Below are positions 1 to 64,000 of a stretch of 64,000 nt of DNA, piece after piece. The notes below the pieces were generated by a model. The model was not told the DNA's origin and ran no database searches. It was given only the letters and a program-made list of their open reading frames with translations. Origin of the DNA: Acidimicrobiia bacterium (GTDB lineage Bacteria > Actinomycetota > Acidimicrobiia > Spongiisociales > ZC4RG35). The stretch is from the NCBI GenBank assembly GCA_965215185.1, contig OZ244034.1, forward strand, positions 1,696,001 through 1,760,000, read 5' to 3'. The first letter of the stretch is position 1. Every line of letters starts with the position of its first letter. The translations under genes were made by a program, and so were the position numbers.

Positions 1-1
1 C

Positions 2-826
2 GACTCGCTGTGGGACCTGGTGTGGGCGGGGTTGGTCACCAACGACAGTCTCCACCCTCTTCGGGCCCACCTGCACGCCCGGCGATCCCCTACCGGACGT
101 CGCAGGAAAGTGTCGTTTCCCCCCGATACAGCCGGTCGCTGGTCACTGCTGCCCCGCCAACCCGTATCCGCCCCGGTCTCGGACACCGAGCAATACGCCT
201 CGTGGGCCGCCCAGCTATTGGAGCGACACGGAATCGTAACGCGCTCGGTGGTGGCGTCCGAAGGGCTACGGGGAGGCTTTACCGCTCTTTATCCGGTGTT
301 GAGGCGCATGGAAGAAACCGGGAAGGCTCGCCGCGGCTACTTCACAGAGGGATTGGGAGGCGCCCAATTCGCTTTGGCCGGCGCAGTTGACAGGCTCCGC
401 GAAGAGCCGGAACCGGCACTGGTGATATTGGCCGCAACGGATCCGGCTAATCCCTACGGGGCGGCGCTTTCCTGGCCCAAACTCCCCGAGGTCCGATTTG
501 CCAGGGCGGCAGGGTGTCATGTGGCTCTATGGGGCGGGAGACTGGCGGCCTTCTTGAACCATCATCGGCTGGCTGTGCTGGAATCAAGCGGCATTCCCCA
601 GGAAACGCTGGCTGATGGACTGGCCACCCTGGCCGGTCGCAGTCGCAGGTTTCGGATCAACCGGATCAACCAGATGCCGGCCTCCGAGCACCCCCTGGCC
701 GACGCTCTGACCAACCGGGGGTTCGTGATCAGCCTGACCGGCTTGGCTTTTCCCCCCTCCCTACGACGCTACCGGGCAGTCGTTTCGGAGGGATCCGGGC
801 AGGGTCGAGACTCCGGCCAAGCGTAG
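2..826 (+). CDS. lhr: Lhr-family ATP-dependent helicase, C-terminal part (5' end outside window)
   Basis: Frame open from base 2 (DSLWDLVWAGLVTND); LLERHGIVTR, GGF..LYPVL, RRGYFTEGLGGAQFA and LAATDPANPYG are typical of the Lhr C-terminal region. Confidence 0.88.
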   Translation, partial: DSLWDLVWAGLVTNDSLHPLRAHLHARRSPTGRRRKVSFPPDTAGRWSLLPRQPVSAPVSDTEQYASWAAQLLERHGIVTRSVVASEGLRGGFTALYPVLRRMEETGKARRGYFTEGLGGAQFALAGAVDRLREEPEPALVILAATDPANPYGAALSWPKLPEVRFARAAGCHVALWGGRLAAFLNHHRLAVLESSGIPQETLADGLATLAGRSRRFRINRINQMPASEHPLADALTNRGFVISLTGLAFPPSLRRYRAVVSEGSGQGRDSGQA

Positions 827-1584
827 AACACCCAGCAGGTAGGTTCCGGGATAGGTACGGACAAGCACATGGCCTCGAACCGATACCCGGCTTCGGTCAG
901 GCCGGCAAGTATCACCCCCAAAGCGGCGACGGTCCGATCCCGGGGTCCGCCCCCATCATGGAGAAGCACAACCGACCCCGGCGTCACCCCTCGCAGCACC
1001 CTTCTTGCGATTCCGTCTGAAGAGATATCGGTCCAGTCAATCCCGCTCACATCCCACATCACAATATCCAGATCTATCTCTGCCGCCCATTGCCGCATTG
1101 TGGAATTGACCGCGGCATAAGGAGGTCTCATGCAGGTGGCCCGCATTCTGACTGTGTCCCGCAGGACGTCCTGCGTCCGATCGGTGTCGACCGTTAACTG
1201 TTTGAGGTTGAATTTGGTGAGATTGTCATGACCCCAAGAGTGCATCTGAAGCGAGTGTCCCTCGGAAGCGATACGCCGGGCGACCTCCGGCCATCTGCTC
1301 ACCATACTCCCCACCACAAAGAAGGTGGCTTGCACACCATAGGCAGCCAAAACATCCAGCACCTGAGGCGTGTAAACCGGATGGGGACCGTCATCAAAGG
1401 TGATATACACCACCGGCGCCGGGTCTGTTTGAGATCCGGCCTGCCCCACTTGGGCACTGTGATGGGACGCAAGCGCCCGGTCCGGAGGGGAGGCGGCGGC
1501 CACGCCCGACCACAGCATTCCCAAACCCAGCAAACCGGCCAAAAAGGCGGTTCCAACCGCCGGGATGCCCCTCAATCGGATCAC
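769..1584 (-). CDS. Secreted polysaccharide deacetylase (CE4/NodB)
   Basis: Signal peptide; TFDDGP, HSWGH, RPPY, DW and LLHD motifs. Confidence 0.92.
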   Translation of the reverse strand: MIRLRGIPAVGTAFLAGLLGLGMLWSGVAAASPPDRALASHHSAQVGQAGSQTDPAPVVYITFDDGPHPVYTPQVLDVLAAYGVQATFFVVGSMVSRWPEVARRIASEGHSLQMHSWGHDNLTKFNLKQLTVDTDRTQDVLRDTVRMRATCMRPPYAAVNSTMRQWAAEIDLDIVMWDVSGIDWTDISSDGIARRVLRGVTPGSVVLLHDGGGPRDRTVAALGVILAGLTEAGYRFEAMCLSVPIPEPTCWVFYAWPESRPCPDPSETTAR

Positions 1585-1773
1585 TACAGTGCCAATGCTA
1601 TACCCCCATTGGTAAGCCTCTGAAGAGCTATAACCTGGGCTCTCGGAGCGAGGACATCCACCTCAACCCTGGTGGATTTGCTGAGCACCCTCATCTGCCG
1701 GCCGTGCTCCATGATCGCCGCCTTCTCCCCGGAGACAGGCCCGACCGTCACAGTGACTGCGATCAACTCTCGT

Positions 1774-4341
1774 TCAGTTGATCCCCAACTCCTCCGGAAC
1801 AATCAGTACTTCCCTGGCCTTCGACCCCTGAGATGGTCCCACCACTCCGCGCCGCTCCAGAATGTCCATTAGTCTGCCTGCTCGGGCAAACCCCACGCGC
1901 AGCTTTCTTTGCAGCATCGAAGTAGAACCAAGTTGTGACCGTACCACCAACTCCATGGCGCGCTTGATCAACTCCTCATCATCATTGTCCTCAGGAGAAG
2001 TTTGAGTTGACCGTGCGGTCAAGGCATTGTCCAATACCTGGTCCAGCCGTTTATCGGGTTGACGCTGTTTGTTGATCCAGGAAACCACCGCGGCTATCTC
2101 CGATTCCTCCACCCACGCTCCCTGCACCCGCTGGGGCCGTGGGTGGCGAGCGGTCACCACCAACATGTCTCCCCGCCCCACCAGCTTCTCCGCTCCCACC
2201 GAATCTAGGATCACCCGGCTGTCGGTCTGGGAGGTCACGCTGAACGCCAGCCGGGAGGGGACATTGGCCTTGATGACCCCTGTGATGACATTTACCGATG
2301 GGCGCTGAGTGGCCAGCACCAGATGAATCCCCACTGCCCGGGCCATTTGAGCGATCCGCACGATGGCCATCTCCACCTCCCGCCCGGACACCATCATCAA
2401 GTCATTGAGTTCGTCCACCACCACTACCAGATAGGGGAAGCGATCGAATTTTTTCGGATCGAGCATCCCGTTCTTCCATTTGGCCGCATAGCCCGAGATG
2501 TCTCGTACTTTGGCCTCGGCCAACAGGTCATACCGGCGATCCATTTCCGACACCACCCACTTGAGCGCCTCGGAGGCTTTCTTCGGATCGGTGATCACCC
2601 GGGTCAGCAGATGAGGAACGCCTTGGTATTGCCGCAATTCCACACGTTTGGGGTCCACCAGGATCAATTTGAGATCCTCGGGGCGGGTTCTCATCAGAAG
2701 GGAGGTGATGATCGAATTGATACACGACGACTTGCCGGCGCCGGTAGCCCCGGCAATAAGCACATGGGGAAGCTCTCCCAAATTGAGCAGGGAAGGCTTG
2801 CCGCCAATGTCCATTCCCAGCCCCACCATCAGGGGGTGAGTATCCCTTTTCGCCTGTGGACTGGACAGGATGTCCCCCAGCCTCACCAGGTGACGCCGGA
2901 CATTGGGCACCTCCACGCCGATGGCTGATCGGCCCGGTATGGGAACGATCAGCCGCACGTCCGGTGTGGCCAAGGCATAGGCGATGTCATGGGAGAGCGC
3001 CGATAACTTCTGCACTTTTACTCCCGCCGCCAGTTTGATTTCGAAGCGGGTAATCGAAGGGCCAGTCACCATACCGCTGATCCGGGCATCCACTCCATGA
3101 TCGGCCAGAGCTTGGCGCAGCGCACCAGCCGTCCTCTCCAGGCTGTCCTCATCGCCTCTTACCCTTCCTCCCCTGCTTAATAGTTCGAGTGGGGGATGCT
3201 GGTAGGAAGTGGAATCGACCTTGTCGGAGCCGTGGACCTCTTTTTCCACCGAAGACGGTTTGGCCTTCGAATCGGCCGTTCCACCAACCCGCCCATTCTT
3301 CTCGGGGAGATCAGAGACTCTGGGAGGAGAGTCCTTTACCAATGCGAGACGAGGTCTTTGCGCATTGCCGACCTCCTCCTCCGCCGCCGGGTCTTCCTGC
3401 TCCATTTCCTGATCGGACGCCAACGGCTCCGAGAGTTCCTCCATCTCCATCGGCAGGTCTTCGTCCGCCGCCATTGGGCTTTCCACGTCCGCCACAGGAC
3501 CGGGCACCTGAATCACCGTAGCGATCGGCCAGGGACCCTCAGCAGCCGCCTTTCTTCCCCATCGTGAGCGGGGAGACCGACCGGACCTGCGAACGGATTT
3601 GGCCGGCGGGGCCTGCGAAGGTCGTCGGGAGACAGTTTTGGTTTGCTGGGTTCGGTACGCTTCCCGGCGCCGCCGAGAGGCTTGCCTTGTCAACTTCAAC
3701 AGATCGCCCCAAGCCAATAGGAACTCCTTGAGGGAGGTCTTGGTGACCATCAGGACACTGGTGGTCACACCTATCACCAAGATCACAAAGGTCGCCGCTG
3801 TGCCCATCGCTCGATGCAGGGGGAAGGCAATCAGGGCGCCCACCACCCCCCCACGGTCCCGGACGGCCTCGGCGCCGCTGGCCAGGGGCGGGGCGCCGGT
3901 CAGTAGATGGAAAAGGCCCAGAGTTGAAACGAAGAACACCGCCACGCTGAAAAAGAGCCGCCGTTTGCTCACGGCCGGCTTGCCCAGAACCAATACCAAA
4001 CCCATGCCCAGGAGAGCGAGAGGGCCGAGGGGCGACCACTGGCCCAACATGTAGGAAAGCGCTTCCTTTATCGCTCCTCCCAATTCGCCACCCGCACCAA
4101 CCAAGAAGAGGGTGGAGAAAAGCGAAAGCAACAACAGCACCCCTCCCCACACCTCGGACGATAGGTTGCCCATCCGAGACTGGGCGGCCGACCACAAACG
4201 GACACGCCAAGGCAATTTTGGCTTCGAAGGTTTCGCCGGTCGCTGGGGAGCCGATTTTCCCCTGACCGATTTCTTGGTTTTTTGAAGGGACTCCCGCCGC
4301 CGCCCGCTTTTCCTACGACGGGTGGGTGTCCGTGTTGTCAC
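1774..4341 (-). CDS. ftsK: DNA translocase FtsK
   Basis: N-terminal TM helices, linker, GATGAGKS Walker A, VVDELNDLM, ATQRPS, gamma domain LQRKLRVGFARAGRLMD. Confidence 0.97.
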   Translation of the reverse strand: MTTRTPTRRRKSGRRRESLQKTKKSVRGKSAPQRPAKPSKPKLPWRVRLWSAAQSRMGNLSSEVWGGVLLLLSLFSTLFLVGAGGELGGAIKEALSYMLGQWSPLGPLALLGMGLVLVLGKPAVSKRRLFFSVAVFFVSTLGLFHLLTGAPPLASGAEAVRDRGGVVGALIAFPLHRAMGTAATFVILVIGVTTSVLMVTKTSLKEFLLAWGDLLKLTRQASRRRREAYRTQQTKTVSRRPSQAPPAKSVRRSGRSPRSRWGRKAAAEGPWPIATVIQVPGPVADVESPMAADEDLPMEMEELSEPLASDQEMEQEDPAAEEEVGNAQRPRLALVKDSPPRVSDLPEKNGRVGGTADSKAKPSSVEKEVHGSDKVDSTSYQHPPLELLSRGGRVRGDEDSLERTAGALRQALADHGVDARISGMVTGPSITRFEIKLAAGVKVQKLSALSHDIAYALATPDVRLIVPIPGRSAIGVEVPNVRRHLVRLGDILSSPQAKRDTHPLMVGLGMDIGGKPSLLNLGELPHVLIAGATGAGKSSCINSIITSLLMRTRPEDLKLILVDPKRVELRQYQGVPHLLTRVITDPKKASEALKWVVSEMDRRYDLLAEAKVRDISGYAAKWKNGMLDPKKFDRFPYLVVVVDELNDLMMVSGREVEMAIVRIAQMARAVGIHLVLATQRPSVNVITGVIKANVPSRLAFSVTSQTDSRVILDSVGAEKLVGRGDMLVVTARHPRPQRVQGAWVEESEIAAVVSWINKQRQPDKRLDQVLDNALTARSTQTSPEDNDDEELIKRAMELVVRSQLGSTSMLQRKLRVGFARAGRLMDILERRGVVGPSQGSKAREVLIVPEELGIN

Positions 4342-4346
4342 GTTCT

Positions 4347-4352
4347 AATCTA
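4347..4352 (-). promoter_or_regulatory. Putative -10 box (TAGATT) of a leaderless ftsK transcript
   Basis: TANNNT 5 nt upstream of the GTG start; no SD. Confidence 0.45.
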
Positions 4353-4424
4353 TTTTAGATGAGGTCCCCGCCTCACCGGCGGTTTTGGCCTGGGGAATGG
4401 TTTGCTCCGGTGTTGCGAGGCCGT

Positions 4425-5153
4425 TCAGGACGCCGAGTTTGCGAAGGGAAGCAGGCCCTGGGGGTCAGGACGTCGGTAACGGGGGACACCCGTCCACACC
4501 AATCCATCCATGAATACCCAGGACCGGCGGTGGATAACGCTTGGGCCGCAGGCGTGAAGAGCCGCCTTGTGGACCGGGCATGGATACCCTTTGTTGTCTT
4601 CGAAGTTGTAGGCGGGAAAGCGGGGGGACTCGTTCATCATGATGCGGTCTCGGGTCACTTTGGCCAGTATGGAGGCAGCCGCGATGGACAGTGATGTCCG
4701 ATCACCTCCCACCAGCGTTCGAGTATGGGGGTGACCCACGAAATCCCAACTGCCGTCCACCAACACTCCATCGACCGGAAATGGGAGGCCGGCCAGCGCC
4801 CGGCCAGCCGCCACACGTTGCGCCTCCGACATCCCCAACCGGTCACATTCGGCGGCGCTGGCATGTCCTACCGACCACGCTACACACCAGTGGGCGATGC
4901 GGTCGAACAGGGCCTCCCGCTCCTGGGGTCGCAACAGCTTTGAGTCCCTGATCTTGTACACCCTCCGGTCCTGAGGCACCACCGCTGCTCCCACCGTGAT
5001 CGGACCGGCCCATGCTCCTCTACCCACCTCGTCCATCCCCACCACGATCCGCCGACCGGTCTTCCACATTTCCCGTTCGACCTTCAACCCAGGAGGATGG
5101 GAAACAATGGATTTCCGTAGCCGGGGAACGGTGGTCACCACCCTGCCCAGCAT
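4425..5153 (-). CDS. rnhB: Ribonuclease HII
   Basis: GMDEVGRG, DSK, LVDG, SIAAASILAKVTRD, NKGY. Confidence 0.96.
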   Translation of the reverse strand: MLGRVVTTVPRLRKSIVSHPPGLKVEREMWKTGRRIVVGMDEVGRGAWAGPITVGAAVVPQDRRVYKIRDSKLLRPQEREALFDRIAHWCVAWSVGHASAAECDRLGMSEAQRVAAGRALAGLPFPVDGVLVDGSWDFVGHPHTRTLVGGDRTSLSIAAASILAKVTRDRIMMNESPRFPAYNFEDNKGYPCPVHKAALHACGPSVIHRRSWVFMDGLVWTGVPRYRRPDPQGLLPFANSAS

Positions 5154-5512
5154 AGGCGTTCAGAACCCTCCATCAGGTCCTTGCCAGCCCCATTGTGGCG
5201 CATTGCAACCCTCCGATTCTTGTGGGTGTGAAAGAACAGACTCATCGCTTTTGAAGTAACGGGATGCCGGACCCATCAAACGTCCCACCCCGACTGCGAC
5301 GCTGTCCACAGCAAACATCGATACCGATGGTCCGGGCGGTGCCGATCATCACCGAACATGGCTTCCCGGAGGACTCCAAGGACCCCGCCTGCACCTGATT
5401 CGGGGAACGGAACGGCGCCGGCGGGTCGGGATTGGGAAACCCAGTAAATGGTTGTTGCGGGTAGAGATCGCCAAAAAAATGTCACCGTCCTGTCCACACG
5501 GAAGCGGGGCCT

Positions 5513-6049
5513 TTAGTTGAGTTGGGGATCAATCGGCATGGTGGCCAGCAGGGAAATCTTTCCACCTTGGCGGCCCAGCACCTCGGCCCACAGCCCGCCG
5601 GGCGAGGCTGAGAAGACATCTCTGGCAAATGCCGGCACACTTATCCAGGATTCGTCCTCCATCTCATCCTCCAACTGGCCTGGTCCCCAACCCGAATAGC
5701 CGGCAAAGACACGGAGGCGGCCTGGTATCGAATCTGGCGCACCCTCACCCAGGTTGACCATGCCCAATCCCGGAACTGAAGTTGTGTCCACCCCGGAATC
5801 GCCAGTCTCGCGCAGCCCAATCGCCACCTGCTGCTCCACCGGTCCGCCTTGAAAGACCACCGGTGGAGAGGCCAACCTATCCGTCCACTCGGGAAGATGA
5901 TCCACCACCATCTCCTCGGTGGGGCGATTGATGACCAAACCCATCGCCCCATGCTCGTCATGGTTCAATAGCACCAGCACCGTGCGGACAAAATTGGGGT
6001 CGATCAACCGGGGTGACGCAACCAAAAGGTATCCCGCCAGGTATGTCAT
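5513..6049 (-). CDS. YqgE/AlgH family protein (DUF179)
   Basis: DPNFVRTV, GLVINRP, GGPV, GYSGWGPGQLEDE. Confidence 0.94.
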   Translation of the reverse strand: MTYLAGYLLVASPRLIDPNFVRTVLVLLNHDEHGAMGLVINRPTEEMVVDHLPEWTDRLASPPVVFQGGPVEQQVAIGLRETGDSGVDTTSVPGLGMVNLGEGAPDSIPGRLRVFAGYSGWGPGQLEDEMEDESWISVPAFARDVFSASPGGLWAEVLGRQGGKISLLATMPIDPQLN

Positions 6050-6090
6050 GCTCCTAATGTTGGCGGGAACCCTTTTCCAACCAAATTCAA

Positions 6091-7149
6091 ATGCTGCGTC
6101 ATCTTCCCAAAGTCATCCTACATGAGCATCTCGACGGAAGTTTGCGACCCCACACCCTCCACCAGTTGGCACTGACCGCCGGGCGCCGCTTACCGGTGGA
6201 GGACCCCGACCAACTGGGAGACTGGTTCCACCAATCAGGCGCTCACAGTCTGGAGAGATACCTCCAGGCCTTCGCTCACACGGTGGGAGTCATGCAGACC
6301 CGAACCGCCCTGCGACGGGTGGCCGCCGAGGCAGTGGAGGATCTGTCCTTTCATGGCGTGGTCTACGCCGAGATCAGGTTTGCTCCCCACCTTCACATCC
6401 ATGAGGGTCTCAGCCCCGTCCAAGTTGTTGAGGCGGTGGCCGAAGGACTGACGGCCGGCGCCCGGAGCACCGGTATGCAATGGTCTTTGATTCTCTGCTC
6501 CCTCCGTCACACCTCCACCTCTTTGGAGACGGCTCGGCTGGCCGCCAGTACCGCCCGATTGGGAGTGATGGGCTTCGATCTGGCCGGTCCCGAGGCCGGC
6601 TACCCGGCTGTCGAACACCTGCCGGCCATCGAAGCAGCGCTGAACTCGGGCCTCCGGGTGACCCTCCACGCCGGGGAAGCGGCCGGGGTGGGCAGCATCC
6701 GGGATGCCTTGGTGTGTGGGGCAGAACGGATTGGACACGGAGTGGAGGTGATCGAGGACTGCCGCATCACCTCTGGTGAGATTCGGAACATGGGACCGGT
6801 CGCAACCGAGGTGTATGAACGGCAAGTGCCGCTGGAGGTTTGCATCAAGTCGAACCTGGACACCAAAGGATGGAAGGCGGATCGCCATCCGGTGGGAATG
6901 CTCCATCGGGCCGGATTCGCGGTGACTCTCAACACCGACAATCGATTGATGAGCAGCACCTCTCCCACCGCAGAATTCTCACTGGCGGTTAACCACCAAG
7001 GTTTTGGGATCAACGACTTGGCCACGGTCACCCGTCGCGCCCTGGAAGGGGCTTTCTGCGATGAGCGCCACAAAGGCTACCTCTGGGAACGGCGGATCGC
7101 CCCCGCCTACCGGGCCGCTGGCGCCACTGTCACCCCTTGGAGTTCTTAG
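6091..7149 (+). CDS. add: Adenosine deaminase
   Basis: HEHLDGS, YAEIRFAP, DLAGPE, HAGE, RIGHG, NTDN. Confidence 0.93.
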   Translation: MLRHLPKVILHEHLDGSLRPHTLHQLALTAGRRLPVEDPDQLGDWFHQSGAHSLERYLQAFAHTVGVMQTRTALRRVAAEAVEDLSFHGVVYAEIRFAPHLHIHEGLSPVQVVEAVAEGLTAGARSTGMQWSLILCSLRHTSTSLETARLAASTARLGVMGFDLAGPEAGYPAVEHLPAIEAALNSGLRVTLHAGEAAGVGSIRDALVCGAERIGHGVEVIEDCRITSGEIRNMGPVATEVYERQVPLEVCIKSNLDTKGWKADRHPVGMLHRAGFAVTLNTDNRLMSSTSPTAEFSLAVNHQGFGINDLATVTRRALEGAFCDERHKGYLWERRIAPAYRAAGATVTPWSS

Positions 7150-7153
7150 CAGT

Positions 7154-7825
7154 TCACAGATCGGTGGAACTCCACACTCTTTCGCTGGCGGTTAATGACG
7201 TGGGGGCCGCTCCCCTGACCGCCTGTTGCACCGCCTCCACCACAGCGTCCAAGCGGGGCTTGGACTGCCACCAACCCACCTCGCAGAGCAACAGACCCGG
7301 CCACCCGTCGACCGACCGCCTGGGAACTACCAATTCCTCCGCCACGTCCAACAGAAGAGCGGGCGCCATCGGCAGGAGAATCGGGAAACGTCGGCCACAC
7401 CGGACGGAGGGAACCTGGACTCCCCGGATTTGGCGGATCCGGCGAACCAGATAGTCGGCGCCTCGCTCACAGCGCCGGGCAGCTTCCGCCAGGGACGGAC
7501 CGGACGGGAGCAGCACAGGGGAGGTCGTCCGATGTACCCGGGGGGCGTCCCGGTACGGTGAGCGGTGGGCGCACAGGGGGTCGGACCACCACCACACCTG
7601 CCCCCATTGCCCTCCGGGCGGGAGTCGTTCGTAGGCGCCCAATCGGTTGGGACAGGCCACCAACACCGTCACCTCTCGGGGAGGCGGCTCGCCCCAGACA
7701 GTTACTCCGCCCACCAACGGCAGACGCCGCAATCGCCCCTGTGAGACAAAAGAGAACCGCTCGGGGACATCGGAGGGGACTCCATCGGAGACCCATACCT
7801 CGGGTTGGCGGGACACTGACGACAC
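7154..7825 (-). CDS. Shortened glycine decarboxylase P-protein subunit 1 (GcvPA)-like protein, ~223 aa
   Basis: Immediately downstream of gcvT (GTG at 7825). Blocks VWVSDGV, LPLVGGVT, VLVACPNRLG, DPL, AARRCERGADYL and LLCEVGWWQSKPRLDAVVEAV align by eye, in order, to GcvPA. Confidence 0.62.
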   Translation of the reverse strand: MSSVSRQPEVWVSDGVPSDVPERFSFVSQGRLRRLPLVGGVTVWGEPPPREVTVLVACPNRLGAYERLPPGGQWGQVWWWSDPLCAHRSPYRDAPRVHRTTSPVLLPSGPSLAEAARRCERGADYLVRRIRQIRGVQVPSVRCGRRFPILLPMAPALLLDVAEELVVPRRSVDGWPGLLLCEVGWWQSKPRLDAVVEAVQQAVRGAAPTSLTASERVWSSTDL

Positions 7826-7832
7826 CCGGAAC

Positions 7833-8882
7833 TCAGTCTGGGCGGTAAAACGCCCTTTCCACCACCTGGGTCGCGACCCAGCGACCGCGAATCTCAACCT
7901 CCACCGGCTGGGAGGCGTCCCAAGGGGTGGAAAGGTACCCCATTGCGATCCCCACCCCCAACATGGGGCTGAAATTGCCACTGGTGACCGCGCCCGTGGA
8001 ACCCTCCGATCTGAGGGCATACCCCTCTCTGGGTATACGGCGGTCACCCATCCGAAAGCAAACGCGTCGCTTGGCAAGGCCTTCTCTTCGCGAACGTTCC
8101 AAGGCGGCGCTGCCCACGAAGTCGCGGTTGAATCTAACCGCCCAGTCCAATCCCGCCTCCAAAGGAGTGGTCTGCTCATCCAAATCGTGACCCCACAACG
8201 GCAACCCGGCCTCCAGTCGGAGAAGGTCACGGGACCCCAAACCGCAGGGCACCGCCCCGTCGTCGGTCAACTGGCGCGCCAAGGCCTCCCCGGTTTGCGG
8301 GTCGGTCACCAACTCCACACCCCGCTCTCCGGTGTAGCCGGTTCCCGCCACCCACACCTCCCGGCCCTGGTAGACCGCGTTCATTACCCGGAAATGGCCG
8401 GGAATGTCTCCCAGTAGAGCCTTCACACGCGACCGGGATTCGGGTCCCTGCACCGCCAGACTGACGGTACCGGGACGCAGATCCAATAGTTTGGCGCGTG
8501 GTTCGGCGGTCCGGAACACTTCCATGACCCGCAGATGATTCACCCCGTTGGGCATGACCATCACTTCTTCGGGCGTCCGCTTCCAAATGATCAAGTCATC
8601 GATGACCCCACCCCGGGAATTGAGGATCAGGGTGTATTGGGCCCGTCCGGGACCGATCCGTTCATGATCGTTGCACAGCAGCTTCGACAGGGCGGAGTCC
8701 CATCCTTCTCCGCTCCAGGAAAAGCGCCCCAGGTGGGAGACGTCAAACCAACCGGTCGACTCCCTAACCGCCCGATGTTCTTTCAGAACCGACGTGTAAG
8801 AAAGGGGCATCTCCCAGCCCCCGAAATCCACAAACCGAGCGCCCAGTTCCTGGTGGAGTTGGTGCATAGGAGAACGTGGCAT
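7833..8882 (-). CDS. gcvT: Glycine cleavage system aminomethyltransferase T
   Basis: FGGWEMP, FDVSHLG, GGVIDDLI, TGYTGE, RLEAGLPLWG, TSGNFSP. Confidence 0.96.
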   Translation of the reverse strand: MPRSPMHQLHQELGARFVDFGGWEMPLSYTSVLKEHRAVRESTGWFDVSHLGRFSWSGEGWDSALSKLLCNDHERIGPGRAQYTLILNSRGGVIDDLIIWKRTPEEVMVMPNGVNHLRVMEVFRTAEPRAKLLDLRPGTVSLAVQGPESRSRVKALLGDIPGHFRVMNAVYQGREVWVAGTGYTGERGVELVTDPQTGEALARQLTDDGAVPCGLGSRDLLRLEAGLPLWGHDLDEQTTPLEAGLDWAVRFNRDFVGSAALERSRREGLAKRRVCFRMGDRRIPREGYALRSEGSTGAVTSGNFSPMLGVGIAMGYLSTPWDASQPVEVEIRGRWVATQVVERAFYRPD

Positions 8883-8959
8883 GTTCTACTCAGCAGATCT
8901 CAATACGGGTTCGCAAACGGTGACGCCCAACGGACGATATCACCCCACCGGGCGGGTGG

Positions 8960-9445
8960 TCAGACAATCCCCGCCTGCGCGGTGGGAAGACGGTAACCCT
9001 CATCAATCGCGAATGTCCGGGCCAATCGATGAACTTCCCCCGTGATCTCCTCCACCAGCGGACCCAACACCACTCCCATCACAGCCTGACCCTTCTGAAG
9101 AAGATCGATGACTTCCTGGGGATTCTTCAGGGCATAGATCGAGGACCCGTTCGAGACCAGGGTGACCTCCCCGTCCGCCCAATTCCAAGAACTGTTTTTA
9201 AGTGACAACTCCGCAAAAGCCATCCTGATCCGCTTGAGATCCATCCCGGCGTCGAGCAGCCTCTTGATCACCTTGAGTTGCACCAGGTCGACGAAAGAAT
9301 AGAGACGCTGGGTTCCCGATCCCTTGGCTTGCTGAAGGGATGGCACCATGAATCCGGTACGGGCCCAATAATCCAACTGTCGATAGGTGATACCCACCAT
9401 GCGACACACCTGGGGACCACGAAAGCCCTTTTCGACTTCGTTCAC
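8960..9445 (-). CDS. MerR family transcriptional regulator
   Basis: GITYRQLDYWAR, GSGTQRLYSF; SD AAGGAG upstream of GTG. Confidence 0.93.
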   Translation of the reverse strand: MNEVEKGFRGPQVCRMVGITYRQLDYWARTGFMVPSLQQAKGSGTQRLYSFVDLVQLKVIKRLLDAGMDLKRIRMAFAELSLKNSSWNWADGEVTLVSNGSSIYALKNPQEVIDLLQKGQAVMGVVLGPLVEEITGEVHRLARTFAIDEGYRLPTAQAGIV

Positions 9446-9539
9446 CTGGTTACTCCTTTGTGATTACAGATTGGTGATTCCACCCAATCGTAACCATAGC
9501 ACCTGTTCCCTCCGCCTCCAACGCTCTCTGGGTGTCAGG

Positions 9540-10088
9540 CTAGGAGTTTGTTTCAGGAGAGGTCGGACCGGGCTGCGGATCGTCGGGACCCGGGGGACTC
9601 CCGGAGGAAAAGTCCTCCGGACTCACAGCTTCCAAGAATCGGCGGAACTCCTCGATCTGCTGCTCGGGTTCCTCAACGGATTTAATCATCACTCCGGCTT
9701 CGTCCAACACATCCCGAGAGGCATACATCGGCGCCTCGGTTCTAACCGCCAAGGCGATGGCGTCCGACGGTCGGCAGGAAACCGTCACCTCTCCCCCATT
9801 GATCAACAGCACCAACTCTGCGTAGAACACGTTGTCGCGAACTTCGGTGACCACCGCACGACCAACCTCGGCGCCCAGAGACTCCACCGCCATTCGCAGC
9901 AGGTCGTGAGTGAGCGGCCGGGGCGGGATCATTTCTTCCAGCGCCGCCACGATCGCAGTGGCTTCCACCGCCCCTATCCAGATGGGAAGGTAGCGATCCC
10001 CCTCAGCTTCTCTCAGCAACACCACCGGAGCGGCGGAGGAAAACCCTACCTGCACACCGTCAATGGCCATGGGAATCTTTTCCGTCAT
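9540..10088 (-). CDS. Bifunctional nuclease family protein (DUF151)
   Basis: LPIWIG..EA, RPLTHDL, RPSDAIALA. Confidence 0.95.
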   Translation of the reverse strand: MTEKIPMAIDGVQVGFSSAAPVVLLREAEGDRYLPIWIGAVEATAIVAALEEMIPPRPLTHDLLRMAVESLGAEVGRAVVTEVRDNVFYAELVLLINGGEVTVSCRPSDAIALAVRTEAPMYASRDVLDEAGVMIKSVEEPEQQIEEFRRFLEAVSPEDFSSGSPPGPDDPQPGPTSPETNS

Positions 10089-10099
10089 GGTCTGCGATA

Positions 10100-10702
10100 C
10101 TACTCCTCGGCAAAGACCAAACGGTCAAGAATGAGGGGATCCCTTCCGAGGGCGGACGGGTCGAGCACCGCCCAGATCGAGGGGAGTCCCCGGTAGCGGC
10201 CCTCCCAATCAAGGCCATATCCCACCAAGAAGTCATGCCCCACCTCAAAGCCCCGGTACTCGACGGGGACATCCACCAGCCGGCGGACCTTACGATCCAA
10301 TAGCGCCACCGTGGTCACGGAAGCCGGGGACCGCCCGGCCAGCAACTTGTGAATGGCATCCAGGGATAGGCCGGTGTCGACCACACCCATGACGATGATC
10401 ACATCCCGTCCTCCGATGTCGGAGAAAAGGTCCATGGCGATGCTGATATTGGATCCTTCCCGGTAACGGTTGATCATCAGGAATTCAATGTCCATCTCCA
10501 GATCCATTTGCCTGACCAGGTCCGCCAGGAAGAGCACCGATCCGTACATGATCCCCACCATCACCGGTGAGCGATCCCGATAGTGCTCGGTAAGGGTTCT
10601 GCCCAATTCGACCACCCGCCGCTCGATCTCTTCGGAGGTGAACAACTCCGAGACCGCGCCCGGGCCGAACAGGCGTCCAGCATTACTCATTGCATCTACC
10701 AT
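10100..10702 (-). CDS. hpt: Hypoxanthine phosphoribosyltransferase-like protein with altered PRPP motif
   Basis: FLADLVR, VIIVMGVVDTG (canonical VEDIxDSG/TG), LLDRK, FLVGYGLD. Confidence 0.8.
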   Translation of the reverse strand: MVDAMSNAGRLFGPGAVSELFTSEEIERRVVELGRTLTEHYRDRSPVMVGIMYGSVLFLADLVRQMDLEMDIEFLMINRYREGSNISIAMDLFSDIGGRDVIIVMGVVDTGLSLDAIHKLLAGRSPASVTTVALLDRKVRRLVDVPVEYRGFEVGHDFLVGYGLDWEGRYRGLPSIWAVLDPSALGRDPLILDRLVFAEE

Positions 10703-10813
10703 CTTATGCCCCCCATTCTGTGGGTGAAGTGTAGGGCTCTTTCACAAGCCGCGGATCGTACTTGCCGGAGCGCGTCTAGCATCTCAACAGCATGCCGTCG
10801 AATAGCTGCGGAA

Positions 10814-11548
10814 ATGGATGAGTCGGAAAGGGAGAAGGCGGTAGGCACTCCCGCCATCAAAGTCCCCTTCTCGGTTCTCATGCCTGCCTACAACGAAACG
10901 GCCGTGATCGGCCTCACCCTCACCGAGTTATTGGAGTACCTGCCCACTGACGCCGAGGTGGTGGTGGCCGCCGCCGACCGCCGGGACAACGAGCTTGTCA
11001 CCGGAGCGGGAAGCCCCACCGGCAGAAAGGCCTTGGAGTTGCAGGACCTCCGGGTGCGGGTGTGCGAAGGGGGAGGACTCACCGAGGCGGTCCGCAACGC
11101 CGCCCTTGCCGCCCATCACGATCTGGTGGTGGTGATGGACGCCGATGGGCAGCATGATCCGGCCGCGCTGGAGAAGATGGTCTCGGCGCTGGCCGACGGC
11201 TACGATGTGTGCGTGGGGGAACTGGAGCAACGGGGAAAGCAGTGGTACAGGATGGCCCTGACTCATACCGCGATCCTGCTCACCCGGCTGCGGATGCCCC
11301 GTAGAACCAAAGGCCTGCGATTCCCCCAGTCCGGCTATTTCGGTACCCGCCGCCTTATCCTGGCCAGGGCCTTGGAGGGGGTGGAGCCGTATTGTTTCAA
11401 GGTGCTCATCGCCCTGTTGATGTCAAAGCGATTGCGGGCGACCGGGGTCCCCACCGTGATTCGCGACCGGATAGCCGGCGAGTCCAAATTGAACTGGCAT
11501 ACCATCACCTCCGACACCAGGCTGCTGCTGAGAAGGTGCGGACGCTAG
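10814..11548 (+). CDS. Glycosyltransferase family 2 (polyprenol-phosphate sugar synthase-like)
   Basis: LMPAYNE, VMDADGQH, SGYF, DRIAGESKL; start at ATG 10814 chosen. Confidence 0.88.
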   Translation: MDESEREKAVGTPAIKVPFSVLMPAYNETAVIGLTLTELLEYLPTDAEVVVAAADRRDNELVTGAGSPTGRKALELQDLRVRVCEGGGLTEAVRNAALAAHHDLVVVMDADGQHDPAALEKMVSALADGYDVCVGELEQRGKQWYRMALTHTAILLTRLRMPRRTKGLRFPQSGYFGTRRLILARALEGVEPYCFKVLIALLMSKRLRATGVPTVIRDRIAGESKLNWHTITSDTRLLLRRCGR

Positions 11549-11553
11549 GAAGG

Positions 11554-12606
11554 CTATCCGTCTGCGGAGGAGAAGAGGCGCAGCATCCAGCCCAGGACAT
11601 CGCCCAGCCCTTCCGGGGTTCTACCCACCCGGATCGCCACCAGCTCGCTGGTCACCGAGACTTCCACGGAAACCGTATCCGCAACTGTCTCGGAGGAAAC
11701 GGTGGTGGTGGTCAGGGGAACCGAAGCGGCCAGCACCTGCTCTCGATTCAAACGTAATTGGGTGGATACCAGCCCGGGAATGGCGCCCGAAGACTGGAAT
11801 CCATAGTCCAAAAGGGCCGTGGCGTCCGCGAAATGGTCCGTCGTTTTCATCACCACCAGCAGCAGTCTCTCACCTTGCCGCTCCGCCCCCGCCACCAGTA
11901 CCCGACCGGCATTATCGGTGTATCCGGTCTTTATCCCCAGGGTCCCTTCATAGTCGAAGAGCAGTTGGTTGGTGTTGGAGAAAACCCTTTCCTCGCCTGT
12001 GGGAGCTTCCCGAAGCGCGATCTGTCGAGTGGCCACCGCCTCGGCTAACTCCGGGTGCGTCAACACTTGCCTGGTCAGGATCAGAAGGTCCCGAGCCGTG
12101 GAGTACTGGTCTGGGTGATCAAGGCCGTGGGGATTGGCGTAGGAGGTGCTCTCCATGCCCAATTCTGTCGCCCTTTGATTCATCAAGGTCACAAACTCCC
12201 CCACGCTTCCCCCCACATGTTCGGCTACGGCGTAAGCAGCGTCATTTCCGGAGCGGATCAACAACGCTCTCACCAAAGTTCGTAGCAGAAAGACCTCTCC
12301 TTCCACCAGGCCCACTTCCGATTCCCCCACCGAAACGGCGCCCCCGCTGATCTGCACCGGCGAAGAAAGGTCCCCCAACTCCACCGCCAGAAGGGCGGTC
12401 ATCAATTTGGTGGTGGAAGCCATCGGCCGGGGAAAGTCGGCATTCTCCTCTGCCAATACCACGCCATTGTTGTCGTCGTACAGCAACCATGATTCGGCTG
12501 CGATGTCCGGAGGGTCGGACAACTGGGTCCAGGGAATGGGGGGTGGCTCGACCCAGAGGGGACTGGCCGCCGCGGCGCTGCCGATCGAGACGACCATGAA
12601 CGCCAC
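11554..12606 (-). CDS. D-alanyl-D-alanine carboxypeptidase (peptidase S11)
   Basis: SxxK (STTK), SxN (SGN), HGL, KTG. Confidence 0.94.
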   Translation of the reverse strand: MAFMVVSIGSAAAASPLWVEPPPIPWTQLSDPPDIAAESWLLYDDNNGVVLAEENADFPRPMASTTKLMTALLAVELGDLSSPVQISGGAVSVGESEVGLVEGEVFLLRTLVRALLIRSGNDAAYAVAEHVGGSVGEFVTLMNQRATELGMESTSYANPHGLDHPDQYSTARDLLILTRQVLTHPELAEAVATRQIALREAPTGEERVFSNTNQLLFDYEGTLGIKTGYTDNAGRVLVAGAERQGERLLLVVMKTTDHFADATALLDYGFQSSGAIPGLVSTQLRLNREQVLAASVPLTTTTVSSETVADTVSVEVSVTSELVAIRVGRTPEGLGDVLGWMLRLFSSADG

Positions 12607-12644
12607 CAGGCATAAGGCCTTGAGCCCGAGGCGAGCGGTGGTTC

Positions 12645-13328
12645 TCAGCGGCGTAGCTCTGCGCGGAGGGAGGCCAACAGTAACGCTCGATGAATGCTCA
12701 CCAGGGCGTCGGCACAGCCCACCAGCATTTCCCGGACATGCTCACCCCCGTCTCCCACCCACTGCACTCTCATCAGCGGCGCTGCCACGGATCGAAAGAC
12801 ATCAACCTCCCGGTCCACCGCCAGACGGATAGCCCGCAGGTGCCGACCCCCCAGGCCCCGGTCCATCAGCAGTTTGGACTCGGCAGCGACCGTTCCCGAT
12901 TCGGGGGGGAAGACATCGTCGTCCCCGGGCAGGGGGACCACCAGGCGATGCGTGATGAGGTCATCCAGTTGATCAGGGGTCAACCCGCTGCGCCGTAGGA
13001 CATCGGAGCGGTTGATCGGCTCGCCCGCTTCTTCCAGGAGGGAGGCTCCCAAACCCTGCGGATCCTGAGGATCGTCTCCCCGCTCCCAGGCTGCCAGCTT
13101 GGTTTTGATCACCTTGAGGGGAAGGAAATGTTCACGCTGCTGTCCCAGGATGTATCGAAGCCGGGCCACATCCGTCCGGTCGAAACGGCGATATCCCCCC
13201 TGGGTACGGCTGGGGAGAATCATCCCCTTCGCCTCCAAGAACCGTATTTTGGAGACGGTTACTTCAGGGAAATCCTTCCGAAGGGCCTTGACTGTCTCCC
13301 CGATCGAGAAGCTCTGCTGCTCAGTCAT
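12645..13328 (-). CDS. MerR family regulator (FtsR-like)
   Basis: VTVSKIRFLE, RTQGGYRRF, FLPLKVIK; follows FHA gene as in the conserved actinobacterial cluster. Confidence 0.9.
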   Translation of the reverse strand: MTEQQSFSIGETVKALRKDFPEVTVSKIRFLEAKGMILPSRTQGGYRRFDRTDVARLRYILGQQREHFLPLKVIKTKLAAWERGDDPQDPQGLGASLLEEAGEPINRSDVLRRSGLTPDQLDDLITHRLVVPLPGDDDVFPPESGTVAAESKLLMDRGLGGRHLRAIRLAVDREVDVFRSVAAPLMRVQWVGDGGEHVREMLVGCADALVSIHRALLLASLRAELRR

Positions 13329-13764
13329 TGCCTCGGACTACAACCAGGTGAAATCGTCCCACCATCAGTGTGTCCCCCGGATGCAGGGTGGAAACCTCCA
13401 TTCGCGCCCCGTTTAGATAGGTTCCGTTGGTGGATCCCTCGTCCTCCACCGCCAGTCGGTCACCCTCCACCGTTAGCACACAATGCCAACGGGAGACCGT
13501 GATGTCATCCAAAAGGATTCGACTTTGCAGATGGCGCCCCACTCGGGTTGTGCCTTCCGGCAACGGGTAGGCCCTGCCCGCCTGCGAGCCTCTCTCCACA
13601 AGAAGTCCCCATCCCGAGAATCCCTCCAGTTGGCCCAACGCGTCCTTTCGGAGCGTCGAATACAGATCGCCCGGCCTGAAGATGGCGGTTGGGTCAGTTC
13701 CACGGACATTTCCCGCCATCCCGGCGCTGGCAGGTGGTTCACCGGACAGCATGGGATTGGACAC
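13321..13764 (-). CDS. FHA domain protein (GarA/OdhI-like)
   Basis: GRH, LDDITVSRWH, GSTNGTYLN; N-terminal DPTAIFR resembles the GarA phospho-Thr segment. Confidence 0.9.
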   Translation of the reverse strand: MSNPMLSGEPPASAGMAGNVRGTDPTAIFRPGDLYSTLRKDALGQLEGFSGWGLLVERGSQAGRAYPLPEGTTRVGRHLQSRILLDDITVSRWHCVLTVEGDRLAVEDEGSTNGTYLNGARMEVSTLHPGDTLMVGRFHLVVVRGND

Positions 13765-13770
13765 ACTCTC

Positions 13771-13776
13771 ATTGTA
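13771..13776 (-). promoter_or_regulatory. -10 box TACAAT of a leaderless FHA-MerR transcript
   Basis: Near-consensus -10 6 nt upstream of GTG 13764; no SD. Confidence 0.6.
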
Positions 13777-13822
13777 ACTGCCAACCTTCAGCCACGAAGG
13801 AGCGGATCAAGGACGGTTGTGT

Positions 13823-14212
13823 CTAGGAGATGAGATCCTGGTAGCCAGCCGCGTCCAAGAGCGTGGAAGGTAAGGAATCGGGTTGGGAGAGGTCCACAAT
13901 CCATCCTTCACCGTAGGGATCCTGGTTGACCAACTCCGGGCGGGTCTCCAGTTCCTCGTTCGCCCCCAGCACCGTTGCGTCAAAAGGTGCGTAAACCTCT
14001 CCCACCGACTTGGTGGACTCCAGTTCGGCGATGATCTCCCCTTCCGATACCTCGTCGCCCACTCGAGGCAATTGGGCGTAGACCACATCGCCCAATGCAT
14101 CCTGTGCATAGTCGGTGATTCCCAAACGAACCTTCCCCTCGGCGGTCAGCATCCACTCGTGTTCGGCGCTGTAGGAGAGATGATCGGGTGTCTCGGTAAG
14201 GTTTTCTGCCAT
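13823..14212 (-). CDS. gcvH: Glycine cleavage system H protein
   Basis: HEW, GITDYAQDALGDVVY, ESTK lipoyl-Lys, DPYGEGW. Confidence 0.97.
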   Translation of the reverse strand: MAENLTETPDHLSYSAEHEWMLTAEGKVRLGITDYAQDALGDVVYAQLPRVGDEVSEGEIIAELESTKSVGEVYAPFDATVLGANEELETRPELVNQDPYGEGWIVDLSQPDSLPSTLLDAAGYQDLIS

Positions 14213-14276
14213 AGGGACATACCTTATCAGAAACAGAGGTTACGGCGTTATAACTTCAGCCGCCGAATGCGGGATT

Positions 14277-14870
14277 TCACCCCGTAGTTGAACCTCCTCG
14301 CCTGCTAAGAAGATCCAGACCGTCTCGAAAATACCAACCTGCCGACCACCAGTAGAAAACCAACCCCACCACCGCCGTAGCCCAGGCCAGTACCCCAAGC
14401 CAGATCTGTAGGGAATCGGCGACATCGGAGGCAAAGTAGAAGATTGGAATGGCGATATAGAGCAAGGTGATGGCCGCCTTCCCGCTCATACGCACTTCAA
14501 TCGGGTTCTTCGTTCGAAAAAACACCCAGACCGACCAGGCGGACATCAAGGCGAATCTGAATAGGATGAACATCCCGATCCAGATTGGAACCCAGGTCTT
14601 GATCGTTCCCCCTAGCACTGCCGAAGCCATCATCAACGCGTCGCCGATCGGATCGAGGATCGCCCCCAGATCCGTCACCTGATCCAACCGTCGGGCCAAC
14701 CATCCGTCCAGCCAGTCGGTGGTGGCCATCAGTATGAGCAATAACGCCGCCCCGGTCGGGTAGTCGCCGACCACCAACCACCAAAAGACCCCGACCAGGA
14801 CAATCCGGAATAAGGAGATAAGGTTGGGGATAGTCAATACCCTCGAGCGATCAGCGCAGCTCCCGCTCAT
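14277..14870 (-). CDS. CDP-alcohol phosphatidyltransferase
   Basis: TIPNLISLFR, DWLDGWLARRLDQVTDLGAILDPIGD. Confidence 0.94.
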   Translation of the reverse strand: MSGSCADRSRVLTIPNLISLFRIVLVGVFWWLVVGDYPTGAALLLILMATTDWLDGWLARRLDQVTDLGAILDPIGDALMMASAVLGGTIKTWVPIWIGMFILFRFALMSAWSVWVFFRTKNPIEVRMSGKAAITLLYIAIPIFYFASDVADSLQIWLGVLAWATAVVGLVFYWWSAGWYFRDGLDLLSRRGGSTTG

Positions 14871-15940
14871 AGTTCTACTACCGAGCAGAACAGTTCCGCC
14901 AGCCGGGCTCGCGGACGCAGATTCACCGTGGACAACTCGGCTCCCGCTCCCAGGATGAGATCGGCTGCACGAAGCGCCCGGGCAGGATCCACTGACAGCA
15001 ATCTCGCCTTTTCACCTAGGGTTCGGGTAGGGCCTCCCAAGGCCCGGGCGGCCGCGTCCACATACCATGCCGCCATGATCTCCAATCCCGCCACCCACAG
15101 CAACCGCCGTTGCCGGCGGGTCTCCCGCTGCGCCTGTTCTCTTTGTTTGCCAATTGCCTTCTTGGTGGGCCGCACCTGATCGAGCATTCGCTCACCATGG
15201 GTCAGGATCTCGTCAACCATGATCAATGCCTCACCCGCTCCCAAATGGTCCCGCTCGGCGAGGCGGGCGGCCTGTTCCAGCCAGGCGGCGCGAAACTCGG
15301 CCGCGGCGGTCTTGCCTGTAAGCCGAAGAGCCATTCCCGGCCGGCCGTTGGCCACCTCCGCTATCACCTCCGCCTCGGCGGGCTGCATACCTCTCTCCAC
15401 CAGCGCCTCCCGCAATTCGCCTGTGTCCACCTTGCGGAAATGAAAGGTTCGACACCGGCTGGCCACGGTTTTGGGAAGATCCTCAGTTGAGGCCGCCACC
15501 AGCACAATGACGGTGGAAGCGGTGGTCTCCTCCAGGGTCTTGAGAAGGACGTTGGCCGCCGCTTCGGTCATTTCCCGGTCGATGATGAATACCTTCCGTG
15601 CGGCCTCCACCGGGGTCCGGGATGCGTGGGCAACTAATGAGCGGGCGTCCCCCACCCCTATCCGCTGGCGTTGTGTGGGGCTCACTAGTACCACGTCGGG
15701 ATGGTGACCTGATCGGGCTCGCCGGCAGGATGAACACTCCCCGATGTGAGCGCCTAGCTGGGGACACACCAGCCGCTCCGCGAAGCGCCGCGCCACCAAG
15801 CTCTTGCCCACCCCCCGTGGCCCCACCAAGAGATAGGCGCCGGCGGGCGTGGCGGCGTCGGCGGTTAGCCACTCCCAATTGGCTCGGTGACCGATGATCC
15901 CCGGAGAATCCTCCGGGGTGGCTAGGAGTTGTCCATCCAT
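14867..15940 (-). CDS. holB: DNA polymerase III subunit delta'
   Basis: GPRGVGKS, Zn-binding Cys, HPD, AANVLLKTLEE, SRC; follows tmk. Confidence 0.9.
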   Translation of the reverse strand: MDGQLLATPEDSPGIIGHRANWEWLTADAATPAGAYLLVGPRGVGKSLVARRFAERLVCPQLGAHIGECSSCRRARSGHHPDVVLVSPTQRQRIGVGDARSLVAHASRTPVEAARKVFIIDREMTEAAANVLLKTLEETTASTVIVLVAASTEDLPKTVASRCRTFHFRKVDTGELREALVERGMQPAEAEVIAEVANGRPGMALRLTGKTAAAEFRAAWLEQAARLAERDHLGAGEALIMVDEILTHGERMLDQVRPTKKAIGKQREQAQRETRRQRRLLWVAGLEIMAAWYVDAAARALGGPTRTLGEKARLLSVDPARALRAADLILGAGAELSTVNLRPRARLAELFCSVVEL

Positions 15941-16542
15941 CCTCGCTCCTCAAGATACGACACCAACAGTGCGGCATTTCCTTCCGGCGGCCGGGCGGCG
16001 TCAATCCTTAGCATCCGTGCCGGGTCGGAGGCCCAAAGCCGCCGATAGCCCTCCCAGACCCGCAGGTGGACGGAAACATCCGAGGCTCCGATCCGGTCCT
16101 GTCCCTCCTGCCGGGAGAGTGCAATCCTTGGGTCGGTCTCCAGCCACACCACCAGATCGGGAAGGGTTCCGCCCAGTGCCGGGGAGTTGATCGACCGAAC
16201 CGGCCCCACCCCCAAGTGGCGGGCACATCCCTGATAAGCCAGGGACGAGTACAGGCACCGGTCGGAAACCACCCACTTTCCGTCGGTGAGAGCGGGCCGG
16301 ACCACCTGAGCCATCAATTCGGACCGCTGGGCGGCGAACAGCAGAGCCTCGGTCCAACCCGCCATGTCTTCACCGTGCAGGAGAACCTCCCGTATTCTGT
16401 CTCCCAGCGGGGTGCCACCAGGTTCCCTGACCCTCACCACTTCTATGCCGCGTTCCTCCAAACGGGAGGCCAGAAGGCCGCACAGGGTGGACTTGCCCAC
16501 TCCCTCCGTACCCTCCAGTGCCAGGTAGCGGGCCTGGCTCAT
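15922..16542 (-). CDS. tmk: Thymidylate kinase
   Basis: EGTEGVGKST, REPGGT, SDR, SSLAYQG. Confidence 0.96.
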   Translation of the reverse strand: MSQARYLALEGTEGVGKSTLCGLLASRLEERGIEVVRVREPGGTPLGDRIREVLLHGEDMAGWTEALLFAAQRSELMAQVVRPALTDGKWVVSDRCLYSSLAYQGCARHLGVGPVRSINSPALGGTLPDLVVWLETDPRIALSRQEGQDRIGASDVSVHLRVWEGYRRLWASDPARMLRIDAARPPEGNAALLVSYLEERGWMDNS

Positions 16543-17933
16543 GTTTTATCGGTTCGACGGTGCCTCAACATCCCCAACACCTGGCTGGTGTGTTTCATGG
16601 CACTGATCGTCTCGATGTCGAACACCATCCGCAATTGGGACCTCACCGCCCAGAGGGTCGCCAGACCGGTCAACAGCACCGCCACCCCGCTTATGAACAG
16701 AACGGCCCGGATCCCATTACTCAACAGGCCGGGGAGCACACCTTCCAGGGTGACCGCCCCAAATCCCGCCGCTGCCAGAGAGAGCAGCAAAGCCAACCGA
16801 CCCAGGGAATAGAGCGCGCCGAAAGTTCGACCTCTGATGCTGTCGGTCACCACCGAATGAAGCTGAGTGAACCCGGCCACATACGCCATCCCGGTCCCGA
16901 TTCCCAATATCAGTACCCAACCAACCGCCGAGAACACCGACCGGGAAAAGCTGGTGAAGATGATTCCCCCGCCCGCTGCCAGCAAACCAAAGGCAAAGAT
17001 CGGTTCACGGTGTAGAAGATTCTTGCCAAGTCCGGCCAAGAGCACCATGCCGATTGTCACTCCCAGGCCAAGCGAGGTGAGCAGCGCCCCGTATCCGCTC
17101 TCGGTGGCTTCCAAGACCTGTTGGGTGAAGGGTTGCCCCATCACGAACAATCCCCCTCCTCCCAGCAAAGCCACCGCCATCCCCCACACCAGCCGGCGCA
17201 CCGGGCCTCGTCTTCCCACCTGCGCCCATCCCTCAAGCAGATCGCGCACCGGGGCGGCCAGAGAACGACGCTCCAGCTTCATTCGCCGCCGCTCGGGCAA
17301 GGGCGTGGGCTTGATGGGTATGGTGAGCGTAATGAACCCCGAGACCAAGAAAGTCGCCATGTCGAACGTGAAAGCAGGTAGCACCCAGGCGCCAAACTGT
17401 CCTACCTCGGGAAGATATTTGCTGAATTCGGTGAGCAACGCGAACAGCGCCGATCCGATCGGCGCTGTTCCGTACATGGAAAGCAGATTGAGACCGTTGG
17501 CCATTGCCAAATGTCGGGGAGCGATCAGAGTGGGTACCACCGCTTCCCGGGCGGGTTGGCGGAACAGCCCAAGGAGTTCCACCAACACGATGACCATGAA
17601 CAGTTGGGAGAGGGTGGAGACGAACAGAAGAGTGCCCACCAATGCGGCTCGTCCGAAGTCGGAGACGGCCATGGTGAGCTTTCGGTTCCAGCGGTCCGCC
17701 GCCACGCCGCCCAGCATTCCCGCCACCATCCCCGGCAAGAACCGCGCCACCAAGGAAACGATTATCGCCACAGTGGAGCCGTCCCCTCCGCCGCCGATCC
17801 GGGCCGCCAGCGCCAAAGTGGCGAAAATGTTCACCCAGTCGCCCAGGCTGGAGACACTGTTTGCCCACCACAACTTGGCGAAAGGGCCGCGGCGGATCAG
17901 ATCGCGGCCACGGATTTGTTCCACATGATCCAC
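16539..17933 (-). CDS. MFS transporter translationally coupled to tmk
   Basis: ~12 TM; GVAADRWNRK motif A; start refined to GTG 17933 (TAGTGT -10 7 nt upstream; ORF track start 17951). Confidence 0.9.
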   Translation of the reverse strand: MDHVEQIRGRDLIRRGPFAKLWWANSVSSLGDWVNIFATLALAARIGGGGDGSTVAIIVSLVARFLPGMVAGMLGGVAADRWNRKLTMAVSDFGRAALVGTLLFVSTLSQLFMVIVLVELLGLFRQPAREAVVPTLIAPRHLAMANGLNLLSMYGTAPIGSALFALLTEFSKYLPEVGQFGAWVLPAFTFDMATFLVSGFITLTIPIKPTPLPERRRMKLERRSLAAPVRDLLEGWAQVGRRGPVRRLVWGMAVALLGGGGLFVMGQPFTQQVLEATESGYGALLTSLGLGVTIGMVLLAGLGKNLLHREPIFAFGLLAAGGGIIFTSFSRSVFSAVGWVLILGIGTGMAYVAGFTQLHSVVTDSIRGRTFGALYSLGRLALLLSLAAAGFGAVTLEGVLPGLLSNGIRAVLFISGVAVLLTGLATLWAVRSQLRMVFDIETISAMKHTSQVLGMLRHRRTDKT

Positions 17934-18012
17934 TCGGGAAACACTAGCCAAAATACAAAAACCCTGATTCGGTTAGGTATATACCACCCGGGGCGGGTAA
18001 CTTGTTAGTCCG

Positions 18013-20568
18013 ATGAGCAAGGCACTGGTGGTAGTCGAATCTCCAACCAAGGCTCGCAGCATCTCCTCCTACCTGGGACCGGACGTGATTGTGGAGTCTT
18101 CCATGGGACATGTACGAGATCTCCCCTCAAAAGAGCTGGGGGTGGATGTCGAACACGGGTTCCAGCCCAAATACGTCACCTCCCCCGGCAAGGGAAACCA
18201 AATCAAGAAACTGCGAACCGCCTTGGCGTCGGCGGACTCCCTCTATCTGGCCACCGACCGTGACCGGGAGGGGGAAGCCATTGCCTGGCACCTCACCCAA
18301 TTGCTGAAACCCAAGGTGCCGGTGAAGAGGATGGTCTTCTACGAAATCACCCCAGAGGCCATCCGCCAGGCTTTTGACAATCCCCGCGAACTCGATACCG
18401 CCTTGGTCGACTCCCAGGAGGCCCGACGAATTCTCGACCGTTTGTACGGCTATGAGGTCTCACCAGTGCTATGGAGGAAGATCAAAACCGGACTCTCGGC
18501 GGGGCGAGTGCAAAGCGTGGCGATCCGACTGGTGGTGGAAAGGGCGCGAGAGCGCATCAAGTTCGTAAGGGCCGCCTACTGGAACATAGTGGGTGAGTTC
18601 CACCCCCAAGACCATCCGGACAACCATTTCGAAGCGCAGATCGCCTCGGTGGCGAAACGACGAGTCGCCACCGGCAAGGATTTCACATCTCGAGGAGAAT
18701 TAAAGAATCCCAAGACCCTGCATCTGGGCAAAGCCGACGCAGAACGTCTGGTAACCGAACTGGCCGACTCTTCTTTTGTGGTCACCTCCCTGACCAAAAA
18801 GCCTTACAAACGTTCCCCTTCTCCTCCCTATCGGACCTCGACTCTCCAGCAAGACGCCTCTCGCCGGCTCAGGATGGCGCCGGCCCGCGCCATGCGGGCT
18901 GCCCAGCAACTCTACGAAAACGGATACATTACCTATATGCGCACCGATTCGGTGTCCATTTCCTCCGCGGCGGTCAACACCACTCGAAACCTCATCCGGA
19001 GTCACTTCGGCGACGCATACCTTCCCGCCCGTCCCCGGATCTACCGAACCAAGGTGAAATCCGCCCAAGAGGCGCACGAAGCCATCCGACCCGCCGGAAC
19101 GACCTGGAAGACTCCTCAACAGGTGACCGCCGCCATCGGGGAGGGCGATCCGTCGCGGATCTACCAGTTGATTTGGAGACAGGCGGTTGCGTCCCAGATG
19201 AAGGACGCGGTCGGGGAAACGGTCTCCGCCACTTTGAGCGGCGCTTCGTCCTCGGGCCAGATCGTCGACTTTCACGCGGTCGGGCGGACCATCACCTTTC
19301 CCGGGTTTCTCAGAGTGTATGGGGCGGCTCCAGATCCCGGTAGTGCCAAAGCAGAGAACCGCCAAAAAACCCTACCGCCCCTCTCCAGCCAACAACCGCT
19401 GGGAATAACCCGCTTGACGGCCAAGGACCATCAGACCAGACCTCCGGCCTGGTACACCGAAGCTTCCCTGATCAGGACCCTGGAAGATTTGGGTGTGGGC
19501 CGACCTTCCACTTACGCCTCCATTATCAGCACCATTCAGGACCGAGGCTATGTCTGGAGCCAGAACCAGGCACTAATTCCCACTTTCACCGCCTTTGCGG
19601 TGGTCACCCTCCTGGAGGAGAACTTTCCCAATCTGGTCGACTACCAGTTCACCGCCAAAATGGAAGATGACCTCGACCGGATCGCTGATCGACAGGAGCA
19701 GACCAAACCCTGGCTCGAACGTTTCTACTTCGGCGAGAACGGCCTCCAAGCCCTGGTGGCCACCACCCTGGAAAAGGTCGACACCCGGCTCTCCCGGAAG
19801 ATCCCGATCGGGCATGACCCCGAGGGAGAAGAGATCGCCGCCCGCATCGGCAAATACGGACCGTACCTGCAGTGGAAAGGCACCAACGTTTCCATACCGG
19901 ACCGTTTGCCTCCTGACGAGTTGACCACTGAGAAAGCCTTGGAATTGCTCGCCGAGGGAGCTTCTTCAGGTGACCGCAAGATACTTGGAACCGATCCGCA
20001 GAGCGGATTGGAGGTGCTGGCTTTGGATGGCCGGTACGGGCCCTACTTGCAGTTGGGGGAAACCCAGGCCGCCAAGACCACACCCAAACGGGTCTCCCTG
20101 CCCAAGGAAACCGAGTTGGGAGGCCTGAGCCTGGATGAGGCTCTCCGCTGGTTGAGCCTCCCCCGCCTGATAGGGACAGACCCCCAAAACAGCGAAGAGG
20201 TATTCGCTCGCTATGGCCGCTATGGACCCTATATCTCCCAGGGGAAAACCAATCGCAATCTCTCTCAGATCGAACAGCTTTTCACCATCACCATCGAAGA
20301 AGCGCTGGAAATACTGAAGACCACGCCCGCTCGGGGCAAAACCCCCGCCCTGCGGGTCCTGGGGGAGGATCCCCGCACCGGCAAACCAGTGGAATTGCGG
20401 GACGGCAGATACGGACCCTATGTGAGCGACGGTGTGACCAACGCCTCTCTGGGAAATGTGGACACCGTGGACAGCATCACTGTCGAGCGAGCCAGTGACC
20501 TCTTGGAAACTCGCCGCCAAAAACGCGGCGCTACCAAAGGCCAGGCCCGCCCCCGCCGACGCAAATAA
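18013..20568 (+). CDS. topA: DNA topoisomerase I (Topo_C repeats, no Zn ribbons)
   Basis: VVESPTKA, DRDREGE, SAGRVQS, ITYMRTD, repeated GRYGPY, basic tail. Confidence 0.98.
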   Translation: MSKALVVVESPTKARSISSYLGPDVIVESSMGHVRDLPSKELGVDVEHGFQPKYVTSPGKGNQIKKLRTALASADSLYLATDRDREGEAIAWHLTQLLKPKVPVKRMVFYEITPEAIRQAFDNPRELDTALVDSQEARRILDRLYGYEVSPVLWRKIKTGLSAGRVQSVAIRLVVERARERIKFVRAAYWNIVGEFHPQDHPDNHFEAQIASVAKRRVATGKDFTSRGELKNPKTLHLGKADAERLVTELADSSFVVTSLTKKPYKRSPSPPYRTSTLQQDASRRLRMAPARAMRAAQQLYENGYITYMRTDSVSISSAAVNTTRNLIRSHFGDAYLPARPRIYRTKVKSAQEAHEAIRPAGTTWKTPQQVTAAIGEGDPSRIYQLIWRQAVASQMKDAVGETVSATLSGASSSGQIVDFHAVGRTITFPGFLRVYGAAPDPGSAKAENRQKTLPPLSSQQPLGITRLTAKDHQTRPPAWYTEASLIRTLEDLGVGRPSTYASIISTIQDRGYVWSQNQALIPTFTAFAVVTLLEENFPNLVDYQFTAKMEDDLDRIADRQEQTKPWLERFYFGENGLQALVATTLEKVDTRLSRKIPIGHDPEGEEIAARIGKYGPYLQWKGTNVSIPDRLPPDELTTEKALELLAEGASSGDRKILGTDPQSGLEVLALDGRYGPYLQLGETQAAKTTPKRVSLPKETELGGLSLDEALRWLSLPRLIGTDPQNSEEVFARYGRYGPYISQGKTNRNLSQIEQLFTITIEEALEILKTTPARGKTPALRVLGEDPRTGKPVELRDGRYGPYVSDGVTNASLGNVDTVDSITVERASDLLETRRQKRGATKGQARPRRRK

Positions 20569-20580
20569 CCCGAGGTCACC

Positions 20581-21351
20581 GTGAAGACCTCTCCCGTCGC
20601 CGCAATCGGAGGGGGCATGTGTCTGCTTTCGGCCTTGTTGTGGGCGGGAGCAGTCTCCAGCGGCGCCGGACCTTGGGATCCCGCCCAAACGGTGGTCCTA
20701 GTCGGCGGTTTGGTGTTACTGGCCACCGCGGCCCTGGTGGGAATGGTGGTGAAAGGCTCCCGTTGGGGCCGCCAACTGGCCGCAGGGCTGGCCGCAGCAG
20801 AACTGGCAGTGGCGATGCTCGCGCCCATCTCCGGTTGGTGGTGGGCCGCGGTTGGACTGTCCGGAGCAACCCTGGCGCTGGTTGGAGGACCTTGGCTTGT
20901 CACGGAGCAGGGCCGCCGCGCACCTTCGCTCGGCCCCCCTTCCCAGGCGGTCCTGCTTCTCTGCGTTCTGGCCTGTGTGCCTGTGGCCCTGGCCGCGGTG
21001 TCGGTGAACGGAATGGGAGGCGGTTGGGTGCTGGCGGCGCTATCGGCAGTTGTAGCGCTGGCCTATGCCAAGGCCCTTCCCGGGTCTCTGTTCTCCGCCC
21101 GTTTTCTGATTCCCGCCGTCGGGGTGGCGACCGCTTTCACCACTCCCTGGCCGGGGTGGACAGTGGCGGTGGGCGGAAGCTGCACAGCAGCTTGGGCTGC
21201 CTGGTCCGAAGGGGCGCGCCTGGCGGTGCATCCCCTGGTTGATACCCGACCCACCCCTACTCCCGGACCGACGCCGCTGCGAATCAAGTCGTCAAGAGAA
21301 ACGGCGGGGACGCGCCGCCCCGCCGGGAATACCGAGCAGAAGTCGGGATGA
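20581..21351 (+). CDS. Hypothetical integral membrane protein
   Basis: Hydrophobic ORF with ~8 TM segments, SD GAGG, 12 nt after topA. Confidence 0.7.
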   Translation: MKTSPVAAIGGGMCLLSALLWAGAVSSGAGPWDPAQTVVLVGGLVLLATAALVGMVVKGSRWGRQLAAGLAAAELAVAMLAPISGWWWAAVGLSGATLALVGGPWLVTEQGRRAPSLGPPSQAVLLLCVLACVPVALAAVSVNGMGGGWVLAALSAVVALAYAKALPGSLFSARFLIPAVGVATAFTTPWPGWTVAVGGSCTAAWAAWSEGARLAVHPLVDTRPTPTPGPTPLRIKSSRETAGTRRPAGNTEQKSG

Positions 21352-21608
21352 GACGCAGGCCCAACCCCTGGATCGCAATGCCGTCGCTGGCGGCCGCGCT
21401 GTTCGGTGGCGGTTTGGGATGGGTGGTGAATGATGTTGCGTGCCGCTCCGACCTGGGATCAACCTGTGTGGGGAAATCTCTTTTTTGGGGTGTGAGCGGA
21501 TTTTTTCTGGGATTGGTGGGGATGGCGGTGGTCATGGTGCTGGTATCCCGCTCCATAGCCGAATGGCGGGAATACCAGGGGCGGGGGCCCGAAGACCCCC
21601 GCCCCTAA
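21348..21608 (+). CDS. Small hypothetical 2-TM protein
   Basis: ATGA overlap with upstream gene; two TM helices with a Cys pair in the loop. Confidence 0.7.
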   Translation: MRRRPNPWIAMPSLAAALFGGGLGWVVNDVACRSDLGSTCVGKSLFWGVSGFFLGLVGMAVVMVLVSRSIAEWREYQGRGPEDPRP

Positions 21609-21637
21609 TCGTTTTCTTTAGTTCTGAGACAACTGAC

Positions 21638-22549
21638 TCAGCCGGAGACGAATCCTTTGTCTGCCAACCATTCGGCGGCGATGTCCGCCGGATCTTCCTG
21701 ATCGATCCCCGCCCGGCGGTTCATTTCGGTCAACTCCGGGGTAGTGATAGCCGCTGAAACCTTGTCCAACAGCTCCACTAGATCGTCACCGTAGGCGTCC
21801 ACGATGTCCAGACGCACCGCCGGCACGATGTTCTCCGCCGGATTGAGACCCCGGTCGTCATCCAAAAGCACCAGGCCCTTGGCGGCGATCACCCCGTCGG
21901 TGGTGAAGAGCACGCCCACATCAATGTCACCTGACACCAGGGCCGCCACCGTAAGAGGGCCCCCCACGTCCAGAGGCTTGAATTCGGCGAAGGTCAGTCC
22001 GTAGACACTCTCTAGACCCGGCAGGCAATTGAGCCGCTCTGGGCATTCCGGCGGGCCGCCGAACACCAGGCCGGAGGCGATGGGCGACAGATCGCTTACC
22101 TTCCCAAGCCCATAGGAGGCAGCCGTATCGCCAGTTACTACAAAGCCGTTCTTGTCCTGGGCAGGCGCGTAGCCCAACAAGGTCACGCCTTCGGGTTCGA
22201 AGGCATCCTTGACGGCTTGCCAGGTTGCCTGCTCATCGGCACTGGGTGTCACACCCAGGAAATTGCCCAGGCTTCCCGTGTACTCGGGGACCAAGCTGAT
22301 CTCACCCGATTGAAGGGCAGGTTTCACAACCTCTCGAGAGCCCAGACCGAGACTCCGTTCTACGGGATAGCCTTCGTCTTCCAACACCTGAGCATAGATC
22401 TCACCGAGAATGAGACTTTCTCCGAAATTGAAGGAGGCCACCACTATGGTGGGGCCATCGGCGTCGTCACCCGACCCGCAAGCGCCGGCCACCAAGGCCA
22501 TAGCTAACAGAGTCGCCCCAACAGCGCCCTTGCGCAAGAATTGCCACAT
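21638..22549 (-). CDS. Osmoprotectant (glycine betaine/choline-type) ABC transporter substrate-binding lipoprotein
   Basis: Lipobox AGAC; NFGES, PEYTGS, FTTDG, ENIVP. Confidence 0.93.
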   Translation of the reverse strand: MWQFLRKGAVGATLLAMALVAGACGSGDDADGPTIVVASFNFGESLILGEIYAQVLEDEGYPVERSLGLGSREVVKPALQSGEISLVPEYTGSLGNFLGVTPSADEQATWQAVKDAFEPEGVTLLGYAPAQDKNGFVVTGDTAASYGLGKVSDLSPIASGLVFGGPPECPERLNCLPGLESVYGLTFAEFKPLDVGGPLTVAALVSGDIDVGVLFTTDGVIAAKGLVLLDDDRGLNPAENIVPAVRLDIVDAYGDDLVELLDKVSAAITTPELTEMNRRAGIDQEDPADIAAEWLADKGFVSG

Positions 22550-22665
22550 GGGTATTTATCTCCTGTTAATAGGTTACTGACAGCAGGACATCCACAGGGG
22601 ACACCCGCCTGGTAATGAGATGCTACCCCACCTGGGAATGGTGCAAATCAGACGGTGGGTGGAGT

Positions 22666-23349
22666 CTACCGGCTGCCCTCACCCAAAGCCCCCCTTGGAA
22701 CAAGGCGACGTTGCCCGCGACTAAAGATCATCTCCGCCAGCACGGCCAGCGTAGCCACCAGCACTGCTCCTATCAACAACTCTCCCTGATCCCGTTGGGC
22801 GAATCCGTCCACTATGAAGCGGCCCAGGCCTCCCCCCGCCGCCAGAGCCGCCAGGGTTGCGGTGGCTATCACCTGGGAAACAGCGATCCGCACCCCTTCG
22901 GCGATCACCGGTAGGGCCAGCGGCAACTCCACTTTCAGCAGGACTGCCCTTCCAGTCATTCCCATGCCCAAGGCCGACTCCAACACTGCCGGGTTAACCG
23001 CCAGCACCCCGGCCACCGTGTTGGTGAACATCGGGGGCCCGCTCAAAGCGATCAAAGCAATCAGAGCGGGCCATGGACCCAAACCCAGCCACACCACCAC
23101 TATCACCAGAATCCCGAATGTGGGCACCGCCCGGCCGATGTTCACCACTGCAGATGCGGCCAGCACCCCTCGACGCCGATGGGCAGCCCAAAGGGCGGGT
23201 GGGATCACCAGCACTGATGCGACTATCAGCGCCGCGGCCGACAGCAACAAGTGTTCGGCCAGCCGGAGCGGAATGCTTCCCGTCCCCCACCAGGTGCCCG
23301 GGTCAACCAAGAACAACTGGATTTCTTCGAGAAGAGGCAGGTTGGTCAT
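22666..23349 (-). CDS. Osmoprotectant ABC transporter permease
   Basis: ESALGMGM EAA motif, VELPLALP, GGLGRFI. Confidence 0.93.
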   Translation of the reverse strand: MTNLPLLEEIQLFLVDPGTWWGTGSIPLRLAEHLLLSAAALIVASVLVIPPALWAAHRRRGVLAASAVVNIGRAVPTFGILVIVVVWLGLGPWPALIALIALSGPPMFTNTVAGVLAVNPAVLESALGMGMTGRAVLLKVELPLALPVIAEGVRIAVSQVIATATLAALAAGGGLGRFIVDGFAQRDQGELLIGAVLVATLAVLAEMIFSRGQRRLVPRGALGEGSR

Positions 23350-23993
23350 GCCACCGATCGCCTAGTCCAAGGGGTGAACAACCGTTCAGCCCATAACAAC
23401 CCAACATCAATAACCACGGCCAGCACCACCGATCCAACAGTTCCAACGATGATTTGAGTCCAAAAAAAGCTCCGCAGACCCGCCAGAATGAAGAACCCCA
23501 AGCCTCCTTGGCCCAAAATCGAGGTGATGGTGACCAGTCCCACAGTGGTGACCGCCGCGATCCTGATTCCCGCCATGATCACCGGCAGAGCCAGGGGAAA
23601 CTCGGCTCTCCAAAAACGGCGACGGGGGGTGAAACCCATCCCGTCGGCGGCTTCTTTGACCCCTCGAGAAACCCCGTCAATGCCGGCCACTGTGTTACGC
23701 ACGATTATCAGGAGGGTGTAGCCGACCAGGCCTATCTCTGACGTAAGAGTGGACAACCCCGTAAAAGGAACCAGGAAAGCAAACAGCGCCAGGGAAGGAA
23801 TGGTGTAGAGAATGTTGGTGGCAGAAGTTATCGGCCCGTACCATCTTCGCCTTCGCACAGCCAACACCGCCAGCCCGATGGCGATCACGGTCCCTACCAA
23901 CACCGCCACTCCGGTCAGGAAGATGTGCTCCCAAGTCCTCTCCAAAACGGCGATCCAGTTGCGGGCTATCCACTCCCAGTTGATAAAGGTCAC
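23346..23993 (-). CDS. Osmoprotectant ABC transporter permease
   Basis: YTIPSLAL, EAADGMG, EFPLALP. Confidence 0.93.
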   Translation of the reverse strand: MTFINWEWIARNWIAVLERTWEHIFLTGVAVLVGTVIAIGLAVLAVRRRRWYGPITSATNILYTIPSLALFAFLVPFTGLSTLTSEIGLVGYTLLIIVRNTVAGIDGVSRGVKEAADGMGFTPRRRFWRAEFPLALPVIMAGIRIAAVTTVGLVTITSILGQGGLGFFILAGLRSFFWTQIIVGTVGSVVLAVVIDVGLLWAERLFTPWTRRSVA

Positions 23994-25138
23994 CCCCCGC
24001 CCTTCGCTTCACGGTGTTCCCCCAGTGCCTCTGACACCATCGTCAAGTCCACCAAACCCCAGTAAAAGCCATCCTCGGCCACCACCGCGATATCCCGGCG
24101 GGACCCCACCATCGTATCCACCGCCTGCCGCAGGGAAGCGTTTCGGCGGATGACAGAGAAAAACGGACGAGCCGTCAATCCTTCCAGTGACGAGACGTGC
24201 TCCAGGTCGGAGACCGGAATCCAGCCTCGGAGAAGCCCTTCCGACAGTAAGCCCACCCAATCCGTTCCCTCTCTACGAGCCGCTTCTCGGGCGACATGGG
24301 GAGTGGTGGAGACTTCCACAACCGGTCCCCATTTGAGGCGAAGCTCGGCAACCCTCCGAAGAGCCAGCCGCTGCAGATTCCGCTCCCCCCCGATGAATTC
24401 TTCAACAAACCGATTGGCGGGATTACTCAGAATGGCGGCAGGGGAACCCTTTTGCTCCAATACTCCACCCACATTGAGAATGACAATCTGATCACCCAGC
24501 TTCAAGGCCTCTTCGACGTCGTGAGTAACGAAAACGATGGTCTTGCGAAGCCTCTTTTGGAGATCGAGCAACTCATCCTGTAGCCGGTGGCGAACGATGG
24601 GATCCACCGCTCCGAACGGCTCGTCCATCAGAAGCACCGGCGGATCAGCCGCCAATGCCCGAGCCACCCCTACCCGCTGCTGCTGACCTCCTGACAGAGC
24701 AGCCGGATAACGATCAAGCAGCGACTCGTCCAAACCCACCAGCCCGGCCAATTCCAAAGTGCGTTCCGCGGTCCGCTCTGGTGGCCATCCCAATAGCTCG
24801 GGGACGGTACCGATGTTGCGCCGCACCGTCCAGTGGGGAAATAGCCCAACCTGCTGTATCACGTATCCGATCGACCGCCGCAGCAGGTGGGGCTCTCCGT
24901 CTCGGACCGGAGCACCATTCACTTCTATGTACCCCGAGGTGGGCTCGACCAGTCGGTTGATCATCTTCAAAACTGTGGTCTTCCCACACCCCGACGGTCC
25001 CACCAGAACCACGATTTCTCCACTGAGGATCTCCAGGCTCAGGCATTCCACGGCCGGGGATGCAGAGTCGCCGTAGGTCTTGGAGACCTCTCTTAAGGAA
25101 ATCATGGGACGGCTCCCAGCTTCACCCGACGTCATCAT
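23990..25138 (-). CDS. Osmoprotectant ABC transporter ATPase with C-terminal CBS pair
   Basis: GPSGCGKT, GYVIQQ, LSGGQ, LMDEPFGAVDP. Confidence 0.95.
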   Translation of the reverse strand: MMTSGEAGSRPMISLREVSKTYGDSASPAVECLSLEILSGEIVVLVGPSGCGKTTVLKMINRLVEPTSGYIEVNGAPVRDGEPHLLRRSIGYVIQQVGLFPHWTVRRNIGTVPELLGWPPERTAERTLELAGLVGLDESLLDRYPAALSGGQQQRVGVARALAADPPVLLMDEPFGAVDPIVRHRLQDELLDLQKRLRKTIVFVTHDVEEALKLGDQIVILNVGGVLEQKGSPAAILSNPANRFVEEFIGGERNLQRLALRRVAELRLKWGPVVEVSTTPHVAREAARREGTDWVGLLSEGLLRGWIPVSDLEHVSSLEGLTARPFFSVIRRNASLRQAVDTMVGSRRDIAVVAEDGFYWGLVDLTMVSEALGEHREAKGGG

Positions 25139-26082
25139 CGGCAGGTTTGGTCAGAGCAACCGGCTACCGAACCGACTAGACGTCCCTGCGGGTCGATCAC
25201 CGGGATAGGAGAGTCGCCAAACCACTCGATCTGGCTCTGCAGATCGGACAGGGCGTCGACCATCCCGATGGAACGGGCCTTCTCCATGGCGTGGGCAACC
25301 GGGCTCTCCTCCCCAGCGACCAACAACGATGACCTGCGCACCAGTCCAACCAACCCTCCGTTTTCCGCCACCGCCAGCAACTCGTTGGAATGCAGACGCA
25401 GTACATCAGCGGCGTGATGGTAGGGACTGACAAAACGCGGGGCGTCCATGATCTGGAAGACCCGGAGAGGGGCGGACCGGACGATCACCACTCCCCCCGC
25501 GGCCCTCTGCCGCAGCCGGGCGCCCCGTCCGAACAACACCCGCTGAAACCAGTTGCCTCCTGGGGCGCCGATCACCAATAGGCACTGGGGGGGAAGCTGG
25601 GATATGAGATGTCCAGCGCTATCCGCGCCCATCAACCGGTACTCAAGATCGGGAACATGGGGGAACAGGCTTTCCACTACCGACACCGCCCCCTCCCGCA
25701 ATTCGTCACCGCGAAAGGCACAAGCCATGAATGAGGGGACCTGCAACCTCTCTCCCAGGCGGCGGGCCACCAACACCGCCGCGCGAGAATGCGGACCCCC
25801 TGCCACCGCGGCTACCACCGACCGGACCTTGCCGGGAACAAAATCGACAGGGACCACCACATTCAGCAGGGTGGAGTGGGGTAGCCTTCGAGAAACCAAC
25901 ACCGTGGAATGCCATTGCACCGCCGTGTCCACCAAATCTGAGACTACCCGCACCGGTTCATGGCTTCCAAGCAACTCCGCCAACGCCCGACAGCCCCGAC
26001 CACGAGTCCACAAAACCGGAACCGGCAGGCCGGTACGGGGAAGGGACAGTGCGGTGCCATCGAGAAATGACAAATCTGCCAC
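25135..26082 (-). CDS. USP-like plus CBS domain protein
   Basis: VVAAVAGGPHS...LLVIGAP..FQRVLFG (USP-like); C-terminal AVAENGGLVGLV and PVIDPQGRLVG (CBS); ATGA overlap with the ATPase. Confidence 0.72.
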   Translation of the reverse strand: MADLSFLDGTALSLPRTGLPVPVLWTRGRGCRALAELLGSHEPVRVVSDLVDTAVQWHSTVLVSRRLPHSTLLNVVVPVDFVPGKVRSVVAAVAGGPHSRAAVLVARRLGERLQVPSFMACAFRGDELREGAVSVVESLFPHVPDLEYRLMGADSAGHLISQLPPQCLLVIGAPGGNWFQRVLFGRGARLRQRAAGGVVIVRSAPLRVFQIMDAPRFVSPYHHAADVLRLHSNELLAVAENGGLVGLVRRSSLLVAGEESPVAHAMEKARSIGMVDALSDLQSQIEWFGDSPIPVIDPQGRLVGSVAGCSDQTCR

Positions 26083-26155
26083 ACTAACCAGGTTAACGCA
26101 CCTGTAAGACCTCCCAGATCATTGCACGTTCGACTATCTGAGAAAGAAGCAACGG

Positions 26156-26758
26156 ATGGAGTTCAACAAAGTAATCAAAAGGAGGAGGATGGTACGCAAT
26201 TACCATCCCGGTCCCATCTCCTCGGAGGCAGTGGAGCGGATCGTAACCGCCGCGCTGTCCGCTCCCTCGGCCGGATACTCCCAGGGACAGTCCCTGGTAG
26301 TGATCACCGATAGACCCACCCGTGCCAATATCGCCAGCTTGGCCGACGAGCCTCGGTATGTGGCCCAAGGTTTTGATCCATGGTTGTCCAATGCCGCTGT
26401 CCACATTGTGTTGTGTGTCTCCGCCGAGGCGTACCAGCGCCGCTATCGGGAGCCGGACAAGATAGCATCCCGCCGATCCGAAACGCCATGGCCCGTGCCT
26501 TACTGGTGGGTGGACGCCGGCGCTTCGCTGATGGCGATACTGCTGGCGGCAGTGGATGAGGGACTGGCCGGCGGGTTTCTGGGCGCCCACGCTGTTCCCG
26601 GTTTGGCCGAGTTTCTGGGTGTGCCTGATCACACCACGCCGGTGGGAGTGGTCACCATCGGCTTTCCCGCTGCGGATCGGCGTTCCACCTCACTGAACCG
26701 GGGAAAGCGGCCCCGATCGGAAGTGGTGCACTACGGGCGCTGGAGCAGCCCATCCTGA
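26156..26758 (+). CDS. Nitroreductase family protein
   Basis: RRRMVRNY, APSAGYSQ, WWVDAG, LLAAVDEGL. Confidence 0.93.
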   Translation: MEFNKVIKRRRMVRNYHPGPISSEAVERIVTAALSAPSAGYSQGQSLVVITDRPTRANIASLADEPRYVAQGFDPWLSNAAVHIVLCVSAEAYQRRYREPDKIASRRSETPWPVPYWWVDAGASLMAILLAAVDEGLAGGFLGAHAVPGLAEFLGVPDHTTPVGVVTIGFPAADRRSTSLNRGKRPRSEVVHYGRWSSPS

Positions 26759-26856
26759 CCACAGCTTTGGGTAATCCCAGGCGTGATCGACCGCCTCAAT
26801 CGGGGCATGCTCTCCACCCGGCGGCCTCGTGGCCACGGCGTAACTAGTCTGCAAAG

Positions 26857-27768
26857 ATGCTTCGTCGGGGGTTATTGGCTGGACTTGCGATGGCGGTGGC
26901 GTCTTGCATAGCGGTGGAGACACCCCCATCCACCACATCTGCCGCACCGACCAGCGCCGCTACCACCGCCGCTACCACCACCACTAGCGCCTCATCCACT
27001 TTCCCAACACCCAGTCTCACCACCTCCACCACCCGGCTCACCGAGACTGCACTCCCACCCATCCCTCCCTGTCTTACCCCCGAACCCGACTTCGGAAGTG
27101 AGGGCGAGATCAGCAATTACGATCCGACCGGCTCGGATTCCGCCCTTCTGGCCACTATCGACTGGCACTCCTGGGAAGAGTGCGAGCGTTTTTTGTTTTC
27201 TCTGGCCAGCACGGAGGGAGCGCCCACCTTGGTCCCACCCTCTGCGGTTCTGGTCTCCTTTTCCGAGGAAGGAGTGATGCGCCTTTCCCTAGGGCCGGAG
27301 GTCGGCACTTCAGCGATCTCCTTCCAACTGGTGAACACCCGACTGGTGGACCGCGTCTACGTGGTGAAAGCCTCCGGAGGAGGACTGCTGGTGGACCTTC
27401 ACTTGGCCGAACCGGCTTCCGCCAGGATGATCCCCAGTTCCGGTCCGGCCACCCTCACAGTGGACCTTCGGCCCGAGGGCCTGCCATTCTCCAATCAGCC
27501 GACGATCACCTCCAAAGCGGTGCTGTTCCTACCCGAGGGGGAGGAGTTCTACTACCCGTTCACGGTGAGTGGGTACCTGAGCCCCGGAACCGAAGAGTCA
27601 GTTGCCACCCTGAGCGGCGTGGGTGGAATCAGCACTGAAGCCGATTTCCCCTTGGCGGGCGCCGACGACCTTTGGTCGACTTTCGTGGCCGTTTTCCTGG
27701 AAGGCCCAACCGGATGGGCCACCCTCCGGGTTGAAGACGCCGAAGCCCGATTGTTCTTCGGGGCGTGA
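26857..27768 (+). CDS. Hypothetical lipoprotein with Thr/Ser-rich linker
   Basis: Lipobox AVASC, low-complexity T/S tract, beta-rich domains; TAGTCT -10 6 nt upstream. Confidence 0.75.
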   Translation: MLRRGLLAGLAMAVASCIAVETPPSTTSAAPTSAATTAATTTTSASSTFPTPSLTTSTTRLTETALPPIPPCLTPEPDFGSEGEISNYDPTGSDSALLATIDWHSWEECERFLFSLASTEGAPTLVPPSAVLVSFSEEGVMRLSLGPEVGTSAISFQLVNTRLVDRVYVVKASGGGLLVDLHLAEPASARMIPSSGPATLTVDLRPEGLPFSNQPTITSKAVLFLPEGEEFYYPFTVSGYLSPGTEESVATLSGVGGISTEADFPLAGADDLWSTFVAVFLEGPTGWATLRVEDAEARLFFGA

Positions 27769-27831
27769 GCGCCGGCTCACAGCTTCAACAATACGAGGAA
27801 TTAACCTCGACGGGCCAATGTGGTCGCCAAG

Positions 27832-28338
27832 CTACAGCAACCCGGGAATGTCCGCCAGGGTGAGATACCCCTCTTCCAAGTTGACCGAGGGCACCAACTC
27901 ATCCACAAAGGGGACCTGCCGCGGCCCCGATTCCGTCTCTATCACCAGGCGCTGCTGGACCGCGGCGTATTCCACCTCCGTCACCCTGCCTACCACCTCG
28001 CCGGATGGGGTTCTGGCCTCCAGGCCTTCCAACTGATCCGGCCAAAACTCCTGGGAATCCAGGGTTCGACGCTGATGTTCCTCAATGAAGACCTCCAAGC
28101 CCCTTAGCTTTTGGGCTGAGACTCGATCAGAGATACCGGCGAATTTGACCAGCAGCCGGTCGGGGTGCGGGCGGATCTTTTGGACCGACATCTGCCTCCC
28201 AGCCACAATCAACCTGGAGCCAGGGACAAAGCGATGCGGATCGTCAGTGTCCGGCTGGACATAGACCGTTCCATCCAAACCGTGGGGAGGCCCTATCCGC
28301 CCCACCGGAACGTACTCAATCGAGGAATTCGATCTCAA
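27832..28338 (-). CDS. rimM: Ribosome maturation factor RimM
   Basis: VGRIGPPHGLDG, LRG, VPFVDELVPSV; exact start uncertain. Confidence 0.93.
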   Translation of the reverse strand: MRSNSSIEYVPVGRIGPPHGLDGTVYVQPDTDDPHRFVPGSRLIVAGRQMSVQKIRPHPDRLLVKFAGISDRVSAQKLRGLEVFIEEHQRRTLDSQEFWPDQLEGLEARTPSGEVVGRVTEVEYAAVQQRLVIETESGPRQVPFVDELVPSVNLEEGYLTLADIPGLL

Positions 28339-28570
28339 CGATCCAGTCATCGTCACAAACAATCTGGGCCAGGGTCCGGATAGCGTTGGCCGTCCTTCCC
28401 CGACGCCCGATCAGCCGACCCATGTCCTGCTTGGCGGCCCGCACTTCGGCCAGCACCTTTTTGGGTTGGTCTCTCACGATATTCACACTTACCTCGGATG
28501 GCTGCGCAACGATCTCCCCCACCAGATAACCGATCAGCCGCTCCACCCTTTCGGTGTCACGCATGCTCAC
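28316..28570 (-). CDS. khpA: KH domain RNA-binding protein
   Basis: DMGRLIGRRGRTANAIRT between rpsP and rimM. Confidence 0.9.
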   Translation of the reverse strand: MSMRDTERVERLIGYLVGEIVAQPSEVSVNIVRDQPKKVLAEVRAAKQDMGRLIGRRGRTANAIRTLAQIVCDDDWIVEIEFLD

Positions 28571-28576
28571 TGTACC

Positions 28577-28960
28577 TCAGGACGCTGAAGCGCCGACGGT
28601 GGGCTGTGCGGCGTTCTCATCGGAGGCCTGAGCCTCGTCGGAAACAGGATCGGCCGCCGCCTGGGCGGGTGCCTCATCGCTCACCCTGTGGGCTTTCTTC
28701 GCCACAACCCGGTAGCGGGACCAAGCGCCGGAGATCTCCATAAGCTTGCGTACCCGGTCGGAAGGTTGGGCGCCTTTTACCAGCCAGTCGACAGCGCGGT
28801 CGTTGGCGATCTCAATCAGGGAGGGTTCCGCCAGCGGATCGTAACGGCCGATCTGTTCGATGTATCGGCCGTCGCGAGGCTTGCGACTGTCGGTCACCAC
28901 CACCCGGTAACTGGGCTTCTTCTTTTTTCCCATCCTCATCAGACGGATGCGTACCGCCAT
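28577..28960 (-). CDS. rpsP: 30S ribosomal protein S16
   Basis: [33 protein letters not shown]. Confidence 0.98.
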
Positions 28961-28966
28961 GTTGTT

Positions 28967-30325
28967 TCACCTCTTACGTCGTCTTCGTCGGGTGCTGGCC
29001 GGTTGGAGGAGCCCTTCCATCCCCATTCCGGGAGTCTTCGCCCCGCCGGACAGCATGTTCATCATTTTTTGGGTCTCGGCAAACTTCTTAAGCAACCGGT
29101 TCACCGCGGTAACGGTGGTGCCCGATCCGGCTGCGATTCGACGCCGACGGCTGCCGGTGAGAATCCTTGGGTTGCGGCGCTCCTCCGGGGTCATCGAGTT
29201 GATGATCCCAACAGTGCGGCGCATTTCGTCATCGCTCAATCCGGAGATACCTGATCGGGCCCCACCGGGCATCATAGCAAGAACCGCGTTCAAACCTCCC
29301 ATCCGTCGCAGATTGTGAAGTTGCTCCAAGAAGTCGTCAAGCCCCAGACTCTGGGAGACGGCGCCCTGCACGAACCTGTCCGCATCCCCGGGCGCGGTGA
29401 TGGCTTCGGCTTTCTCGATCAGAGTAAGCACATCCCCCATTCCCAGAATGCGAGAAGCCATCCGCTCGGGATGAAACACCGAGAGCGCCGTCAGTTCCTC
29501 CCCTTCACCAACCAACTTGACCTTTTGGCCGGTGGCCTCGCTTACCGAGATTGCCGCCCCTCCCCGAGCGTCGCCGTCCAGCTTGGAGAGGACGATCCCC
29601 GTCAACTCTACGCTTTCGGCAAATCCCCGGGCCACATTCACAGCATCCTGACCGGTCATGGCGTCCACCACCAACAGCCTCTCCTGGGGACGGGCGATCT
29701 CCGTCATACCGGCCAACTCACCCATCAAACGCTTGTCAATCTGCAGGCGACCGGCCGTATCGATCACCACTGCGTCGTGGCCCGACGCGCGGGCCTGGCG
29801 CATGGCGGCTCGCACCACTCGCCGTGGGTTGGAGGATGCCGGTTCGCGATAGACCTCGACACCCGCTCTTTCTCCCAGCGCCACCAACTGCTCCACAGCG
29901 GCGGGCCGCTGAAGGTCCGCCGCCACCAGGAGAGGACGCTTTCCGTGACTCTCCCGAAGGTGAAGGGCCAATTTGGCGGCAGTGGTGGTCTTCCCCGAAC
30001 CCTGCAATCCCATCAGCATGATGGTCAGCGGCGATCCCTTGACTATCAGGGGCGCTGGATCCTCTCCCAGGGTTTTCACCAATTCGGAATGGACGATCTT
30101 GATCACCTGCTGTCCGGGAGTGAGGCTCTTGGAAACCTCTGCGCCGCTGGCCCTTTCCTTGATCCGCGCACAAAGGCTGCTGACAACTTCCACATTGACA
30201 TCGGCTTCCAGCAAGGCCAGCCGCACCTGCCGCAGCGCCAACCGCAGATCCGACTGGGTCAACCGGCCTTTCCCCTTCAACCGGGTAAAAATCGAGGAAA
30301 ACTGGTCGGTCAGGGACTCAAAAAT
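28967..30325 (-). CDS. ffh: Signal recognition particle protein Ffh, probable ATT start
   Basis: ALLEADV, GLQGSGKTT, DTAGR, KLDG, RRRRIAAGSG; conserved N-terminus xFESLTD begins at ATT 30325 with SD AGGAG 7 nt upstream. Confidence 0.97.
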   Translation of the reverse strand: MFESLTDQFSSIFTRLKGKGRLTQSDLRLALRQVRLALLEADVNVEVVSSLCARIKERASGAEVSKSLTPGQQVIKIVHSELVKTLGEDPAPLIVKGSPLTIMLMGLQGSGKTTTAAKLALHLRESHGKRPLLVAADLQRPAAVEQLVALGERAGVEVYREPASSNPRRVVRAAMRQARASGHDAVVIDTAGRLQIDKRLMGELAGMTEIARPQERLLVVDAMTGQDAVNVARGFAESVELTGIVLSKLDGDARGGAAISVSEATGQKVKLVGEGEELTALSVFHPERMASRILGMGDVLTLIEKAEAITAPGDADRFVQGAVSQSLGLDDFLEQLHNLRRMGGLNAVLAMMPGGARSGISGLSDDEMRRTVGIINSMTPEERRNPRILTGSRRRRIAAGSGTTVTAVNRLLKKFAETQKMMNMLSGGAKTPGMGMEGLLQPASTRRRRRKR

Positions 30326-30424
30326 CGCGGGACTCCTTTTCGATCATCGTTCCGTCATATTCTGGCATCCTTCGGCCCCCACCGACCAAGCCGGTAGCCT
30401 GGCGATTGTCCGACAGGGAGCAAT

Positions 30425-31216
30425 ATGGAACGGCGACTACCCACTATCAACATTCAGCGTACCGGAAACGTGCTGATGGCTGTCATAGATAATCCTCGTT
30501 CCCACCTCAACACCGTGGATGGCCAACTCCATGAGGATCTGACCGCCCTGTTCAGAATGCTGAAGCGGGAAGACCAGGCGAGGGTGGCGATCCTCACCGG
30601 AAGTGGAAGGTTCTTCTCGGCAGGAGGAGATTTCCGGTGGTTCCCTACCCTGCGGGATACCGAAAAACTCGATCATCTCCGCCGGGACGCCAAACAACTC
30701 ATTTGGGATTTGGTGGATATCGAGATACCCATAATCGCCGCCATAAACGGCCCCGCCGTGGGTTTGGGCGCCTCTGTTGCTCTTTTGTGCGATGTGATTT
30801 TTATGGCCGAAGAGGCGATCATCTCCGATCCGCATGTCCGAGTGGGCTTGGTCGCCGGAGACGGAGGGACCGCCATCTGGCCCCTCCTGGTGGGTCCGGC
30901 CCGCGCCAAGGAATACCTGATGACCGGCGATCCACTCTCTGCACAGGAGGCGGAGCGGATCGGCCTGGTGAACCGGGTCTTCCCCGCCGACCGCCTCCTT
31001 CCCGAAACCCTGGCCTTCGCGCAGCGCTTGGCCCGGGGCGCTCCCCTCGCCATTCGTTTCACCAAGATGGCGGTGAACAAGCTGATCAAAGATGCTCTGA
31101 ACGTGGCGTTCGATTCGGCTGCCGGACTCGAATTGGTCACCTTCCTCTCCGAAGACCACGCGGAAGCCCTGCAAGCGATCTCCGAAAAGCGCTCCCCCGA
31201 ATTTCGAGGCCGCTGA
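30425..31216 (+). CDS. Enoyl-CoA hydratase/isomerase family protein
   Basis: FSAGGD, AINGPAVGLG, DPHVRVGLVAGDGG. Confidence 0.94.
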   Translation: MERRLPTINIQRTGNVLMAVIDNPRSHLNTVDGQLHEDLTALFRMLKREDQARVAILTGSGRFFSAGGDFRWFPTLRDTEKLDHLRRDAKQLIWDLVDIEIPIIAAINGPAVGLGASVALLCDVIFMAEEAIISDPHVRVGLVAGDGGTAIWPLLVGPARAKEYLMTGDPLSAQEAERIGLVNRVFPADRLLPETLAFAQRLARGAPLAIRFTKMAVNKLIKDALNVAFDSAAGLELVTFLSEDHAEALQAISEKRSPEFRGR

Positions 31217-31239
31217 GTTGACCGACCCAGTGGGTCAAC
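31217..31239. terminator. Inverted repeat between convergent genes (terminator or operator)
   Basis: GTTGACC-N9-GGTCAAC immediately after the ECH stop. Confidence 0.4.
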
Positions 31240-31291
31240 AACGGATCGAGTTGGCCTCGAAGATGCATTTATTGATTGAGTCCGATACGAG

Positions 31292-32311
31292 TCAGACAGT
31301 CTCCAGATAAGCTCGTCCGGCGGTGGCGGCGGTGTGCAAGGCGCCGCCCAGCATGGATTGGAGGGAGAGAATTCGGCGGTAGTAGAGGTGCAAGCCGTAT
31401 TCCCAGGTGAATCCGATTCCTCCGTGCACCTGGATGGCCGACTCACACACCTCTCGGGCGTACGCTGGAACCGCCCAGAGCAAACCAGACAGGAAAGTGG
31501 CGTCCGATGCGCCCTCATCCATTAGAAAGGCGAGGCGGGCCACGGCGGAGCGCATTAACTCCAGGCGGGCCTTCATCTCCGCCAGGCGATGGGTCACTGC
31601 CTGAAACCGGACCAGGGGGCGGCCGAACTGCTCCCGGACCCGGGCATGGGACACCGATAGCTCCATAATCCGCTCGGCGCCGCCCACCAGGTCGGCCAGA
31701 AGACCAGCCAGCCAACCGGCGGCCACTTCCCCCCCCTCCGTCCACCCCTCCAGGACCACTTCCGGCACAACATCTGTCACCCGCAGGACGTGAACACCCT
31801 GGCCCCTGTCCAGAGCGTCAGCCTCCTCCAAGCGCACCGCCGGGTCCTCCAGGGAGATAACCGCCGTCCACCGGGGATGGGCAAGCGCAGCCAGCCTCGC
31901 CCCCGGCGAGAGTCTCACCCCCACCCCGGAGGCCGACAGCTTTCCCGCTCGAAGCGACGCCGACCCCTCGATGGCGTACCCCGCCCCACCGGCCACCGCA
32001 CCCTCCAGCACTCCCTCGAAATCGAAATGACCGGTGGCGGCCAGGGCGGGCGCCAAAAGCAACGACTCGTCAACCAACGCGGCCGGAAGAAGATGACGTC
32101 CGGCCACGGCACATAGCTCAACTGCCTCGCCGATGCCCAGACCGAGGCCCCCCACCTCCTCGGAGGCCACCATCCCATTCCAATCCATCCCGATGATCTC
32201 CGCCCGCACCTCGGCGGGAAGGGGACCATCCTCGCGGGCCCGGGCCAGCGCCTCGGAGAAAGGAAGCAACTCCTCCAGGGCCTGGTTGAACGCGGCAGCC
32301 AGTTCGCTCAT
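31292..32311 (-). CDS. Acyl-CoA dehydrogenase, short partner subunit
   Basis: REQFGRPL, FQAVTH, IQVHGGIGFTWE; degenerate N-terminus. Confidence 0.88.
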   Translation of the reverse strand: MSELAAAFNQALEELLPFSEALARAREDGPLPAEVRAEIIGMDWNGMVASEEVGGLGLGIGEAVELCAVAGRHLLPAALVDESLLLAPALAATGHFDFEGVLEGAVAGGAGYAIEGSASLRAGKLSASGVGVRLSPGARLAALAHPRWTAVISLEDPAVRLEEADALDRGQGVHVLRVTDVVPEVVLEGWTEGGEVAAGWLAGLLADLVGGAERIMELSVSHARVREQFGRPLVRFQAVTHRLAEMKARLELMRSAVARLAFLMDEGASDATFLSGLLWAVPAYAREVCESAIQVHGGIGFTWEYGLHLYYRRILSLQSMLGGALHTAATAGRAYLETV

Positions 32312-33420
32312 CGCAGTCCCAGCAGCCGACCGGAGATCACATTCTTTTGGATCTCAGAGGTCCCCGAATAGATGCTCACCGCCCGGGACTCCAAGAGGTC
32401 GTGTGTCCAGCCGTCGTCGGTGAGGGTTACCTCCGGTCCCAGTAACTCCACGGCGGTGGAGAACAGGTCCTGGTAGACCTCGGCCAGATAGAGCTTGTCC
32501 ACCGAGGTGGCGCCGGGGACCAGTGTCCCGGCCTGCTGTTGGGCAAGAGTCCGATAAGCCTGGGCGGTGAGCATCTCCAAAGAGGCATGGACTCGGCCGA
32601 TCCCCGCCAAGGCGGCCCGGTCCAGACCGCCCTGGTCCCGCACCCGCCCGGCCAGTTCCGCAAGTCTTCTCCGCAGCCGGATGGATCGCTCCAGTACAAA
32701 TATTCCCCGTTCATATCCCATGGCCTTCATCGAAACCCGCCACCCCTGGTTGAGCCCGCCCAGCACATTGGCGACCGGAACCCGCACCTCATCGAAGAAC
32801 ACTTCGCTGAAGTGCGGCTCTCCCAGCATTTGGGGAAGGGGGCGAATCGTGATCCCGGCGCTTTGCATGGGGGTGATCACCAGCGTCAGTCCCTGGTGCT
32901 GGCCGGGTTCTCCATCGGTTCTCACCAAGAGGGCATTCCAGGTTGACAGCTCCGCTCGGGAGGTCCACACCTTCTGGCCGGTGATCACCAACTCTTCTCC
33001 GTCCACCACCGCCCTAGTGCGAACCCCGGCCAGATCCGAGCCGGCGTCGGGCTCGGAAAAGCCCTGGCACCAAAGCTGCGAGGCGTCCAGCATTCCCGGC
33101 AGCAACCGGCGAAGCTGTTCGGGCTCGCCCATGTCCATCAGGGTGGGTCCCCAGGTGTACAAGGCCAGTCGGTTGATGATTTCAGCGGCGCCGCTGCGGG
33201 CCAGTTCTTCGGCCAGCACCGCCTCGGCGGCCAGTGACATCCCTCTCCCCCCGTATTCGACCGGCCAGGAAAGTCCCATAAACCCTGCTTCACACAGGGC
33301 GGCCTGCCAACGCGTCAAGGCTGCGATGCGAGCCCCGTACTCCGATGGCGGTGGCCCCGGGTCGTGATCTGTGATCCACCTACGCAGTTCTGTGCGCAGT
33401 TGGCCCTCCGCCGAACCCAT
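32308..33420 (-). CDS. Acyl-CoA dehydrogenase
   Basis: WCQGFSEPDAGSDLA, GQKVWTS, FSEVFFD, IYSGTSEIQ; start refined to ATG 33420. Confidence 0.93.
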   Translation of the reverse strand: MGSAEGQLRTELRRWITDHDPGPPPSEYGARIAALTRWQAALCEAGFMGLSWPVEYGGRGMSLAAEAVLAEELARSGAAEIINRLALYTWGPTLMDMGEPEQLRRLLPGMLDASQLWCQGFSEPDAGSDLAGVRTRAVVDGEELVITGQKVWTSRAELSTWNALLVRTDGEPGQHQGLTLVITPMQSAGITIRPLPQMLGEPHFSEVFFDEVRVPVANVLGGLNQGWRVSMKAMGYERGIFVLERSIRLRRRLAELAGRVRDQGGLDRAALAGIGRVHASLEMLTAQAYRTLAQQQAGTLVPGATSVDKLYLAEVYQDLFSTAVELLGPEVTLTDDGWTHDLLESRAVSIYSGTSEIQKNVISGRLLGLR

Positions 33421-33455
33421 GGCGAGCGTCTCGGGAAAGGTCTGCAGAGCGATCC

Positions 33456-34451
33456 TCAGTCGTGAATAGCCCGGGAAGGCAACCCGTTGGCGGAGGAGTG
33501 CAACCAGCACATTACCCGGTGCCGGTCGGCCTTGGTGCTCTCGCCCGGGAACTCCTGGTGGCAGATCTCCATCACCTGCGGGCAGCGGGGGGCAAAAGAA
33601 CACCCCGGAGGCAAGTCGATGGGCAAAGGAGGCTGACCGCTCACAGTTAGCAGTCGCTTCTTGCGCGATTCCAGGCTGGGAAGGGTGGCCAAAAGCGCCT
33701 TGGCGTAGGGATGAGCCGGCTCGTTGAATATCTGGCGAGTGGTTCCCGTCTCCACGATCCGACCGGCGTACATAACCCCCACCCGATCACACAGGCGGGC
33801 CACAATGCCCAGGTCGTGGGTGACAAATATCAACCCGAACTGGAACTTGTGCTGCAACTCGGAGAGAAGCCGCAAGTATTGGGCCTGGACGGTGGCGTCC
33901 AGGGAAGTGGTGGGCTCATCGGCGATCAGCAGGGCGGGGCGACAGGACAGGGCGATAGCGCCGGCCACCCGCTGGCGCATCCCGCCCGACATCTGGTGGG
34001 GATACTGCTTCAGACGTCGATCCGCTTGGGGAATCCCCACCTGGGTGAGGATCTCGATGACGCTATCCCGAAGTTTGTTTCCCCGCAGACCCTGGTGGAT
34101 CCGGATAGCCTCTGCCACCTGGTTTCCCACCGTGTATCCCGGGTTCAGGGAACTGAGCGGGTCTTGAAGAATCAGCGAGATCTGGCCCCCTCTAACCTGC
34201 CTTATCTCCCTTTCGGAGAGATCCAGCAATTCTTGTCCATCCAGCTTCACGCTTCCCCCCACAATTCGCCCGGCCGGGGCCTCCACCAGCCGCATCAACG
34301 CCAAACAGCTCACGCTCTTTCCTGAACCCGACTCCCCTACCAGTCCCAAGGTCTCTCCCCGATCCAGGGAAAAGCTCACCCCGTCGACGGCTTTCACCAC
34401 CCCTCGGCGGGTGTGGAACTGAACGCGCAGGTCTTTTACTTCCAGCAGCAT
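33456..34451 (-). CDS. Peptide/nickel-type ABC ATPase (DppD-like)
   Basis: GESGSGKS, MSGGMRQR, ADEPTT, C-terminal Cys motif. Confidence 0.95.
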   Translation of the reverse strand: MLLEVKDLRVQFHTRRGVVKAVDGVSFSLDRGETLGLVGESGSGKSVSCLALMRLVEAPAGRIVGGSVKLDGQELLDLSEREIRQVRGGQISLILQDPLSSLNPGYTVGNQVAEAIRIHQGLRGNKLRDSVIEILTQVGIPQADRRLKQYPHQMSGGMRQRVAGAIALSCRPALLIADEPTTSLDATVQAQYLRLLSELQHKFQFGLIFVTHDLGIVARLCDRVGVMYAGRIVETGTTRQIFNEPAHPYAKALLATLPSLESRKKRLLTVSGQPPLPIDLPPGCSFAPRCPQVMEICHQEFPGESTKADRHRVMCWLHSSANGLPSRAIHD

Positions 34452-34452
34452 G

Positions 34453-35352
34453 CTATATCTGCCGGAGTTTGGGATCGAAGCGATCCCTGGCCCAGTCCCC
34501 GAACAGGTTGGCGGCCAACACCACCGCGAAGATGGCTATGCCGGGGATAATCGAAACCCACCAAGCCCGGCCCAGCAGGTCTCGCCCGTCGGCCACCATC
34601 AGACCCCAGGCGGGCGTGGGGGGAGGAATGCCCACTCCCAAAAAGCTCAAAGAGGCCTCCAGCAGAATGATCAGCGCCACTTGCAGGGTCGCCAGCACCC
34701 CGATGCTGGGCATCACGTTGGGTAGGACATGTCTCCAAAGAATTCGCCGATTGGACACGCCCGCCACCCGCGCCAGGTCGATGTAATCCTGCTCGCTAAC
34801 CGCCAGGGCCTCGCCCCTGATTTGCCGGGCGTAATAGGGCCACAGCAGTATTACGATCACCATGAGCACATTGATGAGATTTGCGCCCAGCAAAGATACC
34901 AACACGATGGCCATCAGCATCAGAGGAAGCGCCAGCGTGACATCGGTGATCCTCATCAGGATCGTCTCGGTCCAACCCCGATAGAAACCGGCGATCAAAC
35001 CTACGGTGGCGCCCACCACCCCGGCCAATCCGGTGGCTACCAGCGCCACCATCAGCGAGACCCGGGCCCCGTAGAGAATGCGGGTGAAGATGTCGCGTCC
35101 CAGGGTGTCGGTGCCCAACAGAAATTCGCTCGAGCCCCCTTCCTGCCACACGGGAGGTATCAGCTTGTTGGATAGCTGGCCCACCTCCGGGTTGTGGGGA
35201 GCGATGAGCGGTGCAAAGATCGCCACCAACACCACCAAAGACAGCACCACCGTGGAAATGTAAGGGAACCGGATGGCGCCGGAAACGCCCCGCTTCTTCA
35301 CCTTGGGCTCTTTCTCCCCGGATGATCCGGAAACCGCTTCAGACCTGGTCAT
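34453..35352 (-). CDS. Peptide/nickel-type ABC permease (DppC-like)
   Basis: LGTDTLGRD, HVLPN, LSFLGVG. Confidence 0.95.
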   Translation of the reverse strand: MTRSEAVSGSSGEKEPKVKKRGVSGAIRFPYISTVVLSLVVLVAIFAPLIAPHNPEVGQLSNKLIPPVWQEGGSSEFLLGTDTLGRDIFTRILYGARVSLMVALVATGLAGVVGATVGLIAGFYRGWTETILMRITDVTLALPLMLMAIVLVSLLGANLINVLMVIVILLWPYYARQIRGEALAVSEQDYIDLARVAGVSNRRILWRHVLPNVMPSIGVLATLQVALIILLEASLSFLGVGIPPPTPAWGLMVADGRDLLGRAWWVSIIPGIAIFAVVLAANLFGDWARDRFDPKLRQI

Positions 35353-36272
35353 TGGTCGTACCTGATCTTGGGATTGACCCAGGCATAGGCCAGGTCAGCC
35401 AGGAAATTCGAGAACACGAAAGCCACCCCGAGGAGAATCACCGCTCCTTGGATAACGGGAAAGTCGCGTTGAATAACCGCGCGGATCAGAAGGCTTCCGA
35501 GACCCGGCCAGGCAAACACGTACTCCGTCACGATCGCTCCGCCGATCACCGCCGCAAAGATCACAGTGGAATAGGTGATCACCGGCAAAGCCGCGTTCTT
35601 GAAGGCATGCTTCCACACCACCACCGTCTCCCTGACCCCCTTTATGCGAGCCAGCTTCACGTATTCACCACTCAGGGCTTCCAGCATGGAGGAGCGGGTG
35701 AGTCGCATAATGCCCGCTGACACGAACCATCCCAGCGTAACCGTGGGCAAGACAATGGAAAGTGCCTCCTCCCGGCCGCCGGTGGGAAATATCTGCCATT
35801 GCACCGCGAACAGTCGCAACATCACCAGCCCAACCAGGAACGAGGGCGCCGCCCCTCCCAAGATAGAGAAAATCCGAGCCACATAGTCCCCGGCCCTTCC
35901 TCGAAATTTGGCCGCGTATACCCCCAAGGGCAGGGCGATCGTCAACGCCACCAACATGGAGAAGACCGACAATTCAAGGCTGGCCGGGATGCGAAGTCTC
36001 AGCAGTTCCCCGACGGTCCGTCCTCGGAAATACAGCGAAGTGCCGAAGTCTCCTTTCGCCACTCCCCCTATGAAAAGCCCGTATTGGACCACGAGCGGCT
36101 TATCCAACCCATAAGCCCGGCGCAGGTCGTTGGCGACTTTCTCGGTTACCTGGGGCGGAATCATGCGCTCCACCGGATCGCCGGTCAGGCGAACCAGGAA
36201 AAAGACCACCGTGACCAGGACGAAAATGGAGATGACGGCCTGTGCCAGTCTTCCCAATATGAAGCGTCTCAT
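35349..36272 (-). CDS. Peptide/nickel-type ABC permease (DppB-like)
   Basis: GLDKPL, GDFGTS, RSSMLE, VFAWPGLG; start refined to ATG 36272. Confidence 0.95.
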   Translation of the reverse strand: MRRFILGRLAQAVISIFVLVTVVFFLVRLTGDPVERMIPPQVTEKVANDLRRAYGLDKPLVVQYGLFIGGVAKGDFGTSLYFRGRTVGELLRLRIPASLELSVFSMLVALTIALPLGVYAAKFRGRAGDYVARIFSILGGAAPSFLVGLVMLRLFAVQWQIFPTGGREEALSIVLPTVTLGWFVSAGIMRLTRSSMLEALSGEYVKLARIKGVRETVVVWKHAFKNAALPVITYSTVIFAAVIGGAIVTEYVFAWPGLGSLLIRAVIQRDFPVIQGAVILLGVAFVFSNFLADLAYAWVNPKIRYDQ

Positions 36273-36369
36273 CCCTGCATCAATTCCCGGTGTTCGGTGT
36301 TTACCCAAAGGTCTATCGCCTCAAGACTAGAACAACGATCAGGGCGAGTCGGCGAAGCCACTAAACGCT

Positions 36370-37275
36370 TCAAAAGATGCACAGGGGATTAACCGCCGAT
36401 CCCGTTGCTCCCTGAAGGCGCAGCGGCGCCATCATCAGCACGAATTCGGCTCGTCCTTCCTCGGAGCAGGCCGATCGAAGTGTTTCGGTATCAGGCCAGT
36501 CCAAAAGGGCCAGACCCATCCCGGCCAGACCCAGAGAGTGCAGGGGAAGCGGAAGGCCCGGGTAGGGAGAAGGCAGCTTCTCTATGCAATCGCCTCCGTA
36601 CACGGCGACCTGCCTTCTATGGAGCCACCGGACGGCCTCCATATCCAAACCGGCCCGGTGCCCGGGATCGGGAGGATTGTCCTGCGCCTCATGGACCATC
36701 CTGCCTGAACGGACCACCACCGCGTCGCCTTTTCCCGCCGTCACCCCCCCGTATTGCTCGGCGGCCTCCAACTCTCCGGGGCCGATCATCGCCGTTGGAT
36801 CGAGGTAATCCACTCCCATCGCCGACGCCACATCCAACAGGACCCCTCGGGTTACCACCCCCTCCGCCATCGCCTCTATCGCCCCGAACCTCATCCCGAA
36901 ACGATCCACCTGCTCAGCCGCCCGGCGTCCGTTGTACATCTCTCCTTCGAAATAGACATGACCCACTGCATCCAGGTGGGTGACAGAGAATCCGTGCGGG
37001 GCGATCCCCATAAAATCCATGGCCGACTCGGCATGATGTCCGGCATATAGAAGTTGGTGAACCACCGGCCGGGGATTGGAAGGTCCCGCCACGGTGTCCA
37101 AATCCCGGCCTATCGAGACCACTCGACCGGAGCGCACCAGCCCCAGAGCCTCTTTCACCTTGGCCGGGTTTATGTAGTTGAGAGTCCCCCGCTGGTCGTC
37201 GTCTCCCCAGCGGCCTTGATTGGAGAGCTGGCGAAAGATCTCCCGATAGTTCAACTTCGGGATCTCCTCTCCCAC
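36370..37275 (-). CDS. Cyclase family metal-dependent hydrolase
   Basis: WGDDDQRGTLN, HG..THLDAVGH, RGVLLD, GATGSAVNP. Confidence 0.9.
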   Translation of the reverse strand: MGEEIPKLNYREIFRQLSNQGRWGDDDQRGTLNYINPAKVKEALGLVRSGRVVSIGRDLDTVAGPSNPRPVVHQLLYAGHHAESAMDFMGIAPHGFSVTHLDAVGHVYFEGEMYNGRRAAEQVDRFGMRFGAIEAMAEGVVTRGVLLDVASAMGVDYLDPTAMIGPGELEAAEQYGGVTAGKGDAVVVRSGRMVHEAQDNPPDPGHRAGLDMEAVRWLHRRQVAVYGGDCIEKLPSPYPGLPLPLHSLGLAGMGLALLDWPDTETLRSACSEEGRAEFVLMMAPLRLQGATGSAVNPLCIF

Positions 37276-38231
37276 GAAAGCCGGGGGCGTACCTCCCGCA
37301 CGAACAGGTCCAACTGCTCCAAGATGTGCTCGGTTTCCGGCCCGGGCGGAGTGGCCAATTGCAGGTGGGTCACCCCGGCCTCGGCGTATCTCTCTATCGA
37401 GTCAACGATCCGCTCCACCGAACCCCGGCACGGATGGTCGGGATCGTTGCGTTCGGTCACTTCCAGGTTGACGCGGTTTGAATAGACGAAACCTTCCGGG
37501 TCCCTGCCCCGCTTTTGGAGTCTCTCGATGATGTCCTCCCGGATTCTGGGCATCCCCTCAAGTGATACGAACGCTCCATGCCAGCCGGATCCCACCCGGG
37601 CGGCCCTCCGTCGGGCCGGAGCGCTGTTACCCCCCACCCAGATAGGAATGGTTCTTTGCACAGGTTTGGGATAGAAGCAAATGTCGGGAGGGAGGCTGTA
37701 GAAGCGTCCCTCGAAACCGGGATGGTCTTCCTTCCACAGGGCGGCCATCACATCCAGGTACTCGTCGGTTACCGCGCCCCGGTCTTCCCAGGAAGCGTTC
37801 ACCGCCGCGTATTCCTCGGGAATCCATCCCACCCCCACCCCCAGGATGAGCCGTCCCTCACACAGCACATCCAGGGTGGAAAGCATCTTGGCCGCCACCA
37901 CCGGGTGCCGCAGCGGGACAACCAGGGTGCCCAACGCCAATCGGATCCGTTTGGTCAAGGCGGCCAGATATCCCAGCAGGGTGAGCGGTTCGTAGACCGG
38001 GTCGGTGGCCTCCATATCCCCGATTCCCACCTCGCTCCAGGGTCGGGGGCCGGTGAAGGTCTTGCCTTTGGCGCGGTACGGGTGCGGAGAGGTGATGTTT
38101 CGGGCCAGCACGATGTGGTCCCCGATCCAAACATCGTCCAACTCCGCCTCTTCGGCAGCTATTGCTACCCGGCGGAATGTGTCGGTGTGGGCTGCTCCCC
38201 GGAAGTTGGGGATGCTGATTCCAAACTCCAT
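37251..38231 (-). CDS. LLM-class, probably F420-dependent, oxidoreductase
   Basis: VWIGDH, AAKMLSTLD, GVGW..EEY, PIWVGG. Confidence 0.9.
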   Translation of the reverse strand: MEFGISIPNFRGAAHTDTFRRVAIAAEEAELDDVWIGDHIVLARNITSPHPYRAKGKTFTGPRPWSEVGIGDMEATDPVYEPLTLLGYLAALTKRIRLALGTLVVPLRHPVVAAKMLSTLDVLCEGRLILGVGVGWIPEEYAAVNASWEDRGAVTDEYLDVMAALWKEDHPGFEGRFYSLPPDICFYPKPVQRTIPIWVGGNSAPARRRAARVGSGWHGAFVSLEGMPRIREDIIERLQKRGRDPEGFVYSNRVNLEVTERNDPDHPCRGSVERIVDSIERYAEAGVTHLQLATPPGPETEHILEQLDLFVREVRPRLSWERRSRS

Positions 38232-38238
38232 AGCTCCG

Positions 38239-39264
38239 TTAGCTCCCGACGGAAACCTGTTGCCATGACCGGGTGCCCGCACCGGGATAGAGATGACAGG
38301 AGACCCCACGGCCCGGCGTCAACTCGCCGTGTTCGGGGAACACATCGGCGCATTTTTGCATGACATAGGGACAGCGCGGGTGGAAGGTGCACCCACTCGG
38401 CGGGTCGATCGGGCTGGGGACCTCTCCCTCCAGAATGATCTCCTGGCTCTGTATGTCGGGATGAGCGGGAGGAACGGCCGACAGCAGCGCCTCGGTATAG
38501 GGATGGGCGGGGGTGGTGAACAACGACTCTGCACCGGCCAACTCGATCACCCGGCCCAGGTACATCACCATCACCCGGTCGGAGAGGTGAGCCACCCCGC
38601 TCAGGTCGTGGGAGATGAGCAGATAGGCCAGGCCCAATTGTTCCTGCAGGTCGGCCAGAAGGTTCATCACCTGAGCGCGAATCGAGACGTCCAGGGCGGA
38701 CACCGGCTCGTCAAGGATCACCACTTTGGGGCTGGGGGCCAAGGCGCGGGCGATGGCGATCCGCTGTCGTTGGCCGCCACTGAATTCATGGGGGTAGAGA
38801 CTGGAGTGGGCGCGATAATCGAGCCCCACCTGGTTCATCACCTCCCCTACCCGGTCAGTGGTCTCCTCCTGGCTTAGCCGACCGACCGACCGGACGGGCT
38901 CGGCGATGATATCTCGGATCCTCATCCGAGGAGAAAGGGACGAAAACGGGTCCTGAAAGACCACCTGCACATTGCGGCGGTACTCCACCAGTCCATCTTT
39001 CTGATGGATTCTCACCGGGTCGCCCATGAACAAGATCTGTCCCTCGGTGGGCATCTCCAGCAGCAGCAACAAGCGGGCCAGGGTGGTCTTCCCACAACCC
39101 GACTCTCCGACCACTCCCAATGTCTCCCCGGGCCACAGTTGCAGGTCTATCCCGTTCACCGCCTTCACCACCCCCTCGCTTCCAAACCCCAGAGCGCCGG
39201 TCATCGCGAAGTGCTTGTGCAGGCCCTTAGCCTCTAGCAGCGGCTGGGAATTGTCGGTCATCAT
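38239..39264 (-). CDS. Peptide/nickel-type ABC ATPase (DppF-like)
   Basis: GESGCGKT, FSGGQRQR, DEPVSALD, HPRCP. Confidence 0.95.
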   Translation of the reverse strand: MMTDNSQPLLEAKGLHKHFAMTGALGFGSEGVVKAVNGIDLQLWPGETLGVVGESGCGKTTLARLLLLLEMPTEGQILFMGDPVRIHQKDGLVEYRRNVQVVFQDPFSSLSPRMRIRDIIAEPVRSVGRLSQEETTDRVGEVMNQVGLDYRAHSSLYPHEFSGGQRQRIAIARALAPSPKVVILDEPVSALDVSIRAQVMNLLADLQEQLGLAYLLISHDLSGVAHLSDRVMVMYLGRVIELAGAESLFTTPAHPYTEALLSAVPPAHPDIQSQEIILEGEVPSPIDPPSGCTFHPRCPYVMQKCADVFPEHGELTPGRGVSCHLYPGAGTRSWQQVSVGS

Positions 39265-40889
39265 CTCCCTGCAAACGGGGGGGCAAATCGGTGATCTCCC
39301 AGCATCTCTCGCAGATGGCGCTTGAGCACCTTCCCTTGAGCATCCACTGGCAAGTCAGGGACGAACTCTACTCGCTTGGGGGTCTTGAAGCCGGCCAACC
39401 GCTGACGGCAATAGTCGATCAGATCCGCCTCTGTGACGCCGGCGCTTTCCTCAAGCACCACCGCCGCGGTCACCGCCTCGGTCCACTCCGGATGGGCAAT
39501 GCCCACTACCGACACCTCCGCCACGGCAGGGTGACCCCGGATCGTCTCCTCCACCTCGGCGGAGGAGACATTCATACCTCCCGTTTTGATCATGTCCTTC
39601 AGACGGTCGTAAAAAAAGAGATTCCCGGAAGCATCACGGCGGACCAGATCGCCGGTGTGCAGCCACCCGTCGCGGAGCACCGCGGCGGTGGACTCCGGGT
39701 TCCGGTAATAGCCCACCATCACTCCCGGCGAGCGGCACAGCATCTCACCCACTTCGCAATCCACGCCATCGGGTCCCACCACCCGCACTTCCACGTGGGG
39801 CGCCGGTTTTCCGATCCAGCGTGGGTCCTGTTCGGGGACTTCGCCGAGACCCCGAAAGAACCCGATCACTCCCAGTTGGCTCAGCTCCGACTGCCCCCAG
39901 TAGGTGGCCCAGATCACCTGGGGGGCGCGGCTTTGCAAATCGGACACCACCTGAAAGGGAATAGGGCCTCCATAGACATGGGCTTGGCGCAATGAAGAGA
40001 GATCCCGGACGGAGAAGTCGCGGTGTCTGACCATGCGCCAATAGAAGGTGGGAGTCTGAGAGGTATTGGTCACTGCCTCGACTTCGATGGCCTCCAAGAC
40101 CGCCCCCGGCCGGGTGTGAGGAATCATGACCAGGGTCGCTCCTATCGAGATCAGGTTGGTGACGGTCCCCGTACCGGCCATGGTGTAGACGGGAGCCAAC
40201 AGCAAGAACACATCCGAGGCTTTCACGTATCCCTCATACGACCAGGAAGGGGTGGTGGAGATCATCATCGCCCGGTGGGTGACCATGACCCCCTTGGGGG
40301 CGCTCTCGGTGCCGCTGGTGTACATCACCATCGCCACATCGGACTCCTCCACCAATGTTTGGGGCATCAGCCCGGGCGTGTTTTTCAGCATTTCCATCAT
40401 GCTGATCTCGTTCGGCGCGGTTTTTTCTTCCATGACCACCAATCGGGGGGCAAACTCGGCAAGACGTACTCCTTCCCGAGCGCGATCGGCCATTCCGGGT
40501 CCTACTATCAGGACCCGGGGTGTGGCGTGGTCGACTTGGCGGGCCACCTCCGACGGGGTGTAGGAAGGACTGAGAGGAGTGAACACCGCGCTCTGTTTGA
40601 GGATTCCGTAGTAGATGCCCACATATTCGGGGGTGTTGCGACTCATCACCGCCACTCGGTCCCCTCTTTTCACTCCCAGGCGGGCCAGACCGTGGGCCAC
40701 CCGGTTGGAAAGCACCTCCAGTTCCCCATAGGTGACAACTCTTCGGCTACCGTCGCCCGAACGGGCGATCACCGCCGGTTTGTCGGCCTGGCGGGCGGCC
40801 TGGCGACGGAGCACATCCCCCAGCGCAGCCCGTCGCAGCAGATTCTCCGTTAGAGCACGTGTGTTTGCCACCGGGTTGGTTGAGGTCAT
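39261..40889 (-). CDS. Acyl-CoA synthetase (AMP-binding)
   Basis: YTSGTESAPKG, WGQSE, HTGD, KTGG.NV, GKVLK; start refined to ATG 40889. Confidence 0.93.
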   Translation of the reverse strand: MTSTNPVANTRALTENLLRRAALGDVLRRQAARQADKPAVIARSGDGSRRVVTYGELEVLSNRVAHGLARLGVKRGDRVAVMSRNTPEYVGIYYGILKQSAVFTPLSPSYTPSEVARQVDHATPRVLIVGPGMADRAREGVRLAEFAPRLVVMEEKTAPNEISMMEMLKNTPGLMPQTLVEESDVAMVMYTSGTESAPKGVMVTHRAMMISTTPSWSYEGYVKASDVFLLLAPVYTMAGTGTVTNLISIGATLVMIPHTRPGAVLEAIEVEAVTNTSQTPTFYWRMVRHRDFSVRDLSSLRQAHVYGGPIPFQVVSDLQSRAPQVIWATYWGQSELSQLGVIGFFRGLGEVPEQDPRWIGKPAPHVEVRVVGPDGVDCEVGEMLCRSPGVMVGYYRNPESTAAVLRDGWLHTGDLVRRDASGNLFFYDRLKDMIKTGGMNVSSAEVEETIRGHPAVAEVSVVGIAHPEWTEAVTAAVVLEESAGVTEADLIDYCRQRLAGFKTPKRVEFVPDLPVDAQGKVLKRHLREMLGDHRFAPPFAGR

Positions 40890-40911
40890 GGCCGGACCTG
40901 GTCTACCTGGT

Positions 40912-42087
40912 CTATTTCGATTCCAAAATGGCGCCCAGCGCGCGAAGAAAACGCGCCCCCGTGGCCCCGTCCACCACCCGGTGATCGAAGGCTCCGGACA
41001 CATGGCAGGTGGGCTCGGCCACCACCCGGCCATCCACCACCCGAGGCCGGTCGGCCACCGTGCCGAAATAGATGGTGGCAGCCGTGTTCAGGCTGATGAT
41101 CGGGGTGCCGAAGTCAACCCCACTCGGACCCAGATTGGAAGTGGTGATGGTGGCCCCTCCGATGTCGGAGAAAGTGAGCTTTCGGCGCCGGGCGGCCTGG
41201 GCGAGACGCCGTATCTCCTCGGACAGTTCCTCCAGTCCCAACGCCTGTGCGCCTTGCACCACCGGAGCGGCCAGTCCATGTTCGGTGTCCACTCCCACCG
41301 CCACGTTTACCTCGTCGTAGATGACCACCGACTTTCCCTGCGCAGATGCATTTACTTCCGGAACCTCGCAGCAGGCTCCCACCACCGCCGCCACCATCAA
41401 ATCATTGAGTGAAACCTGTCCCCCCGCCGCCTGATGTGCTTTGCGTTGAGCAATGAGCGCAGCCGCCGACACCAACAGGGTCTGCGAAAAGTGGGGAATC
41501 TCCGTCCAGTTGCGAGCCATGGCCGCCGCCATCGCCCGCGGGTACCCACGCAAGGGCCGTTTCTCCCGCACTGCGGGACCGGACGGCGATTTCTCGGCCG
41601 CGGCGGCTTCCACATCGTCGGGGGTGATGATCCCCACCCGACCGGTCCCCTCCACCGACGCCAAGTCCACTCCCAGACTTTTGGCCAGGGCCCGGGCCTT
41701 GGGCATGGCCCGGATACGCTTGCTTTCGGGGTCCTGCCTCTTCTCCGGTATCGGCGCAACCGCCGCGGGGGGCGGCGGCGCTGCGGGCGGACCGGTCGGG
41801 CCCGACTCTCGGCCGATAATCTGGGTGACCTGCGACGGTGTGGGGTTTTCTCCCACCTCGGCCAGAACCGCCACCACCTCGCCCACCCTCACTTCGGCAG
41901 CCGCAGGCGCCACGATTCTCACCAGCACGCCGGGGGTCATCGACTCCACCACGATGACGCTTTTTTCGTTCTCCACCTCGTAGAGGGCATCCCCAACCGC
42001 CACCTCGTCTCCCTCGGCCTTGTGCCAGGCGACAATGGCACCCATCTCCATGGTTTCTCCCAAAGCGGGAAGTCTCAATACTTGCAT
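40912..42087 (-). CDS. 2-oxoacid dehydrogenase E2 (dihydrolipoamide acyltransferase)
   Basis: Lipoyl domain VENEKS, E3-binding GTGRVG..DDV, catalytic DHRVVDG. Confidence 0.93.
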   Translation of the reverse strand: MQVLRLPALGETMEMGAIVAWHKAEGDEVAVGDALYEVENEKSVIVVESMTPGVLVRIVAPAAAEVRVGEVVAVLAEVGENPTPSQVTQIIGRESGPTGPPAAPPPPAAVAPIPEKRQDPESKRIRAMPKARALAKSLGVDLASVEGTGRVGIITPDDVEAAAAEKSPSGPAVREKRPLRGYPRAMAAAMARNWTEIPHFSQTLLVSAAALIAQRKAHQAAGGQVSLNDLMVAAVVGACCEVPEVNASAQGKSVVIYDEVNVAVGVDTEHGLAAPVVQGAQALGLEELSEEIRRLAQAARRRKLTFSDIGGATITTSNLGPSGVDFGTPIISLNTAATIYFGTVADRPRVVDGRVVAEPTCHVSGAFDHRVVDGATGARFLRALGAILESK

Positions 42088-42093
42088 TTGCGT

Positions 42094-43080
42094 CTAGTCA
42101 AGCCTCCTTACCGCCTCCATCACGGAAGCAGCGGTAGGTATCAGGAACTGTTGAAGGTAGCGGCTTTGGGGGATGGGAACATCGGCGGACGCCACCCGTA
42201 TGATCGGCGACTCTAGGTACTCAAGGGCTTCCTCGGCGATGATCGCCGCCACCTCGCCTCCCGCCCCCCCGGTCTTGGGCGCCTCGTGGGCGATCACCAC
42301 CCTCCCGGTCTTTGCCACCGATTCGAGGATGGTGTCAATGTCGAGCGGACGCAGGCCCCGAGGATCGACAACTTCCACATCTATCCCTTCGGCCGCCAAC
42401 TGCTCGGCGGCCCGCAGCGACTCCCCCACCATCCGCGACCAAGCGATCACCGTCACGTCGCTCCCCTCCCGTTTCACCGCCGCCTTCCCCAGCGGCACCA
42501 GGTGATCACCGGTGGGGACCTCTCCCCGGTGGGCGTACAGGCCGGCATGCTCGAAGAACAGCACCGGGTTGTCATCGCGGATCGAGGACTTCAGGAGCCC
42601 GAGGGCGTCGGCGGGGTCGGATGGGATCACCACATATGCGCCGGAAGCGCTCAGGAACAGGGCTTCGGGGCTGACATCATGCTCGGGACCCGCGCCCTTG
42701 GCGCCCTCCGGCAGCCTGATCACCAGCGGAACGGTGAACACTCCCCCATGCATGTACCGCCATCGGGCCACCTTGTGGTAAAGCTCATCCATGGCGATCC
42801 CGAAATAACCGCTCGACTGCAATTCCGCCACCGGCCGCAATCCGGTGATGGCGGCTCCCACCGCCGCGCCCACAATCATGGTCTCCGAGATGGGGGTGTC
42901 GATGACCCGCTCGGGCCCGAACCGCTCCAAGAGCCCGGCGGTCGCCCCGTAGATGCCGCCGTAGACGGCCACATCCTCTCCCCAGACGAACACTCGCTCG
43001 TCGCGCTCCATTTCTTCGTGGAGCGCCTCGCGAATGGCCTGGGAGAAGGTGAGTCGGCGAGTTGTGGCTGGTGCGCTCAT
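42094..43080 (-). CDS. 2-oxoacid/acetoin dehydrogenase E1 beta
   Basis: GEDV, DTPISE, NPVLFFEH, KTGR. Confidence 0.93.
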   Translation of the reverse strand: MSAPATTRRLTFSQAIREALHEEMERDERVFVWGEDVAVYGGIYGATAGLLERFGPERVIDTPISETMIVGAAVGAAITGLRPVAELQSSGYFGIAMDELYHKVARWRYMHGGVFTVPLVIRLPEGAKGAGPEHDVSPEALFLSASGAYVVIPSDPADALGLLKSSIRDDNPVLFFEHAGLYAHRGEVPTGDHLVPLGKAAVKREGSDVTVIAWSRMVGESLRAAEQLAAEGIDVEVVDPRGLRPLDIDTILESVAKTGRVVIAHEAPKTGGAGGEVAAIIAEEALEYLESPIIRVASADVPIPQSRYLQQFLIPTAASVMEAVRRLD

Positions 43081-44039
43081 ACGTAAAGGCCCTCGAAGAG
43101 GCGTTCGGGACCGGGCATGGGCGCCGAGGCTGCCTCTTCCACTGCCTCGTCCACTTTCTCCTGGACACGTTTGTCGAGGTCCTCCAGTTGTCCGATAGTA
43201 ACTACGCCCTCGGTAACCAGTCGAGCGCCCAGGGTGGTGATGGGGTCGAGTTCTCTCAGCCGGGCAGTCTCCTCCTCGGTGCGGTACACCTGCGGATCCC
43301 CCTCATAGTGCCCCCGGAAGCGATGGCACATCGCCTCGATGAGAGTGGGGCCCTCCCCCGCTCGGGCGCGGTCCACCGCTGCCGACGTCGCCTGGTAGAC
43401 CTCGGTGACATCCATGCCGTTGATTCGCACCCCCGGCATCCCGTAGCCCGCCGCCCGGTCCACTATTCGTCCGGCGGTGGATACGGTGGTCGGCACCGAC
43501 ACCGCGTAGCCGTTGTTCTCACAGATCCATATCACCGGGAGCTTCCAGGCCGCGGCGGCGTTCACCGATTCGTGGAAGGCGCCCCGGTTGGCGGTGCCGT
43601 CACCGAAAAAGCACACCACCACCTGATCGGTGCCCCGGTATTTGGCGCTGAATGCCGCCCCCGTGGCAATGGGAAAGCAACTTCCCAGGGTGCCCCCCTG
43701 CCCAAGGATCCCCAGATCGGGGTCGGCGAAGTGGGGGATCCCCGCTCCCAACCCGCCGGTGGCCCCGGCGGTGTTGGCCATCAGGTCCCCGAACATGGCC
43801 GTCATCGACATGCCCTTGGCGATGGTGTACCCGAATCCCCGGTGGGCGTACAAAAGGTAGTCATCACGCCGAAGCGGCGCCACCCCGCCCGTCGGGATCG
43901 CCTCCTGTCCCCGTCCCGAGTGGTATCCGGCCAAGACCCTCCCCTCCTGCAGCAGTCGAAGAGCGGTCTGATCCCATAGCTTGATGGTGACCATCATCTC
44001 ATACAGTTGCAGGAGTGTTCCGGTGTCCATCGCAGTCAT
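43077..44039 (-). CDS. 2-oxoacid/acetoin dehydrogenase E1 alpha (TPP)
   Basis: GQEA, HRG, GDG...ENN TPP motif, RFRGHYEGD. Confidence 0.93.
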   Translation of the reverse strand: MTAMDTGTLLQLYEMMVTIKLWDQTALRLLQEGRVLAGYHSGRGQEAIPTGGVAPLRRDDYLLYAHRGFGYTIAKGMSMTAMFGDLMANTAGATGGLGAGIPHFADPDLGILGQGGTLGSCFPIATGAAFSAKYRGTDQVVVCFFGDGTANRGAFHESVNAAAAWKLPVIWICENNGYAVSVPTTVSTAGRIVDRAAGYGMPGVRINGMDVTEVYQATSAAVDRARAGEGPTLIEAMCHRFRGHYEGDPQVYRTEEETARLRELDPITTLGARLVTEGVVTIGQLEDLDKRVQEKVDEAVEEAASAPMPGPERLFEGLYV

Positions 44040-44110
44040 TGTCCGCTCACCTCTGTGTTGCCAGTCATCACCTTACCGGATGCCGGGGTACGGCTTTCCT
44101 GGTAGGCGGG

Positions 44111-44878
44111 TCAATACATCACGATCCCGCCGTTGACGTTCAAGTCCTCTCCCGTGATGAAAACCGACGCCGGGCTGAGCAGGAACAGCACCACGCTGGC
44201 GATCTCCTCGGGCAGGGCGGGTCTTCCCAGTTGGGCGGTGGCCGCCGCCGCTTCCAGGTCCACTCCCTCCACCAACTGAGAGGCTTCATCGCCGAAGCCG
44301 CTGCGCATGGGGGTGTCGACATGTCCCGGACAGATCGAGTTGACCGCGATGTCGGGCGCCAACGCCTTGGCCGCGGAGCGGGTGAGGCTGATCACAGCCG
44401 CTTTGGAGGAGTTGTAGGGAGCTGAGTACGGCCCGGGGACCTTCGCCGCGTTGGAGGCGATGTTGACGATCCTTCCCCCTCCCGCGGCGCGCATCAGCGG
44501 AGCGGCGTGCTTGGTCATCAGGTAGGTCCCGAACAGGTTGATCTTTAGTTCCGGCTCCCAGTCCGCCCAGGTCATCTCCTCGAAGGGGTGCGCTCGGCCG
44601 ATGGCCGCACAATGGGCCAGGCCCGACAGCACTCCTCCGCTTGCTTCCGCCATCTGACGGTAACCGTCGGCCACCGACTGTTCCTCGGAGACATCAACCA
44701 CCACCGCCATCGCGGTCCCCGGTCCGCTCATGTCATCAACCGCCCGACGAAGACGGTCCTCGGCGAAGTCGAAACACCAAACTCTGCCTCCCTCGGCCAC
44801 CAGTAACTCGGCCGTGGCTCGACCTATCCCTCGGCCGGCCCCGGTCACCACGAATTCCTTACCTGCGAAATAACTCAT
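44111..44878 (-). CDS. SDR family oxidoreductase
   Basis: TGAGRGIG, YNSSK, PG; start ATG 44878 with TAATCT 7 nt upstream. Confidence 0.93.
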   Translation of the reverse strand: MSYFAGKEFVVTGAGRGIGRATAELLVAEGGRVWCFDFAEDRLRRAVDDMSGPGTAMAVVVDVSEEQSVADGYRQMAEASGGVLSGLAHCAAIGRAHPFEEMTWADWEPELKINLFGTYLMTKHAAPLMRAAGGGRIVNIASNAAKVPGPYSAPYNSSKAAVISLTRSAAKALAPDIAVNSICPGHVDTPMRSGFGDEASQLVEGVDLEAAAATAQLGRPALPEEIASVVLFLLSPASVFITGEDLNVNGGIVMY

Positions 44879-44910
44879 CCTCGACAGATTACCTGTCGGC
44901 TCCAGGCTCG

Positions 44911-45405
44911 TCACTCGTCTGCTCGGGCGCCCTTCCTGCCGGGACGGCGGGGCAGCCAACGACCTACCTGTTCCAAGTACGCCTTGTATTCGTCTCCGAA
45001 CTCTTTAGATAGGTGGGGCTCTTCGTAGAGCCGCACGAACAAGGAGAAAAAGACGAATAGTGCGACCGCGTACACCACCAGGATGACCGCTGACAAGAAG
45101 ATGGCCCATCCGCCCACCACGGTCAGGATCGCCACGTACATGGGGTTTCGGGTGTAGCGGTAGAAACCTCGTATCACCAGTCTCTTCGGCGCGTCGATGG
45201 GCGCGGGGGTGCCCTTCCCGAATACCGCGAAGTCCCACACACAGCGCAGATAGACGAAACTACCGAGTGCCAGCAGGCAGAAGGCCAGCGGCCCCGGCAG
45301 CCCCATGGGTTCTGTGCTGTCAGCCGCAAGCCAGGGTGGAACCAGCCCAGCAAACGTGCCGGGCATCACCACCGTGAACAGCGCGTTCTTCAAAAAGAGC
45401 TTCAC
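44911..45405 (-). CDS. Isoprenylcysteine carboxyl methyltransferase/PEMT-like membrane protein
   Basis: GKGTPAP, GFYRYTRNPMY, EEPHL...FG..Y..Y...V.RW. Confidence 0.88.
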   Translation of the reverse strand: MKLFLKNALFTVVMPGTFAGLVPPWLAADSTEPMGLPGPLAFCLLALGSFVYLRCVWDFAVFGKGTPAPIDAPKRLVIRGFYRYTRNPMYVAILTVVGGWAIFLSAVILVVYAVALFVFFSLFVRLYEEPHLSKEFGDEYKAYLEQVGRWLPRRPGRKGARADE

Positions 45406-45455
45406 ACTATGTCATCCTAAGCTAGCCGTTAAGGTGCCTCGGCCTCCGCCGAATC

Positions 45456-46679
45456 TCAACCACCGTCGGGATCTAACAAACCGACAGTGTCTCGGGCGAT
45501 CAACGATTCTTCATCGGTGGGGATCACCCATATTGCTGTCGGGCTGTCGTCGGTGCAGATACGTCTTTCCCCCTCTCCGTTGTTTCGAGAAGCATCCAGT
45601 ACCAGGCCCGTGGTCTCCAAGCCGGTCAGCACCATCCGGCGTAGCTCCGCACTGTTTGCCCCGATCCCGCCGGAGAACACAACTCCGTCGCATGGTCCAA
45701 CCTGCACTAAAAATGCACCCAGGTAGCGGCGGACCCGGTGAGCGAAAACCTCCAGGGCCAAAGCGGCCGAGGGATCACCCGACTGGGCCGCCCGACCCAA
45801 CTGCCGGTAATCAGAGGAAATGCCGCTCAGGCCCAGCAAGCCCCCTTCTCTCTCCAAGCCACGGCGAATCTCGGACGGAGACAATCCCGCTTCCATGAGA
45901 TGAAACACCGCGGCCGGGTCTATATCTCCGCTTCGGGTGCCCATTACCAGTCCCTCCAAGGGAGTCATCCCCATTGAGGTGTCCACCGCCCGGCCGTCGC
46001 GGACCGCACACGCCGAGGCGCCGTTTCCCAAATGAAAGGTGACCAGGTTGGGCCGAGGTTTGTCCCAAAGACGCGCGGCCCGTTCCACCAGATAGCGCTG
46101 GCTGATGCCGTGGAATCCGTAGCGGCGCACCCCGTGCTCTCGCCACCAATGGGAGGGAACCGCGTATCGGTAGGCATGCGGTCCCAGAGTGGCAAAGAAA
46201 GCAGTGTCGAACACCGCTACCCCGGTCGCCGCGGGCAGCAGTTCTTGGGTGGCGCGGATACCCGCCCGGTTGGCCGGATTGTGAAGCGGCGCCAGTGAGT
46301 CCAGCGCTTTGATGGCTTCCATTACCGACGAATCGATCACCACCGAGTCGGAGAATCGCTCACCACCATGCACCACCCGGTGCCCCACTCCGACGATCTG
46401 TCCCGGATCGGACAGTGCCGCAGGTGTACCCCATCCAGTGAGCGCCTCAACCACTTGGGCCACGCCCGACCGATAGTCGGTGGCCGCCGCCACCATCGTT
46501 GTTTCCCACTCCCCGACCCGATGCTGGTGCTGGACCCGCTCCGTACCGATTCCTTCGATGATCCCTGCCGCTAGGGCGGCGCCTATCTGGATGTCGTACA
46601 GCTTGTACTTGATGGAGGAACTTCCACAGTTGATCACCAGGATCCGCCTCGGCGTCGACCGCACGGCGTCTCGGCTCAA
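45456..46679 (-). CDS. ackA: Acetate kinase
   Basis: NCGSSSIK, GHRVVHGG, APLHN, FDTAF, GFHG, HLGNG, GTRSGD, TDEE. Confidence 0.96.
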   Translation of the reverse strand: MSRDAVRSTPRRILVINCGSSSIKYKLYDIQIGAALAAGIIEGIGTERVQHQHRVGEWETTMVAAATDYRSGVAQVVEALTGWGTPAALSDPGQIVGVGHRVVHGGERFSDSVVIDSSVMEAIKALDSLAPLHNPANRAGIRATQELLPAATGVAVFDTAFFATLGPHAYRYAVPSHWWREHGVRRYGFHGISQRYLVERAARLWDKPRPNLVTFHLGNGASACAVRDGRAVDTSMGMTPLEGLVMGTRSGDIDPAAVFHLMEAGLSPSEIRRGLEREGGLLGLSGISSDYRQLGRAAQSGDPSAALALEVFAHRVRRYLGAFLVQVGPCDGVVFSGGIGANSAELRRMVLTGLETTGLVLDASRNNGEGERRICTDDSPTAIWVIPTDEESLIARDTVGLLDPDGG

Positions 46680-46683
46680 CTTT

Positions 46684-47805
46684 CTATCTGACTCGCGGCT
46701 CGCGGGGCAGTCCCAGCATTCGCTCGGCTATCACGTTGAGAAGCACCTGGGAGGTTCCCCCTCCGATGGTGAGCGCCGGAGAGAACAAAAAACCCCAGTT
46801 CCACTCGTCGGTCTCCTCACCGTATGGGCCCCGATCGGTACGCATCCCGTCGGCCCCGGCCAGATCCTTGGCCAGATTCATGATCCTCTGTCCCGCCCGG
46901 TCGGCCATCAGCTTCTTGACCTCGGCTATCGCACCCGGCTCCCGCCCAGCGACCAACTCCGTGAGGATCCGCAGGCCTATCAGGTGAATGATTTTGTCTT
47001 CTGTGTAAAGCCGAGCCATCTCCTGGCGGTGGGAATTTTTGCTGACCCCTCCGGCGCGGACCCGCTGCAAGAGATCGTGGATGCTTGGTCCCATCCCCCA
47101 GATCGCTCCTCCCCCCGACAACGCCACCCTCTCGTTGGCCAGGGTGTACTTGGCCGCCCGCCAGCCCCCGTGGAGTTCTCCCACCACGTTCTCGGCGGGG
47201 ATCCGCACATCGGTGAAGAACACCTCGTTGAAATGGCGATTACCGGTCATCTCGATGATCGGCCGGATATCGATCCCCGGCCGTTCCATCGGACAGATGA
47301 ACCAGGATATCCCCCGGTGCTGGGGCGCATTCGGGTCGGTGCGGGCCAAAAGCATCCCGTAGTGGGAAGTCTCCGCTCCGCTGGTCCAGATCTTCTGGCC
47401 GTTGATCACCCATTCGTTTCCGTCGCGTTGCGCACGCGTCTGCAAGGAAGCCAGATCCGAACCCGAGTTGGGCTCGGAAAACAGCTGACACCATTGCTCG
47501 GCGCCAGTGAGAATCGGCCATAGATGCCGCTCTTTTTGTTGGGGTGTGCCGAAGCTCAATAGGGTGGGTGCCGCCCATCCCAGAGCAATCGCATTGTCCG
47601 GGAGATTCACTGCCGCGGCGGCCAGTTCTTCATCAATGATCATCTCTTCGAGGACATCTGCCTCCTGGCCATAGGGTTCCGGGAAGCGAGGCTTCACGTA
47701 ACCGGCCCGGGCCAACTCCTCGGAACTGGGATCGGGATGGTTGGAAAGCCAATCGCGGACCCGTAGGCGGCGGGGATCGTCGGCGGCAGCCAGCGCGAAA
47801 TCCAC
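46684..47805 (-). CDS. Acyl-CoA dehydrogenase
   Basis: WCQLFSEPNSGSDLA, GQKIWTS, FNEVFF, TIGGGTSQV. Confidence 0.93.
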   Translation of the reverse strand: MDFALAAADDPRRLRVRDWLSNHPDPSSEELARAGYVKPRFPEPYGQEADVLEEMIIDEELAAAAVNLPDNAIALGWAAPTLLSFGTPQQKERHLWPILTGAEQWCQLFSEPNSGSDLASLQTRAQRDGNEWVINGQKIWTSGAETSHYGMLLARTDPNAPQHRGISWFICPMERPGIDIRPIIEMTGNRHFNEVFFTDVRIPAENVVGELHGGWRAAKYTLANERVALSGGGAIWGMGPSIHDLLQRVRAGGVSKNSHRQEMARLYTEDKIIHLIGLRILTELVAGREPGAIAEVKKLMADRAGQRIMNLAKDLAGADGMRTDRGPYGEETDEWNWGFLFSPALTIGGGTSQVLLNVIAERMLGLPREPRVR

Positions 47806-48014
47806 CGTTTGCCCTCCTTCCTACCGAGGTCGTCTACAAATCGGTGATAACCGGTTGACCTTTAAATCAACTGGGAAGTAGTTGGTGATTGTAGATGCGG
47901 ATCGAGGAGAAGCAAGATACCTGGCGATTCTGATCCTTGTTCCGTTATCGGTCGGGCAGAATGGGAGTCCATGCCGGTCCTCTTTCCATCGCATTTCAAA
48001 CTGCAAAGGGGTCT

Positions 48015-48434
48015 GTGATCGATCAAGAAACAATCGCCAGTCTGCTGCACAGCACCCGCTCGGCCACCCTGGGGACCGTCGACGAGCGGGGCCGGCCTCA
48101 CCTGGTTCCGATCGTCTTCGCATACCACGATGGCCGTCTTTACACGGCGGTGGACCAAAAGCCCAAATCCACCTACCGGCTGAAACGGCTACGCAACATC
48201 GAAGCCAACTCCCGCGTTTCGGTGCTGGTGGACCATTACGACGACGACTGGACCCGTCTGTGGTGGATAAGGATCGACGGCACGGCCCAGGTGATTGGAG
48301 CAGGCCCACGTTTTGAGAAGGGGATTGCCCTTCTCACTGCCAAATACGAACCCTACGCCGCCCAACCGCCTCCCGGACCGGTCATCGAAGTGCGAATCAA
48401 GACAATACGCTCTTGGTCGGCTAGGTCGGCTTGA
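48015..48434 (+). CDS. PPOX-class, probably F420-dependent, split-barrel protein
   Basis: PHLVPIVFA, VDQKPK, RLRNIEAN, LWWIRIDG; start refined to GTG 48015. Confidence 0.88.
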   Translation: MIDQETIASLLHSTRSATLGTVDERGRPHLVPIVFAYHDGRLYTAVDQKPKSTYRLKRLRNIEANSRVSVLVDHYDDDWTRLWWIRIDGTAQVIGAGPRFEKGIALLTAKYEPYAAQPPPGPVIEVRIKTIRSWSARSA

Positions 48435-49319
48435 CGATCACCTCCCGGCCGGGAGTCTCCGGCTTGTCATCGGTCATCTCTGCGGGAAAGCCGGGGGCGA
48501 GGACCGACGCCCCCGGTGGCCTCCTCCAGGCGTCTGATCACGTTTGGGGACCACTCTCTGTCCCCGTAGCGAACTGCGGCATCGTCGAAATATGTCGACC
48601 AGCACCGGCGCCGGTTCCAGGGGCACGCCGCATCGGTCGGCTACCGACGCGAACAGGGACAAGTCTTTTTGACTAAGTGCATGGTGAAGTTGATGTTGCG
48701 GCTGCCGTTGAGGATCACCTGGCTCTCGGTTTCGTGAACGAACGAGTTGCCCGACGAGATGCGGATGGCCTCGTAGGCAGTGTTCAGGTCGATGCCGGAC
48801 CGCTGTGATCAAAGCTTCGCACAGGGACACCAGGTTGGCGGTAGCCAGGTAGTTGGTGACCACCTTGAGGATCGAGGCTGAGCCCACCGACCGGTGTGCA
48901 GAATGTGGCGGCCCATCGTGACCAGGACCGGCAGGATCCGCTCGAAAGTAAACCGGTCGCACCCAGCGAAGATGGAGATGTTGCCGGTGGCGGCCCGATG
49001 ACACCCGCCCGACACTGGGCAGTCCACCGCCGACCTGCCTGCTGTGGTCACCAACCCGGCTAGGCGTCTCACCTCGGCCTCGTCGGCCTCCATCACCGCC
49101 GCACTGATCGCCGGGCTGGGAAGGCAGGTGATGATTACATCAACCTCGGCCGCCATCTCGGCGGGGCTGTCGGCCCAGCCCGCTCCGTCGGCCTCCAATT
49201 GCGCAGCCGCCGATCTGTCAAGGTCCCGAACGACCAGGTCGAACCCGTTTCGCAGCAAGCTCTCGACCAGCTTGGATCCCACATTGCCCAACCCGATGAA
49301 GCCCACTCTCCCGGTTCAT
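48421..49319 (-). pseudogene. 3-hydroxyisobutyrate dehydrogenase-family NAD(P) oxidoreductase pseudogene
   Basis: GFIGLGNVG, DCPVSGG, LKVVTNYL, SSGNSFVHETE and KDL fall in different frames (about four frameshifts); the usual xxST segment before DEAEV is missing. Confidence 0.85.
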
Positions 49320-49427
49320 CCTCCACATTCTTTTTCTGACCACCAGATTCGAACACAAGATCGGCGAACTGCCGGCTTGCTGTCGGCGTGCGGCGAGGCT
49401 CTTGTTGGTTGTCCTCGCCGGGCTGTG

Positions 49428-49733
49428 TCACTCCGGAAGGCCCTTGGACATAAGCGGTCGGCAAAAAGAGACCTCCAGATCACTGGCCAGAAGTCCCGCC
49501 ATCTCGGCCACGGCCCCGGCCGCCCATTCGGCATGGGCCGCCAACGCCTCCCGATCGGCGTACACCTCATAGGCCCAGAAGGTATCGGGGTTGCGAAAGT
49601 CGACCTGCCAGGAGAAAACCAGCGTCCCCTCTTCCTCCTTCACCCTTGCGAAGTGCTCAGCCAATCGCGCCCGCAGTTCTTCTCGCTTGCCCTCCGCGGC
49701 CACCAGCTTCGCAACAACGGCAATACGGCTCAT
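49428..49733 (-). CDS. ABM/putative quinol monooxygenase family protein
   Basis: VAKLVAAEGK, EEGT, YEVYADREAL..H. Confidence 0.85.
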   Translation of the reverse strand: MSRIAVVAKLVAAEGKREELRARLAEHFARVKEEEGTLVFSWQVDFRNPDTFWAYEVYADREALAAHAEWAAGAVAEMAGLLASDLEVSFCRPLMSKGLPE

Positions 49734-50238
49734 ACCAACTGAAATCCTAGCTGCCTGCCCCCTTCAGCCGCAGCCTGGGCACCTGCGGATCTGAACTGTG
49801 GTTAAGCCCAGTCGGTTAGAGAGAGTCTGGAAGCTGCCTTGACTCGTACGTCTTATGAAGGGGTTCTGGGGGGCTGCCATGGCGAGGCTGATTTGGGCAT
49901 TGCCGTCCCGCTGGGCGTGTCACAAGAGAGACTCGGCAGCACGGTCGGGTCACAAAGAGAGTTCATACTGTTACAGCCAAACACCGACACGGTCCGGGGC
50001 GGGGTCGCTCGGACCACATTAAGGGATCACACCGTCAAATACAGCAGGCCCAATCCCAGGCTGGGCGGAGAGCTTTGGGCCCATGGCAAGGTGGCGGCGG
50101 GGGAAGGCCCTGAAGGGTCCCACATTTTCGCGACTTTTGTCCGGCGAACCTCAGCGGTTGCCGTTGGTAATAGTGTCACGTTCTGAACGTTGGGCTGTTA
50201 TTCACCAGCCTCGCGAATGTCTCAGAGGCGGGACAGGG

Positions 50239-51435
50239 TTAGGTGGTGAGGATGCAGGCCGAGTTGTTGGCTTGGGCGCCGTAGACCTCGGTGATGGCTT
50301 TGCGGGCGCCTTCCACCTGGCGGGCGCCGGCGGTGCCTCGAAGTTGCCAGGTGACTTCCACAATCTGCAGGACTCCTTGGGCCATGGTTGCCTCTCCAAA
50401 GGAGGAGAATCCCCCGCTGGGGCACACCGGCAACTCGCCACCCAGGGCCGTGACGCCTTTGTCCAACAGCGTTTCTGCCTCGCCCTCCCCGCAAAAGCCC
50501 ATGGTCTCCAGATACTGCAGCTCATGCCAGGAGGAGTTGTCGGGCAATTCCACAAAATCCATGTCTTCGGGTCCCAGGCCAGCCTGCTCGTAGGCCATGT
50601 GTGCCGCCAAACGGCTTTCCGACAGCAACGGTGCGGTGGCGGCGCCATCAGAAGTGGCCGACAACAGCGGGATCCGGATAGTGGGATCGCCGAACTCTCC
50701 ACTGGCAAGCGAGCAAGCCGCCACCTTCACGAGAGGGCGAATACCCAGCCGGCGGGCTTTGTCGCCGCTCACCAACATCACAGCTGCAGCTCCGTCGGAG
50801 GTGGCGCAGATCTCCAGCAGGCGAAGAGGGTCACATACCATGGGCGAGGCAAGCACCTGCTCCAAAGTGAAGGCTTTCTGATAGCGGGCGTAGGGATTGA
50901 GCGACCCGTGCTTGGAGTTTTTGACCTTCACTTTGGCAAGATGTTCGTCGGTGGAACCGTACGCCTCCATGCGCTTTCGCATTTCCAGCGCCCAGTAGGC
51001 GGGGTTGGGGACTCCCACCTGCCAGCGAACCATGTCGACGGGGGGACGGGGCTCGTCGGCCAGCACCGGCACACTAGGAAAATATCCCTTGGGGGACTTG
51101 TCGGTTCCGATCACCAGCACCGAATCGTGCATCCCCGAGGTGATCATGGCATAGGCCGCTCTCATCAAAGAACCCCCCGAGGCGCAGGCGTTGTTGATGT
51201 TGGCGATGGGTATGCCGGTCTCGCCCACCGCGGCGGCAATGGTGTTGCCCGATCTCATCCCGGTGGACCCTCCCCACTGCATGGCGCCCGAGACCATCGA
51301 CTCCACCTCCGTCCACTCCATTCCGGCGTCAGCCACTGCCTCCATGGCCACCTCGGCGCCCATCTCCACCCAGCTCTTTTGGGGGAACTTCCCCCAGGGA
51401 TGAAGTCCCACCCCGGCCACTATCACATCAGTCAT
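50239..51435 (-). CDS. SCP2-type thiolase-like (lipid-transfer) protein
   Basis: GLHPWGK, NNACASG, SDGAAA, PSGG..SFGE, QLRG.AGARQV. Confidence 0.9.
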   Translation of the reverse strand: MTDVIVAGVGLHPWGKFPQKSWVEMGAEVAMEAVADAGMEWTEVESMVSGAMQWGGSTGMRSGNTIAAAVGETGIPIANINNACASGGSLMRAAYAMITSGMHDSVLVIGTDKSPKGYFPSVPVLADEPRPPVDMVRWQVGVPNPAYWALEMRKRMEAYGSTDEHLAKVKVKNSKHGSLNPYARYQKAFTLEQVLASPMVCDPLRLLEICATSDGAAAVMLVSGDKARRLGIRPLVKVAACSLASGEFGDPTIRIPLLSATSDGAATAPLLSESRLAAHMAYEQAGLGPEDMDFVELPDNSSWHELQYLETMGFCGEGEAETLLDKGVTALGGELPVCPSGGFSSFGEATMAQGVLQIVEVTWQLRGTAGARQVEGARKAITEVYGAQANNSACILTT

Positions 51436-51862
51436 CGTTGCTTTCCTCCCGACAAGGACGGAACTTCCAACCGATCACCTCACCCGAGTAGTCGGTGTAG
51501 TAGGGGGCGATCACCGTCTCCATCGCCATCCCCATCCGAAGTTGGTCGACCCTGGCCTCCGCCAAGGGACCCACCACCTGGATGCCCTCGGCGGCGAACT
51601 CCACTTCCACCACCGTGATCGGCTCGAAGGGAACGGGTGCCACAAACGGCGGCGGGGGCGGGAAGTGAACGGTGGTCCAGCTGGCCAGTCGCCCGGTACG
51701 AGAAATGGGGGTGGGCGACACATCTTTGTCTGAGCAACGGGGATTCGGACAGGTAAAACTGGCCGGGAACGCCACCGTCTCACAGGAACGGCATCGGCTT
51801 CCCACCAGGGCAGGCTCAGGGTCGGAGACGAAAGAGCCTTCAAGAACTGGGGTTTGTTTCAC
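51428..51862 (-). CDS. DUF35 Zn-ribbon/OB-fold protein (thiolase partner)
   Basis: CRSC....FP....CPNPRC; overlaps thiolase start. Confidence 0.92.
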   Translation of the reverse strand: MKQTPVLEGSFVSDPEPALVGSRCRSCETVAFPASFTCPNPRCSDKDVSPTPISRTGRLASWTTVHFPPPPPFVAPVPFEPITVVEVEFAAEGIQVVGPLAEARVDQLRMGMAMETVIAPYYTDYSGEVIGWKFRPCREESNDD

Positions 51863-51902
51863 TGATTCACCAATCTACCCCGCTCCCCTGCCAGGTGGCC
51901 AA

Positions 51903-52820
51903 TCACCCACCGTTTCGGTAGGCCTCCATGAAGTCTTCCATGGCAGCCAGATGCTGATCCACGGTGAAGTCATATCCGATCGTTCCCAGGAAAGCATGGG
52001 TCACCCCGGCCTTGTCCCACTCCCGGGAGCGGTGGGCGTACTCGGCGGGGTCCCAAGGGACCAGACCCGTGAATCCCACCTCCCCTACCAGCATCCCCAC
52101 TCCGATCTCAGAAGGATCCCTGCCTTTCTGGCGGGCGGCTTCCTCCACCACCTTCAACCGGTTGCGAAGACCCACAGGGTTTCCGGTGCGGTCGGGAAGA
52201 TGAGCGGTTACCGGAGAACCAGCCGAAGCAAGCCAGCCGTCTGCCAACCAGCCGATCCGTCTCAGCACCGGATCGGCCCACCCTCCGATCCAGAGGGGGA
52301 TACGCCGGTTGGGACGGTGGTTGATCCCCGCCGCCACCACCTGATCGAACTCGCCCTCAAAGGTGACCAACTCTTCTTCCCACAATCTGCGCAGCAGCAT
52401 GACCTGCTCTTCGAACCGCCGGCCCCGGGTGCCGAAATCCTGGCCCAGAGCCTGGTATTCGACCTGGTTCCAACCCACACCAACTCCCAGGGTGAACCTC
52501 TCCCCGGACAACAGGTCCAAGGTGGCGGCTTGTTTGGCCACCAGGGCGGTCTGCCGCTGCGGCAGAACCAGCACTCCCAACCACAACTCGATGCGGGTGG
52601 TGATCCCCGCCATGTAACCGAACAGAACAAAAGGCTCGTGAAAAGTCGTCTCATATGTGTAGGGACCGGTGAGCACATGGCGGGAAGGGTCGGCCCCCAG
52701 CACATGCTCGTAGGTGAGGATCGAGTCGAAGCCCAACCCTTCGGCGGTCTCCGTCCAGGCCCGTACCGCCGCCGGATCCGAGCCGATCTCGGTCTGGGGG
52801 AAAACCACTCCGATGTCCAT
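51903..52820 (-). CDS. LLM-class F420-dependent oxidoreductase
   Basis: GVVFPQTE, FHEPFVL, LPQRQTALVAKQAA, GVGWN..EY. Confidence 0.92.
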   Translation of the reverse strand: MDIGVVFPQTEIGSDPAAVRAWTETAEGLGFDSILTYEHVLGADPSRHVLTGPYTYETTFHEPFVLFGYMAGITTRIELWLGVLVLPQRQTALVAKQAATLDLLSGERFTLGVGVGWNQVEYQALGQDFGTRGRRFEEQVMLLRRLWEEELVTFEGEFDQVVAAGINHRPNRRIPLWIGGWADPVLRRIGWLADGWLASAGSPVTAHLPDRTGNPVGLRNRLKVVEEAARQKGRDPSEIGVGMLVGEVGFTGLVPWDPAEYAHRSREWDKAGVTHAFLGTIGYDFTVDQHLAAMEDFMEAYRNGG

Positions 52821-52830
52821 GGAGGTTCTC

Positions 52831-54381
52831 CTACGCCTGCTCGGCGGCGTACATGTCCCTGAGTTCACCCTTGAGAATCTTCCCGGACGGGTTGCGAGGA
52901 ATCACGTCAATAGTCCCCACCGAGGTCGGGCACTTGTAATGGGCGATGCGGCTGCGGCAGAACTCGATGATCTCGGCCTCGGTGGGCGCCTCGTCGCCGG
53001 CCGCCACAATCACCGCCCGGGGAGTCTCACCCCACTTGGCGCTGGGTACGCCGATCACCGCCACATCAGACACTCCCGGGTGCTCCATCAGCACATTCTC
53101 CACCTCGGCTGGGTAGATGTTCTCCCCACCAGAGATGATCATGTCCTTGATTCGGTCTCGGATGTACAGGAATCCGTCAGCGTCCAGCGATCCGGCGTCG
53201 CCGGTGCGCATCCACCCCTCGGCGTTGATGGTCTCGGCGGTGGCTCGCGGGTTCTTCCAATAGCCGCTCATCAGCTGAGGGGAGCGCAGCCAGATCTCGC
53301 CCACCTCGTCCGCGGCCAGATCCTCGGTGCTGACCGGGTCCACGATCCGAAGGTCCACGTTGGCGTGCGGTCGGCCCACCGACAAAAGCCGGTAGGCGTA
53401 AGGGCCGCCGGGATCGTGCTCGTCGGGATGAAGCGTCGTAACCCCGTTGCAGGACTCGGTGAGCCCGTACACCCCCGCGAAATCACAGCCCAGCACGTCC
53501 ATGGACTTGCGGAGGACCTCTTCGGAGATGGGCGACCCTCCGTAGACGATGGTTCGAAGCGCCGAGAAGTCCGCTTCGGCCACTCCCGGCACCTCCAGCA
53601 TGAATTGGAGAAGCACCGGCACCAGAAAAGCGTTGGAGATCCGGTGTCGAATCACCAGGTCCATCAGCAGCGAGGGGATGTTGTCACGGGCGATGATGGA
53701 GGTGTTGCCGTTGTACAACCCCAGCGTCGACCATCCCACGCCACCGATGTGGAACATGGGAAGGTTGACCAGGTTCACCGAGTCGCCGTCGAAGCCCCAC
53801 ATGGGAGAGCAGGTCCGCTTCAACTCCATGAAGGCGTCGTTGGGAATCATCGCCCCCTTCGGGAACCCGGTGGTGCCCGAAGAGAAAAGCAGAAACACAG
53901 TGTCATCTGCTCCCGCGCCTCCGTCCGGGTCGTCGGCGGGATAGCTGTCCCGCCACTCCTCGAACGACTGGTGGCTCTCGTGGCCTCCCACCACCAGAAT
54001 CTTTTGCACGGTGGCGAGGTCGCCAGCGATCTCGTCCAGCACCGGGACATACTCCTGCCCCACTACCAGCAGCTTGATCTCGGCGTCATTGACAACCCCG
54101 GTGATCTCCCGCGGGGAGAGCCGCCAATTGATACCGGCATGCACCGCTCCCAACTTGGCGGCCCCGAACAAGAAATCGAAGAATTCCATGCAGTTTTTGT
54201 CCAGGAACCCCACATGGTCCCCGTGTCCCACCCCGGCGGCGGCCATGGCGTTGGCGGTGCGGTTGGAACGCTCATCCAATTCGACGAAGGTGACTGCCTC
54301 AGTTTCGTAGACCAGTGCGGTCTTATCGGGTTGAAGGGCGGCGTGGTGCCGGACGACCCCGGCGATGTTGTTGATGCTCAT
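52831..54381 (-). CDS. Long-chain fatty acid--CoA ligase
   Basis: FSSGTTGFPKG, YGLTE, RTGD, SGGENIYP, GKILK. Confidence 0.94.
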   Translation of the reverse strand: MSINNIAGVVRHHAALQPDKTALVYETEAVTFVELDERSNRTANAMAAAGVGHGDHVGFLDKNCMEFFDFLFGAAKLGAVHAGINWRLSPREITGVVNDAEIKLLVVGQEYVPVLDEIAGDLATVQKILVVGGHESHQSFEEWRDSYPADDPDGGAGADDTVFLLFSSGTTGFPKGAMIPNDAFMELKRTCSPMWGFDGDSVNLVNLPMFHIGGVGWSTLGLYNGNTSIIARDNIPSLLMDLVIRHRISNAFLVPVLLQFMLEVPGVAEADFSALRTIVYGGSPISEEVLRKSMDVLGCDFAGVYGLTESCNGVTTLHPDEHDPGGPYAYRLLSVGRPHANVDLRIVDPVSTEDLAADEVGEIWLRSPQLMSGYWKNPRATAETINAEGWMRTGDAGSLDADGFLYIRDRIKDMIISGGENIYPAEVENVLMEHPGVSDVAVIGVPSAKWGETPRAVIVAAGDEAPTEAEIIEFCRSRIAHYKCPTSVGTIDVIPRNPSGKILKGELRDMYAAEQA

Positions 54382-54437
54382 GTGGACGGCTCCCAGTGGC
54401 TAAGACGTGTCTTACAAATTGATCTTCGATCCCGGGG

Positions 54438-55778
54438 TCACCATTCCATGGTGCCGGCCTGCTCCAATGCACGGTCGACCATTCCCACCATGGTGTCGAT
54501 GTCCGAACGTGTTGAAATCAAAGGCGGGCACAACATAATCTTGGGTTCTCCCCGGTCGTCGGCCCGAGTGTAGAGACCTGCTTCCATCATCAGAGGAGGG
54601 AGGGTCTGTTTCAGCAACACGTCGGTCTGCTCGGCAGTGAGGCGCCGTCCGGTTTCCCGATCAGCGGTCAACTCCACGGCGTAGAAGAACCCCATTCCCC
54701 GCACATCGCTCACCATGCGATGCCCAGCGGCCATCCGCTCCAACTGATTGCGAAAATGACCGGCCAGACCGCGCACGTTGCCCACCACATCCTCATCACG
54801 AAGCGCAGTCAGGTTGGCGACCGCGGTGGCGGCCACCACCGGATGGCCACCCCAGGTCGCTCCGTGATTGAAGGTGCCGATGTGCGAATCCATCAGTTCC
54901 TCGAAAACCGGCTGGCGAATCAACAGGCCGCCGATGGGAGCATATGAGGAGGTGGCTCCCTTGGCGAAGGTGAGCAGATCCGGGACCACTCCCATCACCT
55001 GCGACCCGAACCACTCCCCCAGGCGCCCGAACCCGTTGATGACCTCATCCGCGCAGAGCAGCACCCCGTATTTGTCACAGATGCGACGCAGTTCCTGCCA
55101 GTAGCCGACGGGAGGAACTATCGCGCCTCCGCCGTTCTGCACCGGCTCGGCCAGCACCATCGCCACCGTCTCGGGTCCCTCCTCCAATATGGCCTGCTCC
55201 ACGCAGGCCGCCGCCTCCACTCCGTCGGTGAACCCCAACGTGTTGGGGACTTTGCGGAATCCATAAAGCAGCGGTCCGTAGGCTTCCCGAATGCCGGGCA
55301 GGCCGGTGGCCGACAGGGCGCCCAGGGTGGTGCCGTGATAGGACAGGTTGCGGCTTATCACCTTCACCCGACGAGGCTCGTTGCGCGCCGAGTGATACTG
55401 GCGTGAGAATTTGATGGCCGACTCCACAGCCTCTGACCCGGAACTGACCAGGAACACCACGTCCAGGTCGCCAGGCGCCAGGGAGGCGATCAGATTGGAG
55501 GCTTCGATGGTGGCGGGGGTGGTCGCCGACCAGGAGGGCGTGTAGGCGAGGGTCTTCATTTGTTCCCCGGCCGCCGCGGCGATGTCCCCGCGGCCATGAC
55601 CGATCTGGACCGAGAACAACCCGGCCAGGCCGTCGATGTAGGAATTCCCGTCCTGGTCCCAGATGCGGATGCCCTCTCCTCTGACCCAAATTGGTGCTCC
55701 TCCACTTCGCCACAGCTTCCCAGCGGTGAAATGCAAAGCGGTGTGGGCCAGGGAGTTGGTGGTGAGCGTGGTGGTCAT
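54438..55778 (-). CDS. Class III PLP aminotransferase, probable taurine aminotransferase
   Basis: SGSEAVE, YHG, EPVQ, DEVINGFGR, TFAKG; substrate inferred from position directly downstream of xsc. Confidence 0.8.
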   Translation of the reverse strand: MTTTLTTNSLAHTALHFTAGKLWRSGGAPIWVRGEGIRIWDQDGNSYIDGLAGLFSVQIGHGRGDIAAAAGEQMKTLAYTPSWSATTPATIEASNLIASLAPGDLDVVFLVSSGSEAVESAIKFSRQYHSARNEPRRVKVISRNLSYHGTTLGALSATGLPGIREAYGPLLYGFRKVPNTLGFTDGVEAAACVEQAILEEGPETVAMVLAEPVQNGGGAIVPPVGYWQELRRICDKYGVLLCADEVINGFGRLGEWFGSQVMGVVPDLLTFAKGATSSYAPIGGLLIRQPVFEELMDSHIGTFNHGATWGGHPVVAATAVANLTALRDEDVVGNVRGLAGHFRNQLERMAAGHRMVSDVRGMGFFYAVELTADRETGRRLTAEQTDVLLKQTLPPLMMEAGLYTRADDRGEPKIMLCPPLISTRSDIDTMVGMVDRALEQAGTMEW

Positions 55779-55796
55779 ATAGACATTCTCCTCTTG

Positions 55797-57530
55797 CTAT
55801 TGATTAGCGGCCAGATGCCGATAGCGGTCTAGGTGCCTCACCGGCTGTTGCAGGGCGTCGCGGCGGAAAGGCTCGGCCAATTCTTCGGGGTCAACCATCA
55901 CCTCCACCACGGTGGCCACTTCCGGATCAAGCGATTCCCCGAAAGCGTCCTTCAGGTCGGCGGGATCGGTAACCCTGATCCCCCGTCCTCCCATGGCGGT
56001 GGCGATTTCCGCAAAATTGAACCCTCCCAACTGGTGTCCGATGTTGGTACCCACGAAACGGTCGTCGTAGAAGTCGATCTGGTTGCGCTTCTCCGCTCCC
56101 CACTGCTGGTTATTGAAAACCACCGCCGTCACCGGCAGGTCCTCCTCCACGGCGGTCATCACCTCACTGAGGCTCATCCCCCACGCTCCGTCGCCGACGA
56201 TGGCGAACACCGGAGACTTGGGCGAAGCCAGCTTGGCGCCCAGCGCCCCCGGATAGGCGAAACCGCAGTTGCCAAAACCCATGGCGGCCATAAACCGCCG
56301 GGGCTTGGTGAACCGCAGATAACCATTGGAGACCGAACAGATATTTCCTATGTCGGTGGTGACAAAGGTGTCATCGGTGAGCGTCGCCGCCAACTCGCTC
56401 AGAGCCCGTCGCGGGCTAATAAGAGTGGCGTCGGAAGCCGAGCGGGAGGACAGCTCCTTGTCCCAACTGGCTTTGGTTGCCGCAATGTGGTCCATCCGCG
56501 CCTGATCCACCGGCCGGTCACCCACACTGGCCGCCAGCCGGGCCGAAATAGCCTCGGCCGCTTGGCGGGCGTCGGCGATGATCCCCAACTCGATGGGCTT
56601 GGAACGGCCCAGTTGCTCGGGGTCTATGTCGATCTGCACCACCTTGGCCGATCGTGGATAGAAATCCAGGCCGTACTGGGGAACCGTTCCGAACACGTTG
56701 ATCCGGCAGCCCAACATCAAAACCACATCGGCTTCCGACAAAAGCTCCATAGCCGCCCTCGAACCCATGTAGCCCAACGGTCCCACCGAGAGGGGATGGG
56801 TATAGGGGAAGGCGTCGTTGTGCAGGTAGGAGGCGGCCACGGGGGCGCCGAGTTGCTCGGCCAGCCGGGCGGTCTGCTGGTAGGCGTCAGACAGCACCAC
56901 CCCATATCCGGCCACGATCACCGGGCGGCGAGCCTCGGCCAGCAGGGCCGCGGCCTTGTCCAGCAGGGCGGGGTCGCCGGCTCCGCGCTCGCCGGAACGG
57001 TACTGGTTGGGTTCCAGAATCTCCTCATGGGATTCCCCGTAGAAGAAATCGCGGGGAATGTCAACCTGCACCGGCCCCAGATGGGCCATGGCCATCCGGA
57101 AGGCGGTCCTCATCGATTCGGCCATCCGATCAGGACGGGGAACCTGCAATTGAAATTTGGTGATAGAACGGAAAATGGAGAGTTGTTCCACCTCTTGGAA
57201 CCCGTCCAGTCCAACCGATCCCGAAGTCGCCGAGGGAGTGATGATCACCATCGGAGAGTGGGCGTGATAGGCAGCGGCGATCCCGGTGACCATATTGGTG
57301 ATCCCCGGACCGTTTTGGGCGGTGCAGACCGAGGGGCGGCCGGTGGCCCGAGCGTAGGTGTCGGCCATATGAGCGGCGTTCTGCTCATGGCGGACCGGTA
57401 AAAACCGGATGCCCGCCGCCGGGAAGAGATCAAGGGCGTCCATAAAGGCCGATCCCACGATTCCGGGAACAGTGGTTACTCCCTCCACTCTGAGGGTCTC
57501 AACCAAGGCCTCGCTGGGGGTCATCACCAT
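55797..57530 (-). CDS. xsc: Sulfoacetaldehyde acetyltransferase
   Basis: MTPSEALVE, GIVGSAFMD, QNGPGITN, TDIGNICS, GDGAWGMS, WGAEKRNQ, PFRRDAL are Xsc signatures. Confidence 0.93.
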   Translation of the reverse strand: MVMTPSEALVETLRVEGVTTVPGIVGSAFMDALDLFPAAGIRFLPVRHEQNAAHMADTYARATGRPSVCTAQNGPGITNMVTGIAAAYHAHSPMVIITPSATSGSVGLDGFQEVEQLSIFRSITKFQLQVPRPDRMAESMRTAFRMAMAHLGPVQVDIPRDFFYGESHEEILEPNQYRSGERGAGDPALLDKAAALLAEARRPVIVAGYGVVLSDAYQQTARLAEQLGAPVAASYLHNDAFPYTHPLSVGPLGYMGSRAAMELLSEADVVLMLGCRINVFGTVPQYGLDFYPRSAKVVQIDIDPEQLGRSKPIELGIIADARQAAEAISARLAASVGDRPVDQARMDHIAATKASWDKELSSRSASDATLISPRRALSELAATLTDDTFVTTDIGNICSVSNGYLRFTKPRRFMAAMGFGNCGFAYPGALGAKLASPKSPVFAIVGDGAWGMSLSEVMTAVEEDLPVTAVVFNNQQWGAEKRNQIDFYDDRFVGTNIGHQLGGFNFAEIATAMGGRGIRVTDPADLKDAFGESLDPEVATVVEVMVDPEELAEPFRRDALQQPVRHLDRYRHLAANQ

Positions 57531-57753
57531 TGGTTTCTCCTAATGCAATAGACGTGGTGCTTAAAACTACTAGAGCCGCTGTGTGATTAGGCCCCCAGGC
57601 TGAGATCCTATGTCAAATCTTGGGGCTTTTGGCTGTGGAGGTGGGTCCAGATGCGGTTTCGGGGTTTGGCGTTTTGGGGCTCCGGTGGCTTCTCTTTTGG
57701 TTTCGGCGGTGGCGAGTTTGTTTCACCCAAAGGCGACGGATAGCTAGATCATC

Positions 57754-57771
57754 GAGCCGGTCGGTCGGCTC
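57754..57771 (-). terminator. Short hairpin after the SulP remnant stop
   Basis: GAGCCG-N6-CGGCTC adjacent to the TAA at 57772. Confidence 0.3.
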
Positions 57772-58780
57772 TTATGTCTGCAGTATGCGCCGGGAGAGGT
57801 CCCGGGCCCCGTCCATGTCGGAGACAAACCGGTCGGCGGGGACTCTCGACAGCACATCGAGTACTTGAAGACTCTCGGCCACCGGACCCTCAAGGCCCAA
57901 CACGATGCACTCGGTGTCCTCGGCTATTGCAACATCGATCAACTGCCCAACGACCAGGGCCGCGCTGTCATCCATGGTAATCGGCGCCGGAAAAGTCGAG
58001 GATCACCACCTCATGATCCCGAATATCCACGCTGAGCGTGCCAACCATCTTGTTGGAAGAAGCCACCGTGAAGGTCCCCTGGAAGGCCACCAATCCCACC
58101 CGCGCCGAGAAAGGATCCATATCCTGGCTGATTGTCCTGTCCATCAGGAAACTGTGGTCCAGCAGTGGCACGGAAATTATATTGTCCAACTCCAGATGCT
58201 CCAGTTGCAACGCACTCACCATTCCGGCCACCACCAGACCCACCACCGCCGTCACCAGATCGAGGAAGACCGTAAGCCCCAGAGTGGTCGCCATCACCAC
58301 CAGGTTCTCCCGTTTGATGTAGCGGATGCGGGTAAGAAAACGCCAGTCGATGATGTCCCAGCCGACCTTCATCAGAATGCCGGCAAGAGCCGCCAGAGGG
58401 ACCTGCTCGACAAACCCCCCGAGACCCAAGACCAGACCAAAGAGGATTGCTGCGCTTGTCATCCCCGACAATCTGCTCAATCCGCCGGCCCGGGCATTTA
58501 CCACTGTCCCGAGCGTGTTGCCGGCGCCGGGAACTCCTCCCACCAAACCGGCGAGCATGTTGCCCACGCCCTGGCCCATCAATTCCTGGTTGGGTTATGT
58601 TGGTTACGGGTGATCGAATCGGCTATCAGAGCGGTAAGCAAGGTATCGATGGCGCCCAGTAGGGCGAGGGTCAGAGCCGGCTGCACCGCGCCAGCCAGAA
58701 GGTCGCGGTGGGTTGGGATGATTGGGTGTTGATGGTGGTGGGGGGGAGGCTAGACCGGCCGGGCAGGTCACCTGCGGGGT
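57772..58780 (-). pseudogene. SulP family anion transporter pseudogene (5'-truncated, frameshifted)
   Basis: LALLGAIDTLLTA / ELMGQGVGN..GGVPGAG..TVVN / STAS-like ILDFS..MDDSA lie in three frames; N-terminal half absent. Confidence 0.85.
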
Positions 58781-58899
58781 GGGTTAGGTGGGGTGGATGG
58801 CCCGGAGAAAGGATTGGGAACCAGACATCAGGTATTTAGCGACGGCAATTACCCCCAACCGCAAAGCGTTACCAGGCATCGTTATTGTCCACGGCGGTG

Positions 58900-58987
58900 T
58901 GACCTTTTCTGCTCGATGTGGGATCATGCAACAGGATGCACTGACCTTTTCTGCTCGACCCGCGCCGTGGGATCATGCAACAGGATG
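58900..58987. repeat. Imperfect tandem duplication, two copies of about 40 bp
   Basis: TGACCTTTTCTGCTCGA at 58900 and 58942; GTGGGATCATGCAACAGGATG at 58918 and 58967. Confidence 0.9.
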
Positions 58988-59054
58988 GTCTGCCGAGACA
59001 CCCGAAGCCCGGCATTAACCCAAGGTGTGGCTACAACTTGGGAGAAAGTACACC

Positions 59055-59463
59055 CTAGGCGGAAGAATCCCGGCCAGTGAGGGCGCGGGCCGCCTCGACG
59101 ATCGACGCCAGCGAGCTTCCGGGCGGGAACACCCCGACGTTGCGTTCCGTCAGCCGAGATATGGCCTGAGGCGGCACGGTCCCACCCACGAACACAGGAA
59201 TGTCCCCCACTCCGGCCGTTTCCATCTCGTCGAGGGTCCTCTCCACCACCTCCACCCGGCCACCGACGTTGATTCCCACCAGGTCGACGTCTTCGGCGGC
59301 CGCCACGCTGGCGATCTCGCTGGGTCGTAGCATCCCACCCAGGATCACTTCGAATCCAGCTTCCCGAAGCGCCCGTGCCACCACCGCCACTCCCCGCCAG
59401 TGACCGTCCAAGCTGCATCTTGGCCATCAGCACCCGAGCGGGCGGTGGGAGATGATCAGACAT
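59055..59463 (-). pseudogene. Cobalamin-binding small subunit of acyl-CoA mutase with a +1 frameshift
   Basis: RVLMAK (frame from ATG 59463) and LDGHWRG..VARALREAGFEVI..VFVGG (next frame) are joined only by removing 1 nt near 59417; real lesion or sequencing error. Confidence 0.8.
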
Positions 59464-61093
59464 TGATCGGCGCCTGCCAGTGCCAGTCCCCGAAAGTCCC
59501 CCTCAGCACATCCCCGATCTCACCGATGGAGGCATCGGAGCTCACCGCCTCCATGAAAGCGGGAATGGAGTTCACCGAATCGTTGCGGCACACCGCTTCC
59601 AAGTTGCGAAGCGCCTTCATGGCCCCCTCCCGATGACGGGTGCGACGAAGGTCGGAGAGACGCTCCATGGCCATCTCCCAGGTCTGGGCGCCCGAGCGCC
59701 CCTCGAAGGCCTTCACCTCCATGATGGGATCATCGATGGTGTGGGTGTTCACCCCCACTATCGCTCGATCCCCCGTCTCAATTCCCGCCACGATGCGCTG
59801 ATTGTTCTCCTCGGCGCACTCCAAGAGAAATCCGTCGTCGAGCACCGCCAAGAATCCTCCCCGGGATTGGATCTGCTCGAAGAACTTCCAGCCTCGCTCC
59901 TCCAGTTCACCGGTGAGAGACTCGATGTAGTAGCTCCCGCCCAGCGGGTCGGCCACCTCCCGAAGGCTGATCTCGTTTTGGAGGATCTGCTGGATGCGAA
60001 TAGACATCAGGTGGGCGTGGTCGGAGGGGATGGACATCGCCTCGTCGTAGCCGGACACTCCCAGGGACTGGGTGCCTCCCAACACCGACGCCAGCGCCAT
60101 CAGCGTTCCCCGCACGATGTTGTTGAAAGGCTCCTGGTAGGTCATGGCGCTGCCGGCGGTCACCACGTGGATTCTCATCTGCCGAGCTTTCTCATCGGTG
60201 ATCCCATAGCGCTCCGCCAGCATGTCCGACCACATCTTGCGGGCCGCTCGCAATTTGGCGGCATCTTCGAATATCTCCATGGACACCCGGAAATTGACCC
60301 CTCCGATGCGATGCGCCAAGCGTTCCACATCCACCCTGCCGCGCGCCGCGATCATGTCAAGGTACTGGGCGGCGTTGGCCATCACCGCCCCCAATTCCTG
60401 GAACGCCGAGAGGCCGCTGTCCGCCGCGTTGTAACCGGCGATGGAGACGGGCACCCACCGAGGCATCCGCTCCGAGCACCACTCGATCAGATCCAGGTTG
60501 AAGCGGATCGCCGCCTCGGGGGGGATCTGCTCCTTGGTGGGACACCCCAGGTAGGTAAGAAAGAAGTCGCTCTGTCCCGTCCCGGCCAGCTTCTCGAGCG
60601 GAATTCCCCGCCGAACGGCCACCGACCAGTAGCAGGGCAGCGTGTAGACCGCTGATTGGGCTACTCCACCTCCCGGCTTGGCGTAGATCGATTCAAGGGG
60701 GAGATCCGCGAGAATGGTCTCATAGTCCCGCAAGCCCACCGTGACCGTCCCGGTCAGGCCCACATCCTCCCGCCTCTCCACGATCTCGGGGTGATCGACA
60801 TCGTATAGGTGGTCGTCGGTCATCCGGTCGTGCTTGATAATGATCCCGGTTTCGCCCGCCTCGAACAGGAGAAACTTGAGCCGCTTGTTCATGTCCTCGG
60901 GATTGCCGTACCCCGAGAGTTGGAAGATCCGCCAGGGCCTGTCCCGGTACATACGGGGATAGGCGCCGCGCAGATAGGGCGCCTTACCGGGTGGCGCGGC
61001 CAGGGCCTCTCTGATTCCGGCCGGGACATCCTCCGGCCCATACACCAGCTTGAGTGGTATTCCAGAGGTGGTCTCGGGTTGGTTTTCGATCAT
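59456..61093 (-). CDS. B12-dependent acyl-CoA mutase large subunit, divergent specificity
   Basis: SGIPLK.VY, PY.RG.YP.MY, AKLRAARKMW, NNIVR, LGGTQSL..YDEA, DPLGGSYYIE, VGVN. Confidence 0.92.
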   Translation of the reverse strand: MIENQPETTSGIPLKLVYGPEDVPAGIREALAAPPGKAPYLRGAYPRMYRDRPWRIFQLSGYGNPEDMNKRLKFLLFEAGETGIIIKHDRMTDDHLYDVDHPEIVERREDVGLTGTVTVGLRDYETILADLPLESIYAKPGGGVAQSAVYTLPCYWSVAVRRGIPLEKLAGTGQSDFFLTYLGCPTKEQIPPEAAIRFNLDLIEWCSERMPRWVPVSIAGYNAADSGLSAFQELGAVMANAAQYLDMIAARGRVDVERLAHRIGGVNFRVSMEIFEDAAKLRAARKMWSDMLAERYGITDEKARQMRIHVVTAGSAMTYQEPFNNIVRGTLMALASVLGGTQSLGVSGYDEAMSIPSDHAHLMSIRIQQILQNEISLREVADPLGGSYYIESLTGELEERGWKFFEQIQSRGGFLAVLDDGFLLECAEENNQRIVAGIETGDRAIVGVNTHTIDDPIMEVKAFEGRSGAQTWEMAMERLSDLRRTRHREGAMKALRNLEAVCRNDSVNSIPAFMEAVSSDASIGEIGDVLRGTFGDWHWQAPINV

Positions 61094-61158
61094 TGAGTTG
61101 GGGGTGTTGTGATAGTCCTAGTCTGTCGACAACTTTACCGGTCCTTTGCCTCTCCCCT

Positions 61159-61340
61159 CACGAAACAACACTTCCACGGCCGGGGTATCGAGTTCCCAGG
61201 CGACCCTGTTCGACCAACCGGAGGACCATCGCTGCGGTGACCGGCTTGTTGATCGAGGCGATCCAGCACACCGCATCGAGCGTCATCGACTCCTCTTCCT
61301 CCACAGAGCACAACACGTCTGGGCTGCGGCACACATAGAC
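61159..61340 (-). pseudogene. Fragment of a serine hydrolase (beta-lactamase/esterase family)
   Basis: Minus strand reads MTLDAVCWIASINKPVTAAMVLRLVEQGRL (SxxK), then LELDTPA after a frameshift; not in the ORF track. Confidence 0.7.
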
Positions 61341-61358
61341 AATGTCCGGGTCCGGAGC

Positions 61359-61829
61359 CTACCCTTCACTCTCCTCTGCGTCGTCGTCAGCAAAGACCTT
61401 TCCAGTGAAATAATCCTGCATCACCTCTAGGTTGATCTCGGTGTTCCCGGGTGCTCCTGGAGGAAGACCATCGCGAGCCTCGATCCAGGGGCGCTCTCGA
61501 CAGGTGACCATCGTTAATTGCGAGAGGGTCCAATCACCAAACATTGTCAGGACGGCCTCCACCGATTCCTTCTCCTCAGGAATAAGCCGACCAGGGTCCC
61601 CATCCTCAGGCCAAGGGCTCTCCAAAAGGAACTGACCCAGATGTTGGTTCATTATCGGTCTCACCACCGGACCGCTCGCCCAAGCTTCGATCGGCTCTTC
61701 GAATAGCGGCACGCCATCCCACGCCAGGTGAAATCCCTGGCAGAAATAGAGAAGCCTATGCAGCTTCAGGGTAAACGTGTTGCCCAGCTTCTCCACCAAG
61801 AGGGCGGCTACATCGCGGGCGCTGACCAT
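61359..61829 (-). CDS. Panacea domain (DUF4065/SocA/GepA-like) protein
   Basis: SARDVA, LKLHRLLYF.QG.HLA, LFEEPIEAW..GPV, E.PW..AR; SD AAGGAG before ATG 61829. Confidence 0.9.
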   Translation of the reverse strand: MVSARDVAALLVEKLGNTFTLKLHRLLYFCQGFHLAWDGVPLFEEPIEAWASGPVVRPIMNQHLGQFLLESPWPEDGDPGRLIPEEKESVEAVLTMFGDWTLSQLTMVTCRERPWIEARDGLPPGAPGNTEINLEVMQDYFTGKVFADDDAEESEG

Positions 61830-61959
61830 TTGTCTCCTTTCTTCAGTACTTGAGAACATAATGGGAGGGTGTGACAAAACCGGCAGTAGGCCAGGCAGCG
61901 GAGAGAGGCCGGACAACTAGAGTGGTGAGCGCCCATAGTCGTACAAGAAAGCTCCGCCA

Positions 61960-62361
61960 ATGGTCGTTATCCGCACTGCCCGAGGGGGCGGGCGTTTCGA
62001 AGAGGTGGGTTCTTATGTGCGGGCGCGCCGGGTGGGACCCTTCGTGTTCGTGGCCGGCACCACCGCCGTGGAACCAAGCGGCAAGCTGCATGCCCCCGGC
62101 GACGCCTACGCCCAGACCCATTACATCCTGGACCGCATCGAAAAGGCTCTCATGCAGGTGGGCGCATCCCTCTCTGATGTGGTCAGAACACGAGCTTTTT
62201 TCTCCGAAAGCGCCGCCGCCGGAGGTTTCATCAGGGCCCACGGTGAACGCTTCCGGGGAATCGAGCCGGTGTTGACTGGCGTGGAGGCCGGTTTGACAGT
62301 AGAGGGCATGATGGTCGAGATCGAGGTAGATGCCTTGCTGATCGACGAATTGGCCCACTGA
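61960..62361 (+). CDS. RidA/YjgF family protein
   Basis: YVRARRVG, VAGTT, DVVRTR, P..T, VEIEVDA. Confidence 0.88.
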   Translation: MVVIRTARGGGRFEEVGSYVRARRVGPFVFVAGTTAVEPSGKLHAPGDAYAQTHYILDRIEKALMQVGASLSDVVRTRAFFSESAAAGGFIRAHGERFRGIEPVLTGVEAGLTVEGMMVEIEVDALLIDELAH

Positions 62362-62396
62362 GAAACAGTCGGCGGGTTTTCCCAAGGGGAAGCGGG

Positions 62397-62428
62397 ATGA
62401 CGTTGTATAGTGTTTCACGACAACTCAT
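62397..62428 (+). promoter_or_regulatory. Promoter with operator-like dyad upstream of the APC permease
   Basis: TATAGT -10 at 62406-62411 inside ATGAcGTTGT-N13-ACAACTCAT; SD TAAGGAGG at 62473. Confidence 0.5.
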
Positions 62429-62487
62429 TTAAGGCGGGCCCGGGTGGTTCGCCCCTGACGTAATAACTACGGTAAGGAGGACCTCAA

Positions 62488-63963
62488 TTGACCTCTAGTA
62501 CTGATCAGGGCCTTATCAAGGCGCTTTCTACCCGGGATGTCTTTATGGCCGGGGTCGGGCTGGTGGTCGCCAGTTCCACCCTGGTATCGGACTTCGAAGG
62601 GTGGATCGGCATAGGCACCGCCTTTGCCATGGCCTTGTTGATGGGCTTTGTCATCAACTTGCTCCTAGGACTTTCCGCCGCCGAACTGGCGGTGACCTAC
62701 CCGAGAGCAGGCGCGCTCTACGACTATGGCGCGGCCGCTTTCGGGGGTAAGGGCGCCAAAGCGTCCGTAACGGGAATCTTCCTGGGATTTTCCTTCTACG
62801 CCATGTTCGCGCTGGTCGGAGCGTTGGAAACCAACGCCGGCGCCTTCGGACTGCGGGCCCTATTCAACACCAACGACGCCGAAATCTTGGATACCAGCAC
62901 TGCTGACGTGCTTCTGCCTTGGATTATCGGCATGACCATCCTGGCGGTTATCCCCAACCTGCTGGGAATTCAGATCCTGGCCCGGGTCGAGTTCCTGGTG
63001 GTAATAGTGATGCTGTCCATCCGCTGGATCTTCGGATTGTTCGGATACTTCGGCGCCGGCAACACCGGTGGCTGGAGCGCCGGCAACTGGGACGCCGGTC
63101 TCAGCATGTGGGACTGGTTCGGCTCTGAAGGGGTAATCGCCGCCGGGCTGATCATCGCCATCTGGTCGTTCATTGGCATCGAGTTCGTCGGTCCACTAGC
63201 CGAGGAGACCAAGGATCCGGCTCGCATGATCCCCAAGGGGATCGTATGGGGCTTGGTCGCCATCTTGGCCACCTCGCTGTTCATGGGCTTCGGCGTGCTG
63301 GGCACCGCCTCGACCTCCACCTGGCAAGCTGGTTTGGACGCTTCCGGCTGCGGCGGAAACTGCACCCAGTTGTTCGTGGGACGCGAGTTCTGGGGTGAGG
63401 GTGGCCGTTATCTGATGGCCGCGGCCAGTGTTCTGGCAACCTTTGCCTCGATGACCATCGTCTATGCCGGGATGCCCCGGATTCTTTACGGGATATCCCG
63501 CAACGGTCATCTCTTCGGACCCCTCTCCCGCATCTTCTCCAGGCTTCATCCCCGCTACCGCACCCCTTGGTGGGCAATAATCATCACCGCCATCCTCTAC
63601 GTGATTGTCGGCGCCACCGCCGGAACGGTGGTGGAGTTGATCTTCACCGGCGCATACCTGTGGCTGCTGCTCTATGTGGCCTTCCACATCGTGGTGATAG
63701 TCGGCCGGGTGATGGATCCGGATGTGGACCGTCCTTACAAACTGCCGCTGATCATCCCGATCATCGGCGCCCTGATCACCCTATACGGGATCTCCGTAGC
63801 CTTCGGTGGGGCCCACTGGGGTGAAGGAGGTTTCTTGATCGACACCGCTTCCAACCTGAAACTTGGGCCGGTTCTCTGGGTCTTCGTAGGCTCGTTGATC
63901 GCCGCCCCCATTTCCTACGCAATGCGTAAGTCCTCAGGGATGGAAAGCCGGTACAGCTCCTAG
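62488..63963 (+). CDS. APC family amino acid/amine permease
   Basis: ~12 TM; AELAVTYPRAG, WSFIGIE..AEE.KDP, LHPRYRTP, RPYK. Confidence 0.92.
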   Translation: MTSSTDQGLIKALSTRDVFMAGVGLVVASSTLVSDFEGWIGIGTAFAMALLMGFVINLLLGLSAAELAVTYPRAGALYDYGAAAFGGKGAKASVTGIFLGFSFYAMFALVGALETNAGAFGLRALFNTNDAEILDTSTADVLLPWIIGMTILAVIPNLLGIQILARVEFLVVIVMLSIRWIFGLFGYFGAGNTGGWSAGNWDAGLSMWDWFGSEGVIAAGLIIAIWSFIGIEFVGPLAEETKDPARMIPKGIVWGLVAILATSLFMGFGVLGTASTSTWQAGLDASGCGGNCTQLFVGREFWGEGGRYLMAAASVLATFASMTIVYAGMPRILYGISRNGHLFGPLSRIFSRLHPRYRTPWWAIIITAILYVIVGATAGTVVELIFTGAYLWLLLYVAFHIVVIVGRVMDPDVDRPYKLPLIIPIIGALITLYGISVAFGGAHWGEGGFLIDTASNLKLGPVLWVFVGSLIAAPISYAMRKSSGMESRYSS

Positions 63964-64000
63964 CCAAAACTCGAAAATAACCAGTAAAGAAGCCCGCGGG

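Follow-up and report, generated by a model that had tools for sequence, protein, structure and literature searches.

Which acyl-CoA, if any, would be rearranged by a B12-dependent mutase homologue in which canonical catalytic-site residues have been replaced? The question is raised by mutL and mutS, two adjoining genes in the 64-kb stretch of an Acidimicrobiia genome analysed here (the window; Table 1). A first-pass annotation of this DNA had taken the mutL reading frame and scaffold motifs to be intact, and all the motifs that it quoted are present in the mutL translation.

Table 1. Genes of the mutL array, by position in the window
Feature	Position	Strand	Size or placement	Assignment and evidence
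mutL	59456..61093	minus	545 aa, ATG start, intact	Large, substrate-binding, TIM-barrel mutase subunit
mutS	59055..59463	minus	Start overlaps mutL stop; broken by +1 insertion	B12-binding small subunit
xsc	55797..57530	minus	Between mutS and ligase	xsc-type sulfoacetaldehyde acetyltransferase; NF005713 820 bits (cut-off 620), TIGR03457 795 bits (cut-off 676)
Aminotransferase	54438..55778	minus	18 nt after xsc	Class-III aminotransferase; Aminotran_3 276 bits
Ligase	52831..54381	minus		AMP-forming acyl-CoA ligase; AMP-binding 270 bits, AMP-binding_C; NF004837 517 bits (cut-off 476)
Oxidoreductase	51903-52868	minus	Same array	F420-type luciferase-like oxidoreductase; Pfam
DUF35 protein	51428-51862	minus	Same array	DUF35/ChsH2-like OB-fold protein; Pfam
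Thiolase	50239-51435	minus	Same array	SCP-x-type thiolase; Pfam

mutL encodes a full-length acyl-CoA mutase homologue

The mutL product is a full-length member of the AdoCbl-dependent acyl-CoA mutase superfamily with the (beta/alpha)8 barrel fold. It matches PF01642 (MM_CoA_mutase) at 447 bits against a cut-off of 22.1, its residues 7-535 spanning model positions 1-512 of 512, and TIGR00641 at 383.9 bits, over the cut-off of 303.8. For the AF2 model (mean pLDDT 76.3, pTM 0.83), the top Foldseek match is HcmA (4r3u_A; TM 0.87/0.85) and MCM chains reach 0.82-0.86; confidence is lowest in the pocket loops 46-54, 185-187, 315-320 and 343-357, where pLDDT is <50. Scores against the narrower NCBIfam equivalogs fall below their cut-offs, at 338.9 against 876 bits for MCM (NF006944), 133 against 1500 for IcmF (NF045497) and 145 against 617 for MCM-beta (TIGR00642). 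ESM Atlas returned only generic 'methylmalonyl-CoA mutase' clusters.

The active site is non-canonical

Residue equivalences were established from HMMER alignments of mutL to solved MCM (5req_A) and HCM (4r3u_A) chains; for 5req_A, which the Foldseek listing gives as a Y89F mutant, published numbering is the chain index + 1. In MCM numbering, Arg87 is replaced by F57, Tyr89 by L59, Arg207 by C184, His244 by N222 and Gln330 by V311, and the QSLHTN region reads QSLGVS, with G345 in place of His364 and S347 in place of Asn366. Gln197, Tyr243, His328 and Glu370 are retained as Q174, Y221, H309 and E351, and the mutL family shares with canonical mutases 56 of their conserved positions, including the GTxQxD and DEA motifs. 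The alignment to solved chains thus agrees with every substitution relative to MCM and HCM listed in the first-pass annotation, and with its view that the signature fits no known type, being distinct from those of MCM (Tyr/Arg/His), ICM (Phe/Gln/His) and HCM (Ile/Asp/Gln/His). Leu at the specificity position has been reported for pivalyl-CoA mutase. A further difference concerns K87 of mutL, which aligns with the Asp of 4r3u_A that lies 27 residues past the Ile of WTMRQI; this spacing fits Ile90 and Asp117, whose roles in HCM were reported in a 2015 structure paper.

Among the canonical representatives examined, His244, Tyr89 and Arg87 are conserved (Arg87 and His244 each in 36 of 36), and mutation of His244, Tyr89 or Arg87 in MCM lowers the rate by two to three orders of magnitude. 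As all three residues are replaced in the mutL family, its chemistry could differ from that of MCM or be absent. Large-to-small swaps are fixed in the pocket (Thr to Gly141, His to Gly345, Arg to Cys184 and Asn to Ser347), which is predicted from the aligned residue identities to be larger and less polar, and the family has gained Arg55, His88 and Arg90, residues that could hold an anion, though in a different arrangement. The carboxylate-binding pair Arg207/Tyr89 is lost along with Arg87, His244 and Gln330, and other large residues have become Gly or Ser; judged from these changes, the substrate is most likely no malonyl/succinyl-type dicarboxylate. The substrates of ethylmalonyl-CoA mutase are carboxylated, and the Arg expected to bind the carboxylate would correspond to Cys in mutL.

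The signature defines a conserved, widespread clade

Conservation was counted over mutL and 120 homologues of 59-92% identity (n=121) and is far beyond chance across the signature. W54, R55, F57, Q58, S60 and G61 each occur in 120 of the 121 sequences and L59 in 115; C184, N222 and G345 are found in all 121, and V346 and S347 in 117 each. Relatives belonging to the mutL family come from at least 230 species-level genomes of several phyla, nearly all of them uncultured, with labels that include Acidimicrobiia, Chloroflexota, Gamma-, Alpha- and Deltaproteobacteria, Thermoleophilia and others. The dN/dS of the window mutL against 14 relatives is 0.057-0.067, and the median among the relatives is 0.060. 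The first-pass annotation had allowed that the substitutions might be unique to this genome and reflect decay; near-invariant in 121 proteins, spread over 230 genomes and held at a dN/dS of 0.06, they are not private decay.

Residue 87 is divided within the family, being Glu in 78 of the 121 proteins and Lys in 43. Lys87 marks one of two deep subclades (43/121 proteins, 30/80 loci), and about 25 further positions switch together with it, among them the acidic Asp93 and Glu188. This co-variation suits a deep subclade split, possibly with internal charge pairing, and not a free anion-binding Lys. Together with the prevalence of Glu, it rules out Lys87 as a family-wide anion binder. The two subclades may have different substrates.

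In a midpoint-rooted FastTree phylogeny (SH-like supports) of the 150 best representatives and 11 family members, the mutL family forms a clade with a support of 100. The mutL clade and its sisters split, with a support of 99, from 135 rows that hold all the MCM, ICM and HCM-type signatures; among representatives typed by signature, the family therefore stands in a clade of its own outside these types, as the first-pass annotation had proposed. Against clusters made at 50% identity, mutL scores 854 bits with one and 527, 444 and 381 with the next, and most of the clusters near it carry non-canonical pockets. Non-canonical clades are very numerous in the superfamily, and the mutL family is one of them. 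A literature search, outside which most subscription papers lay, found no paper on the clade or its signature, and NCBIfam has no name for it; we call the clade uncharacterised in the sense of undescribed in the literature searched and unnamed by NCBIfam.

The B12-binding partner is constant but frameshifted in the window

A B12-binding ORF lies directly downstream of mutL at all 76 loci that leave space for one, carrying DGHWRG in 70 of them, and the partner subunit of one relative scores 97 bits against TIGR00640 (cut-off 57). The reading frame of the window mutS breaks just ahead of the DxHxxG motif, so the first-pass annotation was right that the small subunit needs repair. Three-frame translation shows that reading from the ATG at 59463 yields MSDHLPPPARVLMAKMQLG, then nonsense, and that the DGHWRG B12-binding domain resumes one frame on (ORF 59055-59411, 118 aa); the extra base is at window position 59417. 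The downstream frame matches Pfam B12-binding at 57 bits and TIGR00640 at 83 bits, in each case from model position 11-13, and in tblastn searches of the window with the MutS proteins of relatives the match begins only at their residue 18-22. DNA alignment finds the extra base in none of 14 close relatives. A programmed frameshift was rejected, as it is needed by none of these relatives and at none of the 76 loci.

The insertion is either a sequencing or assembly error or a recent knockout, and in the second case the mutS frameshift leaves the enzyme of this genome inactive. Nine other syntenic genes in the window align full length in a single frame with those of relatives, and mutL has no excess dN/dS, so that any inactivation would be very recent, or the extra base an assembly error.

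These data also bear on whether there is an enzyme here at all. The replaced catalytic-site residues could mean that mutase activity has been lost throughout the clade, as it has in the inactive beta chain of heterodimeric MCM; alternatively, the window copy could be a fresh pseudogene remnant with a broken partner, which would suit an insertion that its relatives lack and the finding, close by, of a truncated SulP remnant and of another split gene. Against both stand the invariance of the replacement residues themselves, the family dN/dS of 0.06, a His-on B12 subunit constant over 76 of 76 loci, the adjacent MeaB genes at 12 loci described below and, for the window copy, the unremarkable mutL dN/dS and the intact syntenic genes. 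MutA, the inactive MCM beta subunit, resembles mutL in being homologous to mutases while departing from the canonical active site, but MCM beta chains are far poorer matches (98.6 bits over residues 225-418, TM ~0.6), and in the mutL family the pocket is invariant and a dedicated B12 subunit is encoded. We therefore consider a non-catalytic or decaying protein improbable.

A ligase is the most widely conserved neighbour

Neighbouring genes were counted by tblastn within 6 kb of mutL at the 61 of 80 loci flanked by 4 kb or more on each side, comprising 15 of the window clade (~90% identical), 9 other Lys-type and 37 Glu-type loci. We used tblastn because gene calling by longest ORF and GC position on the 80 loci missed mutL in 8-20 of them and gave an antisense ORF for xsc. 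Of the genes near the mutase pair, the acyl-CoA ligase is conserved most widely, with a homologue at 50 of the 61 loci (15/15 window-clade, 9/9 other Lys-type and 26/37 Glu-type). Its top PDB relative is FadD13 (3r44_A, 313 bits), and its best PDB matches also include a feruloyl/fatty-acyl-CoA synthetase and FadD5. With the pocket residues shrunk and the co-encoded ligase nearest to FadD13, a bulky substrate is plausible.

Other neighbours include ECH (19/61 loci), SDR (21/61) and ACAD (13/61), and FadB or thiolase genes adjoin the mutase in several loci. A gene for the MeaB chaperone lies within 6 kb at 12 of the 61 loci, all proteobacterial; none was found anywhere in the 64-kb window, where no Rfam family reached its gathering score either, hence no cobalamin riboswitch. 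In the window array, the oxidoreductase, DUF35 protein and thiolase all align full length and in a single frame with relatives, and their stretch (50239..52868) scores 227 bits with NCBIfam TIGR03619 and 441 bits with NF004715. An acetate kinase gene lies further along the array; the SulP remnant adjoins xsc, and the second split gene is close by.

The distribution of xsc is quite different from that of the ligase. A homologue is present at 15/15 window-clade loci, 0/9 other Lys-type loci and 1/37 Glu-type loci, and the aminotransferase at 15/15 window-clade loci and 0/46 others. The association of xsc with the mutase is thus lineage-specific, and a functional link between them is putative. 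From Lys87 and the nearby xsc, the first-pass annotation had drawn the idea of an anionic or sulfonated substrate. In the window lineage, the mutase would then rearrange a sulfonated or anionic acyl-CoA, for example 3-sulfopropanoyl-CoA to 2-sulfopropanoyl-CoA, the sulfonate analogue of the succinyl/methylmalonyl-CoA pair, and the Xsc-type enzyme would eliminate the alpha sulfonate. Such a role would make sense of the tight same-strand array of mutL, mutS, xsc, aminotransferase and ligase at 15/15 lineage loci, in which Xsc exceeds its equivalog cut-offs, with an acetate kinase down the array, a SulP remnant beside xsc and Lys87 at the site that takes the polar group of the substrate in HCM. 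However, outside this lineage xsc occurs at 1 of 46 loci and the aminotransferase at none, while the remainder of the pocket is identical throughout; residue 87 is Glu in most of the family, and where it is Lys it co-varies with some 25 positions, including Asp93 and Glu188. Taurine aminotransferase, Xsc and acetate kinase are a known pathway, already complete without a mutase, and the search of the array turned up no acylating aldehyde dehydrogenase. A sulfonated substrate is therefore very unlikely. The chance is equally slim that mutase, Xsc-type enzyme, aminotransferase and ligase form one pathway, in which the 1,2-shift would set the sulfonate by the carbonyl and the thiamine enzyme would expel sulfite; were it true, organosulfonate breakdown would gain its first carbon-skeleton step that depends on cobalamin. 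Of the bulky or differently charged acyl-CoA put forward by the first-pass annotation, the bulky part remains plausible, and the charge argument from Lys and xsc is unsupported.

Comparison with described mutases

HcmAB of Aquincola tertiaricarbonis (PDB 4r3u) is the best match in sequence and structure (296 bits, 32% identity, TM 0.87) and is built in the same way, from a barrel subunit of ~560 aa and a separate B12 subunit of ~140 aa. Its genes form an operon with a dedicated CoA ligase, according to PMC7176365, an operon logic (hcl-hcmAB) shared by the ligase and two mutase subunits here. This invites the reading that the mutL enzyme interconverts a tertiary 2-hydroxy-2-alkyl-acyl-CoA and a 3-hydroxyacyl-CoA, as HcmAB and RcmAB do, on a different or longer substrate, with Glu87/Lys87 standing for Asp117 and Leu59 for Ile90. 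HcmA is the nearest solved relative (296 bits, against 247 for MCM); in Glu-type loci the Leu/Glu pocket pair is chemically near Ile/Asp; and the SDR adjoining one gammaproteobacterial locus scores as a 3-hydroxybutyrate dehydrogenase (TIGR01963, 346 bits, cut-off 307). The FadB or thiolase genes next to several loci would also suit this reading. HCM, however, keeps Arg87, His244, Gln330 and the His364/Asn366 of QSLHTN, together with Ile90/Asp117, where mutL has Phe, Asn, Val, QSLGVS and Leu with Lys (Glu in most of the family). In the tree, P0169, the HCM-type representative, does not come out as sister to the mutL clade, and the window's subclade has Lys in place of an acid at the Asp117 site. 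The mutL ligase resembles the long-chain FadD13 types, and no named 2-hydroxyisobutyrate ligase is among its best 60 matches listed. We regard an HCM-like hydroxyacyl-CoA reaction as unlikely, if less so than the absence of catalysis.

RcmAB of Kyrpidia tusciae, reportedly with Val at position 117 according to a 2015 abstract, is likewise split into two subunits and departs from HCM at the Asp117 site, where the mutL family has Lys or Glu. A homologue search from representative P0138 (signature R-I-V-C-N) did not recover the Kyrpidia RcmA. PMC7176365 describes RcmAB as distantly related to HcmAB. The engineered HCM from Bacillus massiliosenegalensis treated in PMC11599936 does not belong to the mutL clade, and PMC13188929 deals with an HCM-type pathway.

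MCM (P. shermanii 1req/4req, human 2xij, M. tuberculosis 6oxc) shares the fold (214-247 bits, TM 0.82-0.86) and the four retained active-site residues, whereas mutL is without the Tyr89/Arg207 carboxylate clamp and His244, and its B12 domain is unfused. IcmF and the IcmF-like pivalyl-CoA mutase take acyl-CoAs that carry no carboxylate, a kind of substrate to which the mutL pocket also points, but IcmF is far more distant (107 bits, TM 0.76), and ICM-type representatives have Phe/Gln/His where mutL has Leu/Cys/Asn.

Discussion

We favour, with moderate confidence, the reading that mutL-mutS is a two-subunit AdoCbl acyl-CoA mutase of a discrete, widespread clade, laid out like HcmAB and IcmAB as a TIM-barrel subunit and a separate B12-binding one of ~140 aa, and that a bulkier, largely lipophilic branched acyl group is the more likely substrate. 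The dedicated AMP-forming ligase nearby would turn a carboxylic acid into its CoA thioester; homolysis of the Co-C bond of AdoCbl, anchored through the DGHWRG His, would start radical chemistry, and the mutase would carry out the usual radical 1,2-shift of the thioester carbon. The straightened product could then pass to beta-oxidation-type steps, a fate suggested by the acyl-CoA dehydrogenase, enoyl-CoA hydratase, FadB and thiolase genes that are frequent nearby. The mutL family probably rearranges a compound handled by no known mutase; for the clade as a whole, we put the prospects of an acyl-CoA rearrangement outside the six described at about even.

Acyl-CoA mutases are among the few enzymes able to move a carbon branch, which is why earlier specificities, for isobutyryl-, ethylmalonyl-, 2-hydroxyisobutyryl- and pivalyl-CoA, each opened a pathway or a biotechnological route. 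To our knowledge, His244, Arg87 and the Tyr89 site have been regarded as universal in acyl-CoA mutases. A clade that drops these 'universal' residues, yet shows strong conservation and comes with a B12 subunit in every case, offers a test of which residues the radical chemistry needs. Its presence in at least 230 mostly uncultured genomes suggests that the clade marks a catabolic route dependent on B12, in bacteria living in the environment and with hosts, and the reaction space of the mutase family is probably much larger than the handful of reactions known.

A mutase fold with substituted pocket residues

By its sequence, the product of the mutase large-subunit gene mutL belongs to the AdoCbl-dependent acyl-CoA mutase superfamily and is predicted to work like its other members. 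The ORF is as the first-pass annotation described it: the acyl-CoA mutase substrate-binding domain (PF01642) covers its product end to end, and the TIGR00641 score exceeds the cut-off of 303.8 bits. The overall fold is secure as modelled by AF2 (mean pLDDT 76.3, pTM 0.83), with the lowest confidence in the pocket loops. Foldseek matched the model best to HcmA (4r3u, TM 0.87) and to methylmalonyl-CoA mutases (MCMs; 0.82–0.86), and more weakly to IcmF (~0.76) and inactive beta chains (~0.6). Near its 3′ end, mutL carries an in-frame tandem duplication of 6 nt (ACTGGC ×2, window 59476–59487), which adds two residues (545 versus 543 aa) and occurs in the window only, among 15 aligned sequences.

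Residue equivalences were taken from HMMER alignments of the mutL product to solved chains. In the published numbering of 5req_A (chain index + 1; Foldseek lists this chain as the Y89F mutant, with Phe at index 88), F57 corresponds to Arg87, L59 to Tyr89, Q174 to Gln197, C184 to Arg207, Y221 to Tyr243, N222 to His244, H309 to His328, V311 to Gln330, G345 to His364, S347 to Asn366 and E351 to Glu370. K87 pairs with an Asp of HcmA (4r3u_A) 27 residues past the Ile of WTMRQI, the spacing of Ile90 and Asp117. Because the 5req_A and 4r3u_A alignments give these equivalences, every substitution previously read by eye is confirmed; the functional roles of the aligned residues come from the MCM and HCM (2-hydroxyisobutyryl-CoA mutase) structural literature. 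Set against 36 canonical representatives, the family has 56 conserved positions in common with them and 18 fixed differently, including, besides the substitutions read by eye, Thr85 to Arg55, Phe117 to His88, Leu119 to Arg90, Thr to Gly141 and Lys-Glu to Leu179-Thr180. In effect, an Arg appears shifted two residues along the strand, Thr85 being replaced by Arg55 while Arg87 becomes Phe. The large-to-small changes at Gly141, Gly345, Cys184, Ser347 and Asn222 suggest, from residue identities, a larger cavity without the carboxylate clamp.

Conservation of the signature

A word-indexed search listed 120 homologues (59–92% identity), aligned with the query as 121 rows. Among these, D89, R90, G183, C184, Y221, N222, H309, G345 and E351 are invariant; W54, R55, F57, Q58, S60 and G61 are each present in 120, V346 and S347 each in 117, and L59 (Ile in 5) and H88 each in 115, with V311 in 96 (Leu in 25). 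K87 is the exception to this near-invariant signature. When one genome per species was scanned, 230 stretches proved to encode a relative; the best 80 of these, all MAG records, carry labels of Acidimicrobiia, Dehalococcoidia/Chloroflexi (Leptofilum), Gamma-, Alpha- and Deltaproteobacteria, Thermoleophilia, Nitriliruptorales, Pseudonocardiaceae and others. Against 14 close relatives (89–92% protein identity) the window mutL has a dN/dS of 0.057–0.067, the median among those relatives being 0.060 (91 pairs). A signature near-invariant in 121 proteins and a dN/dS of ~0.06 indicate that the substitutions are not decay private to this genome, the reading that the first-pass annotation had set against its own.

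Partners of the mutase

Neighbours were counted by tblastn. Wherever at least 450 nt follow mutL (76 loci), the gene directly downstream encodes a B12-binding small subunit, with the motif DGHWRG in 70; the remaining six are regex matches elsewhere in extended ORFs. Solved MCMs carry DGHDRG; the family motif (window 59392–59409) has Trp in place of the Asp that follows the cobalt-ligating His. Of the 61 loci flanked by 4 kb or more on either side, 50 have a homologue of one AMP-forming ligase no more than 6 kb away (window lineage 15/15, other Lys87 members 9/9, Glu87 members 26/37); in 23 it follows directly downstream, on the mutase strand. In the PDB, this ligase matches M. tuberculosis FadD13 best (313 bits), other close chains being a feruloyl/fatty-acyl-CoA synthetase and FadD5; an orthologue from a Glu87 locus has a similar list of best relatives. 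Other recurrent neighbours within 6 kb, named from Pfam, are SDR (21 loci), enoyl-CoA hydratase (19), luciferase-like oxidoreductases (11 and 16), acyl-CoA dehydrogenase (13), Fe-ADH (12), MeaB (12, all proteobacterial), P450 (10), TetR (10) and M20 amidohydrolase (6, all Lys87 members outside the window lineage). Taken together, the B12 subunit, the ligase and the other recurrent neighbours have the layout of a putative catabolic module, in which the ligase would activate an acid, the mutase would rearrange its skeleton and the product would feed beta-oxidation. Locus L038, from a MAG labelled uncultured Enterobacteriaceae, has two family-type mutL ORFs; the second, about four genes further downstream, adjoins an acyl-CoA dehydrogenase.

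Lys87, xsc and a proposed sulfonated substrate

Lys87 and Glu87 mark two deep subclades (43 versus 78 of 121 proteins; 30 versus 50 of 80 loci), and ~25 other positions switch with them, such as Asp93/Ala, Met68/Glu and Glu188/Gln. Lys87 is therefore no evidence on the family's substrate, and the earlier use of it as a clue falls away. NCBIfam confirms the nearby xsc (820 and 795 bits, over both cut-offs), and in the window lineage the order on one strand, with short gaps, is mutL-mutS-xsc-aminotransferase-ligase-F420 oxidoreductase-DUF35-SCPx thiolase. The association, however, is confined to that lineage, and xsc as a pointer to a sulfonated substrate is not supported: xsc and aminotransferase adjoin the mutase in 15/15 window-lineage loci, 0/9 other Lys87 loci and 1/37 Glu87 loci. 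Aminotransferase, Xsc and acetate kinase already make up a complete known taurine route, and the acetate kinase downstream would complete a path from sulfoacetaldehyde through acetyl-phosphate to acetate. That the mutase itself acts on a sulfonated substrate is very improbable.

Features of the window
Feature	Position	Strand	Remarks
mutL	59456-61093	-	545 aa; Pfam PF01642, 447 bits; TIGR00641, 383.9 bits
SocA/Panacea-domain (antitoxin-like) ORF	61359-61916	-	Pfam PF13274, 47 bits; directly upstream of mutL
1.5-kb stretch with SulP remnant	57531-59054 (ORF 57968-58582)	-	Between mutS and xsc
3-hydroxyisobutyrate-dehydrogenase-like gene, split	48474-49306	-	Two overlapping ORFs
Acetate kinase	45456-46679	-	441 bits
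Genes downstream of the array	39261-47805	-	Acyl-CoA dehydrogenase, acetate kinase, PEMT/ICMT-type methyltransferase, SDR, 2-oxoacid dehydrogenase E1alpha/E1beta/E2 set, second AMP-binding ligase

Irregularities around the locus

The start of the small-subunit gene mutS, at 59463, overlaps the mutL stop; the gene reads MSDHLPPPARVLMAKMQLG before running out of frame, and the B12 domain with its DGHWRG continues in the next frame (ORF 59055–59411). In an alignment with the 14 close relatives the window has a single additional base, at 59417 (AAGA[T]GCAGC, coding strand), outside any homopolymer run and absent from all 14; without it the gene would read AKSSLDGHW, as they do. Nine other syntenic genes align with the relatives at full length in a single frame, so the region is not generally riddled with indels. 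The extra base is either a sequencing error or a recent inactivation; the window mutL shows no relaxed selection.

The ~1.5-kb stretch is absent from the same relatives, where xsc starts ~50–60 nt past mutS. Its ORF encodes the C-terminal part of a sulfate permease (Pfam model positions 280–379 of 380), has ~68–72% DNA identity to a SulP gene 8–10 kb upstream of mutL in three relatives' loci (L003–L005), and looks like a truncated remnant of a rearrangement. A ~45-nt unit is tandemly duplicated at 58900–58992 and nowhere else in the window, with an 18-mer (58918–58935, 58967–58984) and a 17-mer (58900, 58942) each occurring twice. The split dehydrogenase, with NAD_binding_2 in ORF 48809–49306 and NAD_binding_11 in ORF 48474–49004, is an apparent second frameshift. 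No toxin partner was identified adjoining the SocA/Panacea ORF, which is uncalled in most relatives.

Position within the superfamily

Searched exhaustively with HMMER, the cluster representatives at 50% identity include a single one for the family (P0007, 854 bits), followed by P0125 (527 bits, 45% identity), P0126 (444 bits, 41%), a match at 381 bits and a plateau at ~35%. We built a midpoint-rooted FastTree from 11 family members and 143 representatives, the latter being the query and those of the 150 listed that reach 430 aa, telling mutase types by pocket signature. The family forms a single clade (SH-like support 100, stem 0.4), with P0125 (pocket F-L-E-N-N) and P0126 as sisters, then P0129 and P0137. 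A branch with support 99 separates this 19-row group from the other 135 rows, which hold every MCM-type (R-Y-A-R-H, 32 rows), isobutyryl-CoA mutase (ICM)-type (F/Q/H, 4) and HCM-type (1) signature. The mutL product scores below every NCBIfam equivalog cut-off (MCM 339 versus 876, IcmF 133 versus 1500, MCM-beta 145 versus 617) and is not an MCM beta subunit; neither P0007 nor any of its sisters has an NCBIfam match at E ≤ 1e-200, whereas canonical representatives do. Judged by its residues, the family lacks those that define MCM, ICM and HCM, the three types compared. A literature search, its coverage of subscription papers poor, found no description of the clade.

Most of the representatives P0125–P0273 are non-canonical at the Arg87, Tyr89, Arg207 and His244 sites, for instance as Y-D, Y-N or H-C pairs, or with the 207 site occupied by Val, Gly or Ser, and have no strong NCBIfam match. 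The clade is one of many unexplored, since only 37 of the 143 representatives carry a canonical MCM, ICM or HCM signature at five pocket sites. The pockets of P0125–P0273 represent a large unexplored diversity within the mutase superfamily, and the clade is a well-defined candidate for a new B12-dependent rearrangement.
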